Origin: Minisyncoccota bacterium | GTDB taxonomy: Bacteria; Patescibacteriota; Minisyncoccia; Phycocordibacterales; UBA9973 | Assembly: GCA_041662205.1 (NCBI GenBank) | Contig: JBAZSZ010000001.1 | Location: forward strand, 295,978 to 359,977 | DNA: 64,000 bases | Reading direction: 5' to 3' | Shown here: positions 1 through 64,000 of the stretch, piece by piece | Position numbering within the stretch: position 1 is the first letter of the stretch | Layout: each line of letters starts with the position of its first letter | The notes under the pieces: generated by a model | The model's input: the letters and a program-made list of their open reading frames with translations, nothing else | What the model was told of the DNA's origin: nothing | The model's database searches: none | Program-made: the position numbers and the translations under genes

Positions 1-532
1 TTTTTTAATGTCCAGAAATCCTGCTTATAGTGAAAATCTAGCAGAGTTGATAAAAGATCTCAAAAAAGAAACAACACAATGTAAAGAATGTTACAGGTTT
101 TTTATTTTGAATTCCAAGAAAGAAAAATTATGTGATAATTGTTCTAATATAAATACTGACGCTTCTACTTTAATGATCATAGAAAAAGATTCTGATTTAG
201 AATCTATTAAAAAAAGTGGGATTTATCATGGGAAATATTTTATTCTGGGTGGGCTTGTACCTATAGTTGAAAAAAATACTAAAAGCCGAGTACGTATTGA
301 AGAGCTAAAAAATAAAATTTCATCTAGTAAAAATCTTAAAGAAATAATCTTGGCCTTTTCCATAAGTCCTCAAGGCAACCATACTGATCAATATGTTCGT
401 GAGCAATTAAAAGATATTACTGAAAAATTAAATATAAAAATCTCCTCGCTTGGCAAAGGACTCTCTACTGGCACAGAGCTAGAATATTCAGACAACGACA
501 CTCTCAAAAATGCCCTAAAAAATAGGCAATAA
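1..532 (+). CDS. recR: Recombination protein RecR (N-terminus probably lies beyond window edge; HhH motif absent)
   Basis: C4 zinc finger CKECYRF..CDNC followed by Toprim-like block LMIIEKDSDLESIKKSGIYHGKYFILGG; aligns from about residue 33 of E. coli RecR; reading frame open to position 2. Confidence 0.8.
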   Translation, partial: FLMSRNPAYSENLAELIKDLKKETTQCKECYRFFILNSKKEKLCDNCSNINTDASTLMIIEKDSDLESIKKSGIYHGKYFILGGLVPIVEKNTKSRVRIEELKNKISSSKNLKEIILAFSISPQGNHTDQYVREQLKDITEKLNIKISSLGKGLSTGTELEYSDNDTLKNALKNRQ

Positions 533-557
533 AAAAATAATCCTGCCGATGGCGGGA

Positions 558-884
558 TTATTTTATAGAAGTAATTTTTACTTTGAAAAAAGGCTGGCGG
601 TGGCCATTGCGTTTTAGGTAACGAGATTTTTGCTTATATTTTACAACAAGAATTTTTCTAGCGCGTCCTATTTCTACAATTTCTGCATCCACTTTTGCGC
701 TCTTGATATAAGGTGTACCTATGGTCGTATCTTTGCCATCATCAACTAATAGCACTTTATCAAATACGAGCTTATCTCCTTTTTTGTACTCGACTCCTGT
801 CGTCTTTATTTTCTCAATAGAAACAAGGGTCCCTTTGGAGACCTTATATTGCTTTCCGCCTGTTTGTATAACTGCAAATTCCAT
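558..884 (-). CDS. rplU: 50S ribosomal protein L21
   Basis: MEFAVIQTGGKQYKVSKG... 108 aa, canonical L21 N-terminus and size. Confidence 0.9.
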   Translation of the reverse strand: MEFAVIQTGGKQYKVSKGTLVSIEKIKTTGVEYKKGDKLVFDKVLLVDDGKDTTIGTPYIKSAKVDAEIVEIGRARKILVVKYKQKSRYLKRNGHRQPFFKVKITSIK

Positions 885-943
885 AAGTTACATATTATAT
901 GAAATTTCACAAAAACGCAAGACTTTGTTATACTTAACCACAT

Positions 944-1951
944 ATGCCACCAAAAACTATAGAAAAGTATTTTTTCTTTGGACTATTTTTTATCACTTTA
1001 ATTTTCTCTTTTTTAATTTTTCAACCTTTTTGGATTGTCCTTGTATTGGGAGCCTCTTTTTCTATAATGCTCTATCCTGTACATGAATGGCTCAATAAAA
1101 AACTTCCAGCTACTTGGCTTGCCTCTCTTTTAACTTTATTATTTTTCATCATTGTACTGTGTGTTCCACTTTTTGGTCTTGGGTCCATAGTCTTTAATCA
1201 ATCTCAAAATCTTTATCATTCTTTTGTAAATAATGGAAATGTTTTTCCTTTTATTGCTTCTGTTGGGGATAAAATAAATCAAATATTACCAAATGGCATA
1301 TCTTTTGATATGAATGAAAAAATTTCAACTTTTATTTCTTTTGTAACAAATAATATTACAAATATTTTTACTGCTACTTTATCTGTTTTGTTCTTATTTG
1401 TATTATTTCTTTTATCTATCTTTTATTTTTTAAAAGATGGCAAAGAATGGAGAAAAACATTAATAAAACTAAGTCCACTTTCAGATACTGATGATGAAAA
1501 AATAATTATTAAACTTTCACAAACAATAAATAGCGTAATAAAAGGAACTCTTTTAATTGCTCTCATTCAAGGTATTTTAATGGGTATAGGCCTCACTATT
1601 TTTGGTATACAGCATGCAGCTATATGGGGTGTAGTAGCAGCCATAACATCACTCATACCATCTATCGGCACCGCAATGGTTTCTATTCCAGCTGTAATTT
1701 TTCTTTTTGCCACTGATCACGTCATATCCGCTATTGGCCTTACGATATGGGCAATACTTGTAGTCGGAACAATTGATAATTTCTTAGCTCCATACATAAT
1801 TGGAAAAAGAATAAATATTCCACCATTCTTAATCCTCTTTTCTGTATTAGGTGGAATCGCTCTCTTGGGTCCTGTCGGTATTTTAATCGGCCCACTTGCA
1901 ATTAGCTTACTCTATGTATTAATTGAAATATATCAAAATAAATTCGAGTAA
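944..1951 (+). CDS. AI-2E family transporter (PerM/UPF0118-like permease)
   Basis: about 8 TM helices, conserved C-terminal GxxxGPLAIS-like block typical of AI-2E family. Confidence 0.6.
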   Translation: MPPKTIEKYFFFGLFFITLIFSFLIFQPFWIVLVLGASFSIMLYPVHEWLNKKLPATWLASLLTLLFFIIVLCVPLFGLGSIVFNQSQNLYHSFVNNGNVFPFIASVGDKINQILPNGISFDMNEKISTFISFVTNNITNIFTATLSVLFLFVLFLLSIFYFLKDGKEWRKTLIKLSPLSDTDDEKIIIKLSQTINSVIKGTLLIALIQGILMGIGLTIFGIQHAAIWGVVAAITSLIPSIGTAMVSIPAVIFLFATDHVISAIGLTIWAILVVGTIDNFLAPYIIGKRINIPPFLILFSVLGGIALLGPVGILIGPLAISLLYVLIEIYQNKFE

Positions 1952-1962
1952 CAAAATAAATA

Positions 1963-3342
1963 ATGTCATTAAAATTTTACAACACTCTAACACGAGAAAA
2001 AGAAATTTTTACTCCACTTGATCCACATGAAGTTCGTATGTACACTTGTGGTCCGACAGTTTATAACTATACTCACATAGGCAACTTGCGCGCTTTTGTC
2101 TTTGCTGATATTTTACGCCGTACTTTGCAATATTATGACTTTGAAGTAAAACAAATAATGAACATCACTGACATCGGTCATCTTTCCAGTGATGCGGATT
2201 CAGGCGAGGATAAAATGACCAAAGGGCTCTTGCGTGAAGGAAAAGAATTAACCTTAAAAAATATGCGTGCCTTAGCAGAATTTTATACTGACACTTTCAA
2301 GCAAGATTTAAAAATACTTAATATTAAAATGCCAAACGGCATGTATTTTGCAAGTGATTACATAAAAGAGGATATTGATCTAGTAAAAAAATTAGAAGAA
2401 AAAGGATATGCTTATCGCACCACGGATGGCGTGTATTTTGATATTTCAAAAATGCCAGACTACGGGGCACTCTGGGGTGGTAAAAGAGATTGGAATAAAG
2501 AAGGCGCTCGTTTAATTGAAAATTCTGAAAAAAGAAACCCTGAGGATTTTGCTCTTTGGAAATTTAACAACACAATCGGTTTCGAATCCCCTTTTGGTAA
2601 AGGTTTCCCAGGTTGGCATATCGAATGCTCAGCAATGGGATTAAAATTTCTAGGAGAGCAATTTGATATTCATACTGGTGGGATTGATTTAATTCCTACT
2701 CATCACACCAACGAAATAGCTCAATCTGAATGCGCTACTAGTAAAAAACCATTCGTCAAATTTTGGATGCACAATGAATTCGTTGATACTAGTGGAGAAA
2801 AGATGTCTAAATCATCTGGAAATTTCCTCAGAACCCAAAACTTATTGGAAAAAAATATTAATCCCCTTGCTTACCGTTTTTGGCTCCTAATGGCTAATTA
2901 TCGCACAAAGGTCAACTTTAACTGGGAAGCGCTAGAAGCATCAGAAACAGCCTTAAAACGCTTATACGGCCTATACACAAGCCTGGGGGCTGATATAGGA
3001 AACATTCACAAAGAATATCAAAATAAGTTTAAAGAATTTATAGAAAATGACTTAGACACACCTAGAGCACTATCATTATTGTGGGACGTTTTCAAGGATA
3101 AAAATATGTCCGATAGCGACAAAAAAGCAACTATTCTTGATTTCGATAAAGTGTTGGGACTTGGCTTCGAAAACTTAAAACAAGATATAATTCCAGAGGA
3201 AATTTTGAAACTAGCTAATAAACGCGAAGAAGCTCGCCAAAATAAAGATTTCCAAAAATCTGATGAACTAAGAAAAGAAGTGAATTCTCTGGGTTATGAA
3301 ATAAAGGACACTTCGGAAGGACAAAAGATTTCTAAAATTTAA
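1963..3342 (+). CDS. cysS: Cysteine--tRNA ligase
   Basis: class I aaRS motifs HIGN and KMSKS, CGPTVYNYTHIGNLR N-terminus, 459 aa. Confidence 0.95.
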   Translation: MSLKFYNTLTREKEIFTPLDPHEVRMYTCGPTVYNYTHIGNLRAFVFADILRRTLQYYDFEVKQIMNITDIGHLSSDADSGEDKMTKGLLREGKELTLKNMRALAEFYTDTFKQDLKILNIKMPNGMYFASDYIKEDIDLVKKLEEKGYAYRTTDGVYFDISKMPDYGALWGGKRDWNKEGARLIENSEKRNPEDFALWKFNNTIGFESPFGKGFPGWHIECSAMGLKFLGEQFDIHTGGIDLIPTHHTNEIAQSECATSKKPFVKFWMHNEFVDTSGEKMSKSSGNFLRTQNLLEKNINPLAYRFWLLMANYRTKVNFNWEALEASETALKRLYGLYTSLGADIGNIHKEYQNKFKEFIENDLDTPRALSLLWDVFKDKNMSDSDKKATILDFDKVLGLGFENLKQDIIPEEILKLANKREEARQNKDFQKSDELRKEVNSLGYEIKDTSEGQKISKI

Positions 3343-3910
3343 AAATCTTTTTGCGGTAAATACAAAAAACAACTGCTAAATTTATTATTATAAAATAGAT
3401 ATTGAAAGAATAAATAGAAAAAATCCAATTTTTAATAATCAATAAACCCAACATACTATTTAAAGCAGCTATCAAATATACAGTACTCGCTTCAGTCTCT
3501 GGAAATTTCCAAGATTTTATTAGCGTCGGTGTTGCCGCTAAGCCATCACTTAATATTGCAAAAAAAATAGAGATTCCTAAATTATGAGTAATCATATAAA
3601 GTATCAAGGATGTAATGGCAAGTGCTCCACAATATAAATCAAAAGCATTTATTTTCCAATAACCGTTTTTAACTAAAATTGCTGTAATAATAATTACTAA
3701 AGAAAAAAAGGCGTCCATAAATATCGGCAAACTTACAAGCCCCGCACCTGCTTTATATTGAAAAAATACTCCAATAAGCGGAGCCAAGACCCAAATAAAC
3801 CAAGAAACTAAATTAGGCTTTGCCCGCCCACTTATTATGCTTTTGATATAAGAAAAATGACCCAAAAAACTTAGAAGAATAACGATATAAATAATATTCT
3901 GAGAAATCAT
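3332..3910 (-). CDS. Multi-pass membrane protein of unknown function, immediately downstream of and coupled to dnaJ
   Basis: 192 aa, 5-6 hydrophobic helices; start 2 nt after dnaJ stop. Confidence 0.45.
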   Translation of the reverse strand: MISQNIIYIVILLSFLGHFSYIKSIISGRAKPNLVSWFIWVLAPLIGVFFQYKAGAGLVSLPIFMDAFFSLVIIITAILVKNGYWKINAFDLYCGALAITSLILYMITHNLGISIFFAILSDGLAATPTLIKSWKFPETEASTVYLIAALNSMLGLLIIKNWIFSIYSFNIYFIIINLAVVFCIYRKKIFKF

Positions 3911-3911
3911 T

Positions 3912-5012
3912 TTAGATCCCCTCTTTTTTGAGTTCTTCTATGAGGGTACGAGAAGAGCGGGAAAGTTTTGACGGAAGTTTGATGTTGAGTTTGATTAACA
4001 GATCCCCTCTTTTATTTTTTCCTGCAGGCACTCCTTTGCCACGAACACGAAGAATTTCATTAATAGAAACTCCCTCTGGAATCGTCACTTCAATTTCTCC
4101 GTCTAAAGTTTGAATGGGATATTTCACTCCCAATAAAGCGTCAGAAAGCTTCAAATTTAGATTCATTACCAAGTCATTGCCTTCACGCTTAAACACTGGG
4201 TGCGGGGCAACATTTATTTTTATATAAAGATCTCCTGTTGTTCCTTTAGAAACTGCCTCACCATAACCCGTCATGCGGATCATCTCACCATCACGTATGC
4301 CTGCTGGAATCACAATAGAGACCTCTTCTTCACGGCGAAGGACTCCTTTACCTTTGCATTTTTCACAAATTTCTTTTGGTACTTCACCCGCACCCAGACA
4401 AACTTCACAAAGTTTTGTACTAGCAATATTTCCAAAAATTGTTCTTTTTGATTCACGAATTTTTCCTTGACCATTGCAATGCTTACAGGTTTCCATTTTA
4501 GTCCCGACTTTTGCACCAGAGCCTCCACATGTCTGACAAGTGGAAGTTTTAGTAATTAAAACTTTTCTATTTACGCCAAAAATGGAATCTGCAAAAGAAA
4601 TTTGAATCTCAGTAGAAATATCTCGGCCTCGGCGCACCTCTTGCCTTCCTCCACCCATTCCACCTCCAAAGAAATCACTAAAAATATCATTCAGGTCAAA
4701 TTCTGCAGAACCATTTTGAAAACCTCCAAAACCTTGAGAGAAATCGAATCCTCCAAAACCTCCTTGCCTTGGGTCACCGTAGCCTCCTTGTTGTCCCATA
4801 TTTTCAAAACCTGATCCATATTGATCGTATTTTGAACGTTTGGCGTCATCAGAAAGCACTTGATAAGCTTCATTTGCTTGCTTGAATTTTGTTTCATTAC
4901 CACCCTTTTTATCGGGATGATATTTTTGCGCCAACTTATAAAAAGCCTTCTTAATTTCATCTTTGGAGGCAGTTTTTTCAACACCTAAAATGTTATAATA
5001 GTCTTTATTCAT
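3912..5012 (-). CDS. dnaJ: Chaperone DnaJ (J-domain, G/F-rich linker, 4x CxxCxGxG zinc-finger, C-terminal domain)
   Basis: [12 protein letters not shown]-domain; repeated CxxCxGxG motifs. Confidence 0.95.
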
Positions 5013-5027
5013 AAGGTTATTTTGCTA

Positions 5028-6545
5028 TTATATCATAGGTTCAGCCTCTTGTGAAGTCTTAGTTTTTGTTTTTAGATTTTCTTCTACTGCCTCGCCGGAA
5101 CCTTCTGTATCGACGGATTCTCCACTTACCTTTTTTCCTTTATTTTTTCCTTCAATAATCGCTTTTTCTTCTGCACTTCGAATAATGGTGGCTTCTTCTT
5201 CAGCAATAAGTTTCGCTGCATCACCTTTTGGTATTGAATATTTTCTGCGAGAAGCTGCTATGATCTCTTCTCTATAAGATGGATGAGTAGGTGGTAACAC
5301 CCGTAGAGTCTCCGCAGAAAAAGGATCATAAGATTCTCCATCAATGGTCATTTTGATATAAAATTCTGTAACTGCTAGATTGATCATATCTTTCACATCA
5401 AAGAGTGGAGCAAATTCCGGCTTCATTTTGACGGCATCCTCACCACCAATACGAAAAGTGATAACACTCCCGACATTACCCAGGACTGCTTGATGAACTT
5501 TTGGTAAAATCTGTCCGACATACTGATGCGCGATAGTTAAATTAAGCCCGTATTTACGAGCCTCAGATAAAATATTTTCAAAAGTTTGGGTAACGACGTT
5601 TTGAAACTCATCAACGTATAAATAAAAATCTTTACGTTCTCTTTCTGGTATAGCCGCACGTTCCATACCCGCTTGTTTTATTTTTGTTAAAAACATCGAA
5701 CCGAGAAAAGAAGAATTCTCCTCACCTAGTCGGCCTTTAGAAAGATTGATAAAGATTATTTTTTCTTGATTCATTAATTCACTAATATCAATTTTATTTT
5801 GTCTTTGGCCGAAAATATTTCGAAGCAATGGATCAGAAAGAAATTGTCCGAGTTTGTTTACAAGCGGGATAATGGCATCCGTATCAAATTTTTCAGACCA
5901 ATCAGCGAATTCAATAGCGAAGAATCTTTTGACCATGTCATCTGTAATATATTCCACCACTTTCTGTCTGTAATTTCTATCCGTCAACATTGAAATCATC
6001 CCACGCATGGTTGCATGAGGGTAATCCAAAAGTGCTAAACAAGTAAAACGAAAAACGTGTTCCAGACGAGGAGTCCAATTCGCTCCGAACTGTTTTTGAA
6101 AAACTTCAATCAACCCTTGAGTCAATTGAAATTTAAACATTGGATCGACATTTGCGAGCGGATTGAAAGATGCGGGAAATTCAGTATCTGGCGGATCTAT
6201 AATACAGACATCTTCAATACGTTCTTTTGGCACATAGTCTAACATTGCGTCTATTAATTCACCGTGTGGATCGATAATGCAAAGCCCATGTCCATACGAA
6301 ATGTCCTGCCGAAGCATTAGTTCCATAAGTTTTGATTTGCCAACTCCAGACTTTCCAACTATATAAAGATGCCTACGACGATCTACTCGTTTAATACCAA
6401 AAACGAATTTTTTCTCTTCTAATGAAGCGACGTAATTAGTTCGCCCGATAAAAGAAACATCATCAGGTTTTACTTTTCCAAAAACAGGTAGCTCTGGTGG
6501 TGGTGGTCCGTATTTTATTATTTGCACTCGATTCGGCTTGGACAT
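5028..6545 (-). CDS. TM-less TraD/VirD4/TrwB-family (type IV coupling protein-like) P-loop ATPase, paralog 1
   Basis: RRRHLYIVGKSGVGKS Walker A preceded by Arg cluster; IIDPHGEL; FNPL; Walker B DFYLYVDEFQN; TraG-D_C-like block LTIAHQYVGQI..GNVGSVITFRIGGEDA; no TM helices; start 15 nt downstream of stop... (stop 15 nt upstream of dnaJ start). Confidence 0.7.
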   Translation of the reverse strand: MSKPNRVQIIKYGPPPPELPVFGKVKPDDVSFIGRTNYVASLEEKKFVFGIKRVDRRRHLYIVGKSGVGKSKLMELMLRQDISYGHGLCIIDPHGELIDAMLDYVPKERIEDVCIIDPPDTEFPASFNPLANVDPMFKFQLTQGLIEVFQKQFGANWTPRLEHVFRFTCLALLDYPHATMRGMISMLTDRNYRQKVVEYITDDMVKRFFAIEFADWSEKFDTDAIIPLVNKLGQFLSDPLLRNIFGQRQNKIDISELMNQEKIIFINLSKGRLGEENSSFLGSMFLTKIKQAGMERAAIPERERKDFYLYVDEFQNVVTQTFENILSEARKYGLNLTIAHQYVGQILPKVHQAVLGNVGSVITFRIGGEDAVKMKPEFAPLFDVKDMINLAVTEFYIKMTIDGESYDPFSAETLRVLPPTHPSYREEIIAASRRKYSIPKGDAAKLIAEEEATIIRSAEEKAIIEGKNKGKKVSGESVDTEGSGEAVEENLKTKTKTSQEAEPMI

Positions 6546-6583
6546 ATATTGATTATTTTAACATAAAATTACCTCACCCCCTA

Positions 6584-6608
6584 CCCCTCTCCTCATAAAG
6601 GAGAGGGG
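6584..6608. repeat. GC-rich hairpin CCCCTCTCC-N7-GGAGAGGGG immediately after stop of Cys-rich protein A, 38 nt upstream of ATPase-1 start
   Basis: 9-bp perfect inverted repeat in AT-rich context, seen directly. Confidence 0.6.
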
Positions 6609-8285
6609 TTAATATACCTCTTGCTGATAACACTTCTCGCAGTAGACAATCTCCGGCCTTTCTGGAGCAAAATTAGTGATAATTTTTTTCTGACATTTAG
6701 CACAATTACGATCCCAGAATTTATATGGACCTCGACGAATTACCCGATCTTGATGCCTGCAATAAAAACATTTTCTTGAAATTGGAATATTTATTTTTCG
6801 GTAAAATAAAAGTTCTTGATCTATAACCTTATAATTTCTTTTACAAGAAATACATTTTAAAATTTCACTCGTTATAGAATCCTCCACATCTTTTATGTGG
6901 TCAGGAATATCTTCTGTTTGTAATGTTTCTTTACCTTCTGTCTTTTGAATATCAACTTCCCATCTATAACCTTGCGCGAGAGCTTCTTCTTTTGAAAGGG
7001 GGAAATTTTCTTGAGCCATAGTTTCATTGTAGGCAAAAGGAGCAAGCTCATAGGATATCATTAATCCATATAAATCTAGATCAGTTAATTCTTTTATTAT
7101 TTTTTCCCTTAATCTTTCATACTCTTCTTTAGAATATTGCTTATTTAAAATAAAATATTGTCCATTTTTCAATCCATCACAACCAATACAGTTTTTGCAA
7201 TTCCTATTATAAAATCCATATAAAACATTACTGGAATTCTCTACTGCATAAGAACCAATAATATTATTCCCATACCCAGAAGCTACTACTTCGAGCAACT
7301 GTTCAGAGTTTATCCCATGACCAATTGTACCGATAGAATCTTTTATATGCTTTGACGAGTGAGTATGATGACAGTCTTCCCCATTGTTTATCTCAAAAGA
7401 TTTTTGAACATTTTTACACGAAAAAAGATAATCTCCCGTAGAATTTACAGTTTTTATATTATTATTTTCTCGCATTGGAAAATTTAAAATAAATTTCTCA
7501 AATTCTTTTTTAAATTCCTCTAATTTCTTATAAGATCCTAAAATATCACTCACTTTTTTAGTGTACTCATCTGCCCCCATCGGCTTATTTAAGAAATAGT
7601 GAGATTTATTATTCAAATTAACACAACCAAAACAATTTAAAACATTTCTACAATTAAAGACAAAACAAGAATCTACTGAACTGTTTATATTTTGACCATA
7701 AAGAATCCCAGAAGAATGTTGAATATTTATAGATTCGTAGCATCTTTCTACTTTTATTCCAAAATACAAATCACTAGAATCCTTGACATCTATTGCTCCT
7801 CTAGAATAAAGCACTTCCTCGGCTGGTCCAGTGTTGAAAACAAGATAACAATTCTTGCATCCACCAGCCATATTGATATACTCGCTATTTATGTTTGGAC
7901 CTGGACCAATAGAAATATAGGTAGTAATTTTAGGAACTTTTAATAAGAGCTCTTTATAGTGTTCTAAAAAAGATCGATTCTCATCAAAATCCATAGCATA
8001 ATCTCTCGCTTCCCATTTTTCAGAATAAAAACATTTTTCACAATAAATAACATAAGGGGATTTTGGATTATATATCGAAATAACATTTTTTTCACAGAGA
8101 GCGCATTTTCGTCCTGAATATAAACTCATCTCATTTCTAAATAAAGCGCGCATTATAAAACGACAATCTGGGCATATCTTTGGATTTGGTACCTTCATCT
8201 TTTCATAAAATCCAAGCTCGTCAGAGGAAAATGAAAAATCTTGTTTGCATTTTTTACAGTTTTTTATTTCTTTTATATTTTCCAT
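6609..8285 (-). CDS. Cys-rich multi-zinc-ribbon protein, paralog A (unknown function)
   Basis: 558 aa, about 40 Cys; N-terminal CxxC..FYxKxxVPxPxxCPxCR..RNExxLY..C module repeated near C-terminus; internal CxxCxxCxGC..NLxNK..NKQYSKEEY repeats; tail PERPEIVYCEKCYQQEVY; no signal peptide. Confidence 0.8.
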   Translation of the reverse strand: MENIKEIKNCKKCKQDFSFSSDELGFYEKMKVPNPKICPDCRFIMRALFRNEMSLYSGRKCALCEKNVISIYNPKSPYVIYCEKCFYSEKWEARDYAMDFDENRSFLEHYKELLLKVPKITTYISIGPGPNINSEYINMAGGCKNCYLVFNTGPAEEVLYSRGAIDVKDSSDLYFGIKVERCYESINIQHSSGILYGQNINSSVDSCFVFNCRNVLNCFGCVNLNNKSHYFLNKPMGADEYTKKVSDILGSYKKLEEFKKEFEKFILNFPMRENNNIKTVNSTGDYLFSCKNVQKSFEINNGEDCHHTHSSKHIKDSIGTIGHGINSEQLLEVVASGYGNNIIGSYAVENSSNVLYGFYNRNCKNCIGCDGLKNGQYFILNKQYSKEEYERLREKIIKELTDLDLYGLMISYELAPFAYNETMAQENFPLSKEEALAQGYRWEVDIQKTEGKETLQTEDIPDHIKDVEDSITSEILKCISCKRNYKVIDQELLFYRKINIPISRKCFYCRHQDRVIRRGPYKFWDRNCAKCQKKIITNFAPERPEIVYCEKCYQQEVY

Positions 8286-8313
8286 ATTAAAATACTTTAG
8301 TTAAGTAAAGTAA

Positions 8314-10065
8314 CTAGTATACTTCTTGCTGGTAACACTTCTCACAATACACTATCTCTGGTCGGTCAGGTGCATACGAAGTTTCAAATTCAACTTCACA
8401 TTTTTCATTGCCGTGAAAATGGTTCTCTTTGTCACACATGCAAGATCTATGCCAAATTTTCATAGGATTACGCATTTTTAGTCTATTTTCGTGACGACAC
8501 AAAAAACACAATCTGGGTAAAGGTACTCCGAGTTTTCGATATAAATTTAATTCATCTATAGTTATTTTATATGCTCCTCTGCAACAATTACTGGATTTTT
8601 CTTTATTATCACATCCAATAATTTCCTTCGTGATGGAATCTGTTACATCATCCAAACTAGACGGAAGGTCTTTAGCTTCTATTGTTGTTTGATACTCATT
8701 TACTTTTTTTTCACGCCATCGATAACCCATTTTGATTGCCTGCTCTTTGGAAAGAGGAAAATAATCTTGCGCCTGAGTTTCATTATAACAAAAAGTAGAA
8801 AGTTCACTAGGAAAAAATTCTCCATATTTATAGACAATTCCCCTCTTGTCCACATAAGGCACTTCATTCATCTGTTGTTCAATTTTTGGAATTAATTTTT
8901 CATATTCTTCTTTGGAATATTGTTTATTTAGAATACAATATTTCTTGTTTCGCACACCAATACAACCAAATAAATTTGAGCTTCCATGACAATTAAAAGA
9001 ATATTCAATATCATTTGAGCCATAAATCACACTACCAAAAAGATTACGAGAACCCCCTATTCCCGTATCAAAAACTTCATAAAGCATTTCGCCTTCCCCT
9101 ACTCCAGGACCAGAATCATAAGCATCTTTAAGACTTTTTACTGCCCAGTGTGAAAATTTTGCATCCTCTATGTCTCCAGTTGCGTCAAAACAAATTTTGC
9201 AATTTTTAGTACCTTCTAAATTATCGCCCGTTGAATCCACAGTCTTTATTTTAACAGCAAACCGATGAAGTGATTTTAGGCATATTTCTCTAAACTTATT
9301 TTTAAGTTCTTGGATAGTTCTATAATCCTTAAAACTATATTCTGCTATTTTTTTGTGATATTCTTCTCTAGAAAATTGCTCATTCCACATACAATATGAT
9401 TTATTGCGTAAATTAGTACAACCAAAACAATCTGTACATCCTACGCAATCATAAAGAAAATATGAATCTACACAACTTTTGCAATTTAGAGAATATAATA
9501 AATGATAGCTATCCGAGCAAAGCACGTCTTCATAACAAAGTTCAGAACGATTAACAACGTATAAATCTGCAGAATCTTTTGTTCCTGTAATTCTGTTTGC
9601 ATATAAAGTTCTTTCTATTCTCCAAGAACCGGAACACATATAGCTATCCTTACTAGCTTCCGCAACATTACAATAATCACTGTTTGTATCTTTTATATTT
9701 GAAAGAGATTGCAGAGGAATATTGTCTCTCAAATTTTTCCATTGTTCAAAAAAAGGATTTAAAAAATCATATTCTTTACCATACGAAAGTGGATCCCAGC
9801 CATCACCCCACCAAGCATCAGAACAATATACTGTAAGTTTTTCTTCTGGAGGTAAAAAAGAAATAAGCATTTCATTGTGTCCTGGCGCATCGCATTTTCT
9901 TTTAAATAAAGACATCTCATTTCGCCAAGTTAGACGCCGAATAGTTCTACACTCCGGACAAAAAGTCGGTGGAAGAACTTTTATCTTTTCATAAAAGTTA
10001 AAATCTTCCGGCTCTATAATAAAATCTTGTTTGCAGTTCTGACAGATCTTAGTTTCTGAATTCAT
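8314..10065 (-). CDS. Cys-rich multi-zinc-ribbon protein, paralog B
   Basis: 583 aa; same architecture as A; closest to paralog C; start 1 nt after ATPase-2 stop. Confidence 0.8.
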   Translation of the reverse strand: MNSETKICQNCKQDFIIEPEDFNFYEKIKVLPPTFCPECRTIRRLTWRNEMSLFKRKCDAPGHNEMLISFLPPEEKLTVYCSDAWWGDGWDPLSYGKEYDFLNPFFEQWKNLRDNIPLQSLSNIKDTNSDYCNVAEASKDSYMCSGSWRIERTLYANRITGTKDSADLYVVNRSELCYEDVLCSDSYHLLYSLNCKSCVDSYFLYDCVGCTDCFGCTNLRNKSYCMWNEQFSREEYHKKIAEYSFKDYRTIQELKNKFREICLKSLHRFAVKIKTVDSTGDNLEGTKNCKICFDATGDIEDAKFSHWAVKSLKDAYDSGPGVGEGEMLYEVFDTGIGGSRNLFGSVIYGSNDIEYSFNCHGSSNLFGCIGVRNKKYCILNKQYSKEEYEKLIPKIEQQMNEVPYVDKRGIVYKYGEFFPSELSTFCYNETQAQDYFPLSKEQAIKMGYRWREKKVNEYQTTIEAKDLPSSLDDVTDSITKEIIGCDNKEKSSNCCRGAYKITIDELNLYRKLGVPLPRLCFLCRHENRLKMRNPMKIWHRSCMCDKENHFHGNEKCEVEFETSYAPDRPEIVYCEKCYQQEVY

Positions 10066-10066
10066 A

Positions 10067-12028
10067 TTATTCTAAAATTTTTCTTAAAACATCTTCCGGC
10101 ACTTCTGGTGGATTAGATTTTTGAGACACAGGTGCAGGTGTGGGAGTAATATCCTTTTCTATTTTTCCCGATGTGGCAGTGGCAATCAAATCCTTTAATT
10201 TATTCATATCTTCTGCTGTAGCAGCACGATCATTTTTCATAGGAGGAATAAATTTTTTATTATCTTCATTTTTCTTTTTTAGGGAATCAAGAGAGATTGG
10301 TGCTGGCACAGTTTTATCTTCTACTACTATTTTATTTAAAACATTTTTCAATGACGAAGTATCTCTATTTATTGGATAAGTGGATTTAGGTCTGACAGGG
10401 GCTGGGACTTGTTTTGTGAAAACTTTCTTAAAGGTCTTTATTATTCCTGCAGGTTTTGTTGATACTGGAGCTTGTTGAAATTCGATACCCAAATCAGCTA
10501 ATGGTTTATAAAATTTAGATTCATCATATTTAATTTGATCTTGTCCTCTTTTTTCCACCTTAACTTCTCCAGATTTTATTTTTGCAATACATTCCTTACA
10601 ATAAGCAGCTCGGCCCGGCTCAGGCTTAAAAGGCACAGTTTTTTCTAATTTACAAAGTGAACAAATTACAGGGAATTTTTCTATATTTCCATTTGTAGTA
10701 AAAGTGTCATTACCTAATGACATTCCACTCCATTCATTGATTTCTCGCTCTACCGCCTCGCGGGACCTACAGTAAAGATCACGAGAAGATTTTATTACTT
10801 CTTCTTCCACTTTTTTATCACCGGACTTTACCATGGGCGGCAAGGTCTTAGCAGAAAATGGACGGGAGGTTACACCGTCAATCATTAATTTTAAATAAAT
10901 TTTATAGTTTGGTAAATTTACGATATCAGAAGGAGTAAATTCTGGATCAAATTCTTTTTCTAAAAAATCTGCGTCATCGGAACCAACACGAAAAACTATC
11001 ATTGTACCTACGTTACCAAAGACAGCATCACGCACTGCTGAGCTTTTATCCACCACTAGCTGCGCAGTGTATTGGTGGGCCACGGTTAGATTAAGCCTGT
11101 ACTTTCTAGCCTCAGATAAAATACCAGCAAAAGCATCTGTCACAAAGTTTTGAAATTCGTCCACATATAAATAAAAGTCTTTGCGATGTTCTTCGGGGAT
11201 ACGTACACGCTCCATGGCAGCCAGTTGAATCTTGGTAATGATCATTCCTCCCAAAAGACCAGAGTTGTCTTCACCGATACGCCCCTTAGAAACATTCACG
11301 AGAAAAATCTTCCCGTCATTCATAATATCAAAAATATTAATCGTGCTTTTAGATTGACCCACAACATTACGAATAATAGAGGTAGAAAGAAATTGTCCAA
11401 CCTTATTTTGAATCGGTGCGATAGCTTCATTACGAAATTTATCCTGCCAGGCTTCATACTCATGGACCCAAAAAGCCTTAATCACTGGGTCTTTCAAATT
11501 GGCAATTATTTTCTGACGATAATCTTTGTCCACCAGCATACGAGGAATTCCTAAAAGTGTCGTCCCTGGAGTATCGAGTAATGCTAAAATACAATTATTT
11601 AAAATATATTCCATTCGCGCACTCCAAGCATTCGCCCAGATTTTAGTAAAAATACCCATCAGTCCAGAAGCTACTAGATGTTTATATTGTGGATCAATTA
11701 ATTCTAAAACATTAAAACCGATATGGTAGTCTACATCTGCTGGATTAAAATAAACTACATCCTTCATTCGCTCTGGTGGAATAGCGGAAAGAACTCCTTC
11801 GACGAGTTCTCCATGCGGATCAACCACACAAACTCCCTCACCATTTTTAATGTTCTGAATAATCATATTGAACATCAGGACAGATTTACCTGAACCAGAT
11901 TTCCCTAGAATATAAACATGCTGACGTCTGTCTTTGCGCTTGATACCAAAAAGTTGATTTTTATCACGAAAAGTTGTTAGCCCAAGATAAGTAATGTCTT
12001 TTTTTATAGGCAATTCTGGAAGTTCCAT
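10067..12028 (-). CDS. TM-less TraD/VirD4-family P-loop ATPase, paralog 2, with C-terminal CxxC-x17-CxxC zinc ribbon and K/P-rich tail
   Basis: RRQHVYILGKSGSGKS, VVDPHGEL, FNVL, DFYLYVDEFQN, LTVAHQYTAQL; C-terminal ICSLCK..PFKPEPGRAAYCKEC resembles the PxRPxxxYCxKC tail of the Cys-rich paralogs. Confidence 0.7.
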   Translation of the reverse strand: MELPELPIKKDITYLGLTTFRDKNQLFGIKRKDRRQHVYILGKSGSGKSVLMFNMIIQNIKNGEGVCVVDPHGELVEGVLSAIPPERMKDVVYFNPADVDYHIGFNVLELIDPQYKHLVASGLMGIFTKIWANAWSARMEYILNNCILALLDTPGTTLLGIPRMLVDKDYRQKIIANLKDPVIKAFWVHEYEAWQDKFRNEAIAPIQNKVGQFLSTSIIRNVVGQSKSTINIFDIMNDGKIFLVNVSKGRIGEDNSGLLGGMIITKIQLAAMERVRIPEEHRKDFYLYVDEFQNFVTDAFAGILSEARKYRLNLTVAHQYTAQLVVDKSSAVRDAVFGNVGTMIVFRVGSDDADFLEKEFDPEFTPSDIVNLPNYKIYLKLMIDGVTSRPFSAKTLPPMVKSGDKKVEEEVIKSSRDLYCRSREAVEREINEWSGMSLGNDTFTTNGNIEKFPVICSLCKLEKTVPFKPEPGRAAYCKECIAKIKSGEVKVEKRGQDQIKYDESKFYKPLADLGIEFQQAPVSTKPAGIIKTFKKVFTKQVPAPVRPKSTYPINRDTSSLKNVLNKIVVEDKTVPAPISLDSLKKKNEDNKKFIPPMKNDRAATAEDMNKLKDLIATATSGKIEKDITPTPAPVSQKSNPPEVPEDVLRKILE

Positions 12029-12061
12029 ATACTATACATTTTACAACAAAATTACCAAAAC

Positions 12062-12086
12062 AAAAAGCCCTATAAGGGGCTTTTTG
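12062..12086. terminator. Hairpin AGCCC-TATAAG-GGGCT flanked by A-run and T-run (bidirectional intrinsic terminator) between secreted-protein gene and ATPase-2
   Basis: seen in sequence. Confidence 0.5.
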
Positions 12087-12107
12087 TTTTGGTAAAAGAA
12101 AATTATA

Positions 12108-13322
12108 TTATAACCAAGTAAAATTAGTAGCACTATTATTTAATATCTGCACGGTTAATTTTCCAATCGGATTGGTTCCAAAAGTATTATTAAATTTAAC
12201 TTCCAATGTTGCTACTGTTCCAACTACTGTTATAATTTGAGCATCAATTCCTGCTCCTGCTCCTACACCAGCTGTTGCTTCACCGCTGTCAGTACAAGAT
12301 CCACTCACTGTTCCAGCATTATTTATAAACGCACATACAAAAATTCCACCATGGGATCCAGCGTTTACACCATCAGTTACAGTATAAGTAAATGACATAT
12401 GAACGATAGCTCCAGTATTGGCAGTAGGTAAATTTATTGAATAAATTTGTGTATTTACATTATCCGGCATAGAATAAACTTTATTATGAATCATAAATTT
12501 ATGAATTAGCGCTTGGTCTGCAGTACCACTAGAAGTTCCCATAACTGTCGTAGCTAGGTTTATGTCTGCTGGTTGCGCATTGCCAGTAGATAACCCAGCA
12601 TGCAAATGCAAAGCTCCTCCTGTCTTATTTGTTGATAAAACAGTTGCTCCACCTGCTTGAAGAGTCAAGTTATTTCCAGTAGTATCTGCGATGGTATTTC
12701 TTTCCATCCAAATTGTTCTATCAGCTGTGCCCCCAAGAGAAAATAAATTAGTAGGAGATGTTGTTCCAAAACCAACATTACCATCTTTGAAATAAATACC
12801 GGCAGTTGAAGAAGGACCAATCCAAGATTCAGCCAAAGTAGTTAGAGGGTTAATGAGAGAAAAAGAATTGGTAGCATCAAGACGAGTAATATTCGTGGTA
12901 TCAGATAGATCAGTAGAAGCAATACTAATGTCAGCTGATCCATCAAAAGATACTCCAGCAATATTGCGAGCATTTGTTAGTGTGGCAGCGCTACCTGTTA
13001 TACTTCCGACAATTGGATTAGTAACTTCAAAATCTGTAAACCATCCTTTGGTAAGTCTAGACCCAGTTGTTCCGATAGAACCAGTAGATGTAATATCTTT
13101 AGTACCCATATCCAAGGCACCACCCAACACAACTTTTCCTGTAGTTAAATTATTTCCTATTGTAATGTTTGAAGTTGCACTACTGTTTAATGATAAAGAA
13201 CCATTATTTGTAAGACCTGCAGCATCAAATATAAGATTAGCTTCAGCGGGTAAAACTCCGATTCCAATAACAAAAATCAAAATAACAAAACTTAAATTAA
13301 AATATTCAAATTTATTTTTCAT
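12108..13322 (-). CDS. Secreted G/S/T/N-rich low-complexity protein (possible surface/adhesin-like beta-rich protein)
   Basis: N-terminal signal peptide (FVILIFVIGIGVLPAEA); 404 aa dominated by T, G, S, N, A; no recognisable catalytic motif. Confidence 0.6.
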   Translation of the reverse strand: MKNKFEYFNLSFVILIFVIGIGVLPAEANLIFDAAGLTNNGSLSLNSSATSNITIGNNLTTGKVVLGGALDMGTKDITSTGSIGTTGSRLTKGWFTDFEVTNPIVGSITGSAATLTNARNIAGVSFDGSADISIASTDLSDTTNITRLDATNSFSLINPLTTLAESWIGPSSTAGIYFKDGNVGFGTTSPTNLFSLGGTADRTIWMERNTIADTTGNNLTLQAGGATVLSTNKTGGALHLHAGLSTGNAQPADINLATTVMGTSSGTADQALIHKFMIHNKVYSMPDNVNTQIYSINLPTANTGAIVHMSFTYTVTDGVNAGSHGGIFVCAFINNAGTVSGSCTDSGEATAGVGAGAGIDAQIITVVGTVATLEVKFNNTFGTNPIGKLTVQILNNSATNFTWL

Positions 13323-13409
13323 TTTTTTATTTTAATTAATAATAGATAACAAAAATTATACCATATTTTAATAAAAAAATACTAATTATGGTTTTATTTC
13401 CATCATATT

Positions 13410-13431
13410 AAAAGCCCCTTAAGGGGCTTTT
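13410..13431 (-). terminator. Intrinsic terminator after dnaK (AAAAGCCCCTTAAGGGGCTTTT)
   Basis: perfect 7-bp GC stem with flanking A/T runs, ends 9 nt after dnaK stop codon. Confidence 0.7.
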
Positions 13432-13439
13432 AATATGAT

Positions 13440-15356
13440 TTATGCTTTTGATTCTCCGTCTTCAGAAGGTTTTTCTTTAAACTCTGCATCATGGACTTCA
13501 GGTGGTTGTTCTTCGGGAGTCGAAGGTCCTGTACTTGCTGAAGCATCAGTTCCCCCAGCTTTCGCCATCGCCTCCCCTATCTTAGACATTTCGGTAGAGA
13601 GCTCTTCGGTAGCTTTTTTGATCGCTTCTCCATCGGTGCCATCTTTTACCCCTCTCAAAGCAGTTATTTTTGCGTTTACTTCATCTTTTAATTCTACAGG
13701 TATTTTTTCTTCATTCTCTTTAAGAGCTTTTTCGGCAGTATAGATGATCATCTCTGCGGTATTTTTTACTTCTGCATTTTCTTTTTTCTTTTTATCTTCC
13801 TCTGCGTGAAGCTCTGCATCAGCTTGCATTTTTTTAATGTCTTCTTCTTTGAGCCCAGAACTTGCTTCAATTTTAATGGATTGGGTTTTTCCTGAAGCTT
13901 TGTCTTTAGCAGAAACATTTAGAATTCCATTCACATCTACATCAAAAGCAACTTCAATTTGAGGCATTCCGCGAGGTGCTGGTGGCACTCCATCTAAAAT
14001 AAATCTGCCGAGAGATTTATTATCGGACGCCATCGGACGCTCTCCCTGCACAATGTGTATTTCGACAGAAGTCTGATTATCGGCAGCCGTAGAAAATGTT
14101 TGAGATTTACTAGAAGGAATAGTGGTATTTCTTTCAATCAATTTTGTAGCCACTCCTCCCAAAGTCTCAATACCTAATGAAAGCGGTATCACATCGAGAA
14201 GTAATACATCCCGCACATCACCTTGCAACACACCAGCCTGAACGGCTGCACCGAGCGCCACAACTTCATCAGGGTTAATGGACATATTTGGAGCCTTACC
14301 GAAAAGATCTTGCACAGCAGATACAATAGCTGGCATTCTCGTCTGACCACCTACCATGATAATTTCATTTATTTCATTTATTTTGAATGGAGATGCGTCC
14401 AAAGCTCTCTTGGTAATCTTAATAGACAGATCAATATATTCTTTCGCTAGAGATTCCAACATTGCTCGAGACATTTTAAGTAAAAGATGTTTTGGTCCAG
14501 AGCTGTCTGAAGTTATGAATGGTATGTTGATCTCTGTTTCAGTAGTTGTAGAAAGTTCATGCTTAGCTTTTTCAGCAGCTTCTTTTAATCTTTGGTGCGC
14601 TAGAGGATCTTTTATAACATCAATGCCAGACTCTTTTTTATACTCTTCAGCAATCCAAGAAATAATTTTTCTATCAATGTCACCTCCACCCATATGACTG
14701 TCTCCATCGGTAGATTTTACTTCTATCACATCGTCACCTATTTCCAATACAGACACATCAAAGGTTCCTCCACCGAAATCGTATACAACAATCTTTTCAT
14801 TTTTCTTTTTATTAAAACCATAAGCAAGTGCTGCAGCTGTCGGCTCATTGATGATGCGTTTTACGTCAAGGCCAGCAATTGCTCCCGCGTCTTTGGTCGC
14901 TTTTCTTTGCGCATCATTAAAATATGCTGGCACGGTTATTATTGCTTCAGTAATCTTTTCTCCGAGCTTCGCCTCAACATCAGCCTTAATTTTTTGTAAA
15001 ACCATTGCAGAAATTTCTTCCGGTCGATAAAATTTATCTGACATTTTTATTTTTACTCCACCTCCGTCTCCTGTTTCAATTTTAAATGAAGCAGTCTCAC
15101 GATCTTTTTGCACTTCTGGATCATCAAACCTATGCCCCATATAACGCTTTATTTCAGCAATAGTATTTTCTGGATTTGTAACCGCTTGTCTTTTTGCCAG
15201 AAGGCCGACAATACGATCTCCATTTTTTGCAGTCGCCACGACAGAAGGCGTCGTGCGATTACCTTCCACATTCTCCACAATTTTTGGTGCACCACCCTCA
15301 ATGATAGCGACTGCTGAATTTGTTGTACCTAAATCTATACCTATTATTTTACTCAT
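13440..15356 (-). CDS. dnaK: Chaperone DnaK (Hsp70)
   Basis: [10 protein letters not shown].. N-terminus, [11 protein letters not shown]..., 638 aa full length. Confidence 0.97.
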
Positions 15357-15443
15357 ATATTTTATATGTTATTTATAATTTAACTTATATTTCGCGACCA
15401 CTAAAAACTTGTATAAATAGAGTATATATGATAGCGTATTAGT

Positions 15444-15950
15444 ATGTCAAGTTATTCCAAAAAAATACTTAAAAAGTTAACTGAAAGACCTGCAATTTCG
15501 ACAAAAGATCTAAAAGAAAAAGATGTAAGAACAACTTATGCCATTTCTCGTGCCTTAAAAAATCTAATAGAAAGCAAATGTGCTGAAATTCATGAATCAG
15601 GAAGACAAGATTATGTAAAAATTACTCCGCTTGGAAAAAATAAATTAAATACCTTGCTCTTAGAAAATGACGAAGCATTAGTCCCGCAAAATTGGGATGG
15701 ATTTTGGCGAATTATTTTACTAGACCTGCCAGAAAACAGAAAGGCTGAACGTGAATCTCTACGTTATCTTCTTAAAAAAGCTGGCTTCGTTTGTTTAAAA
15801 AATTCTGCGTGGATTTCCCCTTTCCCTTTTGAACATTTATTTACAAATATAAAGCGTGACCTAGACCTCACCACAGAAATGATGATCATCGTCACAGAAA
15901 ATATTGACGAAGAAAGTAAAAAAGTTTTATTTGAAACTTTCGGAAAATAA
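15444..15950 (+). CDS. PaaX-family-like transcriptional regulator (N-terminal wHTH + C-terminal Cas2-fold PaaX_C-like domain), divergent from dnaK
   Basis: NWDGFWRIILLDLPENRKAERESLRYLLKKAGFVCLKNSAWISP matches PaaX WDGKW..R..LR..L...GFG.L...VW.SP block. Confidence 0.6.
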   Translation: MSSYSKKILKKLTERPAISTKDLKEKDVRTTYAISRALKNLIESKCAEIHESGRQDYVKITPLGKNKLNTLLLENDEALVPQNWDGFWRIILLDLPENRKAERESLRYLLKKAGFVCLKNSAWISPFPFEHLFTNIKRDLDLTTEMMIIVTENIDEESKKVLFETFGK

Positions 15951-16013
15951 AAAATCTTTTAATAAACTATCCACAGGCTTACCTGCCTACGGCAGTGCCA
16001 AAGGCGACCAGGG

Positions 16014-17756
16014 CTAGTAAATCTCCTGTTGATAGCATTTTTCACAATAAACTATCTCTGGCCTCTCAGGCGCATAACTCGTTTCAAATTCTATTTCACA
16101 TTTACTTTCGTGAGTATGATTTTCTTTTTCACACATACAAGTTCTTTTCCATAATTTCCATGCTGGTAATTGATAAAACCTTTCATAATATCTACAATTG
16201 GGACACAAAATCGGGAGCGGTATTTTATTTTTCTTATAAAAATCAAGTTCAAAATTTGCTAAACGAAAAGCGATATTGCATTGATGAATACAACTTCCCT
16301 TGTGTGCACATTCTAATACTTCTCCTAAAATTTTATCATCTACTTCATCTATTGTATCGGGAATATTTTCTACAGGTATGGTAATCTGGAAATTCTTTAC
16401 ATCTTGCTCTAACCATCGATAACCGTTTTTTTCTACTTCTGTTTTAGTCATTGGATTAATTTCTTGGGCAAAAGTTTCGTTGTAAGCAAAAGGACAGACT
16501 TCTATAGGAAAAAATTCTCCATATTTATAAACTCTACCCGCCTTGTCCACAAAAGGTATATTTTCCATTTGTTTTATAATTTCTAAGCGAAGTTTATCAA
16601 ATTCATCTTTTGAACAAATTTTATTGAAAATTACATTTTCTTTATTTCTTATTCCAATACAACCAAATAAATTTGAGCTATTAATACAAGAATCAGTATA
16701 CTCCACATTGCTGACAGAACTAAAAGCGGAATGAGAAAATTTCACATTATAATCATTTAGAGATCCAGTAACATATTCATACATCAATTCTGACTTCATT
16801 GCCTGAGAAGAATCCATGGAATCCTTAAAAGACTCCAATACTCTATAACAGTATTTCAAATTTTCCGCATTGTAAACATCAAAACAATTTTGACAATTTT
16901 TTACATTTGAAAGATTATTTCCAGTAGCGTTTACTGAACGTACAATGTTAGTAAAACGATAAATAGATTTTTCTTTTATTTCTTTAAATTCCTTAAGAAA
17001 AACTTCCAGAGAATCCCTGCTTGATAAATTTAATCTTTCTTTTTCTTTTAAATATTCTTCTTTTGAATACTGCTTATTGCGAATATAAAATTCTTTATTA
17101 CGTAAATTGTAAGAAAGTAAGCAATTGCTACAGTTTACACAATCAACTAAAAAATAAGAATCTAAACAATTTTTTGAAAGTAATAAATACTGACAATTGT
17201 AATTTTTCTCACTTTGAATATTCTCATATAAATTTTGCCCTTCGTTAATATTTAAGCAATCAATAATGTCCGTAGACTTATCTACATTCTTTGAATAAAA
17301 AACATTTTCTGAACCCTTAACGACCGAAAATGATAAATAAACATTCTTAGACTCACCCGCATAATTTGTATAATCAGAGTTAATTACATTTCTATGCCAC
17401 AAAGCTAATCGAGGCACGACATTCATTAATTTATTAAATTGCTCAAAAAATGGTCTAGAAAAATCATAATCTCTACTAAAAGAAGTGGCTTCCCAACCAT
17501 CTCCAAACCAACATTCTCGACAATATACAGGGAAAGGCACGGATTCATGGTACATTGAAATAATGTTTTTCTTACACAAATCACATTTACGTTTATATAA
17601 AGTTCTTTCATTACGCCAAGCCATTCTCCTTTGCAACCTACACCAAGGACAAAAAGTAGGTGCGGGAACTTGTATCTTTTTGTAATAATTAAAATCTTCT
17701 GGCTCTATTTTAAAGTCTTTTTTGCAATTCTGGCAATTTTTAGTTTCACTTTTCAT
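16014..17756 (-). CDS. Cys-rich multi-zinc-ribbon protein, paralog C
   Basis: 580 aa; N-terminus CQNCKKDFKIEPEDFNYYKKIQVPAPTFCPWCR..WRNERTLYKRKC; tail FETSYAPERPEIVYCEKCYQQEIY; start 1 nt after paralog D stop. Confidence 0.8.
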   Translation of the reverse strand: MKSETKNCQNCKKDFKIEPEDFNYYKKIQVPAPTFCPWCRLQRRMAWRNERTLYKRKCDLCKKNIISMYHESVPFPVYCRECWFGDGWEATSFSRDYDFSRPFFEQFNKLMNVVPRLALWHRNVINSDYTNYAGESKNVYLSFSVVKGSENVFYSKNVDKSTDIIDCLNINEGQNLYENIQSEKNYNCQYLLLSKNCLDSYFLVDCVNCSNCLLSYNLRNKEFYIRNKQYSKEEYLKEKERLNLSSRDSLEVFLKEFKEIKEKSIYRFTNIVRSVNATGNNLSNVKNCQNCFDVYNAENLKYCYRVLESFKDSMDSSQAMKSELMYEYVTGSLNDYNVKFSHSAFSSVSNVEYTDSCINSSNLFGCIGIRNKENVIFNKICSKDEFDKLRLEIIKQMENIPFVDKAGRVYKYGEFFPIEVCPFAYNETFAQEINPMTKTEVEKNGYRWLEQDVKNFQITIPVENIPDTIDEVDDKILGEVLECAHKGSCIHQCNIAFRLANFELDFYKKNKIPLPILCPNCRYYERFYQLPAWKLWKRTCMCEKENHTHESKCEIEFETSYAPERPEIVYCEKCYQQEIY

Positions 17757-17757
17757 A

Positions 17758-19434
17758 TCAAGCTATATTTTGTTTATAACATTCTTCGCAAGCAATTTTC
17801 TGGTATCCCCATTCCGGCAAATAATATGCATCGACATCCTTTTTACAATAAAAACATTTATATTGATGTGCTTGCAAGATAGTCAAATATTTCAAACTAT
17901 TTTTTATTCGCACATCAAAATGATAACGTGGAAGTGGGATATTATTTTCTTTGTAAAAAGAAAGTTCATTTTGGGCAATATTGAAACGCCAGCCCGTTTC
18001 AGGGCAAATCAGTGCCTGAGTGATGATAGTATTCGGAACGTCTTTGATATCGTCAGGCAACTCCGCTGTAGGCATGCCGTCTACATGACTCTCTGTGACA
18101 TCCTCCCAATAACCGCCAAATTTTAAAATATCTTCTTTTTTAGTTTCTGGAAAATACAGAAAAGCAGTAGAAAAATTAAAAGGTCCCAAGCTCATGGAAT
18201 AAGGTAAAAATTTCCCATATTCTCCACTCTTTTTCATATCAGAAATTATCTTATTTTTTAAAGTTTCATATTCTTCTTTACTATACTGTTTGTTTAAAAT
18301 ACAATATTTCTTTTTCCCCAAACCCACACAACCAAAACAATATTCACATTCAAGACATAGATCTAAATATTCAGAATATCTTGAGGACGACCAACTGGAA
18401 TATTTGAGAGCATAACCACTTGGTTGGCAGGAACTACAATTGCCTGATACTTCTAAATACTGACAACCATTTATGTCGACGCAAGACTCTAATCCTGTGC
18501 CTCTGATACAGTTAGAGCAATCCTTAGAATCAGAGATTGTGAAACAATTTTGGCAATTTTTACAATCAATTAAGTAATCGCCAATGGAATTGAAAACTTT
18601 TAAATTGAAGTTCGGTCTATGCGCCACCTCATTTTTAATTATTTCTTTAAAATGTTTTTTAAGTTTTTGAATAGAATCATAAGAACCAAGATTAAATAAT
18701 TGGATTTTTTTATCATATTCCTCCTTAGAATACTGCACATTTTCTATACAATAGGATTTATTGCGAAGATTCCAACACATAAAACAATTTTGACAGTTTC
18801 GGCAATCATATAAAAAACTTGATTGTATGCAATCGCGGGAATGTTTCGAATAAAAAAGTTTGTAGGAATGATGACATTCAGAAGAATCAAAACATTTTTC
18901 ACTATTATAACAAACAACCACATCAATAGAATTTTTTACCCCTATATTCCTATATGAATAAAATAAATTTTCGCAATCTACCATTGAACGAGAAAGATAA
19001 CTATCCTTACAATTCCAAACATCATCACACCAATCACAACCTGTACTTTTAATACCATCTTGATGCGGACGAGGAACTTTCTCTTGAAGATTTTGTAATT
19101 GCTCAAAAAATAATTTTTTTTCGTCATAGTCTGCCCCATAATCCATCGCGTCCCACTTGTCGCTATACCACTCATTTAAAGTGTAAATCGGATATCTAGT
19201 CTTCTCTGGTAAAACGGTAATTAAACTTTCTCCAGAGAGATCTGATTTACCCCTGCGAAATTTTCCAAACATCCAAAAAGATAAATGTAATTTTACTCGA
19301 CAAAAAAAACAAAGTGTCGGTAATTCAATATCAACTTTTTTATATAAAGATAATTCTTCTTCTGTAATTAAGAAGTCTCGTTTGCAGTGTTCACAAACTC
19401 TAGTTTGCAGGTCCTTTGTATTCATATACATCAA
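17758..19434 (-). CDS. Cys-rich multi-zinc-ribbon protein, paralog D (most divergent)
   Basis: 558 aa; CEHCKRDF..LSLYKKVDIELPTLCFFCR; CRNCQNCFMCWNLRNKSYC..YSKEEY repeats; start overlaps grpE 3' end by about 25-35 nt. Confidence 0.75.
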   Translation of the reverse strand: MMYMNTKDLQTRVCEHCKRDFLITEEELSLYKKVDIELPTLCFFCRVKLHLSFWMFGKFRRGKSDLSGESLITVLPEKTRYPIYTLNEWYSDKWDAMDYGADYDEKKLFFEQLQNLQEKVPRPHQDGIKSTGCDWCDDVWNCKDSYLSRSMVDCENLFYSYRNIGVKNSIDVVVCYNSEKCFDSSECHHSYKLFYSKHSRDCIQSSFLYDCRNCQNCFMCWNLRNKSYCIENVQYSKEEYDKKIQLFNLGSYDSIQKLKKHFKEIIKNEVAHRPNFNLKVFNSIGDYLIDCKNCQNCFTISDSKDCSNCIRGTGLESCVDINGCQYLEVSGNCSSCQPSGYALKYSSWSSSRYSEYLDLCLECEYCFGCVGLGKKKYCILNKQYSKEEYETLKNKIISDMKKSGEYGKFLPYSMSLGPFNFSTAFLYFPETKKEDILKFGGYWEDVTESHVDGMPTAELPDDIKDVPNTIITQALICPETGWRFNIAQNELSFYKENNIPLPRYHFDVRIKNSLKYLTILQAHQYKCFYCKKDVDAYYLPEWGYQKIACEECYKQNIA

Positions 19435-19987
19435 CCCTCGCTGCGCGAATTACGCGCTCGCCTAGTTTGTAGCCTTTTTGAATTACATTTGCAACTTTGT
19501 GTTCTAACTCTTTTTTGTCTGTTTCTACCACATCAATAGATTGATGAATATTTGGATCAAAACTCTCTCCTACCTCGCCCATGGATTTAACCCCATATTC
19601 CTCAAAAATTGTATTCATCTGCGCGTAAATATATTCCACACCCTTTCGCCAATTTTCATCCACTTTCTCCCAAGCTTCCTTGTTCGCAAAAGCCATATTA
19701 AAACTATCAATCACAGAAAGGAAGCGAGTCAAAATCCTCTCTCGCATTGCCTCTGAAAAAAGTGCTTTTCTATCTTCTTCTTGTTTACGGTAATTCACAA
19801 AGTCCGCTCGCTCTTTTTGCCAACCAGTCAAATATTCTTCCTTTTCGGCCTTGCACGCCTTCAGATCGGCTCTAAATTTCTTTAAAGTTTTCTTTAAATC
19901 CTCTTCTCCATCTTCATTGAATTCAAACTCTAAAACTTCAGAAGTGTCTTCTTTTGGTTCTTCTTTTTTTTCTTCTTCGTCTGACAT
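19400..19987 (-). CDS. grpE: Nucleotide exchange factor GrpE
   Basis: acidic N-terminus, coiled coil, C-terminal VIQKGYKLGERVIRAARV GrpE signature. Confidence 0.9.
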   Translation of the reverse strand: MSDEEEKKEEPKEDTSEVLEFEFNEDGEEDLKKTLKKFRADLKACKAEKEEYLTGWQKERADFVNYRKQEEDRKALFSEAMRERILTRFLSVIDSFNMAFANKEAWEKVDENWRKGVEYIYAQMNTIFEEYGVKSMGEVGESFDPNIHQSIDVVETDKKELEHKVANVIQKGYKLGERVIRAARVDVYEYKGPAN

Positions 19988-20006
19988 ATATTGTTTATCT
20001 TAACAT

Positions 20007-20035
20007 AAAAATACCCCTATTTTCAAGGGGTATTT
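20007..20035 (-). terminator. Intrinsic terminator after rpsI (AAAATACCCCTATTTTCAAGGGGTATTTT)
   Basis: 8-bp stem ACCCCTAT/TCAAGGGGT with flanking T/A runs, 6 nt after rpsI stop. Confidence 0.65.
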
Positions 20036-20040
20036 TAGAA

Positions 20041-20472
20041 TTAACGTTTTGACCACTGAGGTGCCTTACGAGCTTTCTTGAGGCCGAATTTTCTACGTTC
20101 TTTAGCTCTCGGATCACGTTTTAGAAAACCTAATTTTTTCAAACTATCACGCAGGGTAGCATCTGATTCTATAAGAGCTCGAGCAAGTCCATGACGGACT
20201 GCCTCTGACTGAGAATGAATCCCACCACCTGAGACATGCGCTTCTACCTCCCATTTTATATCCGATTTTGTTCCGCTAGTTGATGTTCCTTTGATCATCG
20301 GATCTAAAATTAAACGACGCTGATCTTCCGTTTTAAAATATTCTTTGGCATCTTTACCATTTACTATAAAATGAGACTTAGCTGCTTTTGTGATACGCAC
20401 CCTAGCAGTAGAAGTTTTTCTTCTTCCTACGGCTTCAATATATTTTTCTTTTTTTACTGTATCTTTATCCAT
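20041..20472 (-). CDS. rpsI: 30S ribosomal protein S9
   Basis: C-terminal ...RDPRAKERRKFGLKKARKAPQWSKR. Confidence 0.95.
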   Translation of the reverse strand: MDKDTVKKEKYIEAVGRRKTSTARVRITKAAKSHFIVNGKDAKEYFKTEDQRRLILDPMIKGTSTSGTKSDIKWEVEAHVSGGGIHSQSEAVRHGLARALIESDATLRDSLKKLGFLKRDPRAKERRKFGLKKARKAPQWSKR

Positions 20473-20477
20473 AATTT

Positions 20478-20849
20478 TTAGTCTTCAATTGTTAAGTTTT
20501 TCATCATAATTCTTCGTAATTTATTTCCAGGAAGCATTTGATATGTCGCAAGTTTAATCAATTCTTTCAATCCTTTTTTTTCTGCTGTTTCTGTACCTTT
20601 TAAAATACGAAGACCGCCAGGAATACCTGAGTATCTAGTATGATAAATTTCGGCTAATTTTTTGGTGGTAATACGAAGCTTGCTTGCATTGACTACTTTC
20701 ACCGGAAAGCCAGAATAAACATTACGCTCAAAAGTCGCCTTAGTTTTACCCATCAAAGACATCGCTACTTCACTGGCCACTCTTCCTAATGTTCGTCCGC
20801 TAGCATCTATCGTTTTCACCTCTTTAGTTTTATTTTTTTCTGTTTTCAT
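20478..20849 (-). CDS. rplM: 50S ribosomal protein L13
   Basis: IDASGRTLGRVASEVA..., 123 aa. Confidence 0.9.
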   Translation of the reverse strand: MKTEKNKTKEVKTIDASGRTLGRVASEVAMSLMGKTKATFERNVYSGFPVKVVNASKLRITTKKLAEIYHTRYSGIPGGLRILKGTETAEKKGLKELIKLATYQMLPGNKLRRIMMKNLTIED

Positions 20850-20864
20850 TATTAAAAATTAAAT

Positions 20865-21218
20865 TTAGACAAATTCTATTATTGCCATCTTGGCGCCATC
20901 CGACTTTCTAGCTCCTAATTTTAAAATTCTTGTATAACCACCTTTTTTATCAGCATATTTTGGAGCAATAACATCAAAAAGTTTCTTAACTTCAGAGCTA
21001 CGATTTGAAAGCCTTGCAATTATCAGTCTGCGAGTAGCTAAACTACCTCCCTTTGCACGAGTTACAAGTTTCTCCATAAAAGGTCGAAGTTCGCGTGCTT
21101 TAGGTTCAGTCGTTTTTATTTTTTCACGCACAATCAAATTAAGTGCTAAGGAATTCAAAAGAGCTTTCTTCTGATTTTTATTTCTGCCGAATTTTCTAAC
21201 ATTATTATGGTGTCGCAT
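20865..21218 (-). CDS. rplQ: 50S ribosomal protein L17
   Basis: MRHHNNVRKFGRNKNQKKALL..., 117 aa. Confidence 0.92.
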   Translation of the reverse strand: MRHHNNVRKFGRNKNQKKALLNSLALNLIVREKIKTTEPKARELRPFMEKLVTRAKGGSLATRRLIIARLSNRSSEVKKLFDVIAPKYADKKGGYTRILKLGARKSDGAKMAIIEFV

Positions 21219-21222
21219 AGAA

Positions 21223-22209
21223 TTATTCTTTTAAATTTAAACCAAATTTATTTAAAACTTTTTTAATTTCTGTAATACCTTTTTCTCCAATACCTTCAAT
21301 CTCAAGTAAATCCTCCCTCTTTTTTCGAGCAAGACCTCCAAGAGTTCGAATATTTGCAGAAGTAAGCGCATTCAGTGTTCTAGTAGATAGATCAAGGCTA
21401 TCTGTGCGAGTTTTTAAAACATCAACAAAATCAGCTCCTTTTTTGTCTTCTGCTTCTTCTTTTTCTCCTTTTGAAACTTTTTTATTTCCACCAATCAATG
21501 TACTGGTTTCTTCTTCCGTTTCCTTGAAATCAATGATGGCTTTAAGTTGATTTATCATAATTTCGATAGAACGGGAAAGAGCTTCTCGAGCAGAAAGTGT
21601 ACCATCTGTCTCAATTGAAATTCTTAGACGGTTGTGGTTTGTTTTATCACCGACACGCATATTTTCAACTTCATAAGCAACTCTACGAATCGGAGAGAAA
21701 ATCGCATCAACAGCGATAGTACCGACATCTACTTTTTCTTTTTGAAACGCTTCTTTTGCGATAAAACCTAAACCTTTTTCAATCCTCATTTCTATATTTA
21801 AATTTACTTTACCAGTAACTTCTACTATATGGAGTTCAGGGTTTAAAATTTCTACTTGTCCTCCAGTTTTTATATCTCCTGCTAAAACATCTTTGGGACC
21901 TTTTATAGAAAGTGTAACTACTTGAGGTTCATCGGAAATCATTTTAAAACGAGTCTTTTTCAAATTTAAAATCATTACAATAACATCTTCTTTGATACCA
22001 TCCATGGTTTGAAATTCATGACTTACTCCATCAATCTTGATAGAAGTGATACTAGCACCAGGAAGTGAAGAAAGAATTATTCTTCTTAGACTGTTTCCTA
22101 ATGTATGGCCATATCCAGGGTAAAGACCATCTATTTCAAATACTCCTTTATTGCCCTCCTCTAAAACAACACGAGGCTTAGAAGGCATAATAATTTTATA
22201 TTCAGGCAT
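21223..22209 (-). CDS. rpoA: DNA-directed RNA polymerase alpha subunit (start assigned to internal ATG MPEYKII..; the ORF-track start at 22248 is a GTG inside a GC hairpin)
   Basis: GYGHTLGNSLRRIILSSLPG N-terminal domain motif; C-terminal alpha-CTD. Confidence 0.9.
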   Translation of the reverse strand: MPEYKIIMPSKPRVVLEEGNKGVFEIDGLYPGYGHTLGNSLRRIILSSLPGASITSIKIDGVSHEFQTMDGIKEDVIVMILNLKKTRFKMISDEPQVVTLSIKGPKDVLAGDIKTGGQVEILNPELHIVEVTGKVNLNIEMRIEKGLGFIAKEAFQKEKVDVGTIAVDAIFSPIRRVAYEVENMRVGDKTNHNRLRISIETDGTLSAREALSRSIEIMINQLKAIIDFKETEEETSTLIGGNKKVSKGEKEEAEDKKGADFVDVLKTRTDSLDLSTRTLNALTSANIRTLGGLARKKREDLLEIEGIGEKGITEIKKVLNKFGLNLKE

Positions 22210-22243
22210 AATAATTTTTATAATTAATTTGTAATAATACTTG

Positions 22244-22274
22244 CCCACTCTGCCCCGCGAGCGGGGCAGAGTGG
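22244..22274. repeat. GC-rich perfect palindrome CACTCTGCCCCG-CGA-CGGGGCAGAGTG between rpsD and rpoA
   Basis: 12-bp arms, seen directly; related motif at 25566 and 54329. Confidence 0.7.
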
Positions 22275-22280
22275 AATAAT

Positions 22281-22883
22281 TTAACGACTATAAAACTCCA
22301 GGACAGCATTAATATTAAGAAAGGTTTCAATATTTTTTGGCTTGGCTAAAATGCGTCCTTCCATATTATTTAAATCGAAACTAACCCAAGTCGGAGCTGT
22401 GTAATCTTTAAGTTTATCTGTAAGATTTTCAAAAATTTTCTTTGCTTTACTTCCTTCACGAATTTTTATAACATCTCCAATTTTTACTTCATAAGAAGGA
22501 ACGGTAGTTCTATGATTATTTACAACGAAATGCCCATGGGAGACCATTTGCCTAGCTGCGCGACGAGAGGCTGCAAGACCCATTCGATAAATCACATTAT
22601 CAAGACGAGACTCAAGTCCTTCATAAAGTTTCTCTGCAGTTCCGGCACCCTTTACGCCAGAAACTTTTTTAACATAATTAGAAAGTTGACGTTCTGATAT
22701 ACCATATGAAAAACGTATCTTTTGCTTTTCGATAAGCTGTACACCATATTCTGTAGGAGCCTTTGGACGCTTGCCTCCAGGTAAGGTTTTAAGAGAAGAA
22801 GCTGAAAATTTACTAGTTTGACATTTGTCATAAACACCTGGGCCAAGTCTTCTACAAATTTTAAATTTTGGTTTTGATATCAT
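22281..22883 (-). CDS. rpsD: 30S ribosomal protein S4
   Basis: KFKICRRLGPGVYDKCQT N-terminus; S4 domain. Confidence 0.92.
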   Translation of the reverse strand: MISKPKFKICRRLGPGVYDKCQTSKFSASSLKTLPGGKRPKAPTEYGVQLIEKQKIRFSYGISERQLSNYVKKVSGVKGAGTAEKLYEGLESRLDNVIYRMGLAASRRAARQMVSHGHFVVNNHRTTVPSYEVKIGDVIKIREGSKAKKIFENLTDKLKDYTAPTWVSFDLNNMEGRILAKPKNIETFLNINAVLEFYSR

Positions 22884-22891
22884 AAATTTTT

Positions 22892-23326
22892 TTATACTCT
22901 TCTTGGCTTCTTAGCTTTTGGACCATTGTGAGGAACTGGAGTTGCATCTAATATGGAAGTAATTTCTATACCATGAGCCATAAAGGCTCTAACAGCAGGC
23001 TCCCGACCAGACCCAACACCCAAGATAACCACATCAGCATCTTTTACACCAAGAGCTTCTGCTTTACCGCCAATAATATCTCCTACCTTTCCGGCTGCAA
23101 ATGGAGTTCCCTTTTTTGCTCCTCTAAAACCTAAGCTTCCAGCACTTGACCAAAATAAGGTATTGCCTAATTTATCTGAAAAAAGAACTTTCGTATTATT
23201 AAAGGTAGCTTCAACATGTAAAACACCAGAATTAATTTTCTTTTTTGCTGTTTTTGATGAAACTTTTTTTGTTTCTTCTATCCCAGCTTCCTCTTTTTTT
23301 TCTTCAGTTATTTTTGTTTTTGGCAT
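22892..23326 (-). CDS. rpsK: 30S ribosomal protein S11
   Basis: GVLHVEATFNNTKVLFSD...FRGAKKGTPFAA. Confidence 0.92.
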   Translation of the reverse strand: MPKTKITEEKKEEAGIEETKKVSSKTAKKKINSGVLHVEATFNNTKVLFSDKLGNTLFWSSAGSLGFRGAKKGTPFAAGKVGDIIGGKAEALGVKDADVVILGVGSGREPAVRAFMAHGIEITSILDATPVPHNGPKAKKPRRV

Positions 23327-23359
23327 TCGTAATTCGTAATTTATAATTCGTAATTGATC

Positions 23360-23740
23360 TTATGTCTTACTTTCTTTTCTCTTTCCTGAGGCCATTGTTT
23401 TTCTAACATTACCTCTAATGGTTCTGGAATTAGTTTTAGTGCGTTGTCCACGAACAGGCAATCTTTTCATGTGGCGTACTCCTCGATAACTTTTTATGTC
23501 TTTCAGTCTTTTTATATTTGCAGATATTTCTCTTTTTAGATTTCCTTCAATCGATATTTTCTCTACGATAGAACGAATACTATTTTCTTCATCTAAAGTT
23601 AAATCTTTAGCTTTTTTCCCGTGATCAATATTAACTTGATCTAGAATTTTACGAGCAGAAGAAATACCTATACCATATAAGCAAGTTAAGCCAATCTCGA
23701 GTCTTTTTTCATTTGGTACTGTAATTCCTAATATTCTCAT
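23360..23740 (-). CDS. rpsM: 30S ribosomal protein S13
   Basis: MRILGITVPNEKRLEIGLTCLYGIG. Confidence 0.92.
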   Translation of the reverse strand: MRILGITVPNEKRLEIGLTCLYGIGISSARKILDQVNIDHGKKAKDLTLDEENSIRSIVEKISIEGNLKREISANIKRLKDIKSYRGVRHMKRLPVRGQRTKTNSRTIRGNVRKTMASGKRKESKT

Positions 23741-23743
23741 AAA

Positions 23744-23854
23744 TTATTGTTTTTGTTTATGTTTAGGGTTAGAGCAAATTATTCTTAAATGTCTGGCTCT
23801 TTTAACCATTTTACAATTGGCGCAAATTTTTTTTATTGCTGATTTTATTTTCAT
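23744..23854 (-). CDS. rpmJ: 50S ribosomal protein L36 (not in ORF track; 36 aa)
   Basis: reverse-strand translation MKIKSAIKKICANCKMVKRARHLRIICSNPKHKQKQ matches L36 C-x2-C...C-x-NPKH zinc ribbon. Confidence 0.85.
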   Translation of the reverse strand: MKIKSAIKKICANCKMVKRARHLRIICSNPKHKQKQ

Positions 23855-23991
23855 AAAAATTTTTAATCGAAAAATAAGATTTTAAACAACGTAAAAGAAA
23901 AATAGGGAAAATACCCTTATTTTTTAATACTATAACTCTCTAAAACTCACAATTAATATAATACACTATTATTAAAAAAATTACAACCTAA

Positions 23992-24225
23992 TTACAATCT
24001 TTTGATTATTCTGCCCTTTCCGCCATACGGATCAAGCACCATCTCAACTGAATCCCCAATCAAAACTTTGATTCTATGCATACGCATTTTTCCTCCTAAG
24101 TATGCAAGAATTTCTTTCGGGTCCTCTGTTTTGTCTTCAACTTTTACTCTAAATAAAGTAGAAGGTAAAGCTTCAGTGACGACTCCTCTAGCTGTTACTA
24201 TTTTTTCCTTTCTTGGGTCACTCAT
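23992..24225 (-). CDS. infA: Translation initiation factor IF-1
   Basis: S1-like OB fold, ARGVVTEALP..FRVKVE..., 77 aa. Confidence 0.92.
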   Translation of the reverse strand: MSDPRKEKIVTARGVVTEALPSTLFRVKVEDKTEDPKEILAYLGGKMRMHRIKVLIGDSVEMVLDPYGGKGRIIKRL

Positions 24226-24301
24226 GTATATAATTTAATTATAATAAAATTAAAGAAAAGAGTCAATATAAAATATATTATTAGATTAAACAGTAGTTAT
24301 T

Positions 24302-25555
24302 TTATTTTTTATAATCCATAATAACTTTTATATTTTTTATTTTACTTGGGAGAGACTGTATCCAAGGAGGATTTAATTTTACCAAGGTTGAATCAATATT
24401 GGGATACTGCGACAAAATTTGGTTAAAATCTTTTTTTGGTTTATTTAATAAATCAGCTGTGAATTTATCAACATCGAGTTTCCAAACAATTTTTGCGGAC
24501 CCTGATAAATTAAAATTTATACTTTTTACACTATCAAATAAAACATTCTCCTTATCAGAAAGAGAGAAAATTAAATCTTTAATATTCGGTATATAAACTT
24601 CGCTGCCATCATATTTATCAAAATTATCTTTTGCAATTTTTTGAGTCAATCTCTGTTCATTGAAAATAATACCGTAAAGAGTTCCCTTGAGAGTTAAAAC
24701 TACTGAACCGAGAGGAGATACTGGACCAGTTATAAAATCATCAATTTTAAAAAATGTAGCATCTTTGTATAATAAAAATCCTGGAATTTGACTCGAAATT
24801 TCATTAAAAAGTTTATTTTCTAAAATTTTCTTTAATTCCCCTTCAGTTTCTATCTTTTGTATATCACTAACTTGATGTGATTTACCAATAATCCCACCAG
24901 TAATATCTCCTACTGACCTACCATAAAACTTTTCATATTTTACCGTCCCCTTAAAACCAGCAATTTTAAAATCAAGCGGAGTACTATTATAATCCGCTCC
25001 TTCTTTTTCCGCATAAATATCTACACTGACTTGCCCCGGAGTACCATTTTTACTCATACCTGGAATGGTGACTTTCGTACTCGTTTTGTACATTTTATTA
25101 TTTGACCCATCGAGACGTGTATTGATCGCTAATGATTGAGAAGATACACTAAATTTATTAAAAAGAATGATCGTACCTTTAGCCTTTTCATTAAAATCTT
25201 TTTCTTCTAAGGTAATGGTCTTGGATGCATCTCCAGAGATATGAGTAAGCTCAAAAGGTAAAACATCAACACCTGCATCTAAACCAGCAGACAAATTTTT
25301 ATTTAAAACAATATCTTTTGTTTTTAGATTTACAAAAACTTCCGCTTTTGAAAATAAAGAGGATAAAGCAAAAAAACAAAATACTACAGAAACTGATGCT
25401 ACAAACCAAAGTAGATATCTATATTTATTTTTAGAATGCTTGACCTCTACATCAGCTGAATAAACTAAGTGCTCTATTTTTTTCGGCTCTTTTTGGGGAA
25501 TATTCTTCTTATTATTTTTTACCCTTACCATGTCTTCTAAGAAATGTTTAGGCAT
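24302..25555 (-). CDS. Membrane-anchored hypothetical protein (single N-terminal TM, large extracytoplasmic domain) downstream of actin-like ATPase
   Basis: TM at about residues 45-65; no recognisable motif; possibly PilN/PilO- or FtsQ-like partner. Confidence 0.45.
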   Translation of the reverse strand: MPKHFLEDMVRVKNNKKNIPQKEPKKIEHLVYSADVEVKHSKNKYRYLLWFVASVSVVFCFFALSSLFSKAEVFVNLKTKDIVLNKNLSAGLDAGVDVLPFELTHISGDASKTITLEEKDFNEKAKGTIILFNKFSVSSQSLAINTRLDGSNNKMYKTSTKVTIPGMSKNGTPGQVSVDIYAEKEGADYNSTPLDFKIAGFKGTVKYEKFYGRSVGDITGGIIGKSHQVSDIQKIETEGELKKILENKLFNEISSQIPGFLLYKDATFFKIDDFITGPVSPLGSVVLTLKGTLYGIIFNEQRLTQKIAKDNFDKYDGSEVYIPNIKDLIFSLSDKENVLFDSVKSINFNLSGSAKIVWKLDVDKFTADLLNKPKKDFNQILSQYPNIDSTLVKLNPPWIQSLPSKIKNIKVIMDYKK

Positions 25556-25559
25556 AAAA

Positions 25560-26759
25560 TTATACTTGCCCCGATATGGCGGGGTAAATTAAAAAACGAT
25601 TAATATAAACAGAATCAATGACTGAAAAAGGTTCACGAAATACATTCTCTTTAAATACTACATTTCCTTCGAGTATCTTTGAATTTAAGAAAATAATCTC
25701 AAACTTTGATTCTGTTAAAGTGTATTGGCTAAATTGCTCAGTTTTTATTGTTTCAGAAAAAAAATCTACTAAATCTTTATCGATAACTATATATATAGTC
25801 GATGGAATAGAAATGTCATTCGATAAATTAGCTAAAGAGTCTTGAAATTTATTCAACCATTCTGTTCTTAATTTATTTAAAATTATTGTGAGTTTTTTGG
25901 CTATTGCTTCTTCTGCATGTCCATCTTTAAAAAGAGAAATAAAAGATTCAGCTTCGCTCAAGGAACAATTTAAATCTAAAGCGACTCCACGTGTTAGAAA
26001 ATTACACCCGAGAGGAAAAGACGCCGACTCACGCATTATATCCTTCTTTACCATAGAAATATCGGTCACCTCTCCACCTATTTCTAATAAAAGAAAGTTC
26101 TCTTGTTTTTTATATATATCACGCACTGTTGTAAAAAAAGATAATAAAAAAGAAACAAATTTTATTTGTTTAAAGTGAAAATATTTACCTATTGTATCCT
26201 CAATTTCTTTTAGTATTTGTTCTCCGCTCATAGAAATAAAAATATTCATTTCTAATTCCTTAATTTTTTTATTTAAAGATTCAGATGTTTCATAACCATT
26301 TAATGTTATTTTGATATTTTTGAGTTCGATCATTCGGACTTTATTTTTATAATTACCGAATTCAAGAGCATTTTCCTCTTCAAGAAGTTTTATTTCTTTT
26401 TGTATTAATTCATCAGCTAATTTTTCAGTAAATATAAAAGGAGTATTTTTCTTTAAATTGATTATTCTTGTTTGAGAAACACACCAAGGTGAAGATAATA
26501 CACAAAAAACATGTGAGGGTGCGCCCAAGCCTGCTTTGTAAATTTTTTCAACAACAATTTCTAGTGATTTTATTGTTGATAATAAAAAATTATTAATATC
26601 AACTTTTTCTTCTATTTTTATCAACTCTTTAATAGAGAAAATTATTTTAGGAGTTCCAGAATTTTGAGCTTCAAAAAGTGCTCCCTCTATAGAGGAAGAT
26701 CCAATATTAAAAACTAACACTAATTCACTTTTTTCTTTAAGTTTAGAAAAAATACTCAT
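25560..26759 (-). CDS. Actin-fold ATPase, FtsA/PilM-like
   Basis: LVFNIGSSSIEGALFE phosphate-1-like motif; LEIGGEVTDISMV (cf. DIGGGTTD) and FPLGCNFLTRGVALDLNCSLSEAE (cf. FtsA/PilM IPIGG..IT.DIA..L....EAE). Confidence 0.5.
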   Translation of the reverse strand: MSIFSKLKEKSELVLVFNIGSSSIEGALFEAQNSGTPKIIFSIKELIKIEEKVDINNFLLSTIKSLEIVVEKIYKAGLGAPSHVFCVLSSPWCVSQTRIINLKKNTPFIFTEKLADELIQKEIKLLEEENALEFGNYKNKVRMIELKNIKITLNGYETSESLNKKIKELEMNIFISMSGEQILKEIEDTIGKYFHFKQIKFVSFLLSFFTTVRDIYKKQENFLLLEIGGEVTDISMVKKDIMRESASFPLGCNFLTRGVALDLNCSLSEAESFISLFKDGHAEEAIAKKLTIILNKLRTEWLNKFQDSLANLSNDISIPSTIYIVIDKDLVDFFSETIKTEQFSQYTLTESKFEIIFLNSKILEGNVVFKENVFREPFSVIDSVYINRFLIYPAISGQV

Positions 26760-26794
26760 GCGATAATTGTATCACAAAAAAGACTACCAGAAAA

Positions 26795-28531
26795 CTAAAA
26801 AAGTACAGCTTTAATACGTCGTATTCCGTGAGCCACTGCTTCTTCCTTTTGAATTTTAAATTTACCTAATTCACCAGTATTAGAAACATGCGGGCCACCG
26901 CAAAATTCTCTACTAAAATATCCGGTTTTTTCATCTCCTACGGAATAAACTTTAACCACTTCACCATATTTTTCGTTAAAAGAATGCGCGGCAATTTTCT
27001 CGGCATCAGCTTTAGGCATTTCTACAAAACTAACTGACAATTTCTCAGCAATTTTATCATTAACAATTTCTTCTACTTTTTTCTTTTCTTCTTCAGTCAT
27101 TTTTTGTATATGAGTAAAATCAAAACGCAATCGCTCCCCAGTAATATTACTCCCCTTTTGCATGACGTGATTGCCGAGAACCTGCTTGAGGGCAGCATTT
27201 AATAGATGTGTGGCAGTATGTAATTTTTTAGCTTCTTCTCCACTATCCGCCAATCCTCCCTTAAACATTCCAGCTGAAGCAGTTTGGGAAAGTTTCTGAT
27301 GCTCTGTCATTTTTTTATCAAAATCATCACGATCAATTACAATACCTTTTTCTTTTGCTAATTCTTCAGTAAGTTCTACTGGAAAACCATAAGTAGTGGA
27401 TAAAATAAAAGGATCAGTACCCTTTTCAAACTCTTTTAAACCCTGCAAAATTGTTTGATTAAATTTATTTGATTCATCTTTGATAACATTTTTTATATAC
27501 TCAGATTTTTCCTTAATATTTTTATATATATTTCCGTATTTTATTACAATCACATCTACTAAAGAAGAAACCTCAGCATCCTTCATTTTGTGTTCAGAAA
27601 AACAGAAAATTGCTCGACGTATTAATCTGCGAAGTACATAACCTTGATCTTTATTGGATGGAATCACACCATCAGAAATTAAAAACACACTAGCTCGAAT
27701 ATGGTCTGCGATAATTCTTTTTTTTCCTATATCTTGACCCACAGATATCAACACCGCACTAATATCAGAAAACAAATCAGTATCATATGCGGTTTTTTTC
27801 CCTTGCATCACAGCAGTAATTCTTTCTAGCCCAGCACCAGTATCTACATTTTTCTGTTTTAATTTCCCAATAACTTTTCCATCTTTCTTTTCAAATTCCA
27901 TAAAAACGTCATTCCAAATCTCTATAACATCTTCTTTCTTTACTGCACCTAAAAATTCTTCTTTAGATAAATCTCCAACGACACCAGACATATCGTAAAA
28001 CATTTCACTACAGGGCCCACATGGACCATTGTCTCCTGGGCTCCACCAATTATCATCCGCTGGTAAAGCATAAATACGATTTTCCGAAATACCCATACTC
28101 ATCCAAATATCTTTTGATTCTTGGTCAAATGGAGCATTTTCGTCACCTTCAAATATTGTAAAATATAAACGATTTGTATCTAATCCTAAGCCTTCTTCTT
28201 TAGAAGTTAGAAATTCATAGCTCCATTTTATAGCATCTTCTTTAAAATAATCCCCTAGAGACCAATTGCCCAACATTTCAAAAAAAGAAAAATGGCGATT
28301 GTCTCCAATATCATCCAAGTCTCCTGTACGCACACATTTTTGGACATTCACTAGTCTATTTCCCATTGGATGCACTTCTCCTAAAAGATAGGGTACGAGA
28401 GGTTGCATTCCGGCCGTATTAAACAAAACAGAAGGATCATTTTCTGGCACTAGTGAAGCCGAAGGAATAATTTTATGTCCTCGATTCTCAAAAAATTTTA
28501 AAAATTTTAATCTAATTTCATCTGATTGCAT
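26795..28531 (-). CDS. alaS: Alanine--tRNA ligase, shortened form lacking C-Ala domain
   Basis: N-terminal FLKFFENRGHKIIPSASLVP..., editing-domain HxxxH and CGGPHV motifs; 578 aa. Confidence 0.9.
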   Translation of the reverse strand: MQSDEIRLKFLKFFENRGHKIIPSASLVPENDPSVLFNTAGMQPLVPYLLGEVHPMGNRLVNVQKCVRTGDLDDIGDNRHFSFFEMLGNWSLGDYFKEDAIKWSYEFLTSKEEGLGLDTNRLYFTIFEGDENAPFDQESKDIWMSMGISENRIYALPADDNWWSPGDNGPCGPCSEMFYDMSGVVGDLSKEEFLGAVKKEDVIEIWNDVFMEFEKKDGKVIGKLKQKNVDTGAGLERITAVMQGKKTAYDTDLFSDISAVLISVGQDIGKKRIIADHIRASVFLISDGVIPSNKDQGYVLRRLIRRAIFCFSEHKMKDAEVSSLVDVIVIKYGNIYKNIKEKSEYIKNVIKDESNKFNQTILQGLKEFEKGTDPFILSTTYGFPVELTEELAKEKGIVIDRDDFDKKMTEHQKLSQTASAGMFKGGLADSGEEAKKLHTATHLLNAALKQVLGNHVMQKGSNITGERLRFDFTHIQKMTEEEKKKVEEIVNDKIAEKLSVSFVEMPKADAEKIAAHSFNEKYGEVVKVYSVGDEKTGYFSREFCGGPHVSNTGELGKFKIQKEEAVAHGIRRIKAVLF

Positions 28532-28537
28532 ATAACT

Positions 28538-29023
28538 TTATTTCTTTGGTTGATCTATCCCTTCAGAAATTTTCCTAATAGGTTTTTCAATTATATTTAT
28601 TAAAATTAATATTGAAAGTACTAGGATAGTAACAAGAATTGCTAAATTATAAAATCCAAAACCAGCAGCCATACCGATACCTGCAGTCACCCAAAGTCCA
28701 CCAGCCGTAGTGAGACCCCGAAGCTGGGAACCATAAAGCATTATCGAACCAGCCCCCAGAAAACCAATACCCACAACAATTTGAGATGGAATCATCGTCG
28801 GACTAAGACCAGGAAAATTAATATATTTTTGAATCATCGCTTCTGAAATTAATACAAAAACTGCTGAACCCAAAGAAACCAGAGCGTGCGTTTTCATCCC
28901 AGCATCTTTGTGGACGAAAAATCTTTCTGCTCCTACTAAAAGACCTAGACCTACTGCTGTCACCAATTTTAAAATAACTTCACTATTTTGTATAAAAAAT
29001 TGTTCCATTGAATGATTATACAA
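28538..29023 (-). CDS. MgtC/SapB family membrane protein
   Basis: GLGLLVGAERFFVHKDAGMKTHALV and RGLTTAGGLW signature. Confidence 0.75.
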   Translation of the reverse strand: MYNHSMEQFFIQNSEVILKLVTAVGLGLLVGAERFFVHKDAGMKTHALVSLGSAVFVLISEAMIQKYINFPGLSPTMIPSQIVVGIGFLGAGSIMLYGSQLRGLTTAGGLWVTAGIGMAAGFGFYNLAILVTILVLSILILINIIEKPIRKISEGIDQPKK

Positions 29024-30224
29024 CTACCCCGCCACCCAAGCAAATATCACCATCATAAATAACACAAGATTGACCGGAGGCAACCATGATCGGCTTTTTA
29101 AAAATTACTTTTGCCCTTCGACTACGCTCAGGACCTTCGGCGGCTTCAATTATGCATGATAAAAACTCTCCATGATAACGAATCTGTGCAGTGTAGTTTT
29201 TATTTTCTTTTGGAACTTCAGAAATCCAATTTACATTACTCAAATCTACAGAATCCCAAGCAACGCTTTCTGCGGTATTCGCAACTAAAGCTCGGTCAGC
29301 CATGTTCAAGATAGAGTGCGAGCCGTGAGAAAGCAACTGCTTTGGATTTTGTGACACATATAAAATATTCTTTTTAATGTCTTTACCAAATACATAATAA
29401 GCTCCATCTGTTGGTATTTTTTTTGTAATGGTAAAACCATGCCTTTCTCCAAGAGTATAAAAAACTACTCCATAATGATGACCAATTTCTTCCCCTATTT
29501 CATTTAACACCTTGCCTTTTTTTTCTTTTATATAATGTTTCAAAAATTCTTTTAAATCAACTGCTCCTAAAAAACAAATACCTTGACTGTCTTTTTTTTG
29601 TGCAACCAAAAGCTTGAATTTTTTTGCTAATTTTCTCACTTCAGTCTTTTTTAGATGACCTATAGGGAATAAAATTTTCTTCAATTGTTCTTGTCTCAGC
29701 GTCCACAAAAAATAACTTTGATCTTTAGAAGAATCTTCCCCTTTCGCAAGATAAAAAGATATGCCTTTTTCGGTACTCGCAACCAAAGCTCGGTCAGCCA
29801 TGTTCAAGATAGAGTGCGAGCCGTGAAAAGGTATTATCTTTTTATCTTGCGCATAATGCCCAGTAGCCACAAAGTCAGCTCCCATAGAAATAGCTTTTTT
29901 TAGAAAAGCTCCAAATTTCACTTCTTTATTACACATCACATCTGGGTTCGGAGTTCGTCCGAGTTTATATTCACTAATCATATAATCCGCCACTTCTTTC
30001 TTATAAACATCTTCAAAATCAAAAGTAAGAAATGGTATATCTAGAGCTGCTGCCACCCGCATCGCATCCATGCGTTCTTCTTCTTCGTTGCAAACTAAAA
30101 AATCTGGGTGCCAAGTTTTAATAAAAACTCCCACGACTTCATAACCTTGTTTTTTCAACAATGCTGCACTAACTGCCGAGTCAACACCACCAGACAAACC
30201 AACAAAGACTACTTTCTTTTTCAT
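29016..30224 (-). CDS. mnmA: tRNA-specific 2-thiouridylase MnmA, carrying two in-frame copies of a 48-bp repeat
   Basis: VVFVGLSGGVDSAVSA PP-loop, DSQGICFLG catalytic Cys region, C-terminal CLGGGVV. Confidence 0.9.
   Translation of the reverse strand: MKKKVVFVGLSGGVDSAVSAALLKKQGYEVVGVFIKTWHPDFLVCNEEEERMDAMRVAAALDIPFLTFDFEDVYKKEVADYMISEYKLGRTPNPDVMCNKEVKFGAFLKKAISMGADFVATGHYAQDKKIIPFHGSHSILNMADRALVASTEKGISFYLAKGEDSSKDQSYFLWTLRQEQLKKILFPIGHLKKTEVRKLAKKFKLLVAQKKDSQGICFLGAVDLKEFLKHYIKEKKGKVLNEIGEEIGHHYGVVFYTLGERHGFTITKKIPTDGAYYVFGKDIKKNILYVSQNPKQLLSHGSHSILNMADRALVANTAESVAWDSVDLSNVNWISEVPKENKNYTAQIRYHGEFLSCIIEAAEGPERSRRAKVIFKKPIMVASGQSCVIYDGDICLGGGVVV
29277..29325. repeat. Direct repeat copy 1 (about 48 bp) inside mnmA encoding HGSHSILNMADRALVA
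   Basis: near-identical to 29775-29825. Confidence 0.8.
29775..29825. repeat. Direct repeat copy 2 inside mnmA
   Basis: near-identical to 29277-29325 (AAAGCTCGGTCAGCCATGTTCAAGATAGAGTGCGAGCCGTGA). Confidence 0.8.
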
Positions 30225-30233
30225 AGGTTAAAC

Positions 30234-30761
30234 TTACAATTCCATCAGCTTTTTGTAAAGCTCAAAAGTAGCGCGCGCATCTGAAAGAGCATTGTGTGGT
30301 CGCTCATTTTTAATACCAAAATACAAACACAATTCTCTTAAAGAAAAATGTTCAAAATCTTTATCGTTATGAAGTCTCGCCCAAGCGACAGAAATAGTAT
30401 CTAATTTATGATAATGCATAGTATTTAGAATCTCTGTTTTATTAAATACATATTCTAAAAATCCTGCATCAAAAGCGACATTGTGGCCCACCATAATGCA
30501 GTCTTTTACTTTTTTAGAAAGAATTTCTATTGCTTTTTTCAGACTAATTGCTTCTTTCCAATCTTGAATATTATAATGATTCACTTTTATAGCAACAGGA
30601 TCAGCATTATGAATGTGCTCTGGTATAATTTTTAATTCAAATTCTTCTAATACTTCCAGGGTAGGCGACGTAAGCACGCAACCGATTTCGATAATCTCAT
30701 GTTTAAGTAAATTAAGACCAGTGGTTTCTATGTCAATAAAAGCAAAATTATGTTTTCTCAT
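30234..30761 (-). CDS. DEDDh 3'-5' exonuclease (DnaQ/epsilon-like)
   Basis: FAFIDIETTGL (Exo I), HNVAFD (Exo II), HNALSDARAT (Exo III). Confidence 0.8.
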   Translation of the reverse strand: MRKHNFAFIDIETTGLNLLKHEIIEIGCVLTSPTLEVLEEFELKIIPEHIHNADPVAIKVNHYNIQDWKEAISLKKAIEILSKKVKDCIMVGHNVAFDAGFLEYVFNKTEILNTMHYHKLDTISVAWARLHNDKDFEHFSLRELCLYFGIKNERPHNALSDARATFELYKKLMEL

Positions 30762-30797
30762 GTTTTTTTATTTGATTTAGTAAAATCACCTACCAAG

Positions 30798-31739
30798 TTA
30801 AATATTAGTTAAATATTTTTTTATATTTGCACGATGCTCAGCAAAAGTTTTTGCATAATATATTTTACCATTTTTATCATGAAGATAATAAAAGTAAGGT
30901 GAGCTTTGTGGATGAATAGCTGCTAATATCGCAGCAAGACCTGGATTCCCTATCGGGCTTTTTGGTAATCCTTTTGTTTTATAGGTCAAGGGAGCAGCAT
31001 CTACTTGAAGAGGCATTCCTTTAGAGATTCTTTTCCATAAGATTCCGGAAATTATTTCCCGATCCATGTCACCTTTTGATTCTTTTTCAATAATTGAGGC
31101 CATGATAATGATATCCTTTTCAGACTTACCAGATAAGGTAATCTCTGGAAGCAGAGGAGTAATTTTTTTATTAAAATTTTCAGTCATTGATTTTATGACA
31201 TTGGTTTCGTTTGCATTAGTAAAGAAAAAATAAGTATCAGGAAAAAGATACCCTTCTAAGTCTTTAGCTCCAACAAAAAATTTGGCCTTATCAAAATTTT
31301 CTAATTTTAAAGAAGCAATATCTCCAATTTGTTTTATATCAAAACCCTCTGGAATCGTTATCACTACGGGTACAGTTCGATGTTCACCTCCAGTGATACG
31401 TCTAGCAATTTCAAAAACAGATAATTTCTTTTCAAATAAATAATCAGCAGATATTATATGTTTTTCTCCTCCATAAATCATTACAAAAAATTCAAATATT
31501 TGCATTGAGGAAATTACATGCTCTTGTTTTAGTTGTAAGGACACACTCCGCAAGCTCACCCCAGTTTCTATTTTTATTACATTATTAACTGGAAAATCCG
31601 ACGGCGCGGTAAAAAATAGAAAATAAAAAAAAGCTAAAAAAATAACAACACCTAATATATGAAAAATATTTTTGTTCTGCATATATTTATATTGGCAAAT
31701 TTGTTGGAGGAGAAGCTTCTTTGGACTCAATACGTTCAA
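30798..31739 (-). CDS. mltG: Endolytic murein transglycosylase MltG (YceG family)
   Basis: N-terminal TM, C-terminal KGLPKSPIGNPGLAAILAAIHP...YYLHD..G...FA.T..EH. Confidence 0.8.
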   Translation of the reverse strand: MNVLSPKKLLLQQICQYKYMQNKNIFHILGVVIFLAFFYFLFFTAPSDFPVNNVIKIETGVSLRSVSLQLKQEHVISSMQIFEFFVMIYGGEKHIISADYLFEKKLSVFEIARRITGGEHRTVPVVITIPEGFDIKQIGDIASLKLENFDKAKFFVGAKDLEGYLFPDTYFFFTNANETNVIKSMTENFNKKITPLLPEITLSGKSEKDIIIMASIIEKESKGDMDREIISGILWKRISKGMPLQVDAAPLTYKTKGLPKSPIGNPGLAAILAAIHPQSSPYFYYLHDKNGKIYYAKTFAEHRANIKKYLTNI

Positions 31740-33030
31740 GTGTAGGAACTTTCAAGATCTGACCTGGGAAGTGCCAAATAGTCGCCAACTCTTCTACATT
31801 TAAAACATAAGTATCATGATGAGCATATGCATTAATCACGGAATCAAGAGGCCATTTCCAAACATGCTTAGAAAAAAGATGATGTCGAAGCGGAAGATGA
31901 AAAAAAGCGCGTTCACGGTATTCATGTAGCATTCTGTTTGCCAACATCATCACTGTTTCTGCAGATGCGGAAAATATACCACTATAGAAATCCGCCTGAG
32001 CTGAATTTATACGATAAAATTCATTACAGTCCGGCTTGGCATATTGGCGAAACAGAAGACGCATGTTTCTTCTATTGCTCATATCATATACTTCTTTTTT
32101 GGCTATATACATTATTCGAACACCAGTCTCAAATCCTACCTTAGAAGTCTTGGCAGATATTGCTGTGACCATATTTTTATAAACATCAGGGGTACGAATT
32201 TCTATTCTTGCACCCTCATCTTTGACAGCAGTAAATGGCTTTAATATGTTAAATATTTCTTTTTTAGACTCTTCTACCCAGCTATGTGGAACATTGTCGG
32301 TACTTGGTTTTGGTGTAATAACAATCTGAATCCATGCCTGCTCCCCCTTTTTGAGCGAACCAAAAAATTCTACCACTGGGGAGATGGGGTCAACTTTAAA
32401 TTCTTCTTTAGGATCTTTGTCTAAGCCGAAATCAACGTATGTTTTGATAGGATAAGCCTGATGTTTTGTCAGCTTAAACTCACATCCCCAGCCGTTCCAA
32501 GAACTTTTAGGAGAAATATCATCCACTGCTAAAGTATAATCTTCTACGACTTTCACCTGAGCCTGAGGATATTGCGCGTACATTTGGGTTTCGATAAGGT
32601 CTTTAATACGGGTCGGGGTGCGAATATAAAAATGCACCTGTCCCTCAAGAGAAACAATTTCCAATGAAAACCAAAGCCACACGGCTCCCTGCCACCACTC
32701 TTCCTTGCCTCCTTTTATACTCCAGTGATAAAGGGCATTAGTAAAGAAAAGCTCCATCGCTTTCGGACTTCGCAATACCTCACGCGGAGGCACTATTTCA
32801 AGCAATACATAATCTATGCCAGAAATAAAATCCTGCTGAACATAATGCAACCAAAGCTTCCAAGCGAGCCACCCTAAAAAAATTGTCCCAGCCAAAGCCA
32901 AAACTCCTATTACCGCATTATATTTCCACACAAAATAACCTAAGATTATAACAATAATCCAGAGCCAAGATTCTTTTATAAAATTAAAAATAGATACTTC
33001 TATACTCGGTCCTACTTTTGCTTCCGCCAT
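31687..33030 (-). CDS. Membrane protein of unknown function (2 N-terminal TM helices plus large soluble domain)
   Basis: 447 aa; hydrophobic segments at about residues 20-60; no recognised motif. Confidence 0.4.
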   Translation of the reverse strand: MAEAKVGPSIEVSIFNFIKESWLWIIVIILGYFVWKYNAVIGVLALAGTIFLGWLAWKLWLHYVQQDFISGIDYVLLEIVPPREVLRSPKAMELFFTNALYHWSIKGGKEEWWQGAVWLWFSLEIVSLEGQVHFYIRTPTRIKDLIETQMYAQYPQAQVKVVEDYTLAVDDISPKSSWNGWGCEFKLTKHQAYPIKTYVDFGLDKDPKEEFKVDPISPVVEFFGSLKKGEQAWIQIVITPKPSTDNVPHSWVEESKKEIFNILKPFTAVKDEGARIEIRTPDVYKNMVTAISAKTSKVGFETGVRIMYIAKKEVYDMSNRRNMRLLFRQYAKPDCNEFYRINSAQADFYSGIFSASAETVMMLANRMLHEYRERAFFHLPLRHHLFSKHVWKWPLDSVINAYAHHDTYVLNVEELATIWHFPGQILKVPTLERIESKEASPPTNLPI

Positions 33031-33076
33031 TAGTATATTTTAATACATATGCATTAAAATAACAAAGAAAAAACTT

Positions 33077-34108
33077 TTACGCTATAGTATAAAATCCGTT
33101 TTTGTTTTTCTTGAAATATTTTGAATTAGCGAGATTCACTAAAATAGTATTCTTTTTGAAATATCTTTCTTTCATCACCCTTTTTACTATCTCATCCTTT
33201 GATAAGGGCTCCCCTTCTTTTTTAAGAATATCTTGGATGACTTCACGAGCAATACCTGACTTATAACCCCATTCAGCAAGAGCATATATTCCTCTACCAA
33301 CTAAAATAAAACGAGAATCTTTTATGAGCTCATTGTGACAAGTGGCGTAATGTATTTTTTTACCAAAAGTTTTAGAAATGGAATCTGCAACTTCTTTAAA
33401 ATGCATTGGCGAACCGTGACGTCTCATTATCAAAAAAGCATAATCTTTAACTCCCCGAGTACGAATATTCGGAGAAGAAGCCTTACCCCATTCTCCTAAT
33501 TCATTTTTGGCAATAGTCTTAGAAATAGAAAGCCATCTTTTAGCCATCTCTTCATTTTTATATTCTTCAGATATATCTTTCATGTGATCAAGGAACTTTT
33601 TTATCATTTCTGTTTCTGGAATCAGATCTTCATCTTTAAGACTTGCATAAAGTTTCCGAAGAGCCTCATGGACTTTATTGGCCATAGCATCATCGACACT
33701 GTAGCGAGTATGAAAATGTTCATCTTCACGATGTTTTTTAAAAACATCAGCTAATACCAAGAAAAAATTGATATGATTTTGGGTATTTTTATCTTTAGAA
33801 ATGTAAGGCAAAAATTCATGTTCGGCGACAATAGATCCTAAGTTGTGAACTATCTGCCTTAACTCATCAAAAATAGCTTGCTCATCTTTATAAGCATCAG
33901 ACTTTTTAATAAGATTAATGGCTGCCTCTTCAACTTGACGAACACGTTCCCTTGTAATTTTATATTTTTTTCCAATCTCTTCGAGAGTTTTTTTGCTACC
34001 ATCGGGAGTTAAACCAAAACGATTCATAATAACGTCCAAGGTACGATTGGGTAAATGTGAAGTTATTTTTTTGGTTATTTTTTGAGGTTTAAAAGTTATC
34101 GTTGACAT
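33077..34108 (-). CDS. Protein with N-terminal sigma-70 region-4-like HTH and C-terminal HARE-HTH domain
   Basis: TLEEIGKKYKITRERVRQVEEAAI (sigma r4.2-like); C-terminal HFKEVADSI...DSRFILVGRGIYALAEW matches HARE-HTH (..SRF..VGRG.Y.L.EW). Confidence 0.55.
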   Translation of the reverse strand: MSTITFKPQKITKKITSHLPNRTLDVIMNRFGLTPDGSKKTLEEIGKKYKITRERVRQVEEAAINLIKKSDAYKDEQAIFDELRQIVHNLGSIVAEHEFLPYISKDKNTQNHINFFLVLADVFKKHREDEHFHTRYSVDDAMANKVHEALRKLYASLKDEDLIPETEMIKKFLDHMKDISEEYKNEEMAKRWLSISKTIAKNELGEWGKASSPNIRTRGVKDYAFLIMRRHGSPMHFKEVADSISKTFGKKIHYATCHNELIKDSRFILVGRGIYALAEWGYKSGIAREVIQDILKKEGEPLSKDEIVKRVMKERYFKKNTILVNLANSKYFKKNKNGFYTIA

Positions 34109-34114
34109 ATATTT

Positions 34115-35926
34115 TTATCTTTTTGATTTAGCTCTATCTAGCTCAGTTAAAAATCTTTTACGAAGTCTGACAGATTTTGGTGTAATTTCTAAATATTCAT
34201 CTCCATTCATAACCTCTAGGCCTCGCTCGATGCTCAAAGTAAAAACTGGATTCAGAGTTATTGCTTCATCAGTACCAGAAGCTCGCATATTAGTAAGCTG
34301 TTTACCCTTTGTAGGATTAACAGACATGTCATCTCCTTTCAGAACATTACCAACAACCATCCCTTCGTAAACATCTGTTCCATGACCTATATACAGTATA
34401 CCACGTTCTTGCAAGTTTGCAAGAGAAAAAGCCACTGCCTTGCCAGAAACCATAGAAGCCATAGAGCCATACTCTCTTTTTTTTATTTCTCCAGCGTATT
34501 CTCTAAAGCCGGTAACTCTCGAACTCATTATTCCTTCTCCTTTTGTGTCTATAATAAATTCACTACGATAACCTAAAAGTCCACGAGTCGGTATATCAAA
34601 AATAACCCTTGCAATACCTTCTTTTTCCACCATGTCTTTCATAATACCTCGTCTTTTGCCAATTTTTTCTATGACACTCCCAGAAAATTCCATTGGAACA
34701 TCTATCACTAATTCTTCATAAGGCTCTGTCTTTATTCCATCTTTTTCTTTTATAATAACTTCTGGCTGAGAAACTTGCATTTCAAAACCTTCTCTTCGCA
34801 TATTTTCTAACAATATTGCAATATGCAATTCTCCTCGGCCATATACTTTAAAAAATGAAGGGCCTACTTGCTGACTATTTTTACTGTCTTGATCTGGAGA
34901 AAAATCAACTTTAAGTCCAACGTTTATTTCTAATTCTTTTTCTAGTCTCTCTTTGATTTGTCTGGATGTGACAAACTTGCCTTCAAGGCCCGCAAAAGGA
35001 GAATCGTTTACTAAAAAATTAAGGGAAAGGGTTGGTTCATCAATAGCGATGTGGGGCAATATTTCTACAGTTTCATCTTCGCATATTGTTTCCCCAATAT
35101 AAATATCTGGAATTCCAGCCAAGAGAACAATATCACCTGAAGTAGCAGAATTTGTTTCTTTTCTATTTATACCCTCAAAAATAAAAAGCTTTGTAATTTT
35201 TCCTTTACGTGTTCCATTTTCCCCTTTTACAAAAACCTGACTACCTGATGTTATTTTTCCAGAATAAATTCTAGCCACTGCCATTCTGCCTAAAAAATTA
35301 TCATAGCCCAAATTAAAAACTTGCGCGGACATTTTTTTTTCTTCATTAATGGAAGCTGAAGAAACTTTTTCTAATATTAAATCGAGTAAAGGAGAAAGGT
35401 CGGCAGACTCATCACCTAGATTTCTAAACGCTTTTCCTTGTCGTCCAATTGCATAGATTGTTTCAAAGTTTGCTTGCTCTTCATTTGCGCCTAATTCAAA
35501 AAATAACTCCAAAATTTCTTCGTGTACTTTGTGCGGATCAGCTGCTGGCTTGTCTATTTTGTTTATGACCACTATCGGCTTGAGGCCTAATTCTAAAGAT
35601 TTTTTTAGAACAAATCTAGTCTGGGGCATTGGTCCCTCCGCTGCATCTACCAACAACAACACGGAATCTATCGCGCGTAAAACACGCTCTACCTCTGAAC
35701 CAAAATCCGCGTGTCCAGGAGTATCCACAATATTTATCTTCGTATCCTTATAGTAGATAGAAGTATTTTTAGAATAAATAGTAATACCACGCTCTTTTTC
35801 TAGATCGTTTGAGTCCATTGAAAGTCCCTCATCTTGGAGACCACCATTTTGCTTCATCAAGGCATCAGTCAAAGTAGTCTTGCCGTGATCCACATGAGCT
35901 ATTATTGCTATATTTCTAATTTCCAT
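34115..35926 (-). CDS. typA: Translational GTPase TypA/BipA
   Basis: IRNIAIIAHVDHGKTTLTDALM G1 motif, 603 aa, EF-G-like domain order. Confidence 0.92.
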   Translation of the reverse strand: MEIRNIAIIAHVDHGKTTLTDALMKQNGGLQDEGLSMDSNDLEKERGITIYSKNTSIYYKDTKINIVDTPGHADFGSEVERVLRAIDSVLLLVDAAEGPMPQTRFVLKKSLELGLKPIVVINKIDKPAADPHKVHEEILELFFELGANEEQANFETIYAIGRQGKAFRNLGDESADLSPLLDLILEKVSSASINEEKKMSAQVFNLGYDNFLGRMAVARIYSGKITSGSQVFVKGENGTRKGKITKLFIFEGINRKETNSATSGDIVLLAGIPDIYIGETICEDETVEILPHIAIDEPTLSLNFLVNDSPFAGLEGKFVTSRQIKERLEKELEINVGLKVDFSPDQDSKNSQQVGPSFFKVYGRGELHIAILLENMRREGFEMQVSQPEVIIKEKDGIKTEPYEELVIDVPMEFSGSVIEKIGKRRGIMKDMVEKEGIARVIFDIPTRGLLGYRSEFIIDTKGEGIMSSRVTGFREYAGEIKKREYGSMASMVSGKAVAFSLANLQERGILYIGHGTDVYEGMVVGNVLKGDDMSVNPTKGKQLTNMRASGTDEAITLNPVFTLSIERGLEVMNGDEYLEITPKSVRLRKRFLTELDRAKSKR

Positions 35927-36074
35927 ATTTTTTATTTATATTTTTATCTTAACGAAACAAAAAAGCCCTAAGGCCTTTTTGAAATATATTTTATAATAAC
36001 ATTGTTTTTTGTAAACAACAAGTCTAAAAATAAAAAGATGCAAAAAATATAATTTTGTGTTAATTTATATTCAT

Positions 36075-36160
36075 GCGTCGGTGGTAGAGCGGTCAAATAC
36101 AAGGGACTGTAAATCCCTCGCCTTCGGGCTACGAAGGTTCGAATCCTTCCCGGCGCACCA
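36075..36160 (+). tRNA. tRNA-Tyr (anticodon GTA), class II long variable arm, CCA encoded
   Basis: acceptor GCGTCGG/CCGGCGC, anticodon stem AGGGA/TCCCT, loop CTGTAAA, T-loop TTCGAATC. Confidence 0.85.
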
Positions 36161-36163
36161 GAG

Positions 36164-38896
36164 TTAAACCGAGGATCTAGATTTTACTCGAATTGAGCTT
36201 TTGACTTTACCTGCCCGTCCTTTGGTGTGGTCTTTTTTGGTTTCTACAGTAATCTCATTATTTTTTTCTGAAACAATGACCGTATCCCCTTTGGAAACTT
36301 TGTTTGAAATTATATAAGATGCAACTGAATTCAAAATCTTATTTTGAATCAAGCGGTTAAGTGGTCTCGCACCATAATGCGGATTATAGCCTTCTTTGGC
36401 TAAATATGAAAGCGCCCCATCAGAAATTTCAAAATTTATTCCTTTAGCTTTCAAGCGATCAACCACAACTTTAATTCGCAAATTAACTATTTCTTTTAGA
36501 GCCTCCTCTGACAAAACATCAAAGACGATAATCTCATCCAGACGATTTAAAAATTCTGGACGAAAATTATCCTTTAGTGCTTCTGTGACTTTTTCTTTCA
36601 TACTGCCGTAATCTTGTTTTTGAGAGTTGTTCGAAAATCCAATTGATTCCATTTTTTCTACGAATTGCGAACCGATATTGGAAGTCAAAATTATAATAGT
36701 ATTTTTAAAATTCACTACTCTTCCTTTGCCATCAGTCAATCTTCCTTCATCAATCACTTGTAAAAGCATATTAAAAACTTCTGGATGAGCTTTTTCAATT
36801 TCATCAAAAAGAATTACCGCATATGGACGATGCCGAACAGCTTCAGTCAATTGACCAGCTTCATCATATCCCACATATCCTGGTGGAGATCCGATAAGCT
36901 TGGACATGGAATGTCTCTCTGTGTATTCAGACATATCCACTCGGATAATAGCGCTCTCATCATTAAACATGAATTGTCCGAGCGCTTTGGTGAGCTCTGT
37001 TTTGCCGACACCAGATGGACCTAGAAAAATAAAAGAACCAATCGGACGATTTGGATCTCCGATACCAGCACGAGAACGGCGAATAACATCTGACACACGT
37101 AGGATTGCAGCGTCCTGACCCACCACTCTCTTTTTTAATTCAACTTCCATTTTTTCAAGTTTTTCACGTTCTTCTTCGAGCATCTTGGTGAGCGGTATCC
37201 CCGTCCAACGAGCTACCACCTCGGCAATGTCTTCAGCGGTAATTTCTTCTTTCAAAATTCTGCGGGATTTTTGTAATTTCTTTAATCGTGCAAGTTTTAT
37301 ATCAAGTTCTTTTTGAAGTGTCGGAATTTTTCCATAACGTAATTCAGCAGCCAAGGTAAGATCTGCTTTCATTTCTGCATCCTCAGCCTCTAGACGAATA
37401 CCCTCAAGATCTTTCTTGATACCTCTGATTTCCAAAACGATTGCTTTTTCATTCTGCCATTTTAATTCTAATTCCTTTGTCTTCTCAGACAAATTTCCTA
37501 TTTCTTTGTCTATTTCTTTAATTCTATTTTTTATTTCATTATTTTTTTCTTGTGCTTTCCCTTTTTCTTTTTCTTCCCCACCAGAAGAGCTGATCTCTTT
37601 CTTTAGAGCTTCTTTTTCAATTTCTAAACGCATTGTTTTTTTATTCGCATCTTCTAAAATTGGTGGCTTATTTTCAAGCATTATCTTTAGGGAAGAAGAA
37701 GCTTCATCAATCAAATCCACTGCTTTGTCTGGTAAAAATCTATTTGTGATATAACGAGAAGAAAGGTTGACTGCAGACACGATAGCATCATCAGTGATTC
37801 TAATACCATGGAAAAGTTCATATCTCTCTTTGAGTCCTCGAAGGATGGTAATTGTATCTTCTATACTTGGCTCGTCAATATAGACAGGCTGAAAACGACG
37901 CGCAAGAGCGGGATCTTTTTCAATATGTTTTTGATATTCTCGCAAGGTTGTGGCGCCGATAGCTCGAAGTTCTCCGCGAGAAAGCGCTGGCTTCAACATA
38001 TTTGAAGCATCCATTGTGCCTTCAGCTCCGCCTGCACCGACTATCGTATGAATCTCGTCAATAAAAAGAATTATTTTTCCAGCAGACCGTTCGATCTCTT
38101 TCATAATACCTTTCAATCTCTCTTCAAACTCTCCACGATATTTTGTACCAGCCACGAGCATTCCTAGATCAAGAGAAACAACTTCTTTGTCTTTTAAAGA
38201 TTCAGGAATATTATTTTTTGCAATCAATTGAGCCAGCCCCTCCACTACCGCAGTTTTGCCAGTCCCCGCCTCACCAATTAAAATAGGATTATTTTTTGTT
38301 CGACGTGAGAGAATCTGCATGATGCGAGTGATTTCATTATCCCGACCAATAACTGGATCTAATTTATCTTCTTTAGCTAGCTTGGTTAAATTACGAGTAT
38401 ACTTCATTAATAATTTAAATTGTTTTGGCGGGGTTACGTCTGTGATATTTTGACTACGAAGTTCTTCTAAAACTTTCAGAACTTGATCTTTGTGAATACG
38501 AAATCTAGCTAAAGTCTCACGCGCCTCACTTGTGACTTCTAAAATTGCGATAAAAAGATGTTCTGTCGAAACAAAATCATCTTTCATAAATTCTGCTAAT
38601 TTAGCCGACTGCTCTATGACTTGGGCTAAATCGGGATTGAGATAAATCTGATACGAAGGTGAAATAGTGCTACGTGTTTCTGGGGCTTCAATTAATTCTA
38701 AAACAGAATCAGTCAAAAGCATTGTATCGATTTCCAATTTATCTAAAATAGAATTCACCATGGATTCCTCCTGTAATAAGAGTGCACCGAGTAAATGCAA
38801 TGACGAAACATGATTCATTCCTCGTTCAATAGCCAGCTCATGGGCTTTTTTGATGGCATCTTTAGCTTTAGTTGTAAATTTATTTAAGGGTGGCAT
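36164..38896 (-). CDS. clpB: Chaperone ClpB (two AAA+ modules with long middle coiled coil)
   Basis: Clp N domain, [15 protein letters not shown] and [15 protein letters not shown] Walker A motifs, 910 aa. Confidence 0.92.
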
Positions 38897-38970
38897 ATAT
38901 ATTTAAATTAGGTTATATATTTTATATTATACACTACCTGTCAAGCGTAAAAAGTTTTATTAAATTTTTT

Positions 38971-39780
38971 TTACGAATTAGTCTCTATCTTTTTTGGATT
39001 TAACGCTTCTAAAGCATTATTGATTGTCTTAATTGAAATAAAGTCTGTCACATCATTGAAGAGAGCAATACCGAGAGCTTCCCCGTTTAGATTAAGAACT
39101 ATTCCCCCAGCATTTGATTTTATAACATTAATATCAACATTTTTATCTCCTTCATAAATAGAAGAAGAAATACTACTACCTAAGACTAAAACTTTTTGCC
39201 CTATTTTCATTTTATCTAAATCTCCAAAAACTGGCACCGTAAAAGCTAATTTGTTTTTCTCATCGAGCGGAGATCCTATTTTAAGAAAAGAAAATCCAGA
39301 CTTGTCAGTAGATACAAAATCTGCTTTAAATTTTCCGCTGTCATTTTTTACAAAATAAATTCCTTTATCAAAAACAAAAAATGCATCAGCGACAATAATT
39401 CCATCACTAGAAATTGCGAATCCTCTTCCAGCTCCTATCTCAATAGTTTTAAACTCTGCATCCTGTGATTCTTTCGTAATAGAAAACACTGCCGATTTAT
39501 TTTTAGCAATTGCATCCACGACTAGGTCTTCTTCTTTGATGATCACTGTCTTTACTGTAGTTTTTCCTTCAACCTGCTCTATTTTTTCAATTGTTTGCTG
39601 AACAATTCGGTTAATAGGAGTAGTAACAGAAGCTGGCGCTTGTTGCATCAAAGTCACCGTCGTTATCCCTGTCGCAATAGAAGTGACAAAGCTAAGCAAG
39701 ACAGCGAGCAAGATAAGTTGTGTTTTATTTAATTCCTTTATATCCATATTCTTATCATACCATTTTTTTAGTTTAGTCAA
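38971..39780 (-). CDS. Membrane-anchored trypsin-fold (HtrA-like) pseudo-protease; catalytic triad substituted
   Basis: N-terminal TM; GRGFAISSDGIIVADAFFV (His to Phe), INVIKSNAGGIVLNLNGEALGI (GNSGG to SNAGG). Confidence 0.55.
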   Translation of the reverse strand: MTKLKKWYDKNMDIKELNKTQLILLAVLLSFVTSIATGITTVTLMQQAPASVTTPINRIVQQTIEKIEQVEGKTTVKTVIIKEEDLVVDAIAKNKSAVFSITKESQDAEFKTIEIGAGRGFAISSDGIIVADAFFVFDKGIYFVKNDSGKFKADFVSTDKSGFSFLKIGSPLDEKNKLAFTVPVFGDLDKMKIGQKVLVLGSSISSSIYEGDKNVDINVIKSNAGGIVLNLNGEALGIALFNDVTDFISIKTINNALEALNPKKIETNS

Positions 39781-39853
39781 AATATAAAAAAGACAAAGTA
39801 AAAAACCGTTCCTCAGACGGCTTTTACGTTCTGATGAAACGGTTTTGATAATA

Positions 39854-40333
39854 TCAAGCTTTTGTTGGAATAAAAACGCGACAACTATCGTACACCTTAC
39901 TGTGATCTAACGAATACACAGTAAGGGACAAATCTAATATCCAATTTTTTTCTACGATTACTTCTGCAAAAGCGAGTATCCCATTTTTTTTCTTGAATAA
40001 AAATAGGTTTGCCCCGCTCAAAAGAAGCAGGGTTCTTTTTTTACGGCACAGATCCACAATCTGCGCCTCCGTCCAACAAAGACTCTTTGGGTCCTTTTTG
40101 AACTCTGCAAAAAAATGCAGAGGTGCTCCTACCCCTACACTTTGATACACCCCTATCTTTGTTTTTTTAGTGGGCTCACAGCCCACTATCTCTTCCGCGC
40201 CGATAATTCTGGCGCGAAAAACATCTACGGCTTTTGCCAGAGTTTCCTTTCCGTTTAATTCTTCGAGCTCAAAAGTAAAGCTTGAATATATTCTAACTAA
40301 ACGGATTACCTTTTCCTTTTCATTTTTCTTCAT
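39854..40333 (-). CDS. Hypothetical protein
   Basis: 159 aa ORF, no recognisable motif. Confidence 0.35.
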   Translation of the reverse strand: MKKNEKEKVIRLVRIYSSFTFELEELNGKETLAKAVDVFRARIIGAEEIVGCEPTKKTKIGVYQSVGVGAPLHFFAEFKKDPKSLCWTEAQIVDLCRKKRTLLLLSGANLFLFKKKNGILAFAEVIVEKNWILDLSLTVYSLDHSKVYDSCRVFIPTKA

Positions 40334-40394
40334 ATTTCCCCCCTTTTTATTTTGACAAAGATTTTTTTATTTATACATCTAATAGAACTTTATG

Positions 40395-41606
40395 TCAATA
40401 CCACTTTTTTAGTTTCATTAAAATTTTATCTAAAACTTTTATCGTATAATCAATATCTTTTTTAGTGGTATCTCTACCCAAAGAAAAACGTACTCCGCCA
40501 ATTTCATCATTATTACGAATTGCTTTGATGACATACGAGCCTCCACTCTCCCCGCTCTTGCAAGCACTCTTGGCTGATGCCATTATTCCCTTCTCGGAAA
40601 GCTCAATCACTAAAAGATCACTAGGAATATTAGGAAATGTTATATTTACATTATTTGGTAATCTATTTTTCAAATCACCATTTACTACAAAATTAAAATC
40701 AAAATTTTCGAGATGGTCTGGACCCAAGCCAAGGACCCGAGAAAATTTTAGATTTTTATTTTGTAACTCTTTTAAAAAATAATCACGAAGTTTTTCTAAA
40801 CGTTTACTTTCTTTTTCTTTTATTTTTTGTGTAGTTTTTAATGCAAGAGAAAATTTCAAAATCTCCGGCAAATTTTCTGTACCCGGACGAACTCCCCCTT
40901 CTTGGTCTCCTCCACCGAACACTTTCGCGAGCTTTACTGTTTTCTTTTTATAAAGAACTCCAACTTTACTGGCCCCTTCTATCTTTGAACCAGAAAGTGA
41001 AAGCAAATCCACTCCGAGTTTTTCTACATTTAAATCCAGATAATTCACTGCCTGCACTGCGTCGGTGTGAAATAAAGGAAAGGAAAAATTTTCTGACCTA
41101 ATTTTCTTAAAATGTCGAATTTCTTTGGCAATTTCTTTTATTGGTTGAATCGTGCCGATTTCATTATTCGCGTACATTACTGAAACAAGTACTGTATTTT
41201 TTTTAATTTCTTTTTTTATTTTCTTTGGATCCACTATTCCATTTGCTTCTACTGGTACGATTGTTATTTCTACTAATTTTCTTTTTGCCAATAATTTATA
41301 AGTCTCTAGCACTGATGGATGTTCTATATTAGTAGTTATAATATGTGGTAAAATTTTTCCTTGCCAATTTAGCACCACTCCTTGAATTGCGAGATTATTA
41401 CTCTCCGTACCACCACTCGTAAAAATAATTTCTTCCGGCCGAGCACTCAAAATATCAGCGACTTCCCTACGCGCAATTTGAAGTTTCGTTTTTACCTCTA
41501 CTCCAGCCCTATGCACAGAACTAGGATTGGCTGATGCACTCGCAGCATAATCAAAATATACGTATTTATTTAGTTTTTTATTTAAACCGTTATTTGATTT
41601 AGGCAT
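40395..41606 (-). CDS. Cysteine desulfurase (class V aminotransferase, NifS/IscS-like); start set at internal ATG MPKSNNG
   Basis: FDYAASA..., SxSGHK-like SLSGSKIEGASKVGVLY PLP-lysine region. Confidence 0.85.
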   Translation of the reverse strand: MPKSNNGLNKKLNKYVYFDYAASASANPSSVHRAGVEVKTKLQIARREVADILSARPEEIIFTSGGTESNNLAIQGVVLNWQGKILPHIITTNIEHPSVLETYKLLAKRKLVEITIVPVEANGIVDPKKIKKEIKKNTVLVSVMYANNEIGTIQPIKEIAKEIRHFKKIRSENFSFPLFHTDAVQAVNYLDLNVEKLGVDLLSLSGSKIEGASKVGVLYKKKTVKLAKVFGGGDQEGGVRPGTENLPEILKFSLALKTTQKIKEKESKRLEKLRDYFLKELQNKNLKFSRVLGLGPDHLENFDFNFVVNGDLKNRLPNNVNITFPNIPSDLLVIELSEKGIMASAKSACKSGESGGSYVIKAIRNNDEIGGVRFSLGRDTTKKDIDYTIKVLDKILMKLKKWY

Positions 41607-41630
41607 AAAAATAGTATATATTGAAATTAC

Positions 41631-42089
41631 ATGAACACAAAGCTTCAAATTGTTTTTTTTATTTTCACTGGACTCATCCTTCTACTTGGTGCCATTTGGA
41701 TCATCATTACCGAAAAACGTTTAAAGAGGTTTTTTCTTGGTAAAAAAGCAAAGGATTTGGAAGACACTCTCATTACACTCGAAAACAATATCACTGAATT
41801 AAACAAGGCTAGAGATATCATCCAAAAAGACATTACCATAATAAATGACAAACTGAAAAAAAGTATTCGAGGACTTGAAACCATGCGCTTCAATCCTTTT
41901 CCTGATCAAGGTAGCAATCAAAGTTTTGCCATTGGAATGTTAAACGAAGAAAACGATGGCTTAGTAATTTCAAGTTTATATTCTCGAGAACGAATGAGTG
42001 TCTTTGCCAAACCTATCAAAAATGGGAAATCAGAATACGAACTCACCGCTGAAGAAAAAGAAGTTTTGAAAAAAATTCAGATTAATTAA
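41631..42089 (+). CDS. DUF4446-like membrane-anchored protein
   Basis: N-terminal TM, RFNPFPDQGSNQSFAIGMLNEENDGLVISSLYSRE pattern. Confidence 0.5.
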   Translation: MNTKLQIVFFIFTGLILLLGAIWIIITEKRLKRFFLGKKAKDLEDTLITLENNITELNKARDIIQKDITIINDKLKKSIRGLETMRFNPFPDQGSNQSFAIGMLNEENDGLVISSLYSRERMSVFAKPIKNGKSEYELTAEEKEVLKKIQIN

Positions 42090-42095
42090 AATAAA

Positions 42096-43610
42096 ATGCC
42101 AGAAAACAAAAACAATAAAATAACAGAGCGTCCGCCAGTCGTAGTGGTCATGGGTCATATTGACCATGGCAAATCAACCTTGCTTGACTACATAAGAAAA
42201 ACGAATATCACCGAAAAAGAAACTGGGGGAATAACTCAAAAAATTTCCGCTTATGAAGTTATTCATCAAAATAAAAAAATAACTTTCTTAGATACTCCCG
42301 GGCACGAAGCTTTTTCAAAAATGCGCGAGCGTGGTGCCAAGATAGCCGACATTGCTATTTTAGTCGTCTCAGCTGAGGATGGAGTAAAACCTCAAACAAT
42401 CGAAGCATGGAAAACTATCGTAGAATCAAATACCCCATGCATCGTCGCGATAAATAAAATAGACAAGCCAGCAGCCGACACAGAAAAAACAAAAAAAGAA
42501 TTAGCAGAAAATGAAATCTATTTAGAAAATTATGGAGGTAAAATTCCTTTTGTAGAAATTTCCGCGAAAGTTGGCACTGGAGTAGATGACTTGCTCTCCC
42601 TCATTTTAATTCTTGCAGAAATGGAAAATTTTACAGGAGATAGCTCCCTGCCTGCTTCTGGTTTTGTAATTGAAGTAAATTTGGATTCTAAGCGTGGAAT
42701 ACTAGCGACCTTGATTATCAAAAATGGAACCATGGAAAATGGAATGACCGTAACAGTTAGAGATGCTATATGTTCTGCACGCATCATTGAAAACTTTTTG
42801 GGAAAAACAATCAATGAAGCCACTTTCTCTTCCCCTGTTCGAGTAGTCGGTTTTGATAAGATGCCTAAAGTTGGTGCGCAATTCAAAACTTTTCAAAAAA
42901 AATCAGATGCCATAAAATATATAGAGGAATTACCCCCCCACCCTACGAACACTGCCTTTTCTCAAGGAGGAGAAATTGGAAACAAAAAAATAATACCGAT
43001 AATATTAAAAGCTGATGTCTCCGGCTCGATCGAAGCAATAGAAAAAGAAATTTCTAAAATAAATTCTAAACTTGGCGCCACTGCAAGTAAAAATGCTGAA
43101 TTTAAAATTGTCGGAAAAGGTATCGGACCTATTTCAGAATCTGACATAAAAGGAGTCTCCTCAGGTATAGATGCTATCGTCATAGGATTCAATGTAAAAG
43201 CTGATAAAAGCGCCATCAATACCGCTCAAAATAGAGGCGTCACAATTTCTTTCTTTGATATTATTTATAAAATGACAGAATGGCTAGAAATACAAATGGA
43301 AGAAAGAAGACCTAAAGTTGAAACCCTAGAAACAACCGGTCGCGCAAAAATCATTCGAGCTTTTAGTAAAACTAAAGAACGCCAAATATTAGGTGGCAAA
43401 GTCATAGAAGGACAAATCAATCTAAGCAGCACTATTAGAATAATGCGTCGAGAATTTGAAATTGGCCGAGCTAAAATAGTCAATCTAGAAAAAAATAAAA
43501 TAAAAACGAGTGAAATCCCTGAAGGCTCTGAATTTGGAATGATGATTGAGTCAAAAATAGAAGTGGTCGCTGGAGATATATTAGAATCTTTTTCAATAAC
43601 CCAAAAATGA
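42096..43610 (+). CDS. infB: Translation initiation factor IF-2 (short form, G-domain onward)
   Basis: [33 protein letters not shown]. Confidence 0.92.
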
Positions 43611-43933
43611 CAACTCAAAGAAATGAAAAAGTAGCGAAAGAGATAAAAGAACTCTCCGCTCAATTTTTAGGACGAGAAAATAATAGAACTTCATTGATCA
43701 CCGTCACAGGAGCCTCTACTTCCCCTGACTTCAAAAGAGCCACTATCTTCATCACAGTACTTCCAAACTCAAAAGAAAAGTCTGCTTTGGATTTTGTAAA
43801 ACGAAGACTCAAAGATTTACGAGAATATTTGAAAAAAAATATGCCGATAAAAATAATCCCTTTCCTTGATGTAGCCATAGACCTAGGAGAAAAAAATCGA
43901 CAGAAAATTGACGAACTGCTGCGAAAAAACTAA
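43607..43933 (+). CDS. rbfA: Ribosome-binding factor A
   Basis: KH-like RbfA pattern ..ITVTGASTSPDFKRATIFITVL...; position after infB. Confidence 0.85.
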   Translation: MTTQRNEKVAKEIKELSAQFLGRENNRTSLITVTGASTSPDFKRATIFITVLPNSKEKSALDFVKRRLKDLREYLKKNMPIKIIPFLDVAIDLGEKNRQKIDELLRKN

Positions 43934-43936
43934 AAG

Positions 43937-44008
43937 AGGCCTGGGGCGGAATCGAACCGCCGTATATTCCTTTTGCAGAGGAATGCCTTACCACTTGGCT
44001 ACCAGGCC
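43937..44008 (-). tRNA. tRNA-Cys (GCA)
   Basis: acceptor GGCCTGG/CCAGGCC, anticodon loop CTGCAAA, T-loop TTCGATT. Confidence 0.85.
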
Positions 44009-44046
44009 GAAATTTATTTACTAAATTTAAATAACTTAAAAACTTG

Positions 44047-44128
44047 TGCCGGGAGGGAGACTCGAACTCCCAAGGGTTGCCCCACTAGTTCCTAAGACTA
44101 GCGCGTATACCAATTCCGCCATCCCGGC
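44047..44128 (-). tRNA. tRNA-Leu (TAG), class II
   Basis: GCCGGGATGGCGGAATTGGTA..., anticodon stem CTAGT/ACTAG loop CTTAGGA, long variable arm. Confidence 0.8.
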
Positions 44129-44131
44129 ATG

Positions 44132-44204
44132 TGCGCCCTGAAGGGATCGAACCTTCGACCTTATCCTTAAGAGGGATCTGCTCTACCAGCTGAGCTAAGG
44201 GCGC
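44132..44204 (-). tRNA. tRNA-Lys (CTT)
   Basis: GCGCCCTTAGCTCAGCTGGTAGAGC..., anticodon loop CTCTTAA, T-loop TTCGATC. Confidence 0.75.
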
Positions 44205-44230
44205 AAAATTTTATTTTAAAAAACTCCTCT

Positions 44231-44313
44231 GTGCCCGAGGTGGGAATCGAACCCACATCCCTTGCGAGACACGATTTTAAGTCGTGCGCGTATACCGGTT
44301 CCGCCACTCGGGC
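44231..44313 (-). tRNA. tRNA-Leu (TAA), class II
   Basis: GCCCGAGTGGCGGAACCGGTA..., anticodon stem CACGA/TCGTG loop CTTAAAA. Confidence 0.8.
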
Positions 44314-44387
44314 AACAAAATCAATTATAAGTAAAAAATGATTAAATAACAAGCTTTTTAGGTATATTCTCACACAATATAACATAC

Positions 44388-44416
44388 TTGACATTTTTAT
44401 TCATAAGTGCTATACT
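44388..44416 (+). promoter_or_regulatory. Sigma-70-like promoter TTGACA-N17-TATACT; predicted TSS 1-3 nt before ATG 44425 (leaderless mRNA)
   Basis: consensus -35 and -10 with 17-nt spacer, seen directly. Confidence 0.5.
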
Positions 44417-44424
44417 GTGTTTGT

Positions 44425-45093
44425 ATGAATAAAATAAACAACAACAAAATAATTTTAAGTTTGAAAGTATTATCTTTATTAGCGTTTTGCTTGTTACTTA
44501 TTCCAGCAAAGGTTTTTGCCACTCCTGGCTATGTTGATAATCCAACACCCTATATTTCATCCATTACTCCAAATTCTATTAATAACCTAGGATCAAATAT
44601 GGTTATCACTATAACGGGAAATGGATTTATTCCAAGTTCAATTGTTAGAATCAATGGTTCCGACAGAACGGCAACTTTTATAGATTCCACTCATATTTTG
44701 GTTAGAATAAATTCAAATGACATATCTGACACTGATGGATTCTACATTAATGTCTTTAATGGATTCCCTGGTGGAGGATATTCTAATGCAGAATTCTTTA
44801 CAGTAAATAAAAATAATTCCACTACTATAACTAGCACCACTACAAACACAGAAAATAACATCAACAATAACAATACTTATTCAAATACCAACCAAACACA
44901 AAATACAACTACTAAAAATTCAAATTTCAACAACCTTGCTTCCACCGCCATCTTCGGATCAAACAGCTTCTTCCCTTCCGGCCTAATTCAGTGGATACTA
45001 TTTGCTATAATAATCTTGCTTATCATTATTTTAGCTAGAAGAATTTTCGGGGCTCACGCAAAATACAATGAAGCACCGATGAAAAGTCCGTAA
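44425..45093 (+). CDS. Cell-surface protein: signal peptide, IPT/TIG-like Ig domain, N/T-rich linker, C-terminal TM anchor
   Basis: SLLAFCLLLIPAKVFA signal; ISSITPNS..VITITGNGFIPSSIVRINGSDRTATFIDSTHILVRI IPT-like; C-terminal WILFAIIILLIIILARR. Confidence 0.6.
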   Translation: MNKINNNKIILSLKVLSLLAFCLLLIPAKVFATPGYVDNPTPYISSITPNSINNLGSNMVITITGNGFIPSSIVRINGSDRTATFIDSTHILVRINSNDISDTDGFYINVFNGFPGGGYSNAEFFTVNKNNSTTITSTTTNTENNINNNNTYSNTNQTQNTTTKNSNFNNLASTAIFGSNSFFPSGLIQWILFAIIILLIIILARRIFGAHAKYNEAPMKSP

Positions 45094-45126
45094 AAATAAT
45101 TATAAAATAAAGAAAATTCATAAAAA

Positions 45127-45153
45127 GTCAGCCCCAAAAGGGGTTGACTTTTT
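45127..45153 (+). terminator. Intrinsic terminator GTCAGCCCC-AAAA-GGGGTTGAC followed by T5
   Basis: 9-bp stem (one G-U) plus T-run, 34 nt after stop of surface-protein gene. Confidence 0.65.
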
Positions 45154-45172
45154 AGTTTTTATGTGATACTAT
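45144..45172 (+). promoter_or_regulatory. Candidate promoter TTGACT-N17-TACTAT overlapping terminator descending arm, upstream of SPFH gene
   Basis: seen in sequence. Confidence 0.35.
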
Positions 45173-45296
45173 ACATGGATAGTCTGTCCCTTGAAAACAA
45201 AAAAATACGGAGGAATTCTCTCCGCTAGAATATAAAATAGAAGGGCTTCCCTTTTATAAAAAATTGTGGGTTAAAAAAAAGAAAAAGGAGAAAGTC

Positions 45297-46238
45297 ATGG
45301 AAAACGAAGAAAGAGAAATAGAAAAAAACGAAAACAGAGAAGAGGGAAAAGGAAACAAGAGAGAACAAAAAAATTCTACTCTCGATGTTGTACTAGCGGT
45401 CTCGTTCGTCGGATTCACAATCGCTGGCGGAATTTTTGGAATCAGAATTGGTTTTGCTGGATCTTGGCTCGCTATGTTTATCCTCCTGCTTCTGGGGGGG
45501 ATTATTCTGGCTTTAAGTCTTAAAAAAATTAAAGTCGGGCATCGCGCCCAATATTTATTTTTAGGACGAAGAATACAATACTTCGTGAAAGAGGGCTTAC
45601 ATGTAGTTTTGTGGCCTTTTTTCACAATCAAGGAGATAGATTGTCGTGCAAAGACAACTACCTTGAATGAGGAGAACATATTCACCTCTGATAACGTGGA
45701 GGTGAAATTAGAAAAGCCTTCTATCGTGTCAAAAATTGTGGATTTAAATAAGTATCAAGATCTGGATCCCGAAAACCTACCGGGGCTTCTTGATGATGTA
45801 GTGGATGAAAATGTCCGCTATAAAATAAGAAACGCCCCTTTGGAAAAAGTCCTCGGAATGAGATTTAGTATCGACGAAGAAGACATTAAACACGGTCTCG
45901 GTAACTGGGGCATAAGCATTGTAAGAATTATTGTGCCGGATGTTGTGCCGGTCAATAAGGATTTCATTGAAGCCCAAGAATTGAAAACGAAAGAAAGTCT
46001 TCAGCGTGAAGGACAAAGAGTTCAGGCTAGACATCATGCTGACCTGATCAAGTTCTTCTCTGGAAGTGAACAACTCGGAGAAGAAGGTCCTTCAGGACCT
46101 GAGTTAAGCCCAGAGCTAGCGTATGAAGCTGCTTTAATCCATATGGATAAAGCAGAAAAGAAAAAACTAGCGTCAAATAATTTTGGCCTTGACGCCACCA
46201 CAGTAGATGCCATCGCAAAAGCGGTAATAAGGAGGTAG
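45297..46238 (+). CDS. SPFH/Band-7 (stomatin/prohibitin-like) membrane protein; start set at ATG preceded by AAGGAG
   Basis: N-terminal TM followed by SPFH-domain-like HVVLWPFFTIKEIDCRAKTTTL..VEVKLE.. Confidence 0.6.
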   Translation: MENEEREIEKNENREEGKGNKREQKNSTLDVVLAVSFVGFTIAGGIFGIRIGFAGSWLAMFILLLLGGIILALSLKKIKVGHRAQYLFLGRRIQYFVKEGLHVVLWPFFTIKEIDCRAKTTTLNEENIFTSDNVEVKLEKPSIVSKIVDLNKYQDLDPENLPGLLDDVVDENVRYKIRNAPLEKVLGMRFSIDEEDIKHGLGNWGISIVRIIVPDVVPVNKDFIEAQELKTKESLQREGQRVQARHHADLIKFFSGSEQLGEEGPSGPELSPELAYEAALIHMDKAEKKKLASNNFGLDATTVDAIAKAVIRR

Positions 46239-46240
46239 TA

Positions 46241-46648
46241 ATGATAAAAAGAACTGTGTTTTTAATATCTCTAGCCCTTATCTTAATATTTGGGGTGGTC
46301 TGGGGTTCACATTGGGCAACAAAATGGTACGAAAAAAAAGAAACAAAAAAGGTAGAAGGGTTAAAAGCGAAGGAACTCACTAAAACTCAGCCACCGGCAA
46401 CAATCAACAGCAAAGGAGGAAAACACAAAACACTGCTTGTCTTCCTACCTAATGGGTGTATTGCAAAACACCTTCAGGGAAGGTGGGAAAGATATCCCAA
46501 AGGAGGAAAGATAAAATTCCTTGACTCTAATGGGAAAGTGGTTTTGATTGATGAGCCAGGTACTTATGTACCCTCATCATTGCCTGCAGGAGAATACAAA
46601 ATCTGCAAAGCAAGTCCCGAAGCATGGGGCGTTGAGATCTGGGAGTAA
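46241..46648 (+). CDS. Membrane-anchored small protein co-transcribed with SPFH gene (possible NfeD-like partner)
   Basis: N-terminal TM, 135 aa, start 3 nt after SPFH stop. Confidence 0.4.
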   Translation: MIKRTVFLISLALILIFGVVWGSHWATKWYEKKETKKVEGLKAKELTKTQPPATINSKGGKHKTLLVFLPNGCIAKHLQGRWERYPKGGKIKFLDSNGKVVLIDEPGTYVPSSLPAGEYKICKASPEAWGVEIWE

Positions 46649-46685
46649 TGGCCAATATCGTGTCTGGCCAACACAAAACAAAAAA

Positions 46686-46721
46686 AGGGCAGACTCGTGT
46701 TTTACACACAGTCTGCCCTTT
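46686..46721. terminator. Bidirectional intrinsic terminator (GGGCAGACT...AGTCTGCCC) between convergent genes
   Basis: 9-bp perfect stem, A-run 5' and T-run 3'. Confidence 0.7.
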
Positions 46722-46737
46722 CTCATTTTTACTTTTT

Positions 46738-47067
46738 TTATTGACTCAAATTCACTGTTCCATTTTCTGGATCTATTTGACTTTCATTTATTCCCAAAGT
46801 ATTTAATACAATACTGAGAATAGTCCAAACTCCCATCATGATAGTGATACCAATAATTCCCCAAATCATATGATTTCTGCCAGCTGTCTTTTTATCTGCT
46901 TCTTCTTGATTGGAAAGAAATTGAAATACACCATAAAGAAAATACACAATAGCTAAAGCAAAGAGGAGCTCAATAAGTGGATTGATAATCATATTATCAA
47001 TCTTGCCGATAAAATCATTCAAGCCAGAACTAGCTCCATAAGCTATCTTTGTAGAAAAAAAATCCAT
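46738..47067 (-). CDS. VirB2/TrbC-like two-TM pilin-like protein, paralog 5
   Basis: two hydrophobic helices separated by charged loop NQEEADKKTAGRNHMIWGIIG. Confidence 0.55.
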   Translation of the reverse strand: MDFFSTKIAYGASSGLNDFIGKIDNMIINPLIELLFALAIVYFLYGVFQFLSNQEEADKKTAGRNHMIWGIIGITIMMGVWTILSIVLNTLGINESQIDPENGTVNLSQ

Positions 47068-47075
47068 ATTTCAAT

Positions 47076-47459
47076 TTATTGTATTGTAGGTAAAACAATA
47101 CTATCAGCATTAGTACCAGTAAGCCCAAAAGTATTAGTCAATATTCTTACGAGTCCCCATAAAGCTACGATAACTGCAAAACCAATAATACCATAAATAA
47201 TTCTGTCTCTACCTTTTGATTTTGCTTCTTCATCATCATTGATAACATAGCTGACGACTCCCCAGACAAAAAATACAACTGCCAAGGCAATCAAAACTGG
47301 AACGACAGCATTAAGGAGCTGACTAATTTTACACATTATTCCTCCTATGTCACTAATCTGTCCTGCATTACAAGGACCAGTACCCACAGTCGCTGCTAAC
47401 GCAGCCACTGGAGCTAAACCCAAAACAAAACCTGACAATGCAATTAATTTCTTTTTCAT
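47076..47459 (-). CDS. VirB2/TrbC-like pilin-like protein, paralog 4 (with signal peptide)
   Basis: signal peptide ..PVAALAA; VVFFVWGVVSYVINDDEEAKSKGRDRIIYGIIGFAVIVALWGLV. Confidence 0.6.
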   Translation of the reverse strand: MKKKLIALSGFVLGLAPVAALAATVGTGPCNAGQISDIGGIMCKISQLLNAVVPVLIALAVVFFVWGVVSYVINDDEEAKSKGRDRIIYGIIGFAVIVALWGLVRILTNTFGLTGTNADSIVLPTIQ

Positions 47460-47572
47460 AATTTTTCTAAAAACACTTTTTAATAATTTTATCCGCCTTT
47501 GGCGGAAAAGCGACCTAATAATAAACTAATAATATCTTTTAATTATAACCTCTCATAAAAATCAAAGCAAAT

Positions 47573-48160
47573 TTATTGAGGGGGGACGACCCTTGGGAGA
47601 ATTGACGTATTTAGATCAAAAGTACTGCCAAGAATTCCGACCAATCCCCAAACAGATAACATCACCGCTAAAGCAACAATCCCCCAGATCATAAATTCCT
47701 TGCCTTGTTCCCTCTTTGCTTCTTCATCAGCATTAATAATAAAAAATTGCACTACACCCCAAATAAACATAATGGTAGCTAATGCAAAAATCAAAGGAAT
47801 AATTGAGTCACTAATAATTTTAGTGATATAACACAAAACGTCTTGAAATTTAGGATTACCAGCTAGACTACAAGAAGTAGAATTTACGGTACTAACTAAA
47901 GGTTCAAGTGTGGGAGCAGTAGTATCAAGATCAAAAGTGTTAACCACAATATTTACCAACCCCCATAAAGCAGTGATAACAGCAAAACCAATAATACCAT
48001 AAATAATTCTGTCTTTACCTTTGGCCTTAGCCTCCTCCTCATCTGCGATGACGTATTGCACCACTCCCCAGACAAAATAAACCACCCCGAGAGCAACTAA
48101 AACCGGTAGGATGGAATCAAGAATATCTTTAAACTGTACTATTAAATCTTGTATGTCCAT
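47573..48160 (-). CDS. Tandem-duplicated (fused double) pilin-like protein, paralog 3
   Basis: two consecutive copies of ..VYFVWGVVQYVIADEEEAKAKGKDRIIYGIIGFAVITALWGLV.. / ..IMFIWGVVQFFIINADEEAKREQGKEFMIWGIVALAVMLSVWGLV.. Confidence 0.6.
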   Translation of the reverse strand: MDIQDLIVQFKDILDSILPVLVALGVVYFVWGVVQYVIADEEEAKAKGKDRIIYGIIGFAVITALWGLVNIVVNTFDLDTTAPTLEPLVSTVNSTSCSLAGNPKFQDVLCYITKIISDSIIPLIFALATIMFIWGVVQFFIINADEEAKREQGKEFMIWGIVALAVMLSVWGLVGILGSTFDLNTSILPRVVPPQ

Positions 48161-48180
48161 AATTTATAATTCGTAATTAA

Positions 48181-48558
48181 TTATAATAATCCTTTCACTG
48201 TCGCTTCTATCATCTTGGCTATAGCAAATGATCCTAATAATATTCCAGCGCCGATCAATGTCCAGACAAGCGCGTCTTTAGCTTTAGTTAATTCTTCTGA
48301 ATTACCTTGAGCTTTTACAAAAAGAAAACCACAGTAAATGATAGCAAGGGCTATGATCGGAATACCGATCATCAGTACACCTTCTAAGATTTTTTGAACA
48401 AGTCCTGAGATTGAAGTTATGCTAGGAATTGGGTTTATAATTTTGCCCTGAGTAGGATCAGTATTGGGACCATCGGCTAAAGAAATAACTGGAACAATAA
48501 ACACATAAACTAGAAAAATAATCTTCTGCCAACTTTTATTAATAAATTTCATCTTCAT
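48181..48558 (-). CDS. Pilin-like protein, paralog 2 (with signal peptide)
   Basis: signal peptide, ...IYCGFLFVKAQGNSEELTKAKDALVWTLIGAGILLG. Confidence 0.5.
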   Translation of the reverse strand: MKMKFINKSWQKIIFLVYVFIVPVISLADGPNTDPTQGKIINPIPSITSISGLVQKILEGVLMIGIPIIALAIIYCGFLFVKAQGNSEELTKAKDALVWTLIGAGILLGSFAIAKMIEATVKGLL

Positions 48559-48564
48559 ATTATA

Positions 48565-48972
48565 CTATGGAAAAGGATTGAAACCAATCCAATCACCCTC
48601 GTAACCCAAGATTGATAAAATCGTTCTAATAATTATAAAAGCAGCCAATGCAATTATCAACCCAAGGACTGTATTAGTAAAAACGGATTTCATCCTATTC
48701 TTTGCTTCCGTTGATCCTCCTGATGTAACCATCAGAAAGCCAGCATAAGCGAACATAATAGCTGAAATAGGAATAACTAAATCAAAAAGAATAAATTTAA
48801 TTACTTTATTTATTAATGCCATAAATGCATTGAAGTCACAAAGGTTCTCAGCTGAATTATCACAAGGAACTAAGCCCAAACCATCTGCACTCGCTAAAGA
48901 AATGACAGGAATAATAAGAATTAAAAATATTAAGAATGAAATTATATTTTTTTTTGTTTTTTGCATAATCAT
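48565..48972 (-). CDS. Pilin-like protein, paralog 1 (with signal peptide)
   Basis: signal peptide ..PVISLASA; ..IMFAYAGFLMVTSGGSTEAKNRMKSVFTNTVLGLIIALAAF. Confidence 0.5.
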   Translation of the reverse strand: MIMQKTKKNIISFLIFLILIIPVISLASADGLGLVPCDNSAENLCDFNAFMALINKVIKFILFDLVIPISAIMFAYAGFLMVTSGGSTEAKNRMKSVFTNTVLGLIIALAAFIIIRTILSILGYEGDWIGFNPFP

Positions 48973-48976
48973 TTGT

Positions 48977-49022
48977 TCCCTAAACCTTGCTTAGGGGAAT
49001 TCCCCTAAGCAAGGTTTAGGGA
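48977..49022. repeat. 46-bp perfect palindrome TCCCTAAACCTTGCTTAGGGGA-AT-TCCCCTAAGCAAGGTTTAGGGA centred on GAATTC, 4 nt upstream of the first pilin-like gene's ATG
   Basis: seen directly; overlaps the AGGGAA SD-like element. Confidence 0.85.
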
Positions 49023-49029
49023 CCTGTAT

Positions 49030-50319
49030 TCATTTAAATAATAAAAGACTCAACTTAGTATTGGCATCTTTGACCGCATCAGCTACTGACATATTATTAG
49101 AAATTACCGCATTTGTCATCTCACTAAAAATAACATCAGTATCTTTTGATGATGGGTCGAGCCAGCTCTTGCCATATAAAGCTGAACTATAAAAAATAGG
49201 AGAATAAGCATCTTGTAATTTGATAGCGAGCAAGTCTCGGCGTGCCGGAGGCACACCTGTAACCGTAGTGAACTTTGAAGCAAAATCCCCTGTCGTCATC
49301 AAGCTCGCCGCGAGAAAAGCGGTGCTGATATTTTTAGAAAAGGAAGAAATAGCAATTCCAGTCACTCGAGCCATCGTCACTTTTGAATTAGCATTTTTAA
49401 TTTGAGGAATAGGAGCGACAAAGAAATTTTGATTGGGATTTCTTTTTACCATAGATTGGAGCTCAGAAGCATATCCGAAATAAAAAGCTAAATCCTCTTT
49501 AGAAAAAGCATCGTTCGAATTTGGAAATGACCTATTCCAAGAATATAAAGGATTATTGGGATTCGCAAAATCTGTGTAGAATTTTAACATTGAAGGAAGG
49601 TTGAAATTTCCAATGGATGAGTCTAAAGTCGAAATCAAAGATCCATCTTTTTCTTTTACGATCGGATTGCCTGCCTGCATGAAAAGAGTGGCTAGAATAT
49701 CTTTAAAATGAACTATATTTGAAGAATATCCAAACGCAATGGCGCTTTTAGTTATTTTATTTGAATCATCTTTTTTAGTAAGAGTAGATGTTATGTTTGT
49801 CATCTCATCCCAATAAGCTGGAGGAAAGACAACGCCATTTGCATCAAGCATACTCCTATTGTAATACATCATAAGTGGATCAATAGAGATCGGAAAAGCT
49901 AAAATGCCACCAGAAGTAAGAAACACCTCCCCTGCGCCGGCGAAATTATTCTTGAAAGAAGTGAGGGAATAATTCTCATATGGAATAGCAAAAATTTTAT
50001 TGGCGTAATGAAAAACTAAATCGTCAGACAAGAAGAACATATCCGGTCCTGTGCCCGAAGCAGCCGCTTCGAGTAAATCTTGATCAAAAGTATCAATAGA
50101 TTTTTGGACATAAGAGACGGTAAAAGTAGGATTAGCATTGTTAAAATCCATCATAATATTAGACATCGTGGTATTTGGTACTGTTCCCCATAGAACTACT
50201 TTACCCAAACTCCCTGTGCCAGTCTTCCCGACTGGAATCGCTCCAGAAAAAACCAAAACACCTAAAATAGCCGCAGCAATAAATATAACTAAAATGATTA
50301 CTTGAAAATTTCCTTTCAT
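49030..50319 (-). CDS. Membrane-anchored extracellular solute-binding-protein-like (SBP family 1-like) protein, orphan
   Basis: N-terminal TM, 429 aa, overall SBP_bac_1-like composition and C-terminal pattern; no ABC permease adjacent. Confidence 0.45.
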   Translation of the reverse strand: MKGNFQVIILVIFIAAAILGVLVFSGAIPVGKTGTGSLGKVVLWGTVPNTTMSNIMMDFNNANPTFTVSYVQKSIDTFDQDLLEAAASGTGPDMFFLSDDLVFHYANKIFAIPYENYSLTSFKNNFAGAGEVFLTSGGILAFPISIDPLMMYYNRSMLDANGVVFPPAYWDEMTNITSTLTKKDDSNKITKSAIAFGYSSNIVHFKDILATLFMQAGNPIVKEKDGSLISTLDSSIGNFNLPSMLKFYTDFANPNNPLYSWNRSFPNSNDAFSKEDLAFYFGYASELQSMVKRNPNQNFFVAPIPQIKNANSKVTMARVTGIAISSFSKNISTAFLAASLMTTGDFASKFTTVTGVPPARRDLLAIKLQDAYSPIFYSSALYGKSWLDPSSKDTDVIFSEMTNAVISNNMSVADAVKDANTKLSLLLFK

Positions 50320-50354
50320 GAATTATTTTGGATTTTGCTTGATAACTTTTTGTA

Positions 50355-50870
50355 TTATGACTTAGTTAATATCATACCATAATGATGATCTCCTACATCA
50401 ATTTCTCTTTCCTCAATAAAACCTTTTTTCTTAAACATTTCTAAAGCTTTATCTTTAGGGACTATAATATTTTCACTCATGACTGATGATAGAGACCAAT
50501 CAATCAACAAAACCCTCCCTTTTATTTTCAATATTCTTTTTATCTCTTCAATAAAATTTTCTTTATTTTCTACTTGAAAAAGTATATTTGAAACAATAAC
50601 TGCATCTGCTATACCATCTCCCATCTTCGTTCCCTTGAGTTTCTCTACATCCCCTAAAATAACTTCAACATTGTTTAAATGAGCTTCGAGTATTTTTCTT
50701 TTAATAGTATCTAAAAAATCTTTTTGTAATTCAATTGCATAAACTTTTCCTTTTGGCACAAGTGATCCCAAGGCGACAGAGTAATAACCAGTCCCCGCTC
50801 CTAAATCCGCTACAATATTATCTTCTCTTAATCCAAAGGCTTTTAAATTTTTTACTGGATCAGTGAACAT
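50355..50870 (-). CDS. Class I SAM-dependent methyltransferase
   Basis: motif I VADLGAGTGYYSVAL; 171 aa. Confidence 0.75.
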   Translation of the reverse strand: MFTDPVKNLKAFGLREDNIVADLGAGTGYYSVALGSLVPKGKVYAIELQKDFLDTIKRKILEAHLNNVEVILGDVEKLKGTKMGDGIADAVIVSNILFQVENKENFIEEIKRILKIKGRVLLIDWSLSSVMSENIIVPKDKALEMFKKKGFIEEREIDVGDHHYGMILTKS

Positions 50871-50877
50871 AATTTAA

Positions 50878-53352
50878 TTATATACAAGCGAGAGACGCAA
50901 TGCCATCACCTGAGCGTAAGCGCATTATCGTCACCCCTTGGGTCTGACGACCTAGAGAAGAAATATCTTTTAGAGCTGTACGAATAACTTGTCCTTTCTT
51001 GGACATGGCAATCAATTCTATTTCTTCTCCCATTAAAACTTTTGCCACGATAAGTTTGCCAGTTTTAGGAGTCACTTTGGCTGTTTTTACCCCTGAACCA
51101 CCACGCTTTTGAACCTTATATTCTTTTAAATTTGTTTTCTTACCAAAACCATTCGCACTCATCGTCAAGAATGCACCTACCCCGTCACCTTTTTTTTGAC
51201 TATTTTTTATGACGTCAACTCCGATAACTTCATCAGCCTTACTAAGCCTGATACCGCTCACTCCTCCAGCTGTTCTGCCCATTTCACGGACATCAGACTC
51301 TTTAAATCTAATTGATTGCCCATTTGTTGTAGCAATCATGACCTCATCACCCTTTTCTGTTTGCAAGGCGGCAACAAGCTGATCATCCTTATCTAAGCGA
51401 ATAGCTATAATACCGCTCCTACGTACATCTTTGAAACTTTCAGAAGACATTTTTTTGGCTGTGCCATTTTTTGTAACCAACATAAGCGAAGAAGAAGTTT
51501 TAGTTAAATCTTTTGGCATTGCTAAAATAGAAGTTACTTTTTCTTCAGGAGAAAGCGCTAAAAAGTTCATAATTGATTTACCACGAGTCGCCCTCCTGCC
51601 TTCTGGAATATCATACATTTTCATTTGATAAACTTTACCTAGATTTGTAAAGAAAAGTAAATTGCTATGAGTAGAACCTGAAACAAGCATCGTAACAAAA
51701 TCTTCTTCTTTGGTTTCCAGATCCACCACTCCCACTCCTCCTCTTTTTTGCGCGCGATATTCAGACGGGTCGGTGCATTTCACATAACCGCCTGAAGTAA
51801 GTACAAGCATGGTCTCTTTTTCTGGAATCAAATCTTCATCAGAAATTTCTTTCACTCCACCTTTGACTATTCTAGTTCGGCGTTCATCTGCATATTTTTC
51901 ACGGATTTCTTTCAATTCATCAGCAATCACTTTTAATATTTTTTTTGCGCTAGAAAGTAAATCTTTCATTGACTCAATAAATTTTTGTTTTTCTGCAAGT
52001 TCGTCTTCCACAGCTTTTCTTTCCAGCCCAGCTAATTTGGCTAATTTCATTTCCAAAATAGCAGTCGCCTGTAAATCTGAAAATTTAAATTCTTTTATTA
52101 AATTTAATTTAGCAATTTGAGAATTCTTGGATCCGCGGATTAGAGTAATGACACGGTCTATCTTGTCTAAAGCTTTTTTTAATCCAAGTAAAATATGCTC
52201 ACGTTCTTGTGCTTTTTTCAAATCAAAGGCGGTCCTCCTTTTCACAATTTCTTTTCGATGCTCGATAAATAAGGCCAAGATGGATTTGAGTGAAAGTGTC
52301 TGTGGTACTCCATCTACCAAAGCAACCATATTAAAATTAAAATTTGATTCAAGCTGAGTATTTTTATAAATATAATTCAAAACTTTTTCAGGATGTGCAC
52401 TTCCTTTTAGGTCAATAACAATTCTGATATCTTTTGTAGATTCATCACGAAGTCCCTTGATACCTTCAAGTTTTTTTTCTTGAACTAATTCCGCAATACT
52501 AATTATCAAATTAGCTTTATTTACTCTAAAAGGAATTGAGGTAATAATAATAGAAAAATTACCATCTTTTTGTTCTACTATCTCTGCTTCACCTCGACAC
52601 ACTACTCCGCCCCGTCCTGATCCATATGCGTGGAGCATGTCCTTGTATCCATAAGCAATTCCGCCAGTTGGAAAATCTGGACCTTTCACAAATTGCATTA
52701 AATCTTCTGTCGTGGCCTCGTCGTTTTCAATTAAATAATTTGTAGCATCTAAGATTTCTGCCAAGTTGTGTGATGGAATATTTGTCGCCATACCAACAGC
52801 GATACCGAGCGTACCATTTAAAAGCAAAGCTGGAACAGCCGACGGTAAAACAATTGGTTCTTTGCGTGTTTGATCATAATTTGGACGAAAATCAACAGTT
52901 TCTTTTTCTAAATCTCTTAATAATTCATTGGAAATCTTTGTCATCTTCGCTTCCGTATAACGCATCGCAGCTGCGTTGTCTCCATCGATCGAACCAAAAT
53001 TTCCTTGTCCCCAAATCAAAGGGTAACGATAAGAAAATTCCTGTGCCATTCCAACCATCGTATCGTAAACAGCGGTATCTCCATGTGGATGATATTTTCC
53101 GAGCACATCTCCCACAATCGCTGCTGATTTACGAAAACGCGCCGAAGAAGTAAGTCCCATTTCATTCATCCCAAATAAAATTCTACGATGCACAGGTTTT
53201 AAACCATCCCGTACATCCGGCAAGGCTCGAGAAGTAATAACCGTCATAGCATAAGCTATATAAGATTCTTTCATTTCTACCACGATATCAACTGGCAGAA
53301 TTGTATCTGTCTTTATTTCTCTATTTGATTCAGGTGTATATTTTTTTGCCAT
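50878..53352 (-). CDS. gyrA: DNA gyrase subunit A
   Basis: [30 protein letters not shown]-terminal beta-pinwheel repeats, 824 aa. Confidence 0.95.
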
Positions 53353-53355
53353 CTA

Positions 53356-53562
53356 CTATTGTATTATATTATCTTTTAATATAGAAAAAGGTTTTATATC
53401 TTGGATCATTTTTACTTGAGTATCTGTATTGGTCAAAGTTGTGCCAAGTGAATAAATCCAAAATAAAAATAAAATGACTGCACAGATGATGATAGTAACA
53501 TTTAAAATGTGTCGCTTGACGTGTTCAGGTTGTTTTCTAATGTGATGAATTATTTTTTTCAT
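53356..53562 (-). CDS. Small membrane protein (68 aa) upstream of gyrA
   Basis: single TM ILNVTIIICAVILFLFWIY; stop 4 nt before gyrA start. Confidence 0.35.
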   Translation of the reverse strand: MKKIIHHIRKQPEHVKRHILNVTIIICAVILFLFWIYSLGTTLTNTDTQVKMIQDIKPFSILKDNIIQ

Positions 53563-53614
53563 TTGATTTTACGAGATCATGTCGTGGTATCGTCCATTAA
53601 AGCGCGACACTCTA

Positions 53615-54262
53615 TTATGTAGTTTTTAATATAATTACTTCTCCTTCTTTATTATCTAAATCTTTTCTCTTAAGGGTCAACTTATCCACCGCCTCTGCTT
53701 TCTCTTCTCCTATTTCTTTTAAAAATAATTTCAAGGTGTTTTCATCAAAATCCATTGGAATTATTAATTTTGGTTCAAGAGAAGAAGCTAATTTAGCCGC
53801 CATTTTTGCATCTAAAAAGCCTGTCTCTTTTCCTTTGCCACCTACTGGGATAAAAAGAATATCTGGATTATTTAATGCTTCACGTGATTCTTTGGATAAT
53901 TCTCCTTCAGACAACGCCCCTAAAAATAAAATATCAATATTATCAACCGATAAAGAATAAATAGTATTAATATATTTTTTTTCAGAAATCAATGAATGCG
54001 ACAAAAGTCCTTTAATAAAAATTTCTTTTATTTCGTAATCCCCCGGTCCATTAATGACAAAAGGTGCTCGTTCTCCATGGCTCAACTGTTCAACACCATT
54101 GTAATCAGGATGGTTGGTAGTTATTAAAGCAATATCTGCACCAAAGTGTGCAGATATGCCAGTTTTTGAAGTTTTACTAGCGGGATTAAAAGCTAGAACC
54201 ATCTCTCCTTGTTGTATTTTAAAAAATTGTTTTCCGAAATATGTGATTATCATTGTTTGCAT
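53615..54262 (-). CDS. MBL-fold metallo-hydrolase-like protein (degenerate metal motif)
   Basis: MIITYFGKQFFKIQ..LAFNP...ADIALITTNHPDY.. pattern of Lactamase_B_3/UPF0173 family. Confidence 0.45.
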   Translation of the reverse strand: MQTMIITYFGKQFFKIQQGEMVLAFNPASKTSKTGISAHFGADIALITTNHPDYNGVEQLSHGERAPFVINGPGDYEIKEIFIKGLLSHSLISEKKYINTIYSLSVDNIDILFLGALSEGELSKESREALNNPDILFIPVGGKGKETGFLDAKMAAKLASSLEPKLIIPMDFDENTLKLFLKEIGEEKAEAVDKLTLKRKDLDNKEGEVIILKTT

Positions 54263-54378
54263 TCTAACATATTTTTTGTTAGAGTAAAAGTATTAGAAGC
54301 AGTTTTAGGGTAACCCTATTGAAGTGCTTGCCCCGCCACTTGGCGAGGCGAACAACCTCTTTAGAACCTAAACCTTAT

Positions 54379-54400
54379 ATCCGCTTCATGCGGATTTTTT
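54379..54400 (+). terminator. Intrinsic terminator ATCCGC-TTCAT-GCGGAT-T6 ending 6 nt before S1 start codon
   Basis: seen directly. Confidence 0.65.
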
Positions 54401-54406
54401 AATTAT

Positions 54407-55483
54407 ATGGATAACGAAGAAATAAAAGAAAATTTAGTATTAAACTCAGTCGTAGACAGAAGCGCAAATAAGCCAGAAATTGATTCTCTGGTAGAAGGTC
54501 CAGTAATTTTAATAGAAAAATCTTCCGTGTACTTAGACTTGGCACCCTTTGGTGTAGGTATTATTTATGGCCGAGAATTTATCAATGCAAAAGATGTCAT
54601 AAATAAGATTAACTTAGGTGACATCATCAAAGCAAAAATCGTTGAAACAGAAAACGAAAACGGCTATATAGAACTCTCCCTAAAAGAAGCTAGACAAGCT
54701 CTCGCTTGGAGTGAGGCTGAAAAAGCAATCAAAGCAAAAACAATTTTAAACTTAGAAGTAAAAGATGCAAATAAAGGAGGCCTCATCTTGGAATGGCAAG
54801 GTATCCAAGGGTTTCTCCCTGCTTCACAACTCAAAACAGATCATTATCCTCGAGTATTAGATTCAGATAAAGACAAGATCTTAAAGGAGCTAAAAAAACT
54901 TATTGGGGAACATATTTCTGTAATGATTATCTCTACCCTTCCTAAAGAAGGAAAATTGATCTTTTCTGAGAAAGACAATAATCCAGAAGAGAAAAAAGAA
55001 ATCCTAAATAAATATAATGTTGGTGACAATTTAGATTGTACTGTTGCGGGAATAGTTGATTTTGGAATATTCTTGAAATTAGAAGATGGACTAGAAGGAC
55101 TTGTTCATATCTCTGAACTAGATTGGGGGCTCGTAGAAGACCCAAGAAATATTTTTAAAGTTGGAGATAAAGTAAAAGCCAAAGTTATTGAAATAAAAGA
55201 CGGCAAAATATCTCTTTCAGTCAAAGCTCTGAAAGAAAATCCCTGGAAAGAATTTGAAGGCAAATTGAAAAAGGGAGATATCATTAAAGGGGTAGTCATT
55301 AAATACAATAAACACGGCGCGCTTGTATCCATCAAAGAAGGTGTCGCTGGATTGGTACACAACTCTACCTTTGCTTCTGAAGCAAAACTTCGAGAGAAAT
55401 TAGAGCTTGGAAAAAATTATAATTTCCAGATCACTCTATTTGAACCCAAAGATCAAAAAATGACATTGATCCATTTAGAATAA
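54407..55483 (+). CDS. rpsA: Ribosomal protein S1-like (four S1/OB RNA-binding repeats)
   Basis: four repeats of G..v.G.V..i..fG.FV.l..g..GL.H.S pattern, 358 aa. Confidence 0.7.
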   Translation: MDNEEIKENLVLNSVVDRSANKPEIDSLVEGPVILIEKSSVYLDLAPFGVGIIYGREFINAKDVINKINLGDIIKAKIVETENENGYIELSLKEARQALAWSEAEKAIKAKTILNLEVKDANKGGLILEWQGIQGFLPASQLKTDHYPRVLDSDKDKILKELKKLIGEHISVMIISTLPKEGKLIFSEKDNNPEEKKEILNKYNVGDNLDCTVAGIVDFGIFLKLEDGLEGLVHISELDWGLVEDPRNIFKVGDKVKAKVIEIKDGKISLSVKALKENPWKEFEGKLKKGDIIKGVVIKYNKHGALVSIKEGVAGLVHNSTFASEAKLREKLELGKNYNFQITLFEPKDQKMTLIHLE

Positions 55484-55506
55484 AAAATTAACTTAAAAAT
55501 AAAAAA

Positions 55507-55528
55507 ATCTCTCAATTAATTGAGAGAT
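55507..55528. terminator. Bidirectional terminator, perfect palindrome ATCTCTCAATT-AATTGAGAGAT with flanking A/T runs
   Basis: seen directly between convergent S1 and glucosaminidase-like genes. Confidence 0.7.
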
Positions 55529-55538
55529 TTTTTTATTT

Positions 55539-56132
55539 TTAAGTAGTTAAATTAGGAGTCACTATTAAATCCGCGTCTCCAATATCATCCATAATAGCTA
55601 TTACTTGCTCGGCATATTTCAACACGATAGAAGGTGGATTGTAAGCATGGAGAATTCCCTTAGTATTTTTATCATCATAATGTTTAGCGGTTCTTGGATT
55701 ATTCCCCCCCAAATTTCTAGCCACAGTTTCAATAGCACTATCAACTGATTTAAATCCGATCTTACAAGAACCCCAACCAAAAGGGTTATTTTTTACTTTT
55801 TTACAAGCAAACTTACCACCAGTAGACTCTCGTACTGCAATAGACGGCAACAGACGCCAATCGAGGTCGTTCTTTTCCGCTTCCTCTACCATTTTCATAC
55901 CAGTTCCTTTAAGGGGCATATCATGTTCAGCAAAATATGCATCGATAGCATTAGCCTTTAATTTTAAGGCCTGCTCAATTTGTTGATCTTTTGCTGGAGC
56001 GGTAATTGCAACTTGTGGTTGATTTACCACGTTAAAACCATTATTCGGAATAGTTCCGAAAGGTGTCATCATTGTCATTATTGGTAAAATAACAAACGAC
56101 TCCACAAACCTTATTGTTTTTGTTTTTTTCAT
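55539..56132 (-). CDS. Glucosaminidase/FlgJ-like peptidoglycan hydrolase domain protein (secreted)
   Basis: signal/TM N-terminus; LLPSIAVRESTGGKF...NNPFGWG resembles PF01832 glucosaminidase core. Confidence 0.5.
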   Translation of the reverse strand: MKKTKTIRFVESFVILPIMTMMTPFGTIPNNGFNVVNQPQVAITAPAKDQQIEQALKLKANAIDAYFAEHDMPLKGTGMKMVEEAEKNDLDWRLLPSIAVRESTGGKFACKKVKNNPFGWGSCKIGFKSVDSAIETVARNLGGNNPRTAKHYDDKNTKGILHAYNPPSIVLKYAEQVIAIMDDIGDADLIVTPNLTT

Positions 56133-56173
56133 AATAAGCGGTTGTGCTCCGCCAAACCAAAGGCTGTGAAAAC

Positions 56174-56214
56174 TAAAAAACCCTTACATAATAAGCTTTC
56201 GCCTATACTGTAAG
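56174..56214 (-). terminator. Leader-embedded intrinsic terminator (CCTTACA..20 nt..TGTAAGG + U6) 42 nt upstream of glucosaminidase-like start
   Basis: 7-bp stem plus U-run on minus strand. Confidence 0.5.
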
Positions 56215-56255
56215 GATATACTCACATAATAGCCTATTTAGAGCTGAAAGTCAAC

Positions 56256-56284
56256 ATTTATACAATGATTTTAAAAGATGTCAA
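56256..56284 (-). promoter_or_regulatory. Sigma-70-like promoter on minus strand TTGACA-N17-TATAAA(T)
   Basis: consensus -35, 17-nt spacer, seen directly. Confidence 0.5.
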
Positions 56285-56388
56285 ATCAAGCATATAGTTT
56301 TTTTGCCTTGTAAAATAAGGATATTTAAAGACACGCCTATTGACAAAATTATATAAAAATAGAACAATAAAAGACTTGTGTACAACTT

Positions 56389-57711
56389 TTAAGTGAGCTT
56401 GAATACTTTTTCAGCTACCTTATAAGCTTCCCCTGCTCCCATCGTCACAAATATGTCATTTTCACCTAGTTTTAGGCTTCCTATATAGTCCTCAGCAGCT
56501 GTAAAATCTTTAAAAGCAGTAGCTTCTCCCTTATGATTCTTTATAGCAACGGCCAATATCTCACTAGAGACCTCAGGATCAGGATTTTCACGGGCAAAGA
56601 ATATGGGCAAAAGAAAAACATTGTCAGCTTGATCAAAACAAGTCACAAATTCATCAAAAAGAGCTTTAGTTCGGCTGTAAAGATGAGGCTGAAAAAGAAT
56701 TATAATATTCTTCTTCCCCTTAGGATAAAGTTCCCGCAGAGCTTCTAAGCTTGCCCTTACCTCCGTCGGATGATGGGCATAATCATCATAAATGATAGCG
56801 CCTTCTTTAGTTATTCCTTTTTTCTCCAGCCTACGCCAAGTACCTGAAAATTCACTCAATGCTTTCTCGGCGACTTCTTCTTTAATGTTTAGAATATCTG
56901 CCACTGCTAAAGCTGCAGCTGAGTTCATTCGGTTGTGTACTCCAGGCACTGAGAGCTGTGGAACTTTTTCTAAATATTTTCCATAATCTACAATTTTTGC
57001 TCTGTATTTCCCCTTTGAGTCTTTTTTTAATACATGAGAAACTGAAATATCATCAGGATTACAAACTATAAAATTATCTGTCTGCATTGCCATCTCCGAA
57101 AAAGCAGATTCTATGTCTGCTATATCTTTATAATAATCTAGATGATCCGCCTCAATATTAGTAATCACTAAAATTTTTGGTTTTATATTTAAAAAAGATC
57201 TCTCGTACTCACAAGCTTCAACCACAAAAAATTCGCTTTTCCCGACAATTAAATTTGATTTGGATTCCTTTAACAAAGACCCGACAATTACGGATGGATC
57301 TTTCTTTGCTTCAATTAAAACTTTGGCAATCATGGCTGTGGTAGTAGTCTTGCCATGAGTGCCTGAGACTGCAATAGTATATTTGTTGGCCGTTACAATT
57401 CCCAAAGTTTCTGGATAACTTAATATCTGAATATTTGAGCTTTGTAATTTTTTAAAAAATTCTGGATCATATTTAACGATTGAAATTGAATAAACAACCA
57501 AATCAACATCTTCTGGAATTAATTCCATCGCTTGTCCTGATACTATCTTTGCCCCGAGTTTTTGTAGCTCATCAGTTATTCCACTCATTGAAATATCCGA
57601 CCCAGAAACTTCTTTCCCCTCCAAAAGCATCATCCGAGCAATAGCCGAAATGCCTATCCCGCCGATCCCAACAAAGAAAACCTTTTTAATTTTTGATAAA
57701 TCCAGATTCAT
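56389..57711 (-). CDS. murC: UDP-N-acetylmuramate--L-alanine ligase
   Basis: VFFVGIGGIGISAIARMM, VSGTHGKTTTTAMIAKVL. Confidence 0.92.
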   Translation of the reverse strand: MNLDLSKIKKVFFVGIGGIGISAIARMMLLEGKEVSGSDISMSGITDELQKLGAKIVSGQAMELIPEDVDLVVYSISIVKYDPEFFKKLQSSNIQILSYPETLGIVTANKYTIAVSGTHGKTTTTAMIAKVLIEAKKDPSVIVGSLLKESKSNLIVGKSEFFVVEACEYERSFLNIKPKILVITNIEADHLDYYKDIADIESAFSEMAMQTDNFIVCNPDDISVSHVLKKDSKGKYRAKIVDYGKYLEKVPQLSVPGVHNRMNSAAALAVADILNIKEEVAEKALSEFSGTWRRLEKKGITKEGAIIYDDYAHHPTEVRASLEALRELYPKGKKNIIILFQPHLYSRTKALFDEFVTCFDQADNVFLLPIFFARENPDPEVSSEILAVAIKNHKGEATAFKDFTAAEDYIGSLKLGENDIFVTMGAGEAYKVAEKVFKLT

Positions 57712-57757
57712 TATTAAGTTAATATACCATAAACATTAAATATGCTAAACTACAAAA

Positions 57758-58576
57758 ATGAAAAAAGGGATGAGAATTGGTATTTTTGATTCAGGGCTTG
57801 GTGGACTGATAATCGCTCGAGCAATACGAAAAACCATGCCGGAATATGATTATGTTTACTTTGGGGATACAAAGAGACTGCCTTATGGTAACAAATCACA
57901 TGAAGCAGTATATGAATTCACAAAAAACGCCGTAGATTATCTTTTCCGTAAGGAAAATTGTACTATCGTAATAATCGCTTGCAATACAGCTTCTGCTAGA
58001 GCCTTGCGAGAATTGCAACAAAAATACTTACCAAAAAAATTTAAAGACCGGAAAATTCTTGGGGTTTTGATTCCAACCGCTGAAATAGCTTCAAATTATA
58101 AAAAAATTGGTATATTAGCAACCCTTGGCACAGTAGCTTCAAACACTTGGATAAAAGAAATAAAAAAAATAAATAATAAAACAAAAGTTTTTCAAAATCC
58201 TGCACCTATGCTTGCACCACTTGTTGATAATGGAGAAAACATAATGGCAAAACCCTTTCTTTTAAAATACTTAAACCCATTTAAGAATAAAAAATTAGAT
58301 GCTCTTGTTTTAGGTTGTACTCATTATCCAATGTTTAAAAAAGAAATAAGAAAAATTATACCAAAAAAAATAAAAGTAATTTCTCAAGACGAGATAATTC
58401 CTAAAAAATTAAAAGAATATTTAAAAAAACATCCAGAAATTACTCAAAAACTATCCAAAAATAAAACTATGAAAATATTTGTTACTGACCAAACACAAAA
58501 TATTAATATATTTACCAAAAAATGGTTCGGTAAAATAAAAATAAATATTATTTCAGACTCTTCACTATTTTCATAA
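57758..58576 (+). CDS. murI: Glutamate racemase
   Basis: IGIFDSGLGGL, IIACNTAS, LGCTHYP. Confidence 0.9.
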   Translation: MKKGMRIGIFDSGLGGLIIARAIRKTMPEYDYVYFGDTKRLPYGNKSHEAVYEFTKNAVDYLFRKENCTIVIIACNTASARALRELQQKYLPKKFKDRKILGVLIPTAEIASNYKKIGILATLGTVASNTWIKEIKKINNKTKVFQNPAPMLAPLVDNGENIMAKPFLLKYLNPFKNKKLDALVLGCTHYPMFKKEIRKIIPKKIKVISQDEIIPKKLKEYLKKHPEITQKLSKNKTMKIFVTDQTQNINIFTKKWFGKIKINIISDSSLFS

Positions 58577-59918
58577 ATTTATCCCCTCTATCGTATTCAT
58601 TCTTAAAATATTTTCCAAAAGAAGAAAATGCTGGACTGTATAAAATAGTTTCACCCTTTTTTGCGACAGAAAATGCTTTTTTCACTGTATTCCTAAGACC
58701 TTCTTCTTCATAAACATCAATTCCTTTTCCTCTGAATTTAAACACTTTTGCGCGAATCAGGTCTGTGCCTTTTTCTTTAAATAAAATAACTTTAGAGCAA
58801 AATTGGGGAATCTCTTTTAGAAGTTTAGACATATCTAAGAATTTTTTATCACCTCCAATTATCAGAACTGTATTGCGTTTCTTCGTATTCCCTACTGCCT
58901 GCAACGCTGCGATAGTAGCCTCTGGAGTTGTCGAGCTATTATCATTATAAATTTTTACACCATTTAGCTTGCGCAAAAATTCAAGTCTGCCTGATAGTGG
59001 AGAGAAGGTTGCTAGAGCTTTTTTAATTTTAAGATCTGGTATAGATAATGATCTCGCAACTTCTATTGCCAGTCCTGCATTATATTCATTATGGACCCCT
59101 GGTAAATTAAATTTCCAATCTTTTGACAATCTTTCAGGGGAAACAACTATTCTACTTTTTATCTTTTCTTTATTTTCCTTTTGCCATTTTTTAATAAATG
59201 GATATGCTTGCTTGCCAACAATCAATACAGCCTCTTTTTTTTGATATTTAAAAATATTAGCCTTATCTGAAAAATATTTCTTCATATCTCCCTTATAATA
59301 ATTCATATGATCCCCAAACAAATTGGTGAAAACAGAAATATTTGGTGAAATCTTACTATTACCAAATCCTTGGAGTTGCCATGAATCTAATTCCAAGACT
59401 GCTATCTCCGCATTTTTTACTTGTTTTAATAGCTGAAGATTAGAAATGCCACGCACATTCCCTCCTAAAATTATTTTCTTATCAGCAGACTTTAAAATAT
59501 GCTCAACGAGATGCGTAACAGTAGACTTACCTCGAGTTCCAGTAATAGCAATAATAGGCAAATCTGCCAGTTTAACGAAAAGTGATGCACTCATTTCCAC
59601 AGAAACATTATTTCTTTTTGCTTCTTTTATATAGATTGAATCAAGGGGCACTCCCGCAGCTTTTAAAACAAAATCACGATTTTGAAAATCTTCTAGCTTA
59701 TGTCTACCTAAGACATATTTTATGTTTTTAAATTTTTTTAATTTATTTAAAGATTCTTTTAATTGTTCTTTTTTCTTTAAATCTGTAACAGTTAATTTTG
59801 CTCCACATTCTGCTAAAAACATAACATCTCCAACTCCTCGCCCGAGCAAACCTAAACCCATGACAGTTATCTTTTTATCTTTAAAAAATTCTTTATAATC
59901 TATACTTTTATTTTGCAT
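58548..59918 (-). CDS. murD: UDP-N-acetylmuramoylalanine--D-glutamate ligase
   Basis: ITVMGLGLLGRG, IIAITGTRGKSTVTHLVEHIL. Confidence 0.9.
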   Translation of the reverse strand: MQNKSIDYKEFFKDKKITVMGLGLLGRGVGDVMFLAECGAKLTVTDLKKKEQLKESLNKLKKFKNIKYVLGRHKLEDFQNRDFVLKAAGVPLDSIYIKEAKRNNVSVEMSASLFVKLADLPIIAITGTRGKSTVTHLVEHILKSADKKIILGGNVRGISNLQLLKQVKNAEIAVLELDSWQLQGFGNSKISPNISVFTNLFGDHMNYYKGDMKKYFSDKANIFKYQKKEAVLIVGKQAYPFIKKWQKENKEKIKSRIVVSPERLSKDWKFNLPGVHNEYNAGLAIEVARSLSIPDLKIKKALATFSPLSGRLEFLRKLNGVKIYNDNSSTTPEATIAALQAVGNTKKRNTVLIIGGDKKFLDMSKLLKEIPQFCSKVILFKEKGTDLIRAKVFKFRGKGIDVYEEEGLRNTVKKAFSVAKKGETILYSPAFSSFGKYFKNEYDRGDKFMKIVKSLK

Positions 59919-61185
59919 AAGATTTTCTGAATTCTTCTATATCACTAAAATGATGCTTCACACCTTTTATTTCTTGATAGTCTTCGTGTCCTTTGCCAGC
60001 GCAAAGGATGATGTCTCCTTTTTGCGCTATCTTAACTGCCTCCATTATTGCTTCATGACGATTGGTAATAGTTTTTACTTTTTTCAACATTTCGTCAGAT
60101 AAGCTTTCTTTCATTTGATCAATAATTTTATCAGGGTCTTCGCTTCTAGGGTTATCAGAGGTGAAGATCGTAATATCAGAATTATTTACACCGATTTCCC
60201 CCATCAAAGGGCGCTTGAGTGGATCTCTATCACCACCACAACCAAATACAGAAATTATCTTGCCCGCCTTTGGCTGGTTTACTTCATTCTCACCAGAGGC
60301 GAGCAAGTCTTTTATTGCCATTAATATTTTCTCTAAGGCATCTGGTGTATGCGCATAATCTACAATCACCAGCACGCTACTTTTAGACAGAAAATGTTCG
60401 AAACGTCCACGAGGAGGCTCAATATTTTCTAAAATCTTTTTAACTATATCCATATCAAAACCCAAGAGCTCACAAGCGCTCCAAACCGCAAGCAAATTAT
60501 AAGCATTAAACTTACCTAGAAGTTTTGAGCTTACTTCTATCCCATTAAAATTTAGAACTAAACCAGAAAAACCAAGCTTAGTAATCTCGCCATGAAAATC
60601 CTCTCCGCCATTGAATCCATAAGACACTCTTCCTGTTTTAATTTCTTCTAGCATTTTCTCTCCATATTCATCATCTGTATTAGAAAGAGCAAAAGCATGT
60701 TGTGGAAGCATTTTTAAAAATTTCTTTTTTGCCCCAAAATAATTCTCAAAATTTTTATGATAATCCAAATGATCATGCGTCAAATTAGTAAAAATACCTC
60801 CAGCAAAACTTATTCCTGCCACCCGATTTTGATCTAGTGCATGTGAGCTCACTTCCATAAAAACATATTCACAGCCTTTCTCTGCCATTTCATTTAATAA
60901 TTTATACAGATTTACAGGATCAGGGGTTGTGCCCGGAATTGGTCTACCTTCTTTAGTCAAAACAATTTCTCCATTGATTATATTTTCTACAGTACTGATC
61001 AGTCCTGCTTTATAACCAAGGCCTATTGTGATTTTATAAAGAAGCGTTGCTGTCGTCGTCTTTCCATTTGTCCCCGTTACCCCGACAATCTTTATTTTTT
61101 TTGAAGGATTACCATAAAAATGCATCCCTGCCAACAATGCAATCCCTCGTCTCTTTAATTTTAAATTTTTAATTATTCTTTGCAT
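59908..61185 (-). CDS. murE: UDP-N-acetylmuramoyl-tripeptide synthetase (DAP-adding, DNPR motif), N-terminally short
   Basis: IVGVTGTNGKTTTATLL, DNPRSEDP. Confidence 0.88.
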   Translation of the reverse strand: MQRIIKNLKLKRRGIALLAGMHFYGNPSKKIKIVGVTGTNGKTTTATLLYKITIGLGYKAGLISTVENIINGEIVLTKEGRPIPGTTPDPVNLYKLLNEMAEKGCEYVFMEVSSHALDQNRVAGISFAGGIFTNLTHDHLDYHKNFENYFGAKKKFLKMLPQHAFALSNTDDEYGEKMLEEIKTGRVSYGFNGGEDFHGEITKLGFSGLVLNFNGIEVSSKLLGKFNAYNLLAVWSACELLGFDMDIVKKILENIEPPRGRFEHFLSKSSVLVIVDYAHTPDALEKILMAIKDLLASGENEVNQPKAGKIISVFGCGGDRDPLKRPLMGEIGVNNSDITIFTSDNPRSEDPDKIIDQMKESLSDEMLKKVKTITNRHEAIMEAVKIAQKGDIILCAGKGHEDYQEIKGVKHHFSDIEEFRKSYAK

Positions 61186-61417
61186 TTGGTTTTACTAAAA
61201 TTTCTTCTTCTACTTTTTTAAATCGTTCAATTTCTTTACCGTCCAAGACAATATTTTCTAAAAACATATGCTTTGGCCTAGCCCAAATACCACCATCTTC
61301 TAAGTGCATATAAATAACCACGTGTTCTAGTGTTTCACTATCTTTCGCCTCAAAAAGAACTCTCACCTTAGTTCCTTTATAATGTTTATAAATTCCTCCA
61401 ATTTCTAAACTTTTCAT
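61169..61417 (-). CDS. DUF1653-like small protein
   Basis: GGIYKHYKGTKVRVLFEAKDSETLEHVVIYMHLEDGGIWARPKHMF. Confidence 0.6.
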   Translation of the reverse strand: MKSLEIGGIYKHYKGTKVRVLFEAKDSETLEHVVIYMHLEDGGIWARPKHMFLENIVLDGKEIERFKKVEEEILVKPNAKNN

Positions 61418-61525
61418 AACTATTATATAATATCCCTAAAATTAATTTATTACAAAAGTAGACGACCGCATTATTTTATAGCACATATGTAAAAAATTCA
61501 TAATCAAAAAAAACCTAATATATAA

Positions 61526-62071
61526 TTACGTCAAATTGAAATGTTTTCGTAGGTTTTCATCATAATCTAATTTTTCCACTACCATATATCTTATATTTTT
61601 ACCAAAAGCCAAATCAGTTTTCAAAAGTTCAATGAATTCTGCACAATTGTAAGGATAAATCCAGACACTGCGTTGAAGCTGGATAAAACCAAAATCTTTT
61701 ATTTCCATTCGCAAAAGATTTCTTTTAGACCTGGCATTTTCCCAAACATCAAAAATAACCACTCTCCACTTGCCATCCCACTTAACATCTTTCTTTTTTT
61801 CTTTAATCTGATAATAAATAAGTCTTCTCTTCCCCTTCTCAGTCAAGGATAAAAATTGTTTTCCATTTTCAATTTCTATTTTAAGAAAACCGTCTTTTAC
61901 TAATTTTCTCGCCTTTTGGTTTAAATAATATTTTAGGTTATATTTTTTCTTTTGCTTTAAAAAGGGTTTTAAAATTTGTAAAGCATTAGGCGCAAGTACG
62001 GCTATAGCCAAAATACCAGTAGTGGCAACCGTCATTAAAATAACTCTTTTAAAATCAATCTTGTTTTTCAT
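61526..62071 (-). CDS. PaaX_C/Cas2-fold domain protein with N-terminal TM anchor (paralog of 15444-15950)
   Basis: WDGKWRVVIFDVWENARSKRNLLRMEIKDFGFIQLQRSVWIYP; N-terminal VILMTVATTGILAIAVLAPNAL. Confidence 0.55.
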   Translation of the reverse strand: MKNKIDFKRVILMTVATTGILAIAVLAPNALQILKPFLKQKKKYNLKYYLNQKARKLVKDGFLKIEIENGKQFLSLTEKGKRRLIYYQIKEKKKDVKWDGKWRVVIFDVWENARSKRNLLRMEIKDFGFIQLQRSVWIYPYNCAEFIELLKTDLAFGKNIRYMVVEKLDYDENLRKHFNLT

Positions 62072-62115
62072 AATTTTATTATACTATAAAACAAGACGAC
62101 CGCATCTTTTTACAA

Positions 62116-62520
62116 CTAAGTTTTTAATATTATTTTTCTATGAGCTTCCTCCGCTTTTTCTTTGCTAATATTGAATTTTTGCAAATGGTTTACTACCTTA
62201 TGAACCTTTTTACAATTTCCACAAAAATTAGAAACATTTTTAGGCAAACCAACAGATAAATAAATCTCGCCCCAGACTGGTTTTCTATTAATAAATTTTG
62301 CTACAGAATTTTTTGTTATTCTCCAAATCTTTCCGTTTATTCCAAAACGCCAATACAACCAAAGCTGTAAAAAATGCAATACATCCTCAAATTCCTCCTG
62401 AATTCCTTTTTTATTTAATTTTATAATTTCTACAACTAGTTCTCTAACCTCTCCAAGAAGTTCTCTAAACGTGATTCTCTCACCATTAGAATATTCTTTT
62501 ACATATTCGCTGATTTTCAT
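62116..62520 (-). CDS. Hypothetical protein
   Basis: 134 aa ORF in gene-dense context. Confidence 0.35.
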   Translation of the reverse strand: MKISEYVKEYSNGERITFRELLGEVRELVVEIIKLNKKGIQEEFEDVLHFLQLWLYWRFGINGKIWRITKNSVAKFINRKPVWGEIYLSVGLPKNVSNFCGNCKKVHKVVNHLQKFNISKEKAEEAHRKIILKT

Positions 62521-62535
62521 TTAATTTTTTTGAAT

Positions 62536-62847
62536 TCAATTCTTTATATCTTCCCTTGGAAGAATTATGTAATTTTTATTTATATATAAAAGATCACTCA
62601 TAACTTTACGAATAGAGGTAAGTTGTAATTCTCGCATTTCAGGAGTTACATTTTCATTTTTTATAGTTTCTTCAAAAAAACGTAAAATACTTGTGAGAGT
62701 TGTCGTATAATCTCCAGCCTCTAAATGAAAAACTAGACTCTTATGATCAGAGGCTTGCTCTAATTCTAGACAATATACGTTTTTTGAACCATCTTTTGTA
62801 AGTAAGTATTCAGAAATATTTACGTTGTATGATGAATCAGAAGACAT
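62536..62847 (-). CDS. Hypothetical protein downstream of secA
   Basis: 103 aa ORF, start 10 nt after secA stop. Confidence 0.35.
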   Translation of the reverse strand: MSSDSSYNVNISEYLLTKDGSKNVYCLELEQASDHKSLVFHLEAGDYTTTLTSILRFFEETIKNENVTPEMRELQLTSIRKVMSDLLYINKNYIILPREDIKN

Positions 62848-62856
62848 AAAGTTATT

Positions 62857-64000
62857 TTAATTTACTAATGACTTTCGATGTTGAGGCGCATTAATCATTC
62901 CACACTTTTTCCATTTATAGCATTCACCCGTGGCTGGATTGATAGCCCCACAAGGACATGGGTCATTTCTACCGACTTCTGCACCATTTACAGACAAATC
63001 TTTTTCCCCTCCAATTTCGCTTGGTTCTTCATGACTTGTAATTAAGGTCTGTTTCGGTGAATTATCCTCTACTTTTACATTCACAACATTTTCGGTATTT
63101 ATTGTACTAATAAGTGAAAAAACCTGCTCCTTAAAAGCTTCCTCCATTTCTTTAAACATTGCAAGTCCATCTTTTTTATATTCCACTATCGGTTCCCGCT
63201 GACCATAAGCTCGCAAATTTACCGATGAACGCAAATAATCCATCGCTTCTAAATGTTCCATCCAGAGCATATCATTTGCATAAAAAGCAATTCTTCTGAC
63301 GGTTTCAAAAAAAGCTTCATCACCTAACTTTCTTCTTTTTTCCTCTAAAACCTTATCAAAGCCTTCTCTGGTCGCTGATATATTATTAAGTAAAACTTCA
63401 ATTTCTGTTTTGTCTGCTCGCAACATTTTTTGTCTCCTTTCGTAGATTATCTTGCGTTGATGATTCATCACGTCATCATATTCAAGAGTATTTTTTCTAG
63501 CATCAAAATGAAAACCCTCAATTTTGGCTTGGGCCCCTTCTAAGGTTTTACTGATAAAACGATTTTCTATCGGTTGATCCTCTGATATACCAAAACGCCC
63601 CATCATTGTTTTGATTTTTTCTGAACCAAACACTCGCATTAGATCATCATCTAAGGAAACATAAAACTGGGTAGCGCCGGGATCACCTTGCCTACCAGCG
63701 CGCCCCCTTAACTGATTATCAATTCTTCTTGCTTCGTGTCTCTCTGTGCCTAAAACAAAAAGCCCACCTACACTTTTTACATAGTCGTATTCTTCTTTTA
63801 TTAAAGGATTACCTCCGAGTTTAATATCTATTCCGCGTCCAGCCATATTTGTAGCGATAGTCACTGCACCTCGGCGACCCGCCTGCGCAATTATTTCACC
63901 CTCCTTCTCATGATTCTTTGCATTTAAGATAGTATGCTGTACTCCTTCTTGCTTGAGATACACAGAGAGAAGTTCATTTTTTTCAATAGAAATAGTACCA
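62857..64000 (-). CDS. secA: Preprotein translocase SecA, C-terminal part (5' end beyond window; ORF-track start is an internal GTG)
   Basis: VTIATNMAGRGIDI, RIDNQLRGRAGRQGDPG, C-terminal Zn-binding CPCG..C; frame stays open to position 64000 (..ILNAKNHEKEGEIIAQAG). Confidence 0.9.
   Translation of the reverse strand, partial: GTISIEKNELLSVYLKQEGVQHTILNAKNHEKEGEIIAQAGRRGAVTIATNMAGRGIDIKLGGNPLIKEEYDYVKSVGGLFVLGTERHEARRIDNQLRGRAGRQGDPGATQFYVSLDDDLMRVFGSEKIKTMMGRFGISEDQPIENRFISKTLEGAQAKIEGFHFDARKNTLEYDDVMNHQRKIIYERRQKMLRADKTEIEVLLNNISATREGFDKVLEEKRRKLGDEAFFETVRRIAFYANDMLWMEHLEAMDYLRSSVNLRAYGQREPIVEYKKDGLAMFKEMEEAFKEQVFSLISTINTENVVNVKVEDNSPKQTLITSHEEPSEIGGEKDLSVNGAEVGRNDPCPCGAINPATGECYKWKKCGMINAPQHRKSLVN

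Follow-up and report, generated by a model that had tools for sequence, protein, structure and literature searches.

Hairpin repeats in frame within mnmA very probably belong to a dispersed palindromic repeat family of Paceibacteria

Introduction

REP sequences are extragenic, 20–40 nt long and arranged in doublets, with a conserved 5′ GTAG-type head, and REP and REPIN elements are mobilized by RAYT transposases. Hairpins can be generated and preserved by template-switch mutations (Monttinen and Loytynoja 2022, PMC8794818). In Rickettsia, small palindromic repeats known as RPE lie in frame within housekeeping genes (Ogata et al. 2000 Science, as summarized in PMC10969869).

In the window, the whole 64-kb stretch of DNA analyzed here, a sequence-only reading had noticed a GC-rich repeat in frame at two sites of mnmA and likened it to RPE. 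We find that the two repeats are very probably copies of a non-coding palindromic dispersed repeat family, ~100–107 nt in length, that populates a clade of Paceibacteria. The likeness to RPE holds up: the element is palindromic, it recurs in relatives between genes as well as inside other genes, and the mnmA inserts are modeled with low confidence. As with RPE, many copies of this dispersed palindrome sit in frame in unrelated housekeeping genes that are left intact, others are non-coding, and the inserted peptide probably falls in tolerant protein parts. The family differs from RPE in its host (CPR/Paceibacteria rather than Alphaproteobacteria), its length (~100–107 nt vs ~100–150 bp), the orientation-biased placement of half of its copies precisely at gene ends, its copy-specific yet complementary outer stems, the homogenization of two copies in the same gene, and the use of the same loops by several other hairpin families. 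We regard it as a probable analogue, not a member, of RPE-1 to RPE-10, and homology to the Rickettsia repeats is unlikely because the hosts belong to a different phylum.

Other described systems share single features with the family. Known ~100-nt gene-end hairpin repeats likewise have A/T-run flanks, are terminator-like and include some intragenic copies with open frames, but the family described here lacks a definable signature of terminal inverted repeat plus target-site duplication, and it sits in frame in essential genes far more often (about half of copies). Complementary arms of 25–35 nt give it terminal inverted repeats, as in MITEs. Like REP and REPIN elements, it forms an imperfect hairpin with conserved bulges, arm-to-arm compensation and an orientation bias that fits a single-strand DNA mechanism; it differs in being a single ~100-nt hairpin with a 32–33-nt loop, in being half intragenic, and in the absence of a GTAG-type head, and we rejected membership of the REP/REPIN-RAYT group on location, unit length and the tetranucleotide head. 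Template switching accounts for perfect Watson-Crick stems, simultaneous changes in both arms and pairing that extends into the flanks, but it is a mutational process rather than an element family, and alone it leaves more than 90 copies with one asymmetric core unaccounted for. In the literature searched, we found no description of in-frame palindromic elements in CPR/Patescibacteria. The family appears new, whereas small dispersed palindromes that genes tolerate in frame are already known as a kind.

Results

Two hairpin copies within mnmA

The features discussed below are as follows.

29016..30224, minus strand: mnmA, tRNA 2-thiouridine(34) synthase, 402 aa, the host gene (from the ORF list)
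29745..29851, minus strand: site A copy, full imperfect hairpin, between ATGHYA and KDQSYF, residues ~125–160
29771..29826, minus strand: site A conserved 56-nt core and loop, TCACGGCTCGCAC, a 33-nt loop and GCGAGTACCG, coding (F)HGSHSILNMADRALVAST
29248..29352, minus strand: site B copy, full imperfect hairpin, between NILYVSQ and NW, residues ~291–326
29273..29328, minus strand: site B conserved 56-nt core and loop, coding (S)HGSHSILNMADRALVANT, with 2 differences from the site A core
29105..29140, minus strand: site C, a GC-rich patch coding EAAEGPERSRRAK, a 4–5 aa indel in the C-terminal barrel

The 402-aa ORF matches PF03054, PF20259 and PF20258 in Pfam, which identifies its product as MnmA, and an NCBI Paceibacterota MnmA entry matches the protein at 100%. 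An AlphaFold model of the window protein superposes on the MnmA structures 2hma, 2der and 2deu with TM scores of 0.71–0.80, and ortholog alignments show the PP-loop SGGVDS, Cys98 and Cys217 as invariant columns. The reading frame is apparently intact despite the inserts.

An exact 42-mer, AAAGCTCGGTCAGCCATGTTCAAGATAGAGTGCGAGCCGTGA, occurs twice, at 29287–29328 and 29785–29826, which confirms the reported pair of near-identical repeats in mnmA with coordinates shifted by 2–5 nt. A third match was absent from the 64-kb window at up to 3 mismatches, and 100 dinucleotide shuffles of the window contained no match. The 48 nt coding HGSHSILNMADRALVA (29280–29327 and 29778–29825, minus strand) differ by one synonymous change between the copies, and a single ORF, 29016–30224(−), spans both, so that both are in frame as first read. 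The repeats are also GC-richer than the surrounding gene, with a GC content of 0.46–0.54 vs ~0.20–0.36 in most of mnmA and 0.344 in the whole window. GC content did not serve as a marker in a window-wide patch scan, which was not discriminating because conserved coding patches were too numerous. What did not stand was the proposed 48-bp unit: similarity between the two copies extends over ~94 nt at 81% identity, with 2 differences between their 56-nt cores, and the real unit is a hairpin of ~100–107 nt.

Each unit consists of an A-run, a variable outer stem, T5/A6, the core and a T-run, and the conserved core can be written as CACGGCTCGCAC ... GCG(T/A)AT(G/A)CCG around a 32–33-nt loop. The terminal arms are complementary over 25–35 nt per side; stem and ‘TIR’ are identical, and the whole unit is one hairpin. 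At site A, the outer stem, CGCAAGATAAAAAGATA / TATCTTTTTATCTTGCG, is perfect over 17 bp, and the hairpin (inverted repeat I1) is the longest inverted repeat of the entire window; it folds at −43.3 kcal/mol on the mRNA strand (z −4.95) and is detected by nhmmer at 29747–29849 (E 1e-20). The site B outer stem is ACAAAATCCAAAGCAG / TTGCTTGGGATTCTGT, with a fold of −39.1 kcal/mol (z −2.9) and an nhmmer match at 29249–29352 (E 6e-23). Across the copies folded, energies range from −39 to −47 kcal/mol and z scores from −2.9 to −6.3. The T-run of the site A copy is itself paired, and thus no free U-tract follows its stem.

The second GC-rich patch pointed out in the C-terminal barrel, 29105–29140, is present as a separate short motif. 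Found in only some mnmA orthologs, where it adds residues relative to the PDB chains, it holds GTCCTGAGCGTAGTCGAAGG, and the same 20-mer recurs outside mnmA at L004(−)11203. We rejected site C as a copy of the hairpin element, as it carries a different short recurring motif.

The repeats occupy insertions in MnmA

Both sites were suspected to be insertions, and this is confirmed by their absence from solved MnmA structures and from many orthologs. In phmmer alignments against the PDB, residues 127–147 of the query fall between the consecutive residues 133 and 134 of B. subtilis and S. pneumoniae MnmA, and residues 294–320 align to only 5 residues of the chains from these two species. Site A measures 42 aa here vs a baseline of 15–21 aa, and site B 39 aa vs 17–19 aa. 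The element lengthens the two mnmA loops by ~21–27 residues. In orthologs at 67–81% identity, one or both inserts are missing or replaced by unrelated sequence, and the same comparison speaks strongly against the segments being conserved native parts of the protein.

In the AlphaFold model, pLDDT drops below 50 only at residues 132–152, 296–322, 211–234 (around the catalytic Cys217) and 253–262; the flanks of both inserts are modeled with confidence and the inserts themselves with pLDDT below 50. The inserts are probably flexible loops, because they coincide with low-confidence parts of this model. They are presumably translated, as suggested by the intact frames; LSHGSHSILNMADR would be an example of an insert peptide that runs into MnmA sequence. 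The inserts appear old and occur across a clade of orthologs.

An expanded MnmA site A was present in 33 of 74 GTDB loci, and 21 of these 33 fold far better than shuffles. The same two mnmA loops are occupied in orthologs by several unrelated hairpin families, and AAAATTTT flanks both sides of a different hairpin family at the same loop.

A dispersed family in Paceibacteria

A metagenome scan returned 96 stretches which, together with the copies in the window and in L001, gave 97 distinct sequences, 3 of them GC-rich false positives; this leaves 94 true copies, all distinct, across metagenome and genome loci, a census biased toward conserved cores because the pattern scan demanded the exact core. 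The relatives are Paceibacteria (CPR), and the further copies lie both within genes and between them. Identified host genes hold 49 copies at 7 sites, and 42 copies are intergenic. The in-gene copies comprise 12 each at mnmA sites A and B, 7 in tgt, 6 in a murI-like racemase gene, 5 in an rRNA-methyltransferase-like (SAM methyltransferase) gene, and 4 and 3 at leuS sites 2 and 1, respectively. L001, whose MnmA ortholog is 71% identical, carries four copies in 21 kb, in mnmA and at three intergenic spots. By pattern search and nhmmer, the 64-kb window contains only two copies, both in mnmA, and outside mnmA the loop type of the window is almost absent, occurring in a single intergenic copy (L175); therefore, the element may no longer be moving in the source genome.

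The HGSH frame (CAC GGC TCG CAC) is the sole open forward frame of the element; of 50 coding copies, 49 have it open, and two coding cases are read in an open reverse frame. In L093 and L160, reversed copies at mnmA site B leave the ORF intact and encode a different peptide. The same unit, outer stem included, recurs in leuS-1, leuS-2 and the methyltransferase gene, although these sites are not homologous, and likewise in mnmA and the intergenic copy L176. These shared outer stems led us to reject the outer stem as an inverted target duplication in general, an idea also contradicted by L122, where the site A stem recurs at site B. The site B insertion points of L155 and L156 lie 5 codons apart; the exact boundaries at this site are uncertain because native Ser-Gln-Asn codons coincide with the 5′ foot of the copies there.

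Comparison of the copies revealed no consistent direct target-site duplication around this family, and the loci yielded no transposase and no autonomous parent element, with only half-element matches at locus ends. Mobility is accordingly suggested by the distribution of the copies. Viral contigs scanned with the same DNA pattern gave 0 matches and thus no sign of phage carriage, and Rfam 15 applied to L001 with its four copies (E ≤ 1) matched only a tRNA. A profile for the doubled peptide HGSHS...AYAEKS retrieved 3 tiny ORFs among 101 candidates, the word index being unsuited to so short a query.

Copies at gene ends

Among the 40 intergenic copies that have a left-hand ORF, a co-oriented ORF ends within ~10 nt of the hairpin foot in 36. 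Intergenic copies in tandem context are co-oriented with the upstream gene (++ 18 vs −− 2), and T-runs come after them. A consensus terminator scan found 0 sites because it permits loops of only 3–8 nt and the loop of the element is 32–33 nt, so that its outcome speaks neither for nor against terminator function. The gene-end hairpin and T-run probably serve as, or replace, a terminator or 3′ stabilizer, judging from their placement.

Stem covariation and core homogenization

The outer arms of individual copies pair with their own partners at −18.3 kcal/mol vs −6.6 kcal/mol for non-cognate combinations, and identity between copies is 0.47 in the outer arm vs 0.79 in the core. When 12 orthologous site B copies are compared, pairing holds in 95.3% of cells, and both sides have changed in 17 of 32 stem pairs, a degree of covariation matched by 0 of 500 shuffles, with slid controls 40–52% paired. 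Double changes at the site B stems number 42 cells vs 5 one-sided, and the stems are almost purely Watson-Crick. On the sense strand of coding copies, 17 G·U pairs and 37 A·C mismatches were counted, so that G·U is not in excess.

Within a genome, the cores show 0 differences in L108, L122 and L160 and 2 in the window, vs 1–8 between genomes, and they are homogenized even when the copies are oppositely oriented. Homogenization within the genome, rather than two fresh insertions, explains why the two mnmA copies are nearly identical.

Discussion

Under the explanation we favor, a dispersed palindromic family, the element would have inserted into the mnmA loops in an ancestor of the clade, with site B struck by at least two separate insertion events, and would have persisted since these loops tolerate disordered peptide. 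The two mnmA copies may swap sequence through gene conversion. What keeps the stems paired would be not selection on the mRNA but a process acting on DNA, for instance template switching from arm to arm or recombination that depends on the hairpin. The element may be moved by a transposase acting in trans, or by template switches during replication where A/T-rich microhomology occurs.

In a rival account, the element is not transposable at all, the hairpins arising and spreading by template switching and gene conversion without dedicated mobility machinery, and the dispersed copies stemming from rare microhomology-mediated copying between A/T-rich sites. Near-pure Watson-Crick stems with 42 double and 5 one-sided changes, the lack of a sense-strand G·U excess and the within-genome homogenization of cores, opposite orientations included, all fit this account, as do the loci themselves, where target-site duplication and transposase were not seen and CAAAAT or A-run microhomology is common to element feet and target sites; template switching is, moreover, a known route to making and keeping hairpins (PMC8794818). 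We nevertheless consider it unlikely given more than 90 copies with one conserved asymmetric core in many genomes, at no fewer than 7 intragenic sites as well as at gene ends, a conserved 1×3 internal loop and bulge that resemble recognition features, and the orientation bias of intergenic copies. A second rival holds that the hairpin is kept for a function in RNA. At gene ends it would be an intrinsic terminator or 3′-end stabilizer, and inside genes it would regulate tRNA and translation genes as an attenuator dependent on translation, as a pause site or through cleavage by RNase III. Intergenic copies begin at stop codons, co-oriented (++ 18 vs −− 2) and followed by T-runs, compensatory change preserves stems within coding DNA, tRNA or rRNA is the substrate of 4 of the 5 host families, and SPRITE and Correia elements provide precedents (PMC10969869). 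Yet the transcribed strand shows no tolerance of G·U, the paired T-run of window copy A leaves no free U-tract, the simple terminator scan (loop limit 3–8 nt) gave 0 sites, Rfam has no match to the L001 copies, and the presence of unrelated hairpin families in the same loops is easier to reconcile with tolerance than with a dedicated regulatory design; an RNA-level function as the explanation of the family thus seems improbable to us. A more elaborate version, in which the hairpins are ORF-compatible terminator-like cassettes with stems under active maintenance in coding DNA that act as translation-coupled switches in mnmA, tgt, leuS and rRNA methyltransferase genes, we regard as a long shot. 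If it were true, lagging ribosomes would allow the ~100-nt hairpin to form and cause termination, pausing or transcript cleavage, CPR bacteria would possess a mobile, portable attenuator, and several hairpin families would have come to share the loops because a structured site was selected for, beyond mere tolerance.

It is highly improbable that the segments are native and functional, a lineage-specific module duplicated inside MnmA. The peptide does occur at both sites in many orthologs at 70–81% identity, but the same DNA is found between genes and in four other protein families, other orthologs and solved structures lack it or carry a replacement, the inserts have low pLDDT, and at the same site the peptide differs where the copy is reversed. 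Two direct repeats that lie 498 bp apart and are nearly identical, with both differences A/G, could also bring to mind an assembly artefact or the template and variable repeats of a DGR, and a mini-intron, an intein or a translational bypass element might be considered alongside; we assign these a close to negligible probability and rule them out on copy distribution, open frames, size and independent assemblies. Assemblies made independently in several projects (L108, L120, L122, L160) share the two-site architecture with genome-specific variants, and the flanks of each copy are unique and in frame. The copies are dispersed over many genes (>90), unlike a TR/VR pair, and their variation is not limited to adenines, as all kinds of substitution occur in loop and arms. 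With the frame open and the downstream phase kept, neither splicing nor bypass is required, and 16–35 aa is far under the size of an intein.

Much of the length variation of housekeeping proteins in Paceibacteria (CPR) appears to be due to in-frame hairpin repeats. For this huge lineage, which is uncultured, the effect reaches gene annotation, structure prediction and phylogenies built on alignments, and the elements may be of use as strain markers. The mnmA copies offer an unusually clean case of a coding-region stem preserved by double substitutions, with signs of maintenance at the DNA level. After the RPEs of Rickettsia, the family would provide a second, independent natural system in which selfish DNA turns into protein sequence.

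A hairpin repeat in frame at two sites of mnmA

An exact 42-mer occurs in the window at 29287-29328 and 29785-29826 only, with no additional match at up to three mismatches across the 64 kb and none in 100 shuffles, and the similarity traced by a repeat finder spans 94 nt at 81% identity (29258-29351 vs 29756-29849). Both copies lie inside a single ORF, where the coding strand reads (F/S)HGSHSILNMADRALVA each time; Pfam assigns the ORF to MnmA, and its product matches an NCBI 'Candidatus Paceibacterota' MnmA entry at 100%. We call these positions site A (between ATGHYA and KDQSYF) and site B (between NILYVSQ and NW), and the imperfect hairpin repeat of about 100–107 nt that occupies them the HGSHS element, whose core is its conserved 56-nt centre.

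29016-30224, minus strand: mnmA ORF, 402 aa, containing both repeat copies
29745-29781 / 29815-29851: site A imperfect inverted repeat, 37-nt arms
about 29248-29352: site B hairpin, equivalent to that at site A

The sequence-only reading had reported a 48-bp repeat placed twice, in frame, in mnmA and GC-richer than its surroundings, which is borne out (GC content is 46–54% in the repeats and 34.4% on average in the window). Its coordinates were off by 2–5 nt, and its identity of about 96% was an underestimate: the peptide-coding stretches of the two copies agree at 47 of 48 positions and the cores at 54 of 56. A profile search of the window found no element copies beyond the two in mnmA.

Its proposal that both sites are insertions was likewise confirmed by alignment. 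In a PDB-wide sequence comparison the window MnmA breaks into three aligned blocks: in MnmA from B. subtilis and S. pneumoniae (9hlv, 2hma), residues 133 and 134 directly adjoin where the window protein has residues 127-147, and its residues 294-320 lie opposite five residues of the same chains. Among 28 orthologs of 67–81% identity, an HGSHS-type peptide is found at both sites or at one, or is replaced by unrelated peptides or by nothing. Baseline lengths in 80 GTDB Paceibacteria loci are 15–21 aa (site A) and 17–19 aa (site B); the window protein has 42 and 39 aa there. In an AlphaFold2 model built with 64 orthologs (mean pLDDT 73.8; TM 0.71–0.80 to MnmA crystal structures), the two inserts (132-152 and 296-322) have pLDDT below 50 and their flanks are confident; further low-pLDDT segments are 211-234, around the catalytic Cys217, and 253-262. 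The window mnmA looks functional, because ortholog alignments show no variation in the PP-loop or at either catalytic cysteine.

A second GC-rich patch noted earlier in the C-terminal barrel (29105-29140) is present and encodes EAAEGPERSRRAK, a 4–5-aa indel carried by only some orthologs. It is a short recurring motif distinct from the HGSHS element; its 20-mer GTCCTGAGCGTAGTCGAAGG recurs outside mnmA at 11203 on the minus strand of L004 (L numbers denote loci of relatives, from genome or metagenome contigs). Beside mnmA lies a putative alanyl-tRNA-synthetase-like ORF (26795-28531, 578 aa), named by eye from sequence; typical bacterial AlaRS is much longer. Several other GC-rich patches of the window are explained by a tRNA cluster at 43936-44313 (Cys-GCA, Leu-TAG, Lys-CTT, Leu-TAA) and a separate tRNA-Tyr at 36075-36160.

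Anatomy of the unit

The site A inverted repeat is the longest of the entire window, and the outer 17 bp of its hairpin are perfect. Folding energies of the mRNA strand are -43.3 kcal/mol (z -4.95) for site A and -39.1 kcal/mol (z -2.9) for site B, and the opposite strand of both hairpins folds equally well or better. Read inward, the unit has an A-run and then an outer stem, inside which T5 pairs with A6; a 2x1 internal loop separates this pairing from CGGC/GCCG, a conserved 1x3 internal loop separates CGGC/GCCG from CGCA/TGCG, and a terminal loop of 32–33 nt closes the hairpin. The outer stem, about 12–20 bp with one bulged base and the loose consensus CACAAAGCAGCTGC / GCACTGCTTTGTG, differs in sequence between sites A and B, each arm being complementary to its own partner. 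Of the four main loop types, that of the window, 'HSILNMADRALVA', is nearly restricted to mnmA, with one intergenic copy (L175). The outer stem is part of the unit: the stem AAGATTGCGAAGCAGCAAC / GTTCTGCTTCGCAATCTT is common to two non-homologous leuS sites and a methyltransferase gene, the outer stem of one mnmA copy matches an intergenic copy (L176), and in L122 the site A stem is found at both mnmA sites.

The window also holds intergenic perfect palindromes of 38–54 nt with 0–6 nt between arms (48977-49022, 55491-55544, 13402-13439 and 12052-12095), as well as four paralogous minus-strand ORFs of about 560–580 aa (6609-8285, 8314-10065, 16014-17756 and 17758-19434) that have repeated segments of 57–128 nt in common (families D1, D2 and D5 of the repeat scan).

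The element is dispersed within and between genes

In L001, which carries a 71% MnmA ortholog, the core occurs in four places, one of them mnmA site A, and the orthologous spacers of the window lack the element. Two copies (9249-9350 and 9896-9994) flank a 175-aa exonuclease-like gene upstream of mnmA. The four copies had no Rfam match.

L001: between mltG-like and exonuclease genes
L001: between the exonuclease gene and mnmA
L001: immediately past another gene's stop codon

A search pattern built from the conserved ends (TCACGGCTCGCAC, 28–38 nt, GCGWRTRCCG) matched JGI/ENA metagenome contigs in 96 stretches. Adding the window and L001 copies brought the set to 97 distinct copies, three of them false positives in GC-rich DNA; viral contigs contained none. 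Further copies, for which the sequence-only reading had suggested a search, lie in other genes and in intergenic DNA, and the HGSHS sequence is a dispersed repeat and not specific to mnmA.

Locations of the true element copies
mnmA site A: 12 copies
mnmA site B: 12 copies
tgt: 7 copies
Asp/Glu-racemase (murI-like) gene: 6 copies
PF10672 SAM methyltransferase: 5 copies
leuS site 2: 4 copies
leuS site 1: 3 copies
intergenic: 42 copies

Intergenic copies are preceded by an A-run and followed by a T-run. In 36 of the 40 with a left-hand ORF, a co-oriented ORF ends no more than about 10 nt from the foot of the hairpin, and in tandem gene pairs the orientation is ++ in 18 and -- in 2. A consensus terminator scan, which covers loops of 3–8 nt, marked no site. 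Of 50 coding copies, 49 have an open HGSH frame; the remaining two forward frames are almost always closed, and one reverse frame is open in 80%. Random insertion, with every copy that breaks its host gene then lost, would give this pattern; with the HGSH frame open in 49/50, splicing, bypass or an intein need not be invoked. Site B insertion points lie five codons apart in L155 and L156, site A junctions are unlike in L121 and L145, and the site B copies of L093 and L160 are reversed with the ORF still open, which indicates independent events.

Stems and cores evolve differently

Outer arms pair at -18.3 kcal/mol within a copy but at -6.6 between different copies, and identity between copies is 47% in the outer 5' arm vs 79% in the core. 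When 12 orthologous site B copies are aligned without gaps, standard pairs fill 95.3% of cells, both-sided changes appear in 17 of 32 pairs, and double-change cells outnumber one-sided ones 42 to 5. None of 500 shuffles attains these pairing and covariation values, and sliding the partner by 1–3 columns lowers pairing to 40–52%. Sense-strand G.U pairs (17 in coding copies) are no commoner than A.C mismatches (37), which would be G.U on the opposite strand. This suggests a strictly Watson-Crick process at the DNA level and not selection on the mRNA fold. Replication template switching, a documented means of making and repairing such stems (PMC8794818), could be what makes and repairs those of the element.

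Cores, by comparison, follow the genome. The two mnmA cores differ at 0 positions in L108, L122 and L160 and at 2 in the window, vs 1–8 between genomes; outer stems, unlike cores, follow the site. Genome-specific core variants are common to both mnmA copies, even in L160, where these are mutually inverted. The near-identity of the window copies is therefore best read as concerted evolution of old residents, by gene conversion or re-copying, and not as two fresh insertions.

The two loops as landing places

The distinct site A sequences in GTDB number 74. The 41 short ones have a mean fold z of -0.2 and the 33 expanded ones a mean of -3.1, with z below -2 in 21 of the 33; peptide and DNA families in the expanded set are many and unrelated. 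Another hairpin family, also in frame, encodes FELPEGPTPVLRGRAQGRKIGRG; its mnmA and leuS copies, from different genomes, share 92–99% DNA identity, and all five matches lie inside long ORFs. A G+C-rich double-hairpin insert, CCCCCTCCTCGTGGAGGAGGGGG ... CCCCTCCTCATCAAGGAGGGG, encodes PLLVEEGVGGGN..TPPHQGGE and occupies site A in some genomes and site B in others. The site A and site B loops are general landing places.

L174:7175-7258, L155:7327-7406, L011:4804-4864: FELPEGPTPVLRGRAQGRKIGRG family in mnmA
L150:202-278, L082:261-335: FELPEGPTPVLRGRAQGRKIGRG family in leuS
L001:10888-10988: G+C-rich double-hairpin insert, mnmA site B; also in L003, L005, L008 and L012
L152, mnmA site B: FQRS.LKSSKR.DLKNLE hairpin element; also L101:2599-2662

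Site B of L152 is composite: after the 5' half of an HGSHS element comes a hairpin element of another kind (AAGGTCGG...CCGACCTT, peptide FQRS.LKSSKR.DLKNLE) with AAAATTTT on both flanks, which could be a nested insertion or a replacement with possible target duplication. In the window, a GC-rich patch at 42924-42974 within a 506-aa IF2-like ORF encodes 17 residues similar to the TPPHQGGE peptide of the G+C-rich family; the patch may be a further relic, in frame, in this genome.

Relation to known repeat systems

In the literature searched there was no description of such in-frame hairpin elements in CPR bacteria. REP/REPIN and IS200/IS605-type single-strand systems come to mind from the bulged hairpin and the orientation bias, although REP/REPIN are defined by an extragenic location, a short unit and a RAYT gene, whereas the HGSHS element is often intragenic and about 100 nt long. 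Gene-end, terminator-like copies recall SPRITE and Correia elements (PMC10969869). The closest analogue is the Rickettsia palindromic element (RPE), described in PMC10969869, citing Ogata et al. 2000, as palindromic repeats of about 100–150 bp, many in frame in unrelated housekeeping genes; the HGSHS element is likewise palindromic and in frame in unrelated housekeeping genes. The RPE-like interpretation first offered is supported at the level of function by the dispersed, in-frame hairpin copies, and the element is filed here as one that works like an RPE, an analogue and probably not a homologue.

Follow-up and report, generated by a model that had tools for sequence, protein, structure and literature searches.

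Tandem arrays of VirB2-like pilin genes have already been published for Patescibacteria (Quinonero-Coronel 2025; Wang 2023), and in the second of these studies the array was essential. In 383 Patescibacterial assemblies, 441 arrays of 2-11 VirB2-like genes were counted, an array being at least two such genes in tandem or one gene apart; a pilin gene was located near virB4 in 1135/1948 assemblies, so that this proximity is not obligatory (Quinonero-Coronel 2025, PMC12102498). The arrays were reported to be most abundant in Microgenomatia and Saccharimonadia, and the identity of genes within an array was low, with a mean of 25% and a maximum of 54% (Quinonero-Coronel 2025). In Ca. Southlakia epibionticum ML1 the T4SS cluster SEML1_0006-0019 has been described, with six pilins (PMC12857230), and the pilin series, which lies inside the T4SS cluster, is essential (PMC10633639). 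A pilus in monoderm Patescibacteria has been discussed as a possibility only (review, PMC12857230). The field has yet to settle if the Patescibacterial T4SS forms a pilus on cells with a single membrane and what is transported, and the experimental data available so far come from one Saccharibacterium only. To our knowledge, a VirB2-type filament has been shown in no Patescibacterium.

The array analysed here was found in a Candidatus Paceibacterota MAG, within a window of 64 kb (the whole stretch of DNA that was analysed), and by its gene content it is of the same kind as the described Patescibacterial VirB2-like arrays, a kind known since 2023-2025. The origin was assigned by the protein P0001, 100% identical to NCBI WC694_01825, and by the relatives, which are all Paceibacterota/Nomurabacteria. 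As in the described arrays, PF18895/PF04956 genes of divergent sequence follow one another on the chromosome of a CPR bacterium that is monoderm and depends on a host, the identity between the genes of the array is low, and no gene for a relaxase was recognised in the scanned ORFs of the window. It differs from the published arrays in that one gene encodes a covalent two-module pilin and in that it belongs to the class Paceibacteria. Furthermore, the array of S. epibionticum is part of the T4SS cluster, whereas the window array is located behind the genes for a methyltransferase and a solute-binding protein (SBP), next to gyrA. New here are the vertical, position-specific nature of the cassette, the frequent fusions, the placement behind the SBP and methyltransferase genes and, ahead of P2, a promoter-like site with a leader, both of them conserved.

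The array consists of five genes with six two-helix pilin modules on the minus strand (48972..46738). The first gene, P5 (48565-48972), encodes 135 aa with a signal peptide (SLA/S), a Cys pair and two hydrophobic helices; its true start is likely the second ATG at 48966 (MQKTKK...), which matches the orthologues. It is followed by P4 (48181-48558, 125 aa, signal peptide SLA/D, two hydrophobic helices), by the fused double pilin P3 (47573-48160, 195 aa, no signal peptide), by P2 (47076-47459, 127 aa, signal peptide ALA/A, Cys pair, two helices) and by P1 (46738-47067, 109 aa, two helices, no signal peptide). According to hydropathy and an alignment of the six modules, each module has two strong hydrophobic helices and, between them, a short charged loop, the charge of which is mixed. 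P2, P4 and P5 carry an extra N-terminal signal-like helix with a predicted SPase-I-type (AXA-type) cleavage site; at the N-termini of P1 and P3 no such helix was found by hydropathy. For P3 there is no room upstream for a signal peptide because the gap between P4 and P3 is only 20 nucleotides, and in this it is unlike most of its orthologues, in which a signal peptide is present. A reading made earlier from the letters alone (the sequence-only reading) had proposed five minus-strand ORFs at these positions encoding small two-helix membrane proteins with an optional signal peptide, and the ORF list and hydropathy agree with it. The loops DDEEAKSKGRDR and ADEEEAKAKGKDR that it quoted are found in the array proteins. 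Its WGLV-like ending of the second helix stood for P2 and for both modules of P3, was weaker in P1 (VWTIL) and was absent from P4 and P5.

Profile searches confirmed all five genes as members of the VirB2/TrbC superfamily (T4SS_pilin), P5 at the level of its family. With Pfam gathering scores of 26.6 bits for PF18895 (T4SS_pilin) and 27.9 bits for PF04956 (TrbC/VirB2), PF18895 was matched by P1 (30.2 bits), P2 (45.9), P3 (80.5, in two stretches) and P4 (29.3). P5 alone remained under the gathering scores (TrbC 22.4, T4SS_pilin 19.8 bits), but all of its 16 orthologues (16/16) matched PF18895, with a best E of 4.4e-11, and the P5 family scored 96.1% (E 2.9e-9) against the P2 family in hhalign. 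In NCBI and JGI the orthologues carry the names 'pilin' or 'Type IV secretion system pilin'. Thus, the proposal that these genes encode VirB2/TrbC-like pilins of the T4SS type was borne out, by four genes directly and by P5 via its family. The family is large, with 1067 homologues of P3 and 7052 clusters at 50% identity related to P2; sequence and profile searches of the PDB with the P3 family, P4 and the P5 family returned nothing relevant.

Among the better known relatives, the VirB2/TrbC/TraA pilins of Gram-negative systems (Agrobacterium T-pilus, RP4, F) share the signal peptide, the two helices, the charged loop and the small size, and P4, the most TrbC/VirB2-like of the five, exceeds the gathering score of PF04956 (31.3 bits). 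However, a Gram-negative T4SS has one pilin gene, whereas the window array has five genes with six modules in a monoderm, and two of the five proteins have no signal peptide; in addition, no cyclase or acetylase partner was identified, and the pilus of the window pilins is a predicted one. The protein Mbov_0395/MMCAP2_0565 of Mycoplasma ICEs is likewise a VirB2-like two-helix protein from a wall-less or monoderm lineage. Its NCBIfam model NF045849 (Mbov_0395 pilin-like conjugal transfer protein) was matched by P3 with 47.6 bits at a cutoff of 40, while P1, P2 and P4 reached 28-32 bits. Yet the Mycoplasma protein is encoded by a single gene in a mobile conjugative element, in contrast to the multi-gene vertical cassette of the window, which has no ICE genes nearby.

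That P3 contains two complete pilin copies in one ORF, as had been suggested, was supported by its two separate PF18895 matches, by four hydrophobic helices and by an AlphaFold (AF2) model in which a disordered linker connects one helical hairpin (H3-38/H42-75) to a second (H105-142/H147-180); confidence in the model is moderate (pLDDT 69). The linker contains the Cys pair that in stand-alone pilins stands before helix 1. The N module (~47915-48160, minus strand) is P2-like, and P2 and this module share a direct repeat of 204 nucleotides that is 73% identical; the C module occupies ~47576-47878 on the same strand. Judged from these features, P3 is a P2-like module joined in frame ahead of a mature pilin of the P3C type. 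The counterpart is found in 15 related arrays in which all five genes have a single module and the third gene is a stand-alone P3C-type gene; of five such genes inspected, all from distant relatives, three start with a signal-peptide-like N-terminus. Fused pilins with two or three modules are, by these profile matches, common in the family: the best 120 of the 1067 P3 homologues comprised 110 with two and ten with three modules, and many of the best 150 P2-related representatives showed two or three matching stretches.

In nearly all loci the spacer between P3 and P2 is the largest gap inside the array. An anchored alignment of 73 spacers indicates that it contains a promoter-like site and a leader that are conserved. 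The promoter-like site (47542..47570, minus strand) consists of TTGCTT (47565-47570), 17 nucleotides and TATAAT (47542-47547), and P2 is the first gene after it. TATAAT was present in the first 60 nucleotides of the spacer in 62/79 loci, compared to a mean of 3.2/78 in random 60-nucleotide windows. Further downstream follows the conserved leader motif TTATTAGGTCGC (47510..47521, minus strand), flanked by ATTATTAG repeats and unique in the window; GGTCG was found at the same place in 65/79 loci. A small hairpin between the third and fourth paralog had been noted before, and it is real: the GC hairpin TCCGCC-AAA-GGCGGA (47492..47506, minus strand) occurs once in the window, where chance would give 0. 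Its proposed role in attenuating read-through was not convincing. The hairpin lies inside the P2 leader, since it is located downstream of the conserved -10 element, 33 nucleotides upstream of the ATG. An intrinsic terminator was considered and rejected: no U-tract follows the hairpin, the terminator scan did not report it, and its place is downstream of the -10. Hairpins with varied stems were predicted at the same position in about 20/79 relatives and are absent from the rest, so that the hairpin is, by this distribution, an optional part of the leader. The whole P2 leader folds no better than shuffled sequences (z -1.4). No Rfam family reached its gathering score in a scan of the array region; the highest-scoring one, Srn266 with 37.8 of the required 63 bits, merely overlaps a 46-nucleotide palindrome upstream of P5.

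We consider it probable that the cassette supplies six VirB2-type modules, expressed as two units, which a T4SS encoded elsewhere assembles into a mixed filament or conduit. P5, P4 and P2 would be exported by Sec and then cut by signal peptidase I, while in P1 and P3 the first helix would insert as an uncleaved anchor. Every module would have both ends outward and its charged loop in the cytoplasm, and a head-to-tail fusion is therefore topologically possible; this topology is one that we infer, because P1 and P3 have no signal peptide and the charge of the loops is mixed. A VirB4-driven T4SS of the monoderm type (MPF-FATA-like), encoded elsewhere in the genome, would then extract the modules from the membrane and build from them a mixed filament or conduit on the cell surface, for use in contact with a host cell. 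One expression unit, SBP-P5-P4-P3, would be transcribed by read-through from upstream, the other, P2-P1, from its own strong promoter. As P2-P1 would have this promoter, P2 is the best candidate for the major subunit. A minor or tip role is likely for P5; in some relatives the P5 protein carries a large extracellular domain. These major and minor roles are likely ones, assigned from promoter position and domain fusions only.

The genes of the assembly machinery are not located at the array. As the sequence-only reading had already stated for VirB4 and VirB6, ORF scans found none of VirB4, VirB6, VirB3 and TrsD in the 64-kb window, which spans 15-46 kb around the array, and in about 110 related loci no gene of VirB4 size lies within 10 kb of it. 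Since VirB4 is nearby neither in the window nor in the relatives, the array is linked to a T4SS by homology and the literature only. The lineage thus belongs to the fraction of Patescibacteria with pilin genes unlinked from virB4. VirB4 itself is listed in 6/7 Nomurabacteria assemblies that carry the same array (PMC12102498, Table S1). The two T4CP-like ATPases of the window, which had been taken as a hint of a T4SS-related apparatus, add little: they are located 35-42 kb from the array, and a transmembrane helix is predicted in neither. Published data put such ATPases at about two per Patescibacterial genome, rarely near virB4, and the single T4CP-like homologue of S. epibionticum is not essential. 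We therefore did not retain them as part of the pilin apparatus.

Directly upstream of the array and in the same orientation lies the gene for an extracellular solute-binding protein of 429 aa (SBP_bac_1, 49030..50319, minus strand; PF01547, E 1.4e-15), predicted to be anchored in the membrane by a single N-terminal transmembrane helix. Directly upstream of this gene, at a position conserved across the related loci, follows the gene for a class I SAM methyltransferase (50355..50870, minus strand, 171 aa; Methyltransf_31/11/25). The SBP gene is adjacent to the array in 77/78 loci. A search for SBP homologues listed 120 proteins, all of them close relatives; in a metagenome scan seeded with distant pilins, which yielded diverged loci, the adjacency was seen again in 34/34 loci with room upstream, at SBP identities of 34-59%. 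The placement of the cassette behind the methyltransferase and SBP genes, next to gyrA, is thus constant. In most of ten relatives inspected the SBP stop and the ATG of P5 are 3-6 nucleotides apart or overlap. In the window this spacer is filled by the perfect 46-nucleotide palindrome (48977..49022), which has 23-nucleotide arms that are 100% complementary, no loop and a predicted stability as an RNA hairpin of -40.7 kcal/mol (z -8.4). It is unique in the window and absent from 83 related loci, and on this comparison it is specific to this genome.

It is possible, but in our estimate unlikely, that the proteins have kept a VirB2-like sequence and lost the T4SS work, acting as membrane partners of the anchored SBP in a VirB4-independent pore or scaffold for the uptake of host solutes, with the pilins perhaps being substrates of the neighbouring methyltransferase. 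The tight and persistent packing with the SBP gene, down to 34% SBP identity, would fit this explanation, as would the lack of a VirB4 gene within 10 kb in every locus; the SBP also looks like an orphan, because no gene for an ABC permease or ATPase was identified among the window ORFs scanned. However, gyrA, the gene for an S1 protein, a lactamase-fold gene and infB are conserved in the same neighbourhood, and the adjacency may reflect general synteny. Furthermore, in Saccharibacteria the homologous arrays form part of the T4SS cluster and share its essentiality (PMC10633639), and both the frequent location of pilin genes near virB4 and the VirB4 reported in most relatives with the same array (PMC12102498) argue against a loss of the T4SS function. 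We regard as quite improbable a further proposal, in which the methyltransferase, the SBP and the six modules form one functional unit, passed on vertically beside gyrA through a broad Paceibacteria clade (with GyrA identities to the window as low as about 60%), for a heteropolymeric VirB2-type filament or conduit of a monoderm cell. Together with the SBP this structure would take up nutrients from the host, as an uptake organelle and not as a secretion or conjugation pilus. The stoichiometry of the subunits would in this case be partly hard-wired by the fusion of genes to di- and tri-pilins.

Tandem amplification and divergence of VirB2 paralogs are also found in Bartonella and Anaplasma phagocytophilum, where a role of the arrays in antigenic or host-range variation has been proposed, and for Patescibacterial arrays the idea has been raised in the literature (PMC12102498). 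The sequence-only reading had likewise proposed antigenic variation or alternative subunits. Under this explanation the genes would be interchangeable versions of one pilin that have diverged through duplication and recombination and are alternatively expressed. The copies are indeed divergent (pairwise identity 16-46%), except for P2 and the P3 N module with 64% over 80 aa. Between these two, which share the 204-nucleotide repeat, the median identity is 61% within a genome and 57% between genomes, an excess too slight to support concerted evolution of the pair. In more than 110 related loci, all from Paceibacterota/Nomurabacteria, position-specific orthologues were found in the conserved collinear order P5-P4-(N)-P3C-P2-P1. 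Each position forms its own orthologue group, with a median identity of 52-67% in 60-80 species. The best match in another genome was of the same type in 60/62, 62/62, 61/62 and 61/62 cases (at least 97%), among them the P1-position genes, for which it was a P1-position gene in 61/62. The presence or absence of signal peptides and extra domains also goes by position in the array; in one relative (L055) the P5-position pilin is fused to a TSP_1 domain, which supports an extracellular N-terminus. Long repeats or invertible elements flanking the genes were not found. A stable position-specific orthologue of each paralog in more than 60 species argues against antigenic variation, which this pattern largely refutes and which we consider very unlikely here. 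In contrast to the arrays of Bartonella and Anaplasma, the paralogs of the window represent old orthologue groups in a fixed order, and the array is, by this conservation, an old, vertically inherited chromosomal cassette.

That the proteins are prepilin-peptidase-dependent type IV pilins, or pseudopilins, from a type IV pilus or a competence system is already refuted by the sequences, and we assign next to no probability to it: small secreted hydrophobic proteins in an array and a very weak ComGF match of P1 (E 0.019, 15 bits against a cutoff of 80) would fit it, but the class III leader G/FTLIE is found at none of the five N-termini, each module shows a pair of hydrophobic helices where a single N-terminal helix and a globular domain would be expected, and the Pfam matches are to T4SS pilin families, in line with what had been read from the letters.

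The locus leaves the question of a pilus unanswered, but it adds a second, very large class, the Paceibacteria, to the Patescibacteria for which such pilins can be discussed. In this class the pilins form an ancient core cassette with members that are fixed and non-interchangeable; it is genetically uncoupled from virB4 and packed tightly behind the SBP gene. The fixed members, the common fusions and the packing with the SBP gene favour models of a heteromeric structure over those of antigenic variation. Structure prediction, metatranscriptomics and cryo-ET can be directed at the di-pilin, at P2 as the likely major subunit and at the SBP.

The array at 46738-48972 consists of five consecutive minus-strand open reading frames, named here in transcription order P5 (48565-48972, 135 aa), P4 (48181-48558, 125 aa), P3 (47573-48160, 195 aa), P2 (47076-47459, 127 aa) and P1 (46738-47067, 109 aa). 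A hydropathy scan revealed two strong hydrophobic helices per module and four in P3, which holds two modules. The architecture is that of T4SS pilins, as a sequence-only reading of this DNA had proposed, and none of the five N-termini carries a type IV prepilin leader. The optional signal peptide that it described was found as an N-terminal signal-like helix in P2 (ending in ALA before A), P4 (SLA before D) and P5 (SLA before S), with none in P1 and P3. Its WGLV ending is seen in P2 and in each of the two P3 modules; P1 has a weaker form, and P4 and P5 lack it. A Cys pair is located immediately ahead of the first helix in P2 and P5 and in the P3 linker.

In a Pfam search with the two profiles suggested at that stage, P1, P2, P3 and P4 all exceeded the T4SS_pilin (PF18895) gathering score, P3 with two separate stretches; P4 also exceeded that of TrbC/VirB2 (PF04956). 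P5 remained under both gathering scores. Its assignment as a pilin is settled by an alignment of 16 P5-position orthologues, since all 16 match PF18895 and the resulting profile matches the P2 family (probability 96%) along the signal peptide and the two helices. In addition, P3 is above the cutoff of NCBIfam NF045849, the pilin-like conjugal transfer protein of Mycoplasma ICEs, and the other members are close to it. Orthologues of P3 are named "pilin" (NCBI) or "Type IV secretion system pilin" (JGI), and a hypothetical protein from a Candidatus Paceibacterota MAG is 100% identical to it. In an AlphaFold model computed for P3 with 30 homologues (pLDDT 69), a disordered linker connects two helical hairpins; compared with solved structures, such hairpins match hundreds of unrelated chains. 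We are highly confident that the array proteins belong to the pilin family.

A scan of species-representative genomes yielded 80 loci, nearly all with the order P5-P4-(P2-like N module)-P3C-P2-P1 when genes are assigned by best match to the paralogs of the window, P3C being the C module of P3. Cross-genome best matches stayed within the same positional type in 60/62 cases for N modules, 62/62 for C modules, 61/62 for P2 and 61/62 for P1. Median orthologue identity is 52-67%, compared to 16-46% between the window paralogs, P2 and the P3 N module (64%) being the exception. The paralogs thus predate the whole clade and are not interchangeable. This positional orthology argues for distinct structural roles and against the antigenic variation suggested earlier.

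Among the 120 best homologues, two modules are present in 110 and three in the other 10, and two or three matched stretches are frequent in the 150 best representatives at the 50% identity level. P3 itself, only 20 nt downstream of P4, falls into a subgroup of fused pilins (191-199 aa) from which the N-terminal signal peptide has been lost as well. Fifteen related arrays contain five single-module genes each, with a stand-alone P3C-type gene in third position. Five of these stand-alone genes were inspected: three have a signal-peptide-like N-terminus and all five contain the segment NPK(L/F)QD, which in fused genes is the linker between the modules. The fusion has thus substituted a P2-like hairpin for the signal peptide. 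A limited literature check found no mention of pilin fusions. Triple-module pilins were seen at the double-pilin position of two loci (L059:9869-10864, 331 aa; L066:9575-10585, 336 aa). The P5-position pilin of some relatives has an N-terminal extracellular extension of 250-300 aa before the pilin module (L055:1857-3098, L080:8763-9833 and further first-position pilins of 300-410 aa), which in L055 is a thrombospondin type 1 domain (TSP_1); these proteins look like adhesin-pilin fusions.

Upstream of the array, a solute-binding-protein gene (SBP_bac_1) in the same orientation stops only a few bases from the first pilin ATG in 77 of the 78 loci that reach far enough (3-6 nt or overlapping in most of ten inspected relatives). 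A second scan, of metagenomes and seeded with distant pilins, gave 80 further loci, 34 of which extend far enough upstream; in every one of these the same gene, at 34-59% identity, borders the array. The SBP gene is in turn always directly preceded by a small gene for a class I SAM methyltransferase (window 50355-50870), even at a GyrA identity of about 60%, and the order S1, lactamase-fold, gyrA, methyltransferase, SBP, pilins ... infB is kept at GyrA identities of 59-74%. This shows that the cassette is chromosomal, ancient and vertically inherited. Since housekeeping genes are equally syntenic, adjacency alone is no proof that SBP and pilins act together. The main alternative, which we consider improbable, is that the array proteins were co-opted for a membrane function linked to the SBP and independent of the T4SS. 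The downstream flank is variable: here genes for a Band_7/SPFH membrane protein (45264-46238) and a small anchored protein (46241-46648), both plus-strand and convergent with the array, lie directly downstream and recur there in some relatives, and in locus L001 this side carries Fic and integrase genes.

The P3-P2 spacer (113 nt in the window) is the widest intra-array gap in nearly all loci and contains a minus-strand promoter-like site (TTGCTT 47565-47570, 17 nt, TATAAT 47542-47547). An exact TATAAT, often preceded by TG, is present in the first 60 nt of the spacer in 62/79 loci, versus a mean of 3.2/78 for random windows. Downstream of it lies a conserved P2 leader (47510-47540, minus strand) with ATTATTAG repeats around AGGTCGC, unique in the window and nearly invariant (65/79 loci; same place in L002-L083); in more distant relatives, a ATCCACAG motif upstream of the -35 often replaces it. 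The leader matched no Rfam family and its predicted fold was not significant; it may act as an operator or at the RNA level. Directly after it, the hairpin reported previously does exist (TCCGCC-AAA-GGCGGA, 47492-47506, unique in the window). It has no U-tract and is found at this position, with varied stems, in only about 20 loci. In our reading it is an optional insert within the leader rather than a terminator, and the proposed attenuation of read-through is not convincing. Two kinds of small GC-rich structured inserts recur in this spacer across species, GAATCCCGTTAGAAGCCGCGGTCACGG... (L001, L046, L049) and AACCTGCCCGCAATGC...GGCGGGGGTCG (L022, L027, L062, L078, L081), and resemble REP-like or miniature mobile elements. 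The junction between SBP stop and P5 start is occupied by a perfect 46-nt palindrome (48977-49022; 23-nt arms, no loop, CCCTAA...TTAGGG inside each arm; as RNA a 21-bp hairpin, -40.7 kcal/mol, z -8.4), which is absent from 83 related loci and found in this genome only; a few of ten inspected relatives have other small GC-rich inserts there. SBP-P5-P4-P3 is likely one transcription unit and P2-P1 a second with its own strong promoter, and P2 would therefore be the likeliest major subunit.

The window carries ordinary chromosomal genes (gyrA, dnaK/dnaJ, clpB, ribosomal proteins, tRNA synthetases, mur ligases, secA, five tRNAs). Its scanned ORFs include no recognisable relaxase nor, in line with the earlier reading, any recognisable VirB4 or VirB6. 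Neither scan revealed a VirB4-size gene within 10 kb of the array in any related locus; VirB4 is listed for 6/7 Nomurabacteria assemblies carrying this array (Table S1, PMC12102498). The hint of a T4SS apparatus drawn from two T4CP-like ATPases (5028-6545 and 10067-12028, without predicted transmembrane helix) tells little about the array, since VirD4-like genes number about two per Patescibacterial genome, are seldom near virB4, and the sole homologue in S. epibionticum is non-essential (Quinonero-Coronel et al., PMC12102498). Four paralogous-looking Cys-rich proteins of about 560-580 aa are encoded on the minus strand, two between these T4CP/HerA-like ATPases (6609-8285, 8314-10065) and two further along (16014-17756, 17758-19434). 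All share a zinc-finger-like N-terminal motif, CxxC...FY.K...P..CP.CR; Pfam scored a treble-clef domain (zf_Tbcl) in 6609-8285 only, and one ATPase has a zf_Tbcl_2 domain. Together they may form a separate, uncharacterised ATPase-plus-zinc-finger system.

Arrays of this kind have been published. A screen of 3,035 Patescibacterial genomes with the same two Pfam profiles found VirB2-like pilins in 1,948 VirB4-containing assemblies, near virB4 in 1,135 of these, and 441 arrays of 2-11 pilin genes from 383 assemblies with a within-array mean identity of 25% (PMC12102498). The pilin series inside the S. epibionticum T4SS cluster is essential (Wang et al. 2023, PMC10633639), and a 2025 review discusses this system as a possible pilus-forming T4SS in a monoderm (PMC12857230). 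Thus, the array is not a new kind of locus; it was correctly recognised, and its interpretation as a T4SS-type pilin array is supported.

Taken as a whole, we think it probable that the locus is a VirB2-type pilin cassette whose products are exported and assembled into a mixed filament or conduit. The signal-bearing P2, P4 and P5 would be processed by Sec and SPase I, and an N-out/C-out topology of the modules would make head-to-tail fusion feasible. A VirB4-type machine encoded elsewhere would extract and polymerise the pilins into this structure, placed where the cell meets its host; for actual filament formation we see the chances as evenly balanced. P5 may be a minor or tip subunit, since relatives fuse the pilin at this position to TSP_1-type extracellular domains. 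Worth following are the fusion of several modules in one pilin, the fixed make-up of the cassette and its coupling to the SBP gene.

Follow-up and report, generated by a model that had tools for sequence, protein, structure and literature searches.

A 46-bp perfect palindrome occupies positions 48977..49022 (− strand) of the 64-kb stretch of DNA that we analysed (the window), where it separates a gene encoding an extracellular solute-binding protein (SBP) from the first of five pilin-like genes. The palindrome is real sequence, lies far beyond chance expectation and is found in only one uncultured Paceibacterota genome. We favour, without being confident of it, the reading that it is a transcribed intercistronic hairpin that would uncouple SBP and pilin expression, whether as a barrier to mRNA decay, as an RNase III-type substrate or as a block to coupled translation. 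A serious rival to this insulator reading is that the palindrome is a functionless REP-like insertion.

The palindrome is perfect through its centre and present in a single genome

The sequence from 48977 to 49022 is exactly TCCCTAAACCTTGCTTAGGGGAATTCCCCTAAGCAAGGTTTAGGGA. The original prediction was right as to the perfect palindrome and its coordinates, but it described two 22-nt arms around a central AT, whereas the symmetry runs through the centre (GAATTC) and gives 23-nt arms with 23+23 complementary bases and no spacer. The longest perfect stem at the palindrome is 23 bp, as compared with 12 bp in 20 shuffled windows. When the minus-strand transcript is folded, the palindrome forms a 21-bp stem with an AAUU loop (−40.7 kcal/mol), and the z-score of the fold is −7.1 for the 121-nt context and −12.6 for the SBP–pilin spacer alone. 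The centroid structure is the same helix, and there is no competing fold. The helix contains no G-U pairs, the outer ends of its arms are GC-rich (TCCC/GGGA), and the same hairpin forms from either strand, which makes it neutral with respect to the strand that is transcribed. No significance could be attached to the EcoRI site at the centre, as this site is not avoided (26 observed versus 21 expected), and a candidate promoter inside the palindrome (TTGCTT-17-CAAGGT) was rejected as falling well short of the TATAAT-like −10 boxes of this genome.

Fold-back chimeras can produce palindromes during assembly, which makes an artefact a potential explanation. An independent Logan assembly (run SRR18595301) breaks at the centre of the palindrome, into contigs L001 and L002; the SBP-side contig ends ...GGGGAATTCCCCT and the pilin-side contig starts AGGGGAATTCCCCT..., each with its own correct gene flank. 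We attribute the break to a k=31 graph that meets a genuine palindrome longer than k. A fold-back artefact would not give this pattern. Both flanks are the expected syntenic genes and both halves reappear in the independent assembly, so an origin by fold-back during assembly is very unlikely. We note that perfect palindromes longer than k systematically split unitig assemblies such as Logan's, and that elements of this kind will therefore be under-represented in contig-based surveys.

Only one copy of the palindrome is present within the 64 kb: no second copy of an arm was found at three or fewer mismatches, and none of 100 shuffles gave matches. The exact 23-mer arm was looked for in 185,579 species genomes without success, no meaningful match to the arm came from IMG/VR or from phages and plasmids, and a blastn-short comparison with 90 related loci returned chance 10-14-mers only. 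Rfam finds only tRNAs in the window, and no known RNA family at the palindrome. Two matches to a 20-mer of the arm in JGI metagenomes (L003/L004) represent one unrelated Bacteroidota-like locus in which the second arm is absent, and were put down to chance, and a 12/14 resemblance of the arm to pilin 'IWGI' codons was likewise judged coincidental. As to the concern that the palindrome might be a common dispersed repeat, the window and the public collections yielded no further copy. Because a single genome carries it, the palindrome offers neither covariation nor a sign of selection, and a helix that is perfect through the loop and free of G-U pairs would be expected of a young or DNA-templated element no less than of a selected RNA.

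The palindrome lies between an SBP gene and an array of five pilin genes

Every gene from 46738 to 54262 is on the minus strand. An unannotated 68-aa small ORF encoding a membrane protein (53356-53562) lies upstream of gyrA (50878-53352), which is followed by genes encoding a SAM-methyltransferase (50355-50870), the SBP (SBP_bac_1, 429 aa; 49030-50319, TGA stop at 49030-49032) and the pilins, namely pilin 1 (48565..48972), pilin 2 (48181-48558), pilin 3 (47573-48160), pilin 4 (47076-47459) and pilin 5 (46738-47067). All five match TrbC/T4SS_pilin, and the palindrome is, as had been proposed, directly upstream of the first of them. The stem begins 7 nt after the SBP stop codon and ends 4 nt before the annotated start of pilin 1 (ATG 48972). 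A second ATG, at 48966, lies 10 nt past the stem, and since orthologues begin MQKTKK this is probably the true start of pilin 1. The ORF of pilin 1 is intact and is 73% identical to its orthologue in the relative L005 (70-81% for pilins 2-5), so that pilin 1, being as conserved as its paralogues, is not a decaying gene.

Within the last codons of pilin 1 there is a small terminator-like hairpin with a T-run (48575..48590, −), and this is followed by a TATAAT box (48559-48564, −) that abuts the start of pilin 2. The position of the box suggests that pilin 2 probably has its own promoter, and, together with the terminator-like end of pilin 1, that the pilin 1 message is possibly discrete and bounded by two structures. 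A canonical A/T-tract hairpin terminator (46675..46730), convergent with 46241-46648(+) and with a counterpart conserved in relatives, closes the array.

Patescibacteria are known for tandem arrays of divergent VirB2-like pilins, one of which is reportedly essential (PMC12102498). In the window, two genes for VirD4/TrwB-like coupling-protein ATPases, one of which has a treble-clef zinc finger (5028-6545 and 10067-12028, both −), lie ~37-44 kb from the pilin array, and large proteins without a Pfam match are encoded between or near them (8314-10065, 16014-17756 and 17758-19434). The surrounding genes are housekeeping genes, among them those for IF-2, RbfA, ribosomal protein S1, MurC, rpoA, r-proteins, DnaK/DnaJ and ClpB. 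A separate motif, AATTACGAATTA, occurs twice in tandem (23330-23355) upstream of rpsK (22892-23326) and once (48167-48178, −) upstream of pilin 3; its count is not above chance, as 15/100 shuffles reach three matches, and all three copies abut start codons.

The SBP–pilin junction varies rapidly among relatives

We compared 80 orthologous SBP loci from different GTDB species together with three closer metagenomic relatives. The order SBP-then-pilin is kept at every compared locus. In 37 of the 65 parsed junctions, the SBP stop and the pilin start overlap as ATGA or are separated by no more than 12 nt, typically in the form TAA-nnnn-ATG; the spacer measures 13-25 nt in nine others and exceeds 25 nt in 19. 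SBP and pilin genes thus normally form one tightly coupled unit, which identifies the 57-nt spacer of the window as an insertion. A palindrome-like sequence is absent from all 68 orthologous junctions analysed. Judged by this comparison, the palindrome is a lineage-specific insertion in an otherwise tightly packed SBP–pilin junction and not an ancestral feature.

The nearest relatives each have a junction of their own: a 47-nt two-hairpin cassette of family A (described below) in L005 (SBP identity 88%), a TTCGCCAGAGGCGGA hairpin of family C in L085/86 (85%), a unique 22-nt spacer in L087/88 (83%) and a 3-nt spacer in L006/L089 (82%). In a neighbour-joining tree, too, close sisters differ in junction state, as for L025 (5 nt) and L027 (family A). 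The junction is, by these comparisons, hypervariable, with very fast turnover. Hairpins whose ends lie 0-8 nt before the pilin ATG have been gained there repeatedly: family A five times, family C twice and additionally in L085, a palindrome of REP-like type in L065, and in L068 a structure of 147 nt. Of the 23 spacers that are at least 18 nt long, ten have a fold clearly stronger than that of shuffled sequence (z ≤ −2.5 in six, that of the window included), and in these ten the last paired base is 0-8 nt from the ATG; the remaining spacers of this length are unstructured A/T repeats of family B, with tandem TATAAAGTT units. Almost every speciation step, on this evidence, has reshaped the junction that feeds the first pilin, often by means of hairpins that abut the start codon.

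Family A is a conserved cassette of ~47 nt, (A)GCGTCGCGCTTTAATGGACGATTGCGCGACATGATTTCGTAAAATCA, that ends 0-3 nt before the ATG of SBP, pilin and other secreted-protein genes, always in gene orientation. It forms two hairpins, the second of which can pair with the AUG; across 19 strong copies, 96.9% of cells are paired and three pairs have compensatory changes. The family has no match in Rfam, and its presence differs between very close sister species. Copies in relatives are found in L005 (4273-4337 and 5985-6049), L010, L022, L024, L026, L027, L035, L049, L057, L006, L073, L074, L012, L017 and L047. In the window one copy (53563-53610, −) precedes the 68-aa membrane-protein ORF upstream of gyrA; the covariance model of the family, R1, matches there (53554-53618) and weakly at 30763-30806. 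The palindrome itself was rejected as a member of the family, as R1 gives no match at it. Between the palindrome and the start codon that is probably genuine lie 10 nt, ACAAATGATT (48966-48976), which also create the spurious upstream ATG at 48972 and which resemble the family A segment ACATGATTT that L005 carries at the same spot. The palindrome may have taken the place of a family A cassette of which this stretch is a remnant.

The hairpin TCCGCC-ARA-GGCGGA makes up family C, which many species conserve in the pilin 3–pilin 4 spacer (at ~5900-6200 in L008, L015, L023, L024, L025, L031 and L069); the window also has a copy there (47491-47507), and at the SBP–pilin 1 junction of L033, L064 and L085/86 the hairpin stops 4-5 nt short of the ATG. 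In family B, unstructured units, (T)ATAAAGTT(C/T), recur 2-4 times in tandem immediately upstream of SBP or pilin starts, always in gene orientation. The family is found upstream of the SBP start (~2950-2990) in L017, L022, L053, L072, L074, L083, L012 and L066, and at the junction in L012, L017, L019, L037, L058, L069 and L074; it may be a promoter or a protein-binding array. Families A and C share with the window palindrome, as does a palindrome that flanks a transposase-like gene of the clade (see below), the insertion point between SBP stop and pilin start and a hairpin that ends a few nt before the ATG. These elements are multi-copy, occur in many species and fold at −10 to −18 kcal/mol, whereas the window palindrome is unique, folds at −40.7 kcal/mol and has no sequence similarity to them.

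Mobile palindromes of the clade and the origin of the insertion

The clade possesses a RAYT-like gene (205-224 aa) that is present in 19/80 GTDB loci and in L085/86/89, always divergently upstream of the methyltransferase–SBP–pilin cluster, with 67-78% identity between species. Its product matches Pfam Y1_Tnp (E 6e-12; IS200 only at E 0.002) and, below the cut-off of the model, NCBIfam REP_Tyr_transpos (REP-associated tyrosine transposase; E 2e-16). On either side of the gene stands a palindrome of 21-33 bp, (A)TGTCAARG-N5-CYTTGACA(T), whose loop varies from genome to genome; examples are L085 (235-259 and 880-902), L049 (1150-1172, 1763-1779 and 2400-2430), L028, L045, L062, L023 and L026. 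A variant of this palindrome lies at the SBP–pilin junction of L065 (4246-4272), indicating that mobile REP-like palindromes do land at this spot.

These observations bear on the possibility that the window palindrome is a selfish or neutral insertion without dedicated function, tolerated at a permissive junction and generated either in REP/MITE-like manner by a Y1 (RAYT-type) transposase or as a product of template switching or fold-back repair. Consistent with such an origin, the palindrome is perfect through its centre and confined to a single genome, and the junction turns over so fast that close sisters differ (L025 versus L027, and L005 versus the window). There is, however, neither a second copy nor a Y1_Tnp gene in the 64 kb, where tblastn with the RAYT-like protein gave no match and the RAYT-flanking palindrome family is absent. 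Moreover, the arm is unlike this REP-like family or anything else in the loci of relatives, its 23 bp compare with 8-16 bp in the family, no target-site duplication or flanking direct repeat is visible at the palindrome, and public collections gave no related match. We regard an insertion of this kind as possible, if less than likely. It concerns the origin of the palindrome and is in part compatible with the insulator reading, which concerns its effect.

The palindrome lacks the A/T tracts of the clade's terminators

The palindrome has the GC-rich stem-loop of an intrinsic terminator (11 GC pairs in 23). One possible reading is that it is a terminator without a U-tract, or a strong pause site, at which the SBP transcript stops, so that pilin 1 would be largely silent. 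Its stem comes shortly (7 nt) after a stop codon, in the manner of other 3′ hairpins of this compact genome, and pilin 2 seems to own a TATAAT box. The sequence 3′ of the stem, however, is ACAAAUGA, with 1 U in 8 nt, and a terminator scan of the window did not call the palindrome. By contrast, all seven clear terminators in the window carry A/T tracts (including those at 12052-12095, 13402-13439, 20008-20036, 55491-55544 and 46675-46730), and the same holds for the ~30 perfect hairpins that 559 kb of sequence from relatives contains at stem lengths of ≥12 bp. Nor does the palindrome lie at the end of a transcription unit as judged from relatives, in which SBP and pilin genes form one unit: the flanking genes are closely spaced or overlapping in the 37/65 junctions noted above, and no promoter for pilin 1 fits after the stem, yet pilin 1 is intact and conserved like its paralogues. 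We consider termination at the palindrome unlikely.

The hairpin had been thought far longer than a terminator needs. Length alone does not set it apart, since several terminators of relatives have arms of 19-27 bp and perfect arms of this size are normal in the clade; what does is the absence of an A/T tract. The window itself contains perfect-palindrome bidirectional terminators with A/T tracts at 55491-55544 (27-bp arms), 13402-13439 (19) and 12052-12095 (19), of which 55491-55544 and 13402-13439 have zero spacer and are centred on TTAA/AATT. Similar terminators with 20-25-bp arms are found in L034, L048, L052, L077 and L084. Perfection through the loop in three of the longest hairpins is a hint of a palindrome-perfecting process at the DNA level. 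Like the window palindrome, the bidirectional terminators of the clade are long perfect palindromes in short intergenic gaps directly after a stop codon. They differ in having A-runs and T-runs as the outer parts of their arms and in lying at unit ends or between convergent genes, whereas the palindrome has GC-rich outer ends and no U-run, and is situated inside a conserved gene pair.

Two other GC-rich perfect hairpins without a U-tract come after stop codons in the window, a point that could speak for termination as well. One (22245-22274, 14-bp stem) lies 6 nt after the stop, between rpsD and rpoA, and the other (6583-6609, 11-bp stem) lies 0 nt after the stop, before a VirD4-like ATPase gene. 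Both are inside strings of co-oriented genes, and in each case an AT-rich stretch with a −10-like box separates the hairpin from the next ATG. Their presence makes intercistronic stems a recurring feature of this genome.

Translation appears to start without Shine-Dalgarno pairing

The palindrome had been proposed to sequester the ribosome-binding region of pilin 1, with an SD-like AGGGAA element in its right arm. The letters AGGGA are indeed present in the 3′ arm, but they cannot be taken for an SD element in this genome: across the whole window, an SD core at −18..−5 is found in 3/63 genes, as compared with 4.7 expected by chance. A −10-like box (≥5/6) that ends 4-9 nt before the start is found in 14/63 genes, as compared with 3.5 expected, which amounts to a four-fold excess, and the 30 nt preceding starts have a mean GC of 24%. 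TATAAT-like boxes are seen, for example, near the starts of 50355-50870, 61526-62071 and 25560-26759 and near the second ATG of pilin 2. The lack of SD enrichment together with the near-start −10 boxes points to SD-independent, often leaderless-type initiation. The genome thus appears to initiate without SD pairing, and its sequence suggests that leaderless or very short-leader mRNAs are widespread. In such a genome, translation of internal cistrons must use coupling or new 5′ ends. Our literature search found nothing specific on Shine-Dalgarno usage, leaderless mRNAs or RAYT elements in the CPR.

These features bear on the possibility that the palindrome is a translational switch, in which the 3′ arm hides the ribosome-binding site of pilin 1 until regulated melting turns translation on. 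In support of occlusion, the stem ends 4-10 nt before the start and locks the region from −5 (or −11, counted from the second ATG) to −50, with a probability of being unpaired of 0.16, and the family A cassettes of relatives come to within 0-3 nt of the ATG, with a second hairpin that can pair with the AUG. However, the palindrome leaves the region from −4 to +20, with the AUG and +1..+20, 76% unpaired, while upstream of it −5..−30 is locked (16% unpaired); this genome makes no use of SD elements that could be occluded, and the element is not conserved. Furthermore, a perfect helix of −40 kcal/mol without an alternative fold makes thermometer-like or ligand-driven melting implausible. Neither the proposed SD sequestration nor a switch at the ribosome-binding site is upheld by these data, and we think an occluder unlikely.

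Operator and recombination-site readings

Two further suggestions place the function of the palindrome at the DNA level. According to the first, it is a protein-binding site, either an operator for a dimeric regulator or a target for a cruciform-binding protein. The two-fold symmetry, which is perfect and includes the centre, is what such a site might show, but 46 bp far exceeds typical operators, no promoter fits in the 4-10 nt between the palindrome and the ATG, and the element is lacking at every one of the orthologous junctions. The neighbours, moreover, are housekeeping genes (gyrA, methyltransferase, IF-2, RbfA, S1 and MurC), with no regulator gene nearby. On this evidence we abandon the operator proposal as highly improbable.

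According to the second suggestion, the palindrome is a site-specific recombination site for pilin variation, an idea that gains some appeal from its position beside a tandem array of five divergent pilin genes. Yet the 64 kb contain no partner site, no recombinase signature or domain was found nearby, and there are no shufflon-like (sfx-like) repeats, the repeats of the pilin array reflecting paralogue similarity only. We give recombination, taken together with the assembly artefact considered above, almost no weight.

Discussion

Taken together, our analyses lead us to prefer, with reservations, the reading of the palindrome as an intercistronic insulator. Co-transcription, folding in vivo, nuclease cleavage and indeed every functional step of this model are inferred from sequence. 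Because the two genes are ≤12 nt apart or overlapping in most relatives, SBP and pilin 1 are probably co-transcribed, and the helix would then form inside their mRNA. The mRNA-entry-channel footprint of the ribosome is known and sets its downstream reach; a helix that starts at the eighth base past the SBP stop would be out of reach of the terminating ribosome, so that it would persist on translated mRNA. There it would keep ribosomes from entering pilin 1 by termination-reinitiation or 70S scanning, which would be the usual route by which an SD-less organism gains access to an internal cistron 4 nt away. The helix would also act as an exonuclease barrier from both sides and, with about two turns of perfect double-stranded RNA, would be a plausible substrate for RNase III.

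Some two turns of perfect double-stranded RNA are the minimal RNase III substrate, and the palindrome, as a perfect helix of 21-23 bp, offers the uninterrupted ≥20 bp of an RNase III site; an RNase III signature was not found within the 64 kb. A cut in the helix would give rise to an SBP message with a hairpin cap and a pilin 1 message with a short leader. Overall, the insulator would uncouple the level of SBP from that of pilin 1, in one direction or the other. There are also weak promoter-like matches in the 3′ end of the SBP gene, which means that pilin 1 could have its own transcript, in which case the hairpin would be a 5′ leader element.

A more general possibility is that, in SD-less and largely leaderless Paceibacterota, stop-start junctions before secreted-protein and pilin genes are hot-spots at which unrelated hairpin cassettes (families A and C, the RAYT-type palindromes and the window palindrome) are swapped. 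Such cassettes might act as processing signals that create 5′ ends at the AUG and hence permit leaderless-like translation of internal cistrons, and the palindrome would be an extreme member of an undescribed punctuation class. We put this forward as a speculation that is unlikely to hold.

By itself the palindrome is an oddity of one species, of value because it draws attention to a hypervariable, hairpin-collecting junction and to an SD-less, leaderless-looking genome. Arrays of VirB2-like pilins are widely distributed among Patescibacteria. Should the hairpins set pilin dosage or mRNA processing, they would provide a simple handle on how uncultured ultra-small bacteria express their genes; should they instead be selfish insertions of REP-like type, they would document active palindrome mobility in reduced genomes.

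Several known systems resemble the palindrome in part. RNase III hairpins between cistrons in the early region of phage T7, and processed fimbrial operons such as papBA, give separately stable messages. What these have in common with the palindrome is a long double-stranded stem between cistrons and, for papBA, a pilin subunit with an upstream gene; the T7 and papBA sites, however, are conserved and usually have internal loops, whereas cleavage of the palindrome is putative and the enzyme is not seen in the window. REP/BIME hairpins in enterobacterial operons, of which that of malE-malF is the classic example, stabilise the upstream message. Like them, the palindrome is extragenic, lies just after a solute-binding-protein gene in an operon and has no U-tract, and it would be expected to act as a 3′-exonuclease barrier that leads to unequal expression of the neighbouring cistrons. 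REPs are imperfect and measure ~35 nt, with copies numbering in the tens to hundreds and an associated RAYT gene. The palindrome, by contrast, is a perfect one of 46 bp, has a single copy in the sequence covered, and bears no relation to the clade's own REP-like family.

The co-transcribed palindromic elements of Neisseria provide a further parallel, as their hairpins are established RNase III substrates or determinants of mRNA stability (PMC2649163). These Correia elements (CREEs) are mobile palindromic insertions 5′ of surface-protein genes that become part of the mRNA; their inverted repeats form a hairpin that is bound or cleaved by RNase III, and expression changes between strains (PMC2649163). 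CREEs are 70-157 bp long with a core between the repeats, number 100-250 copies per genome, and can create promoters and bind IHF (PMC2649163). The palindrome is CREE-like so far as it is a palindromic insertion 5′ of a surface-protein gene, but the core, copy number, promoter and IHF features of CREEs are not seen in it. By analogy with REPs and Correia elements, which are selfish in origin and yet alter the fate of mRNA, the origin and the effect of the palindrome may be treated as separate questions. Most likely, then, it is a private, co-transcribed intercistronic palindromic hairpin, a local curiosity and not a new kind of system.
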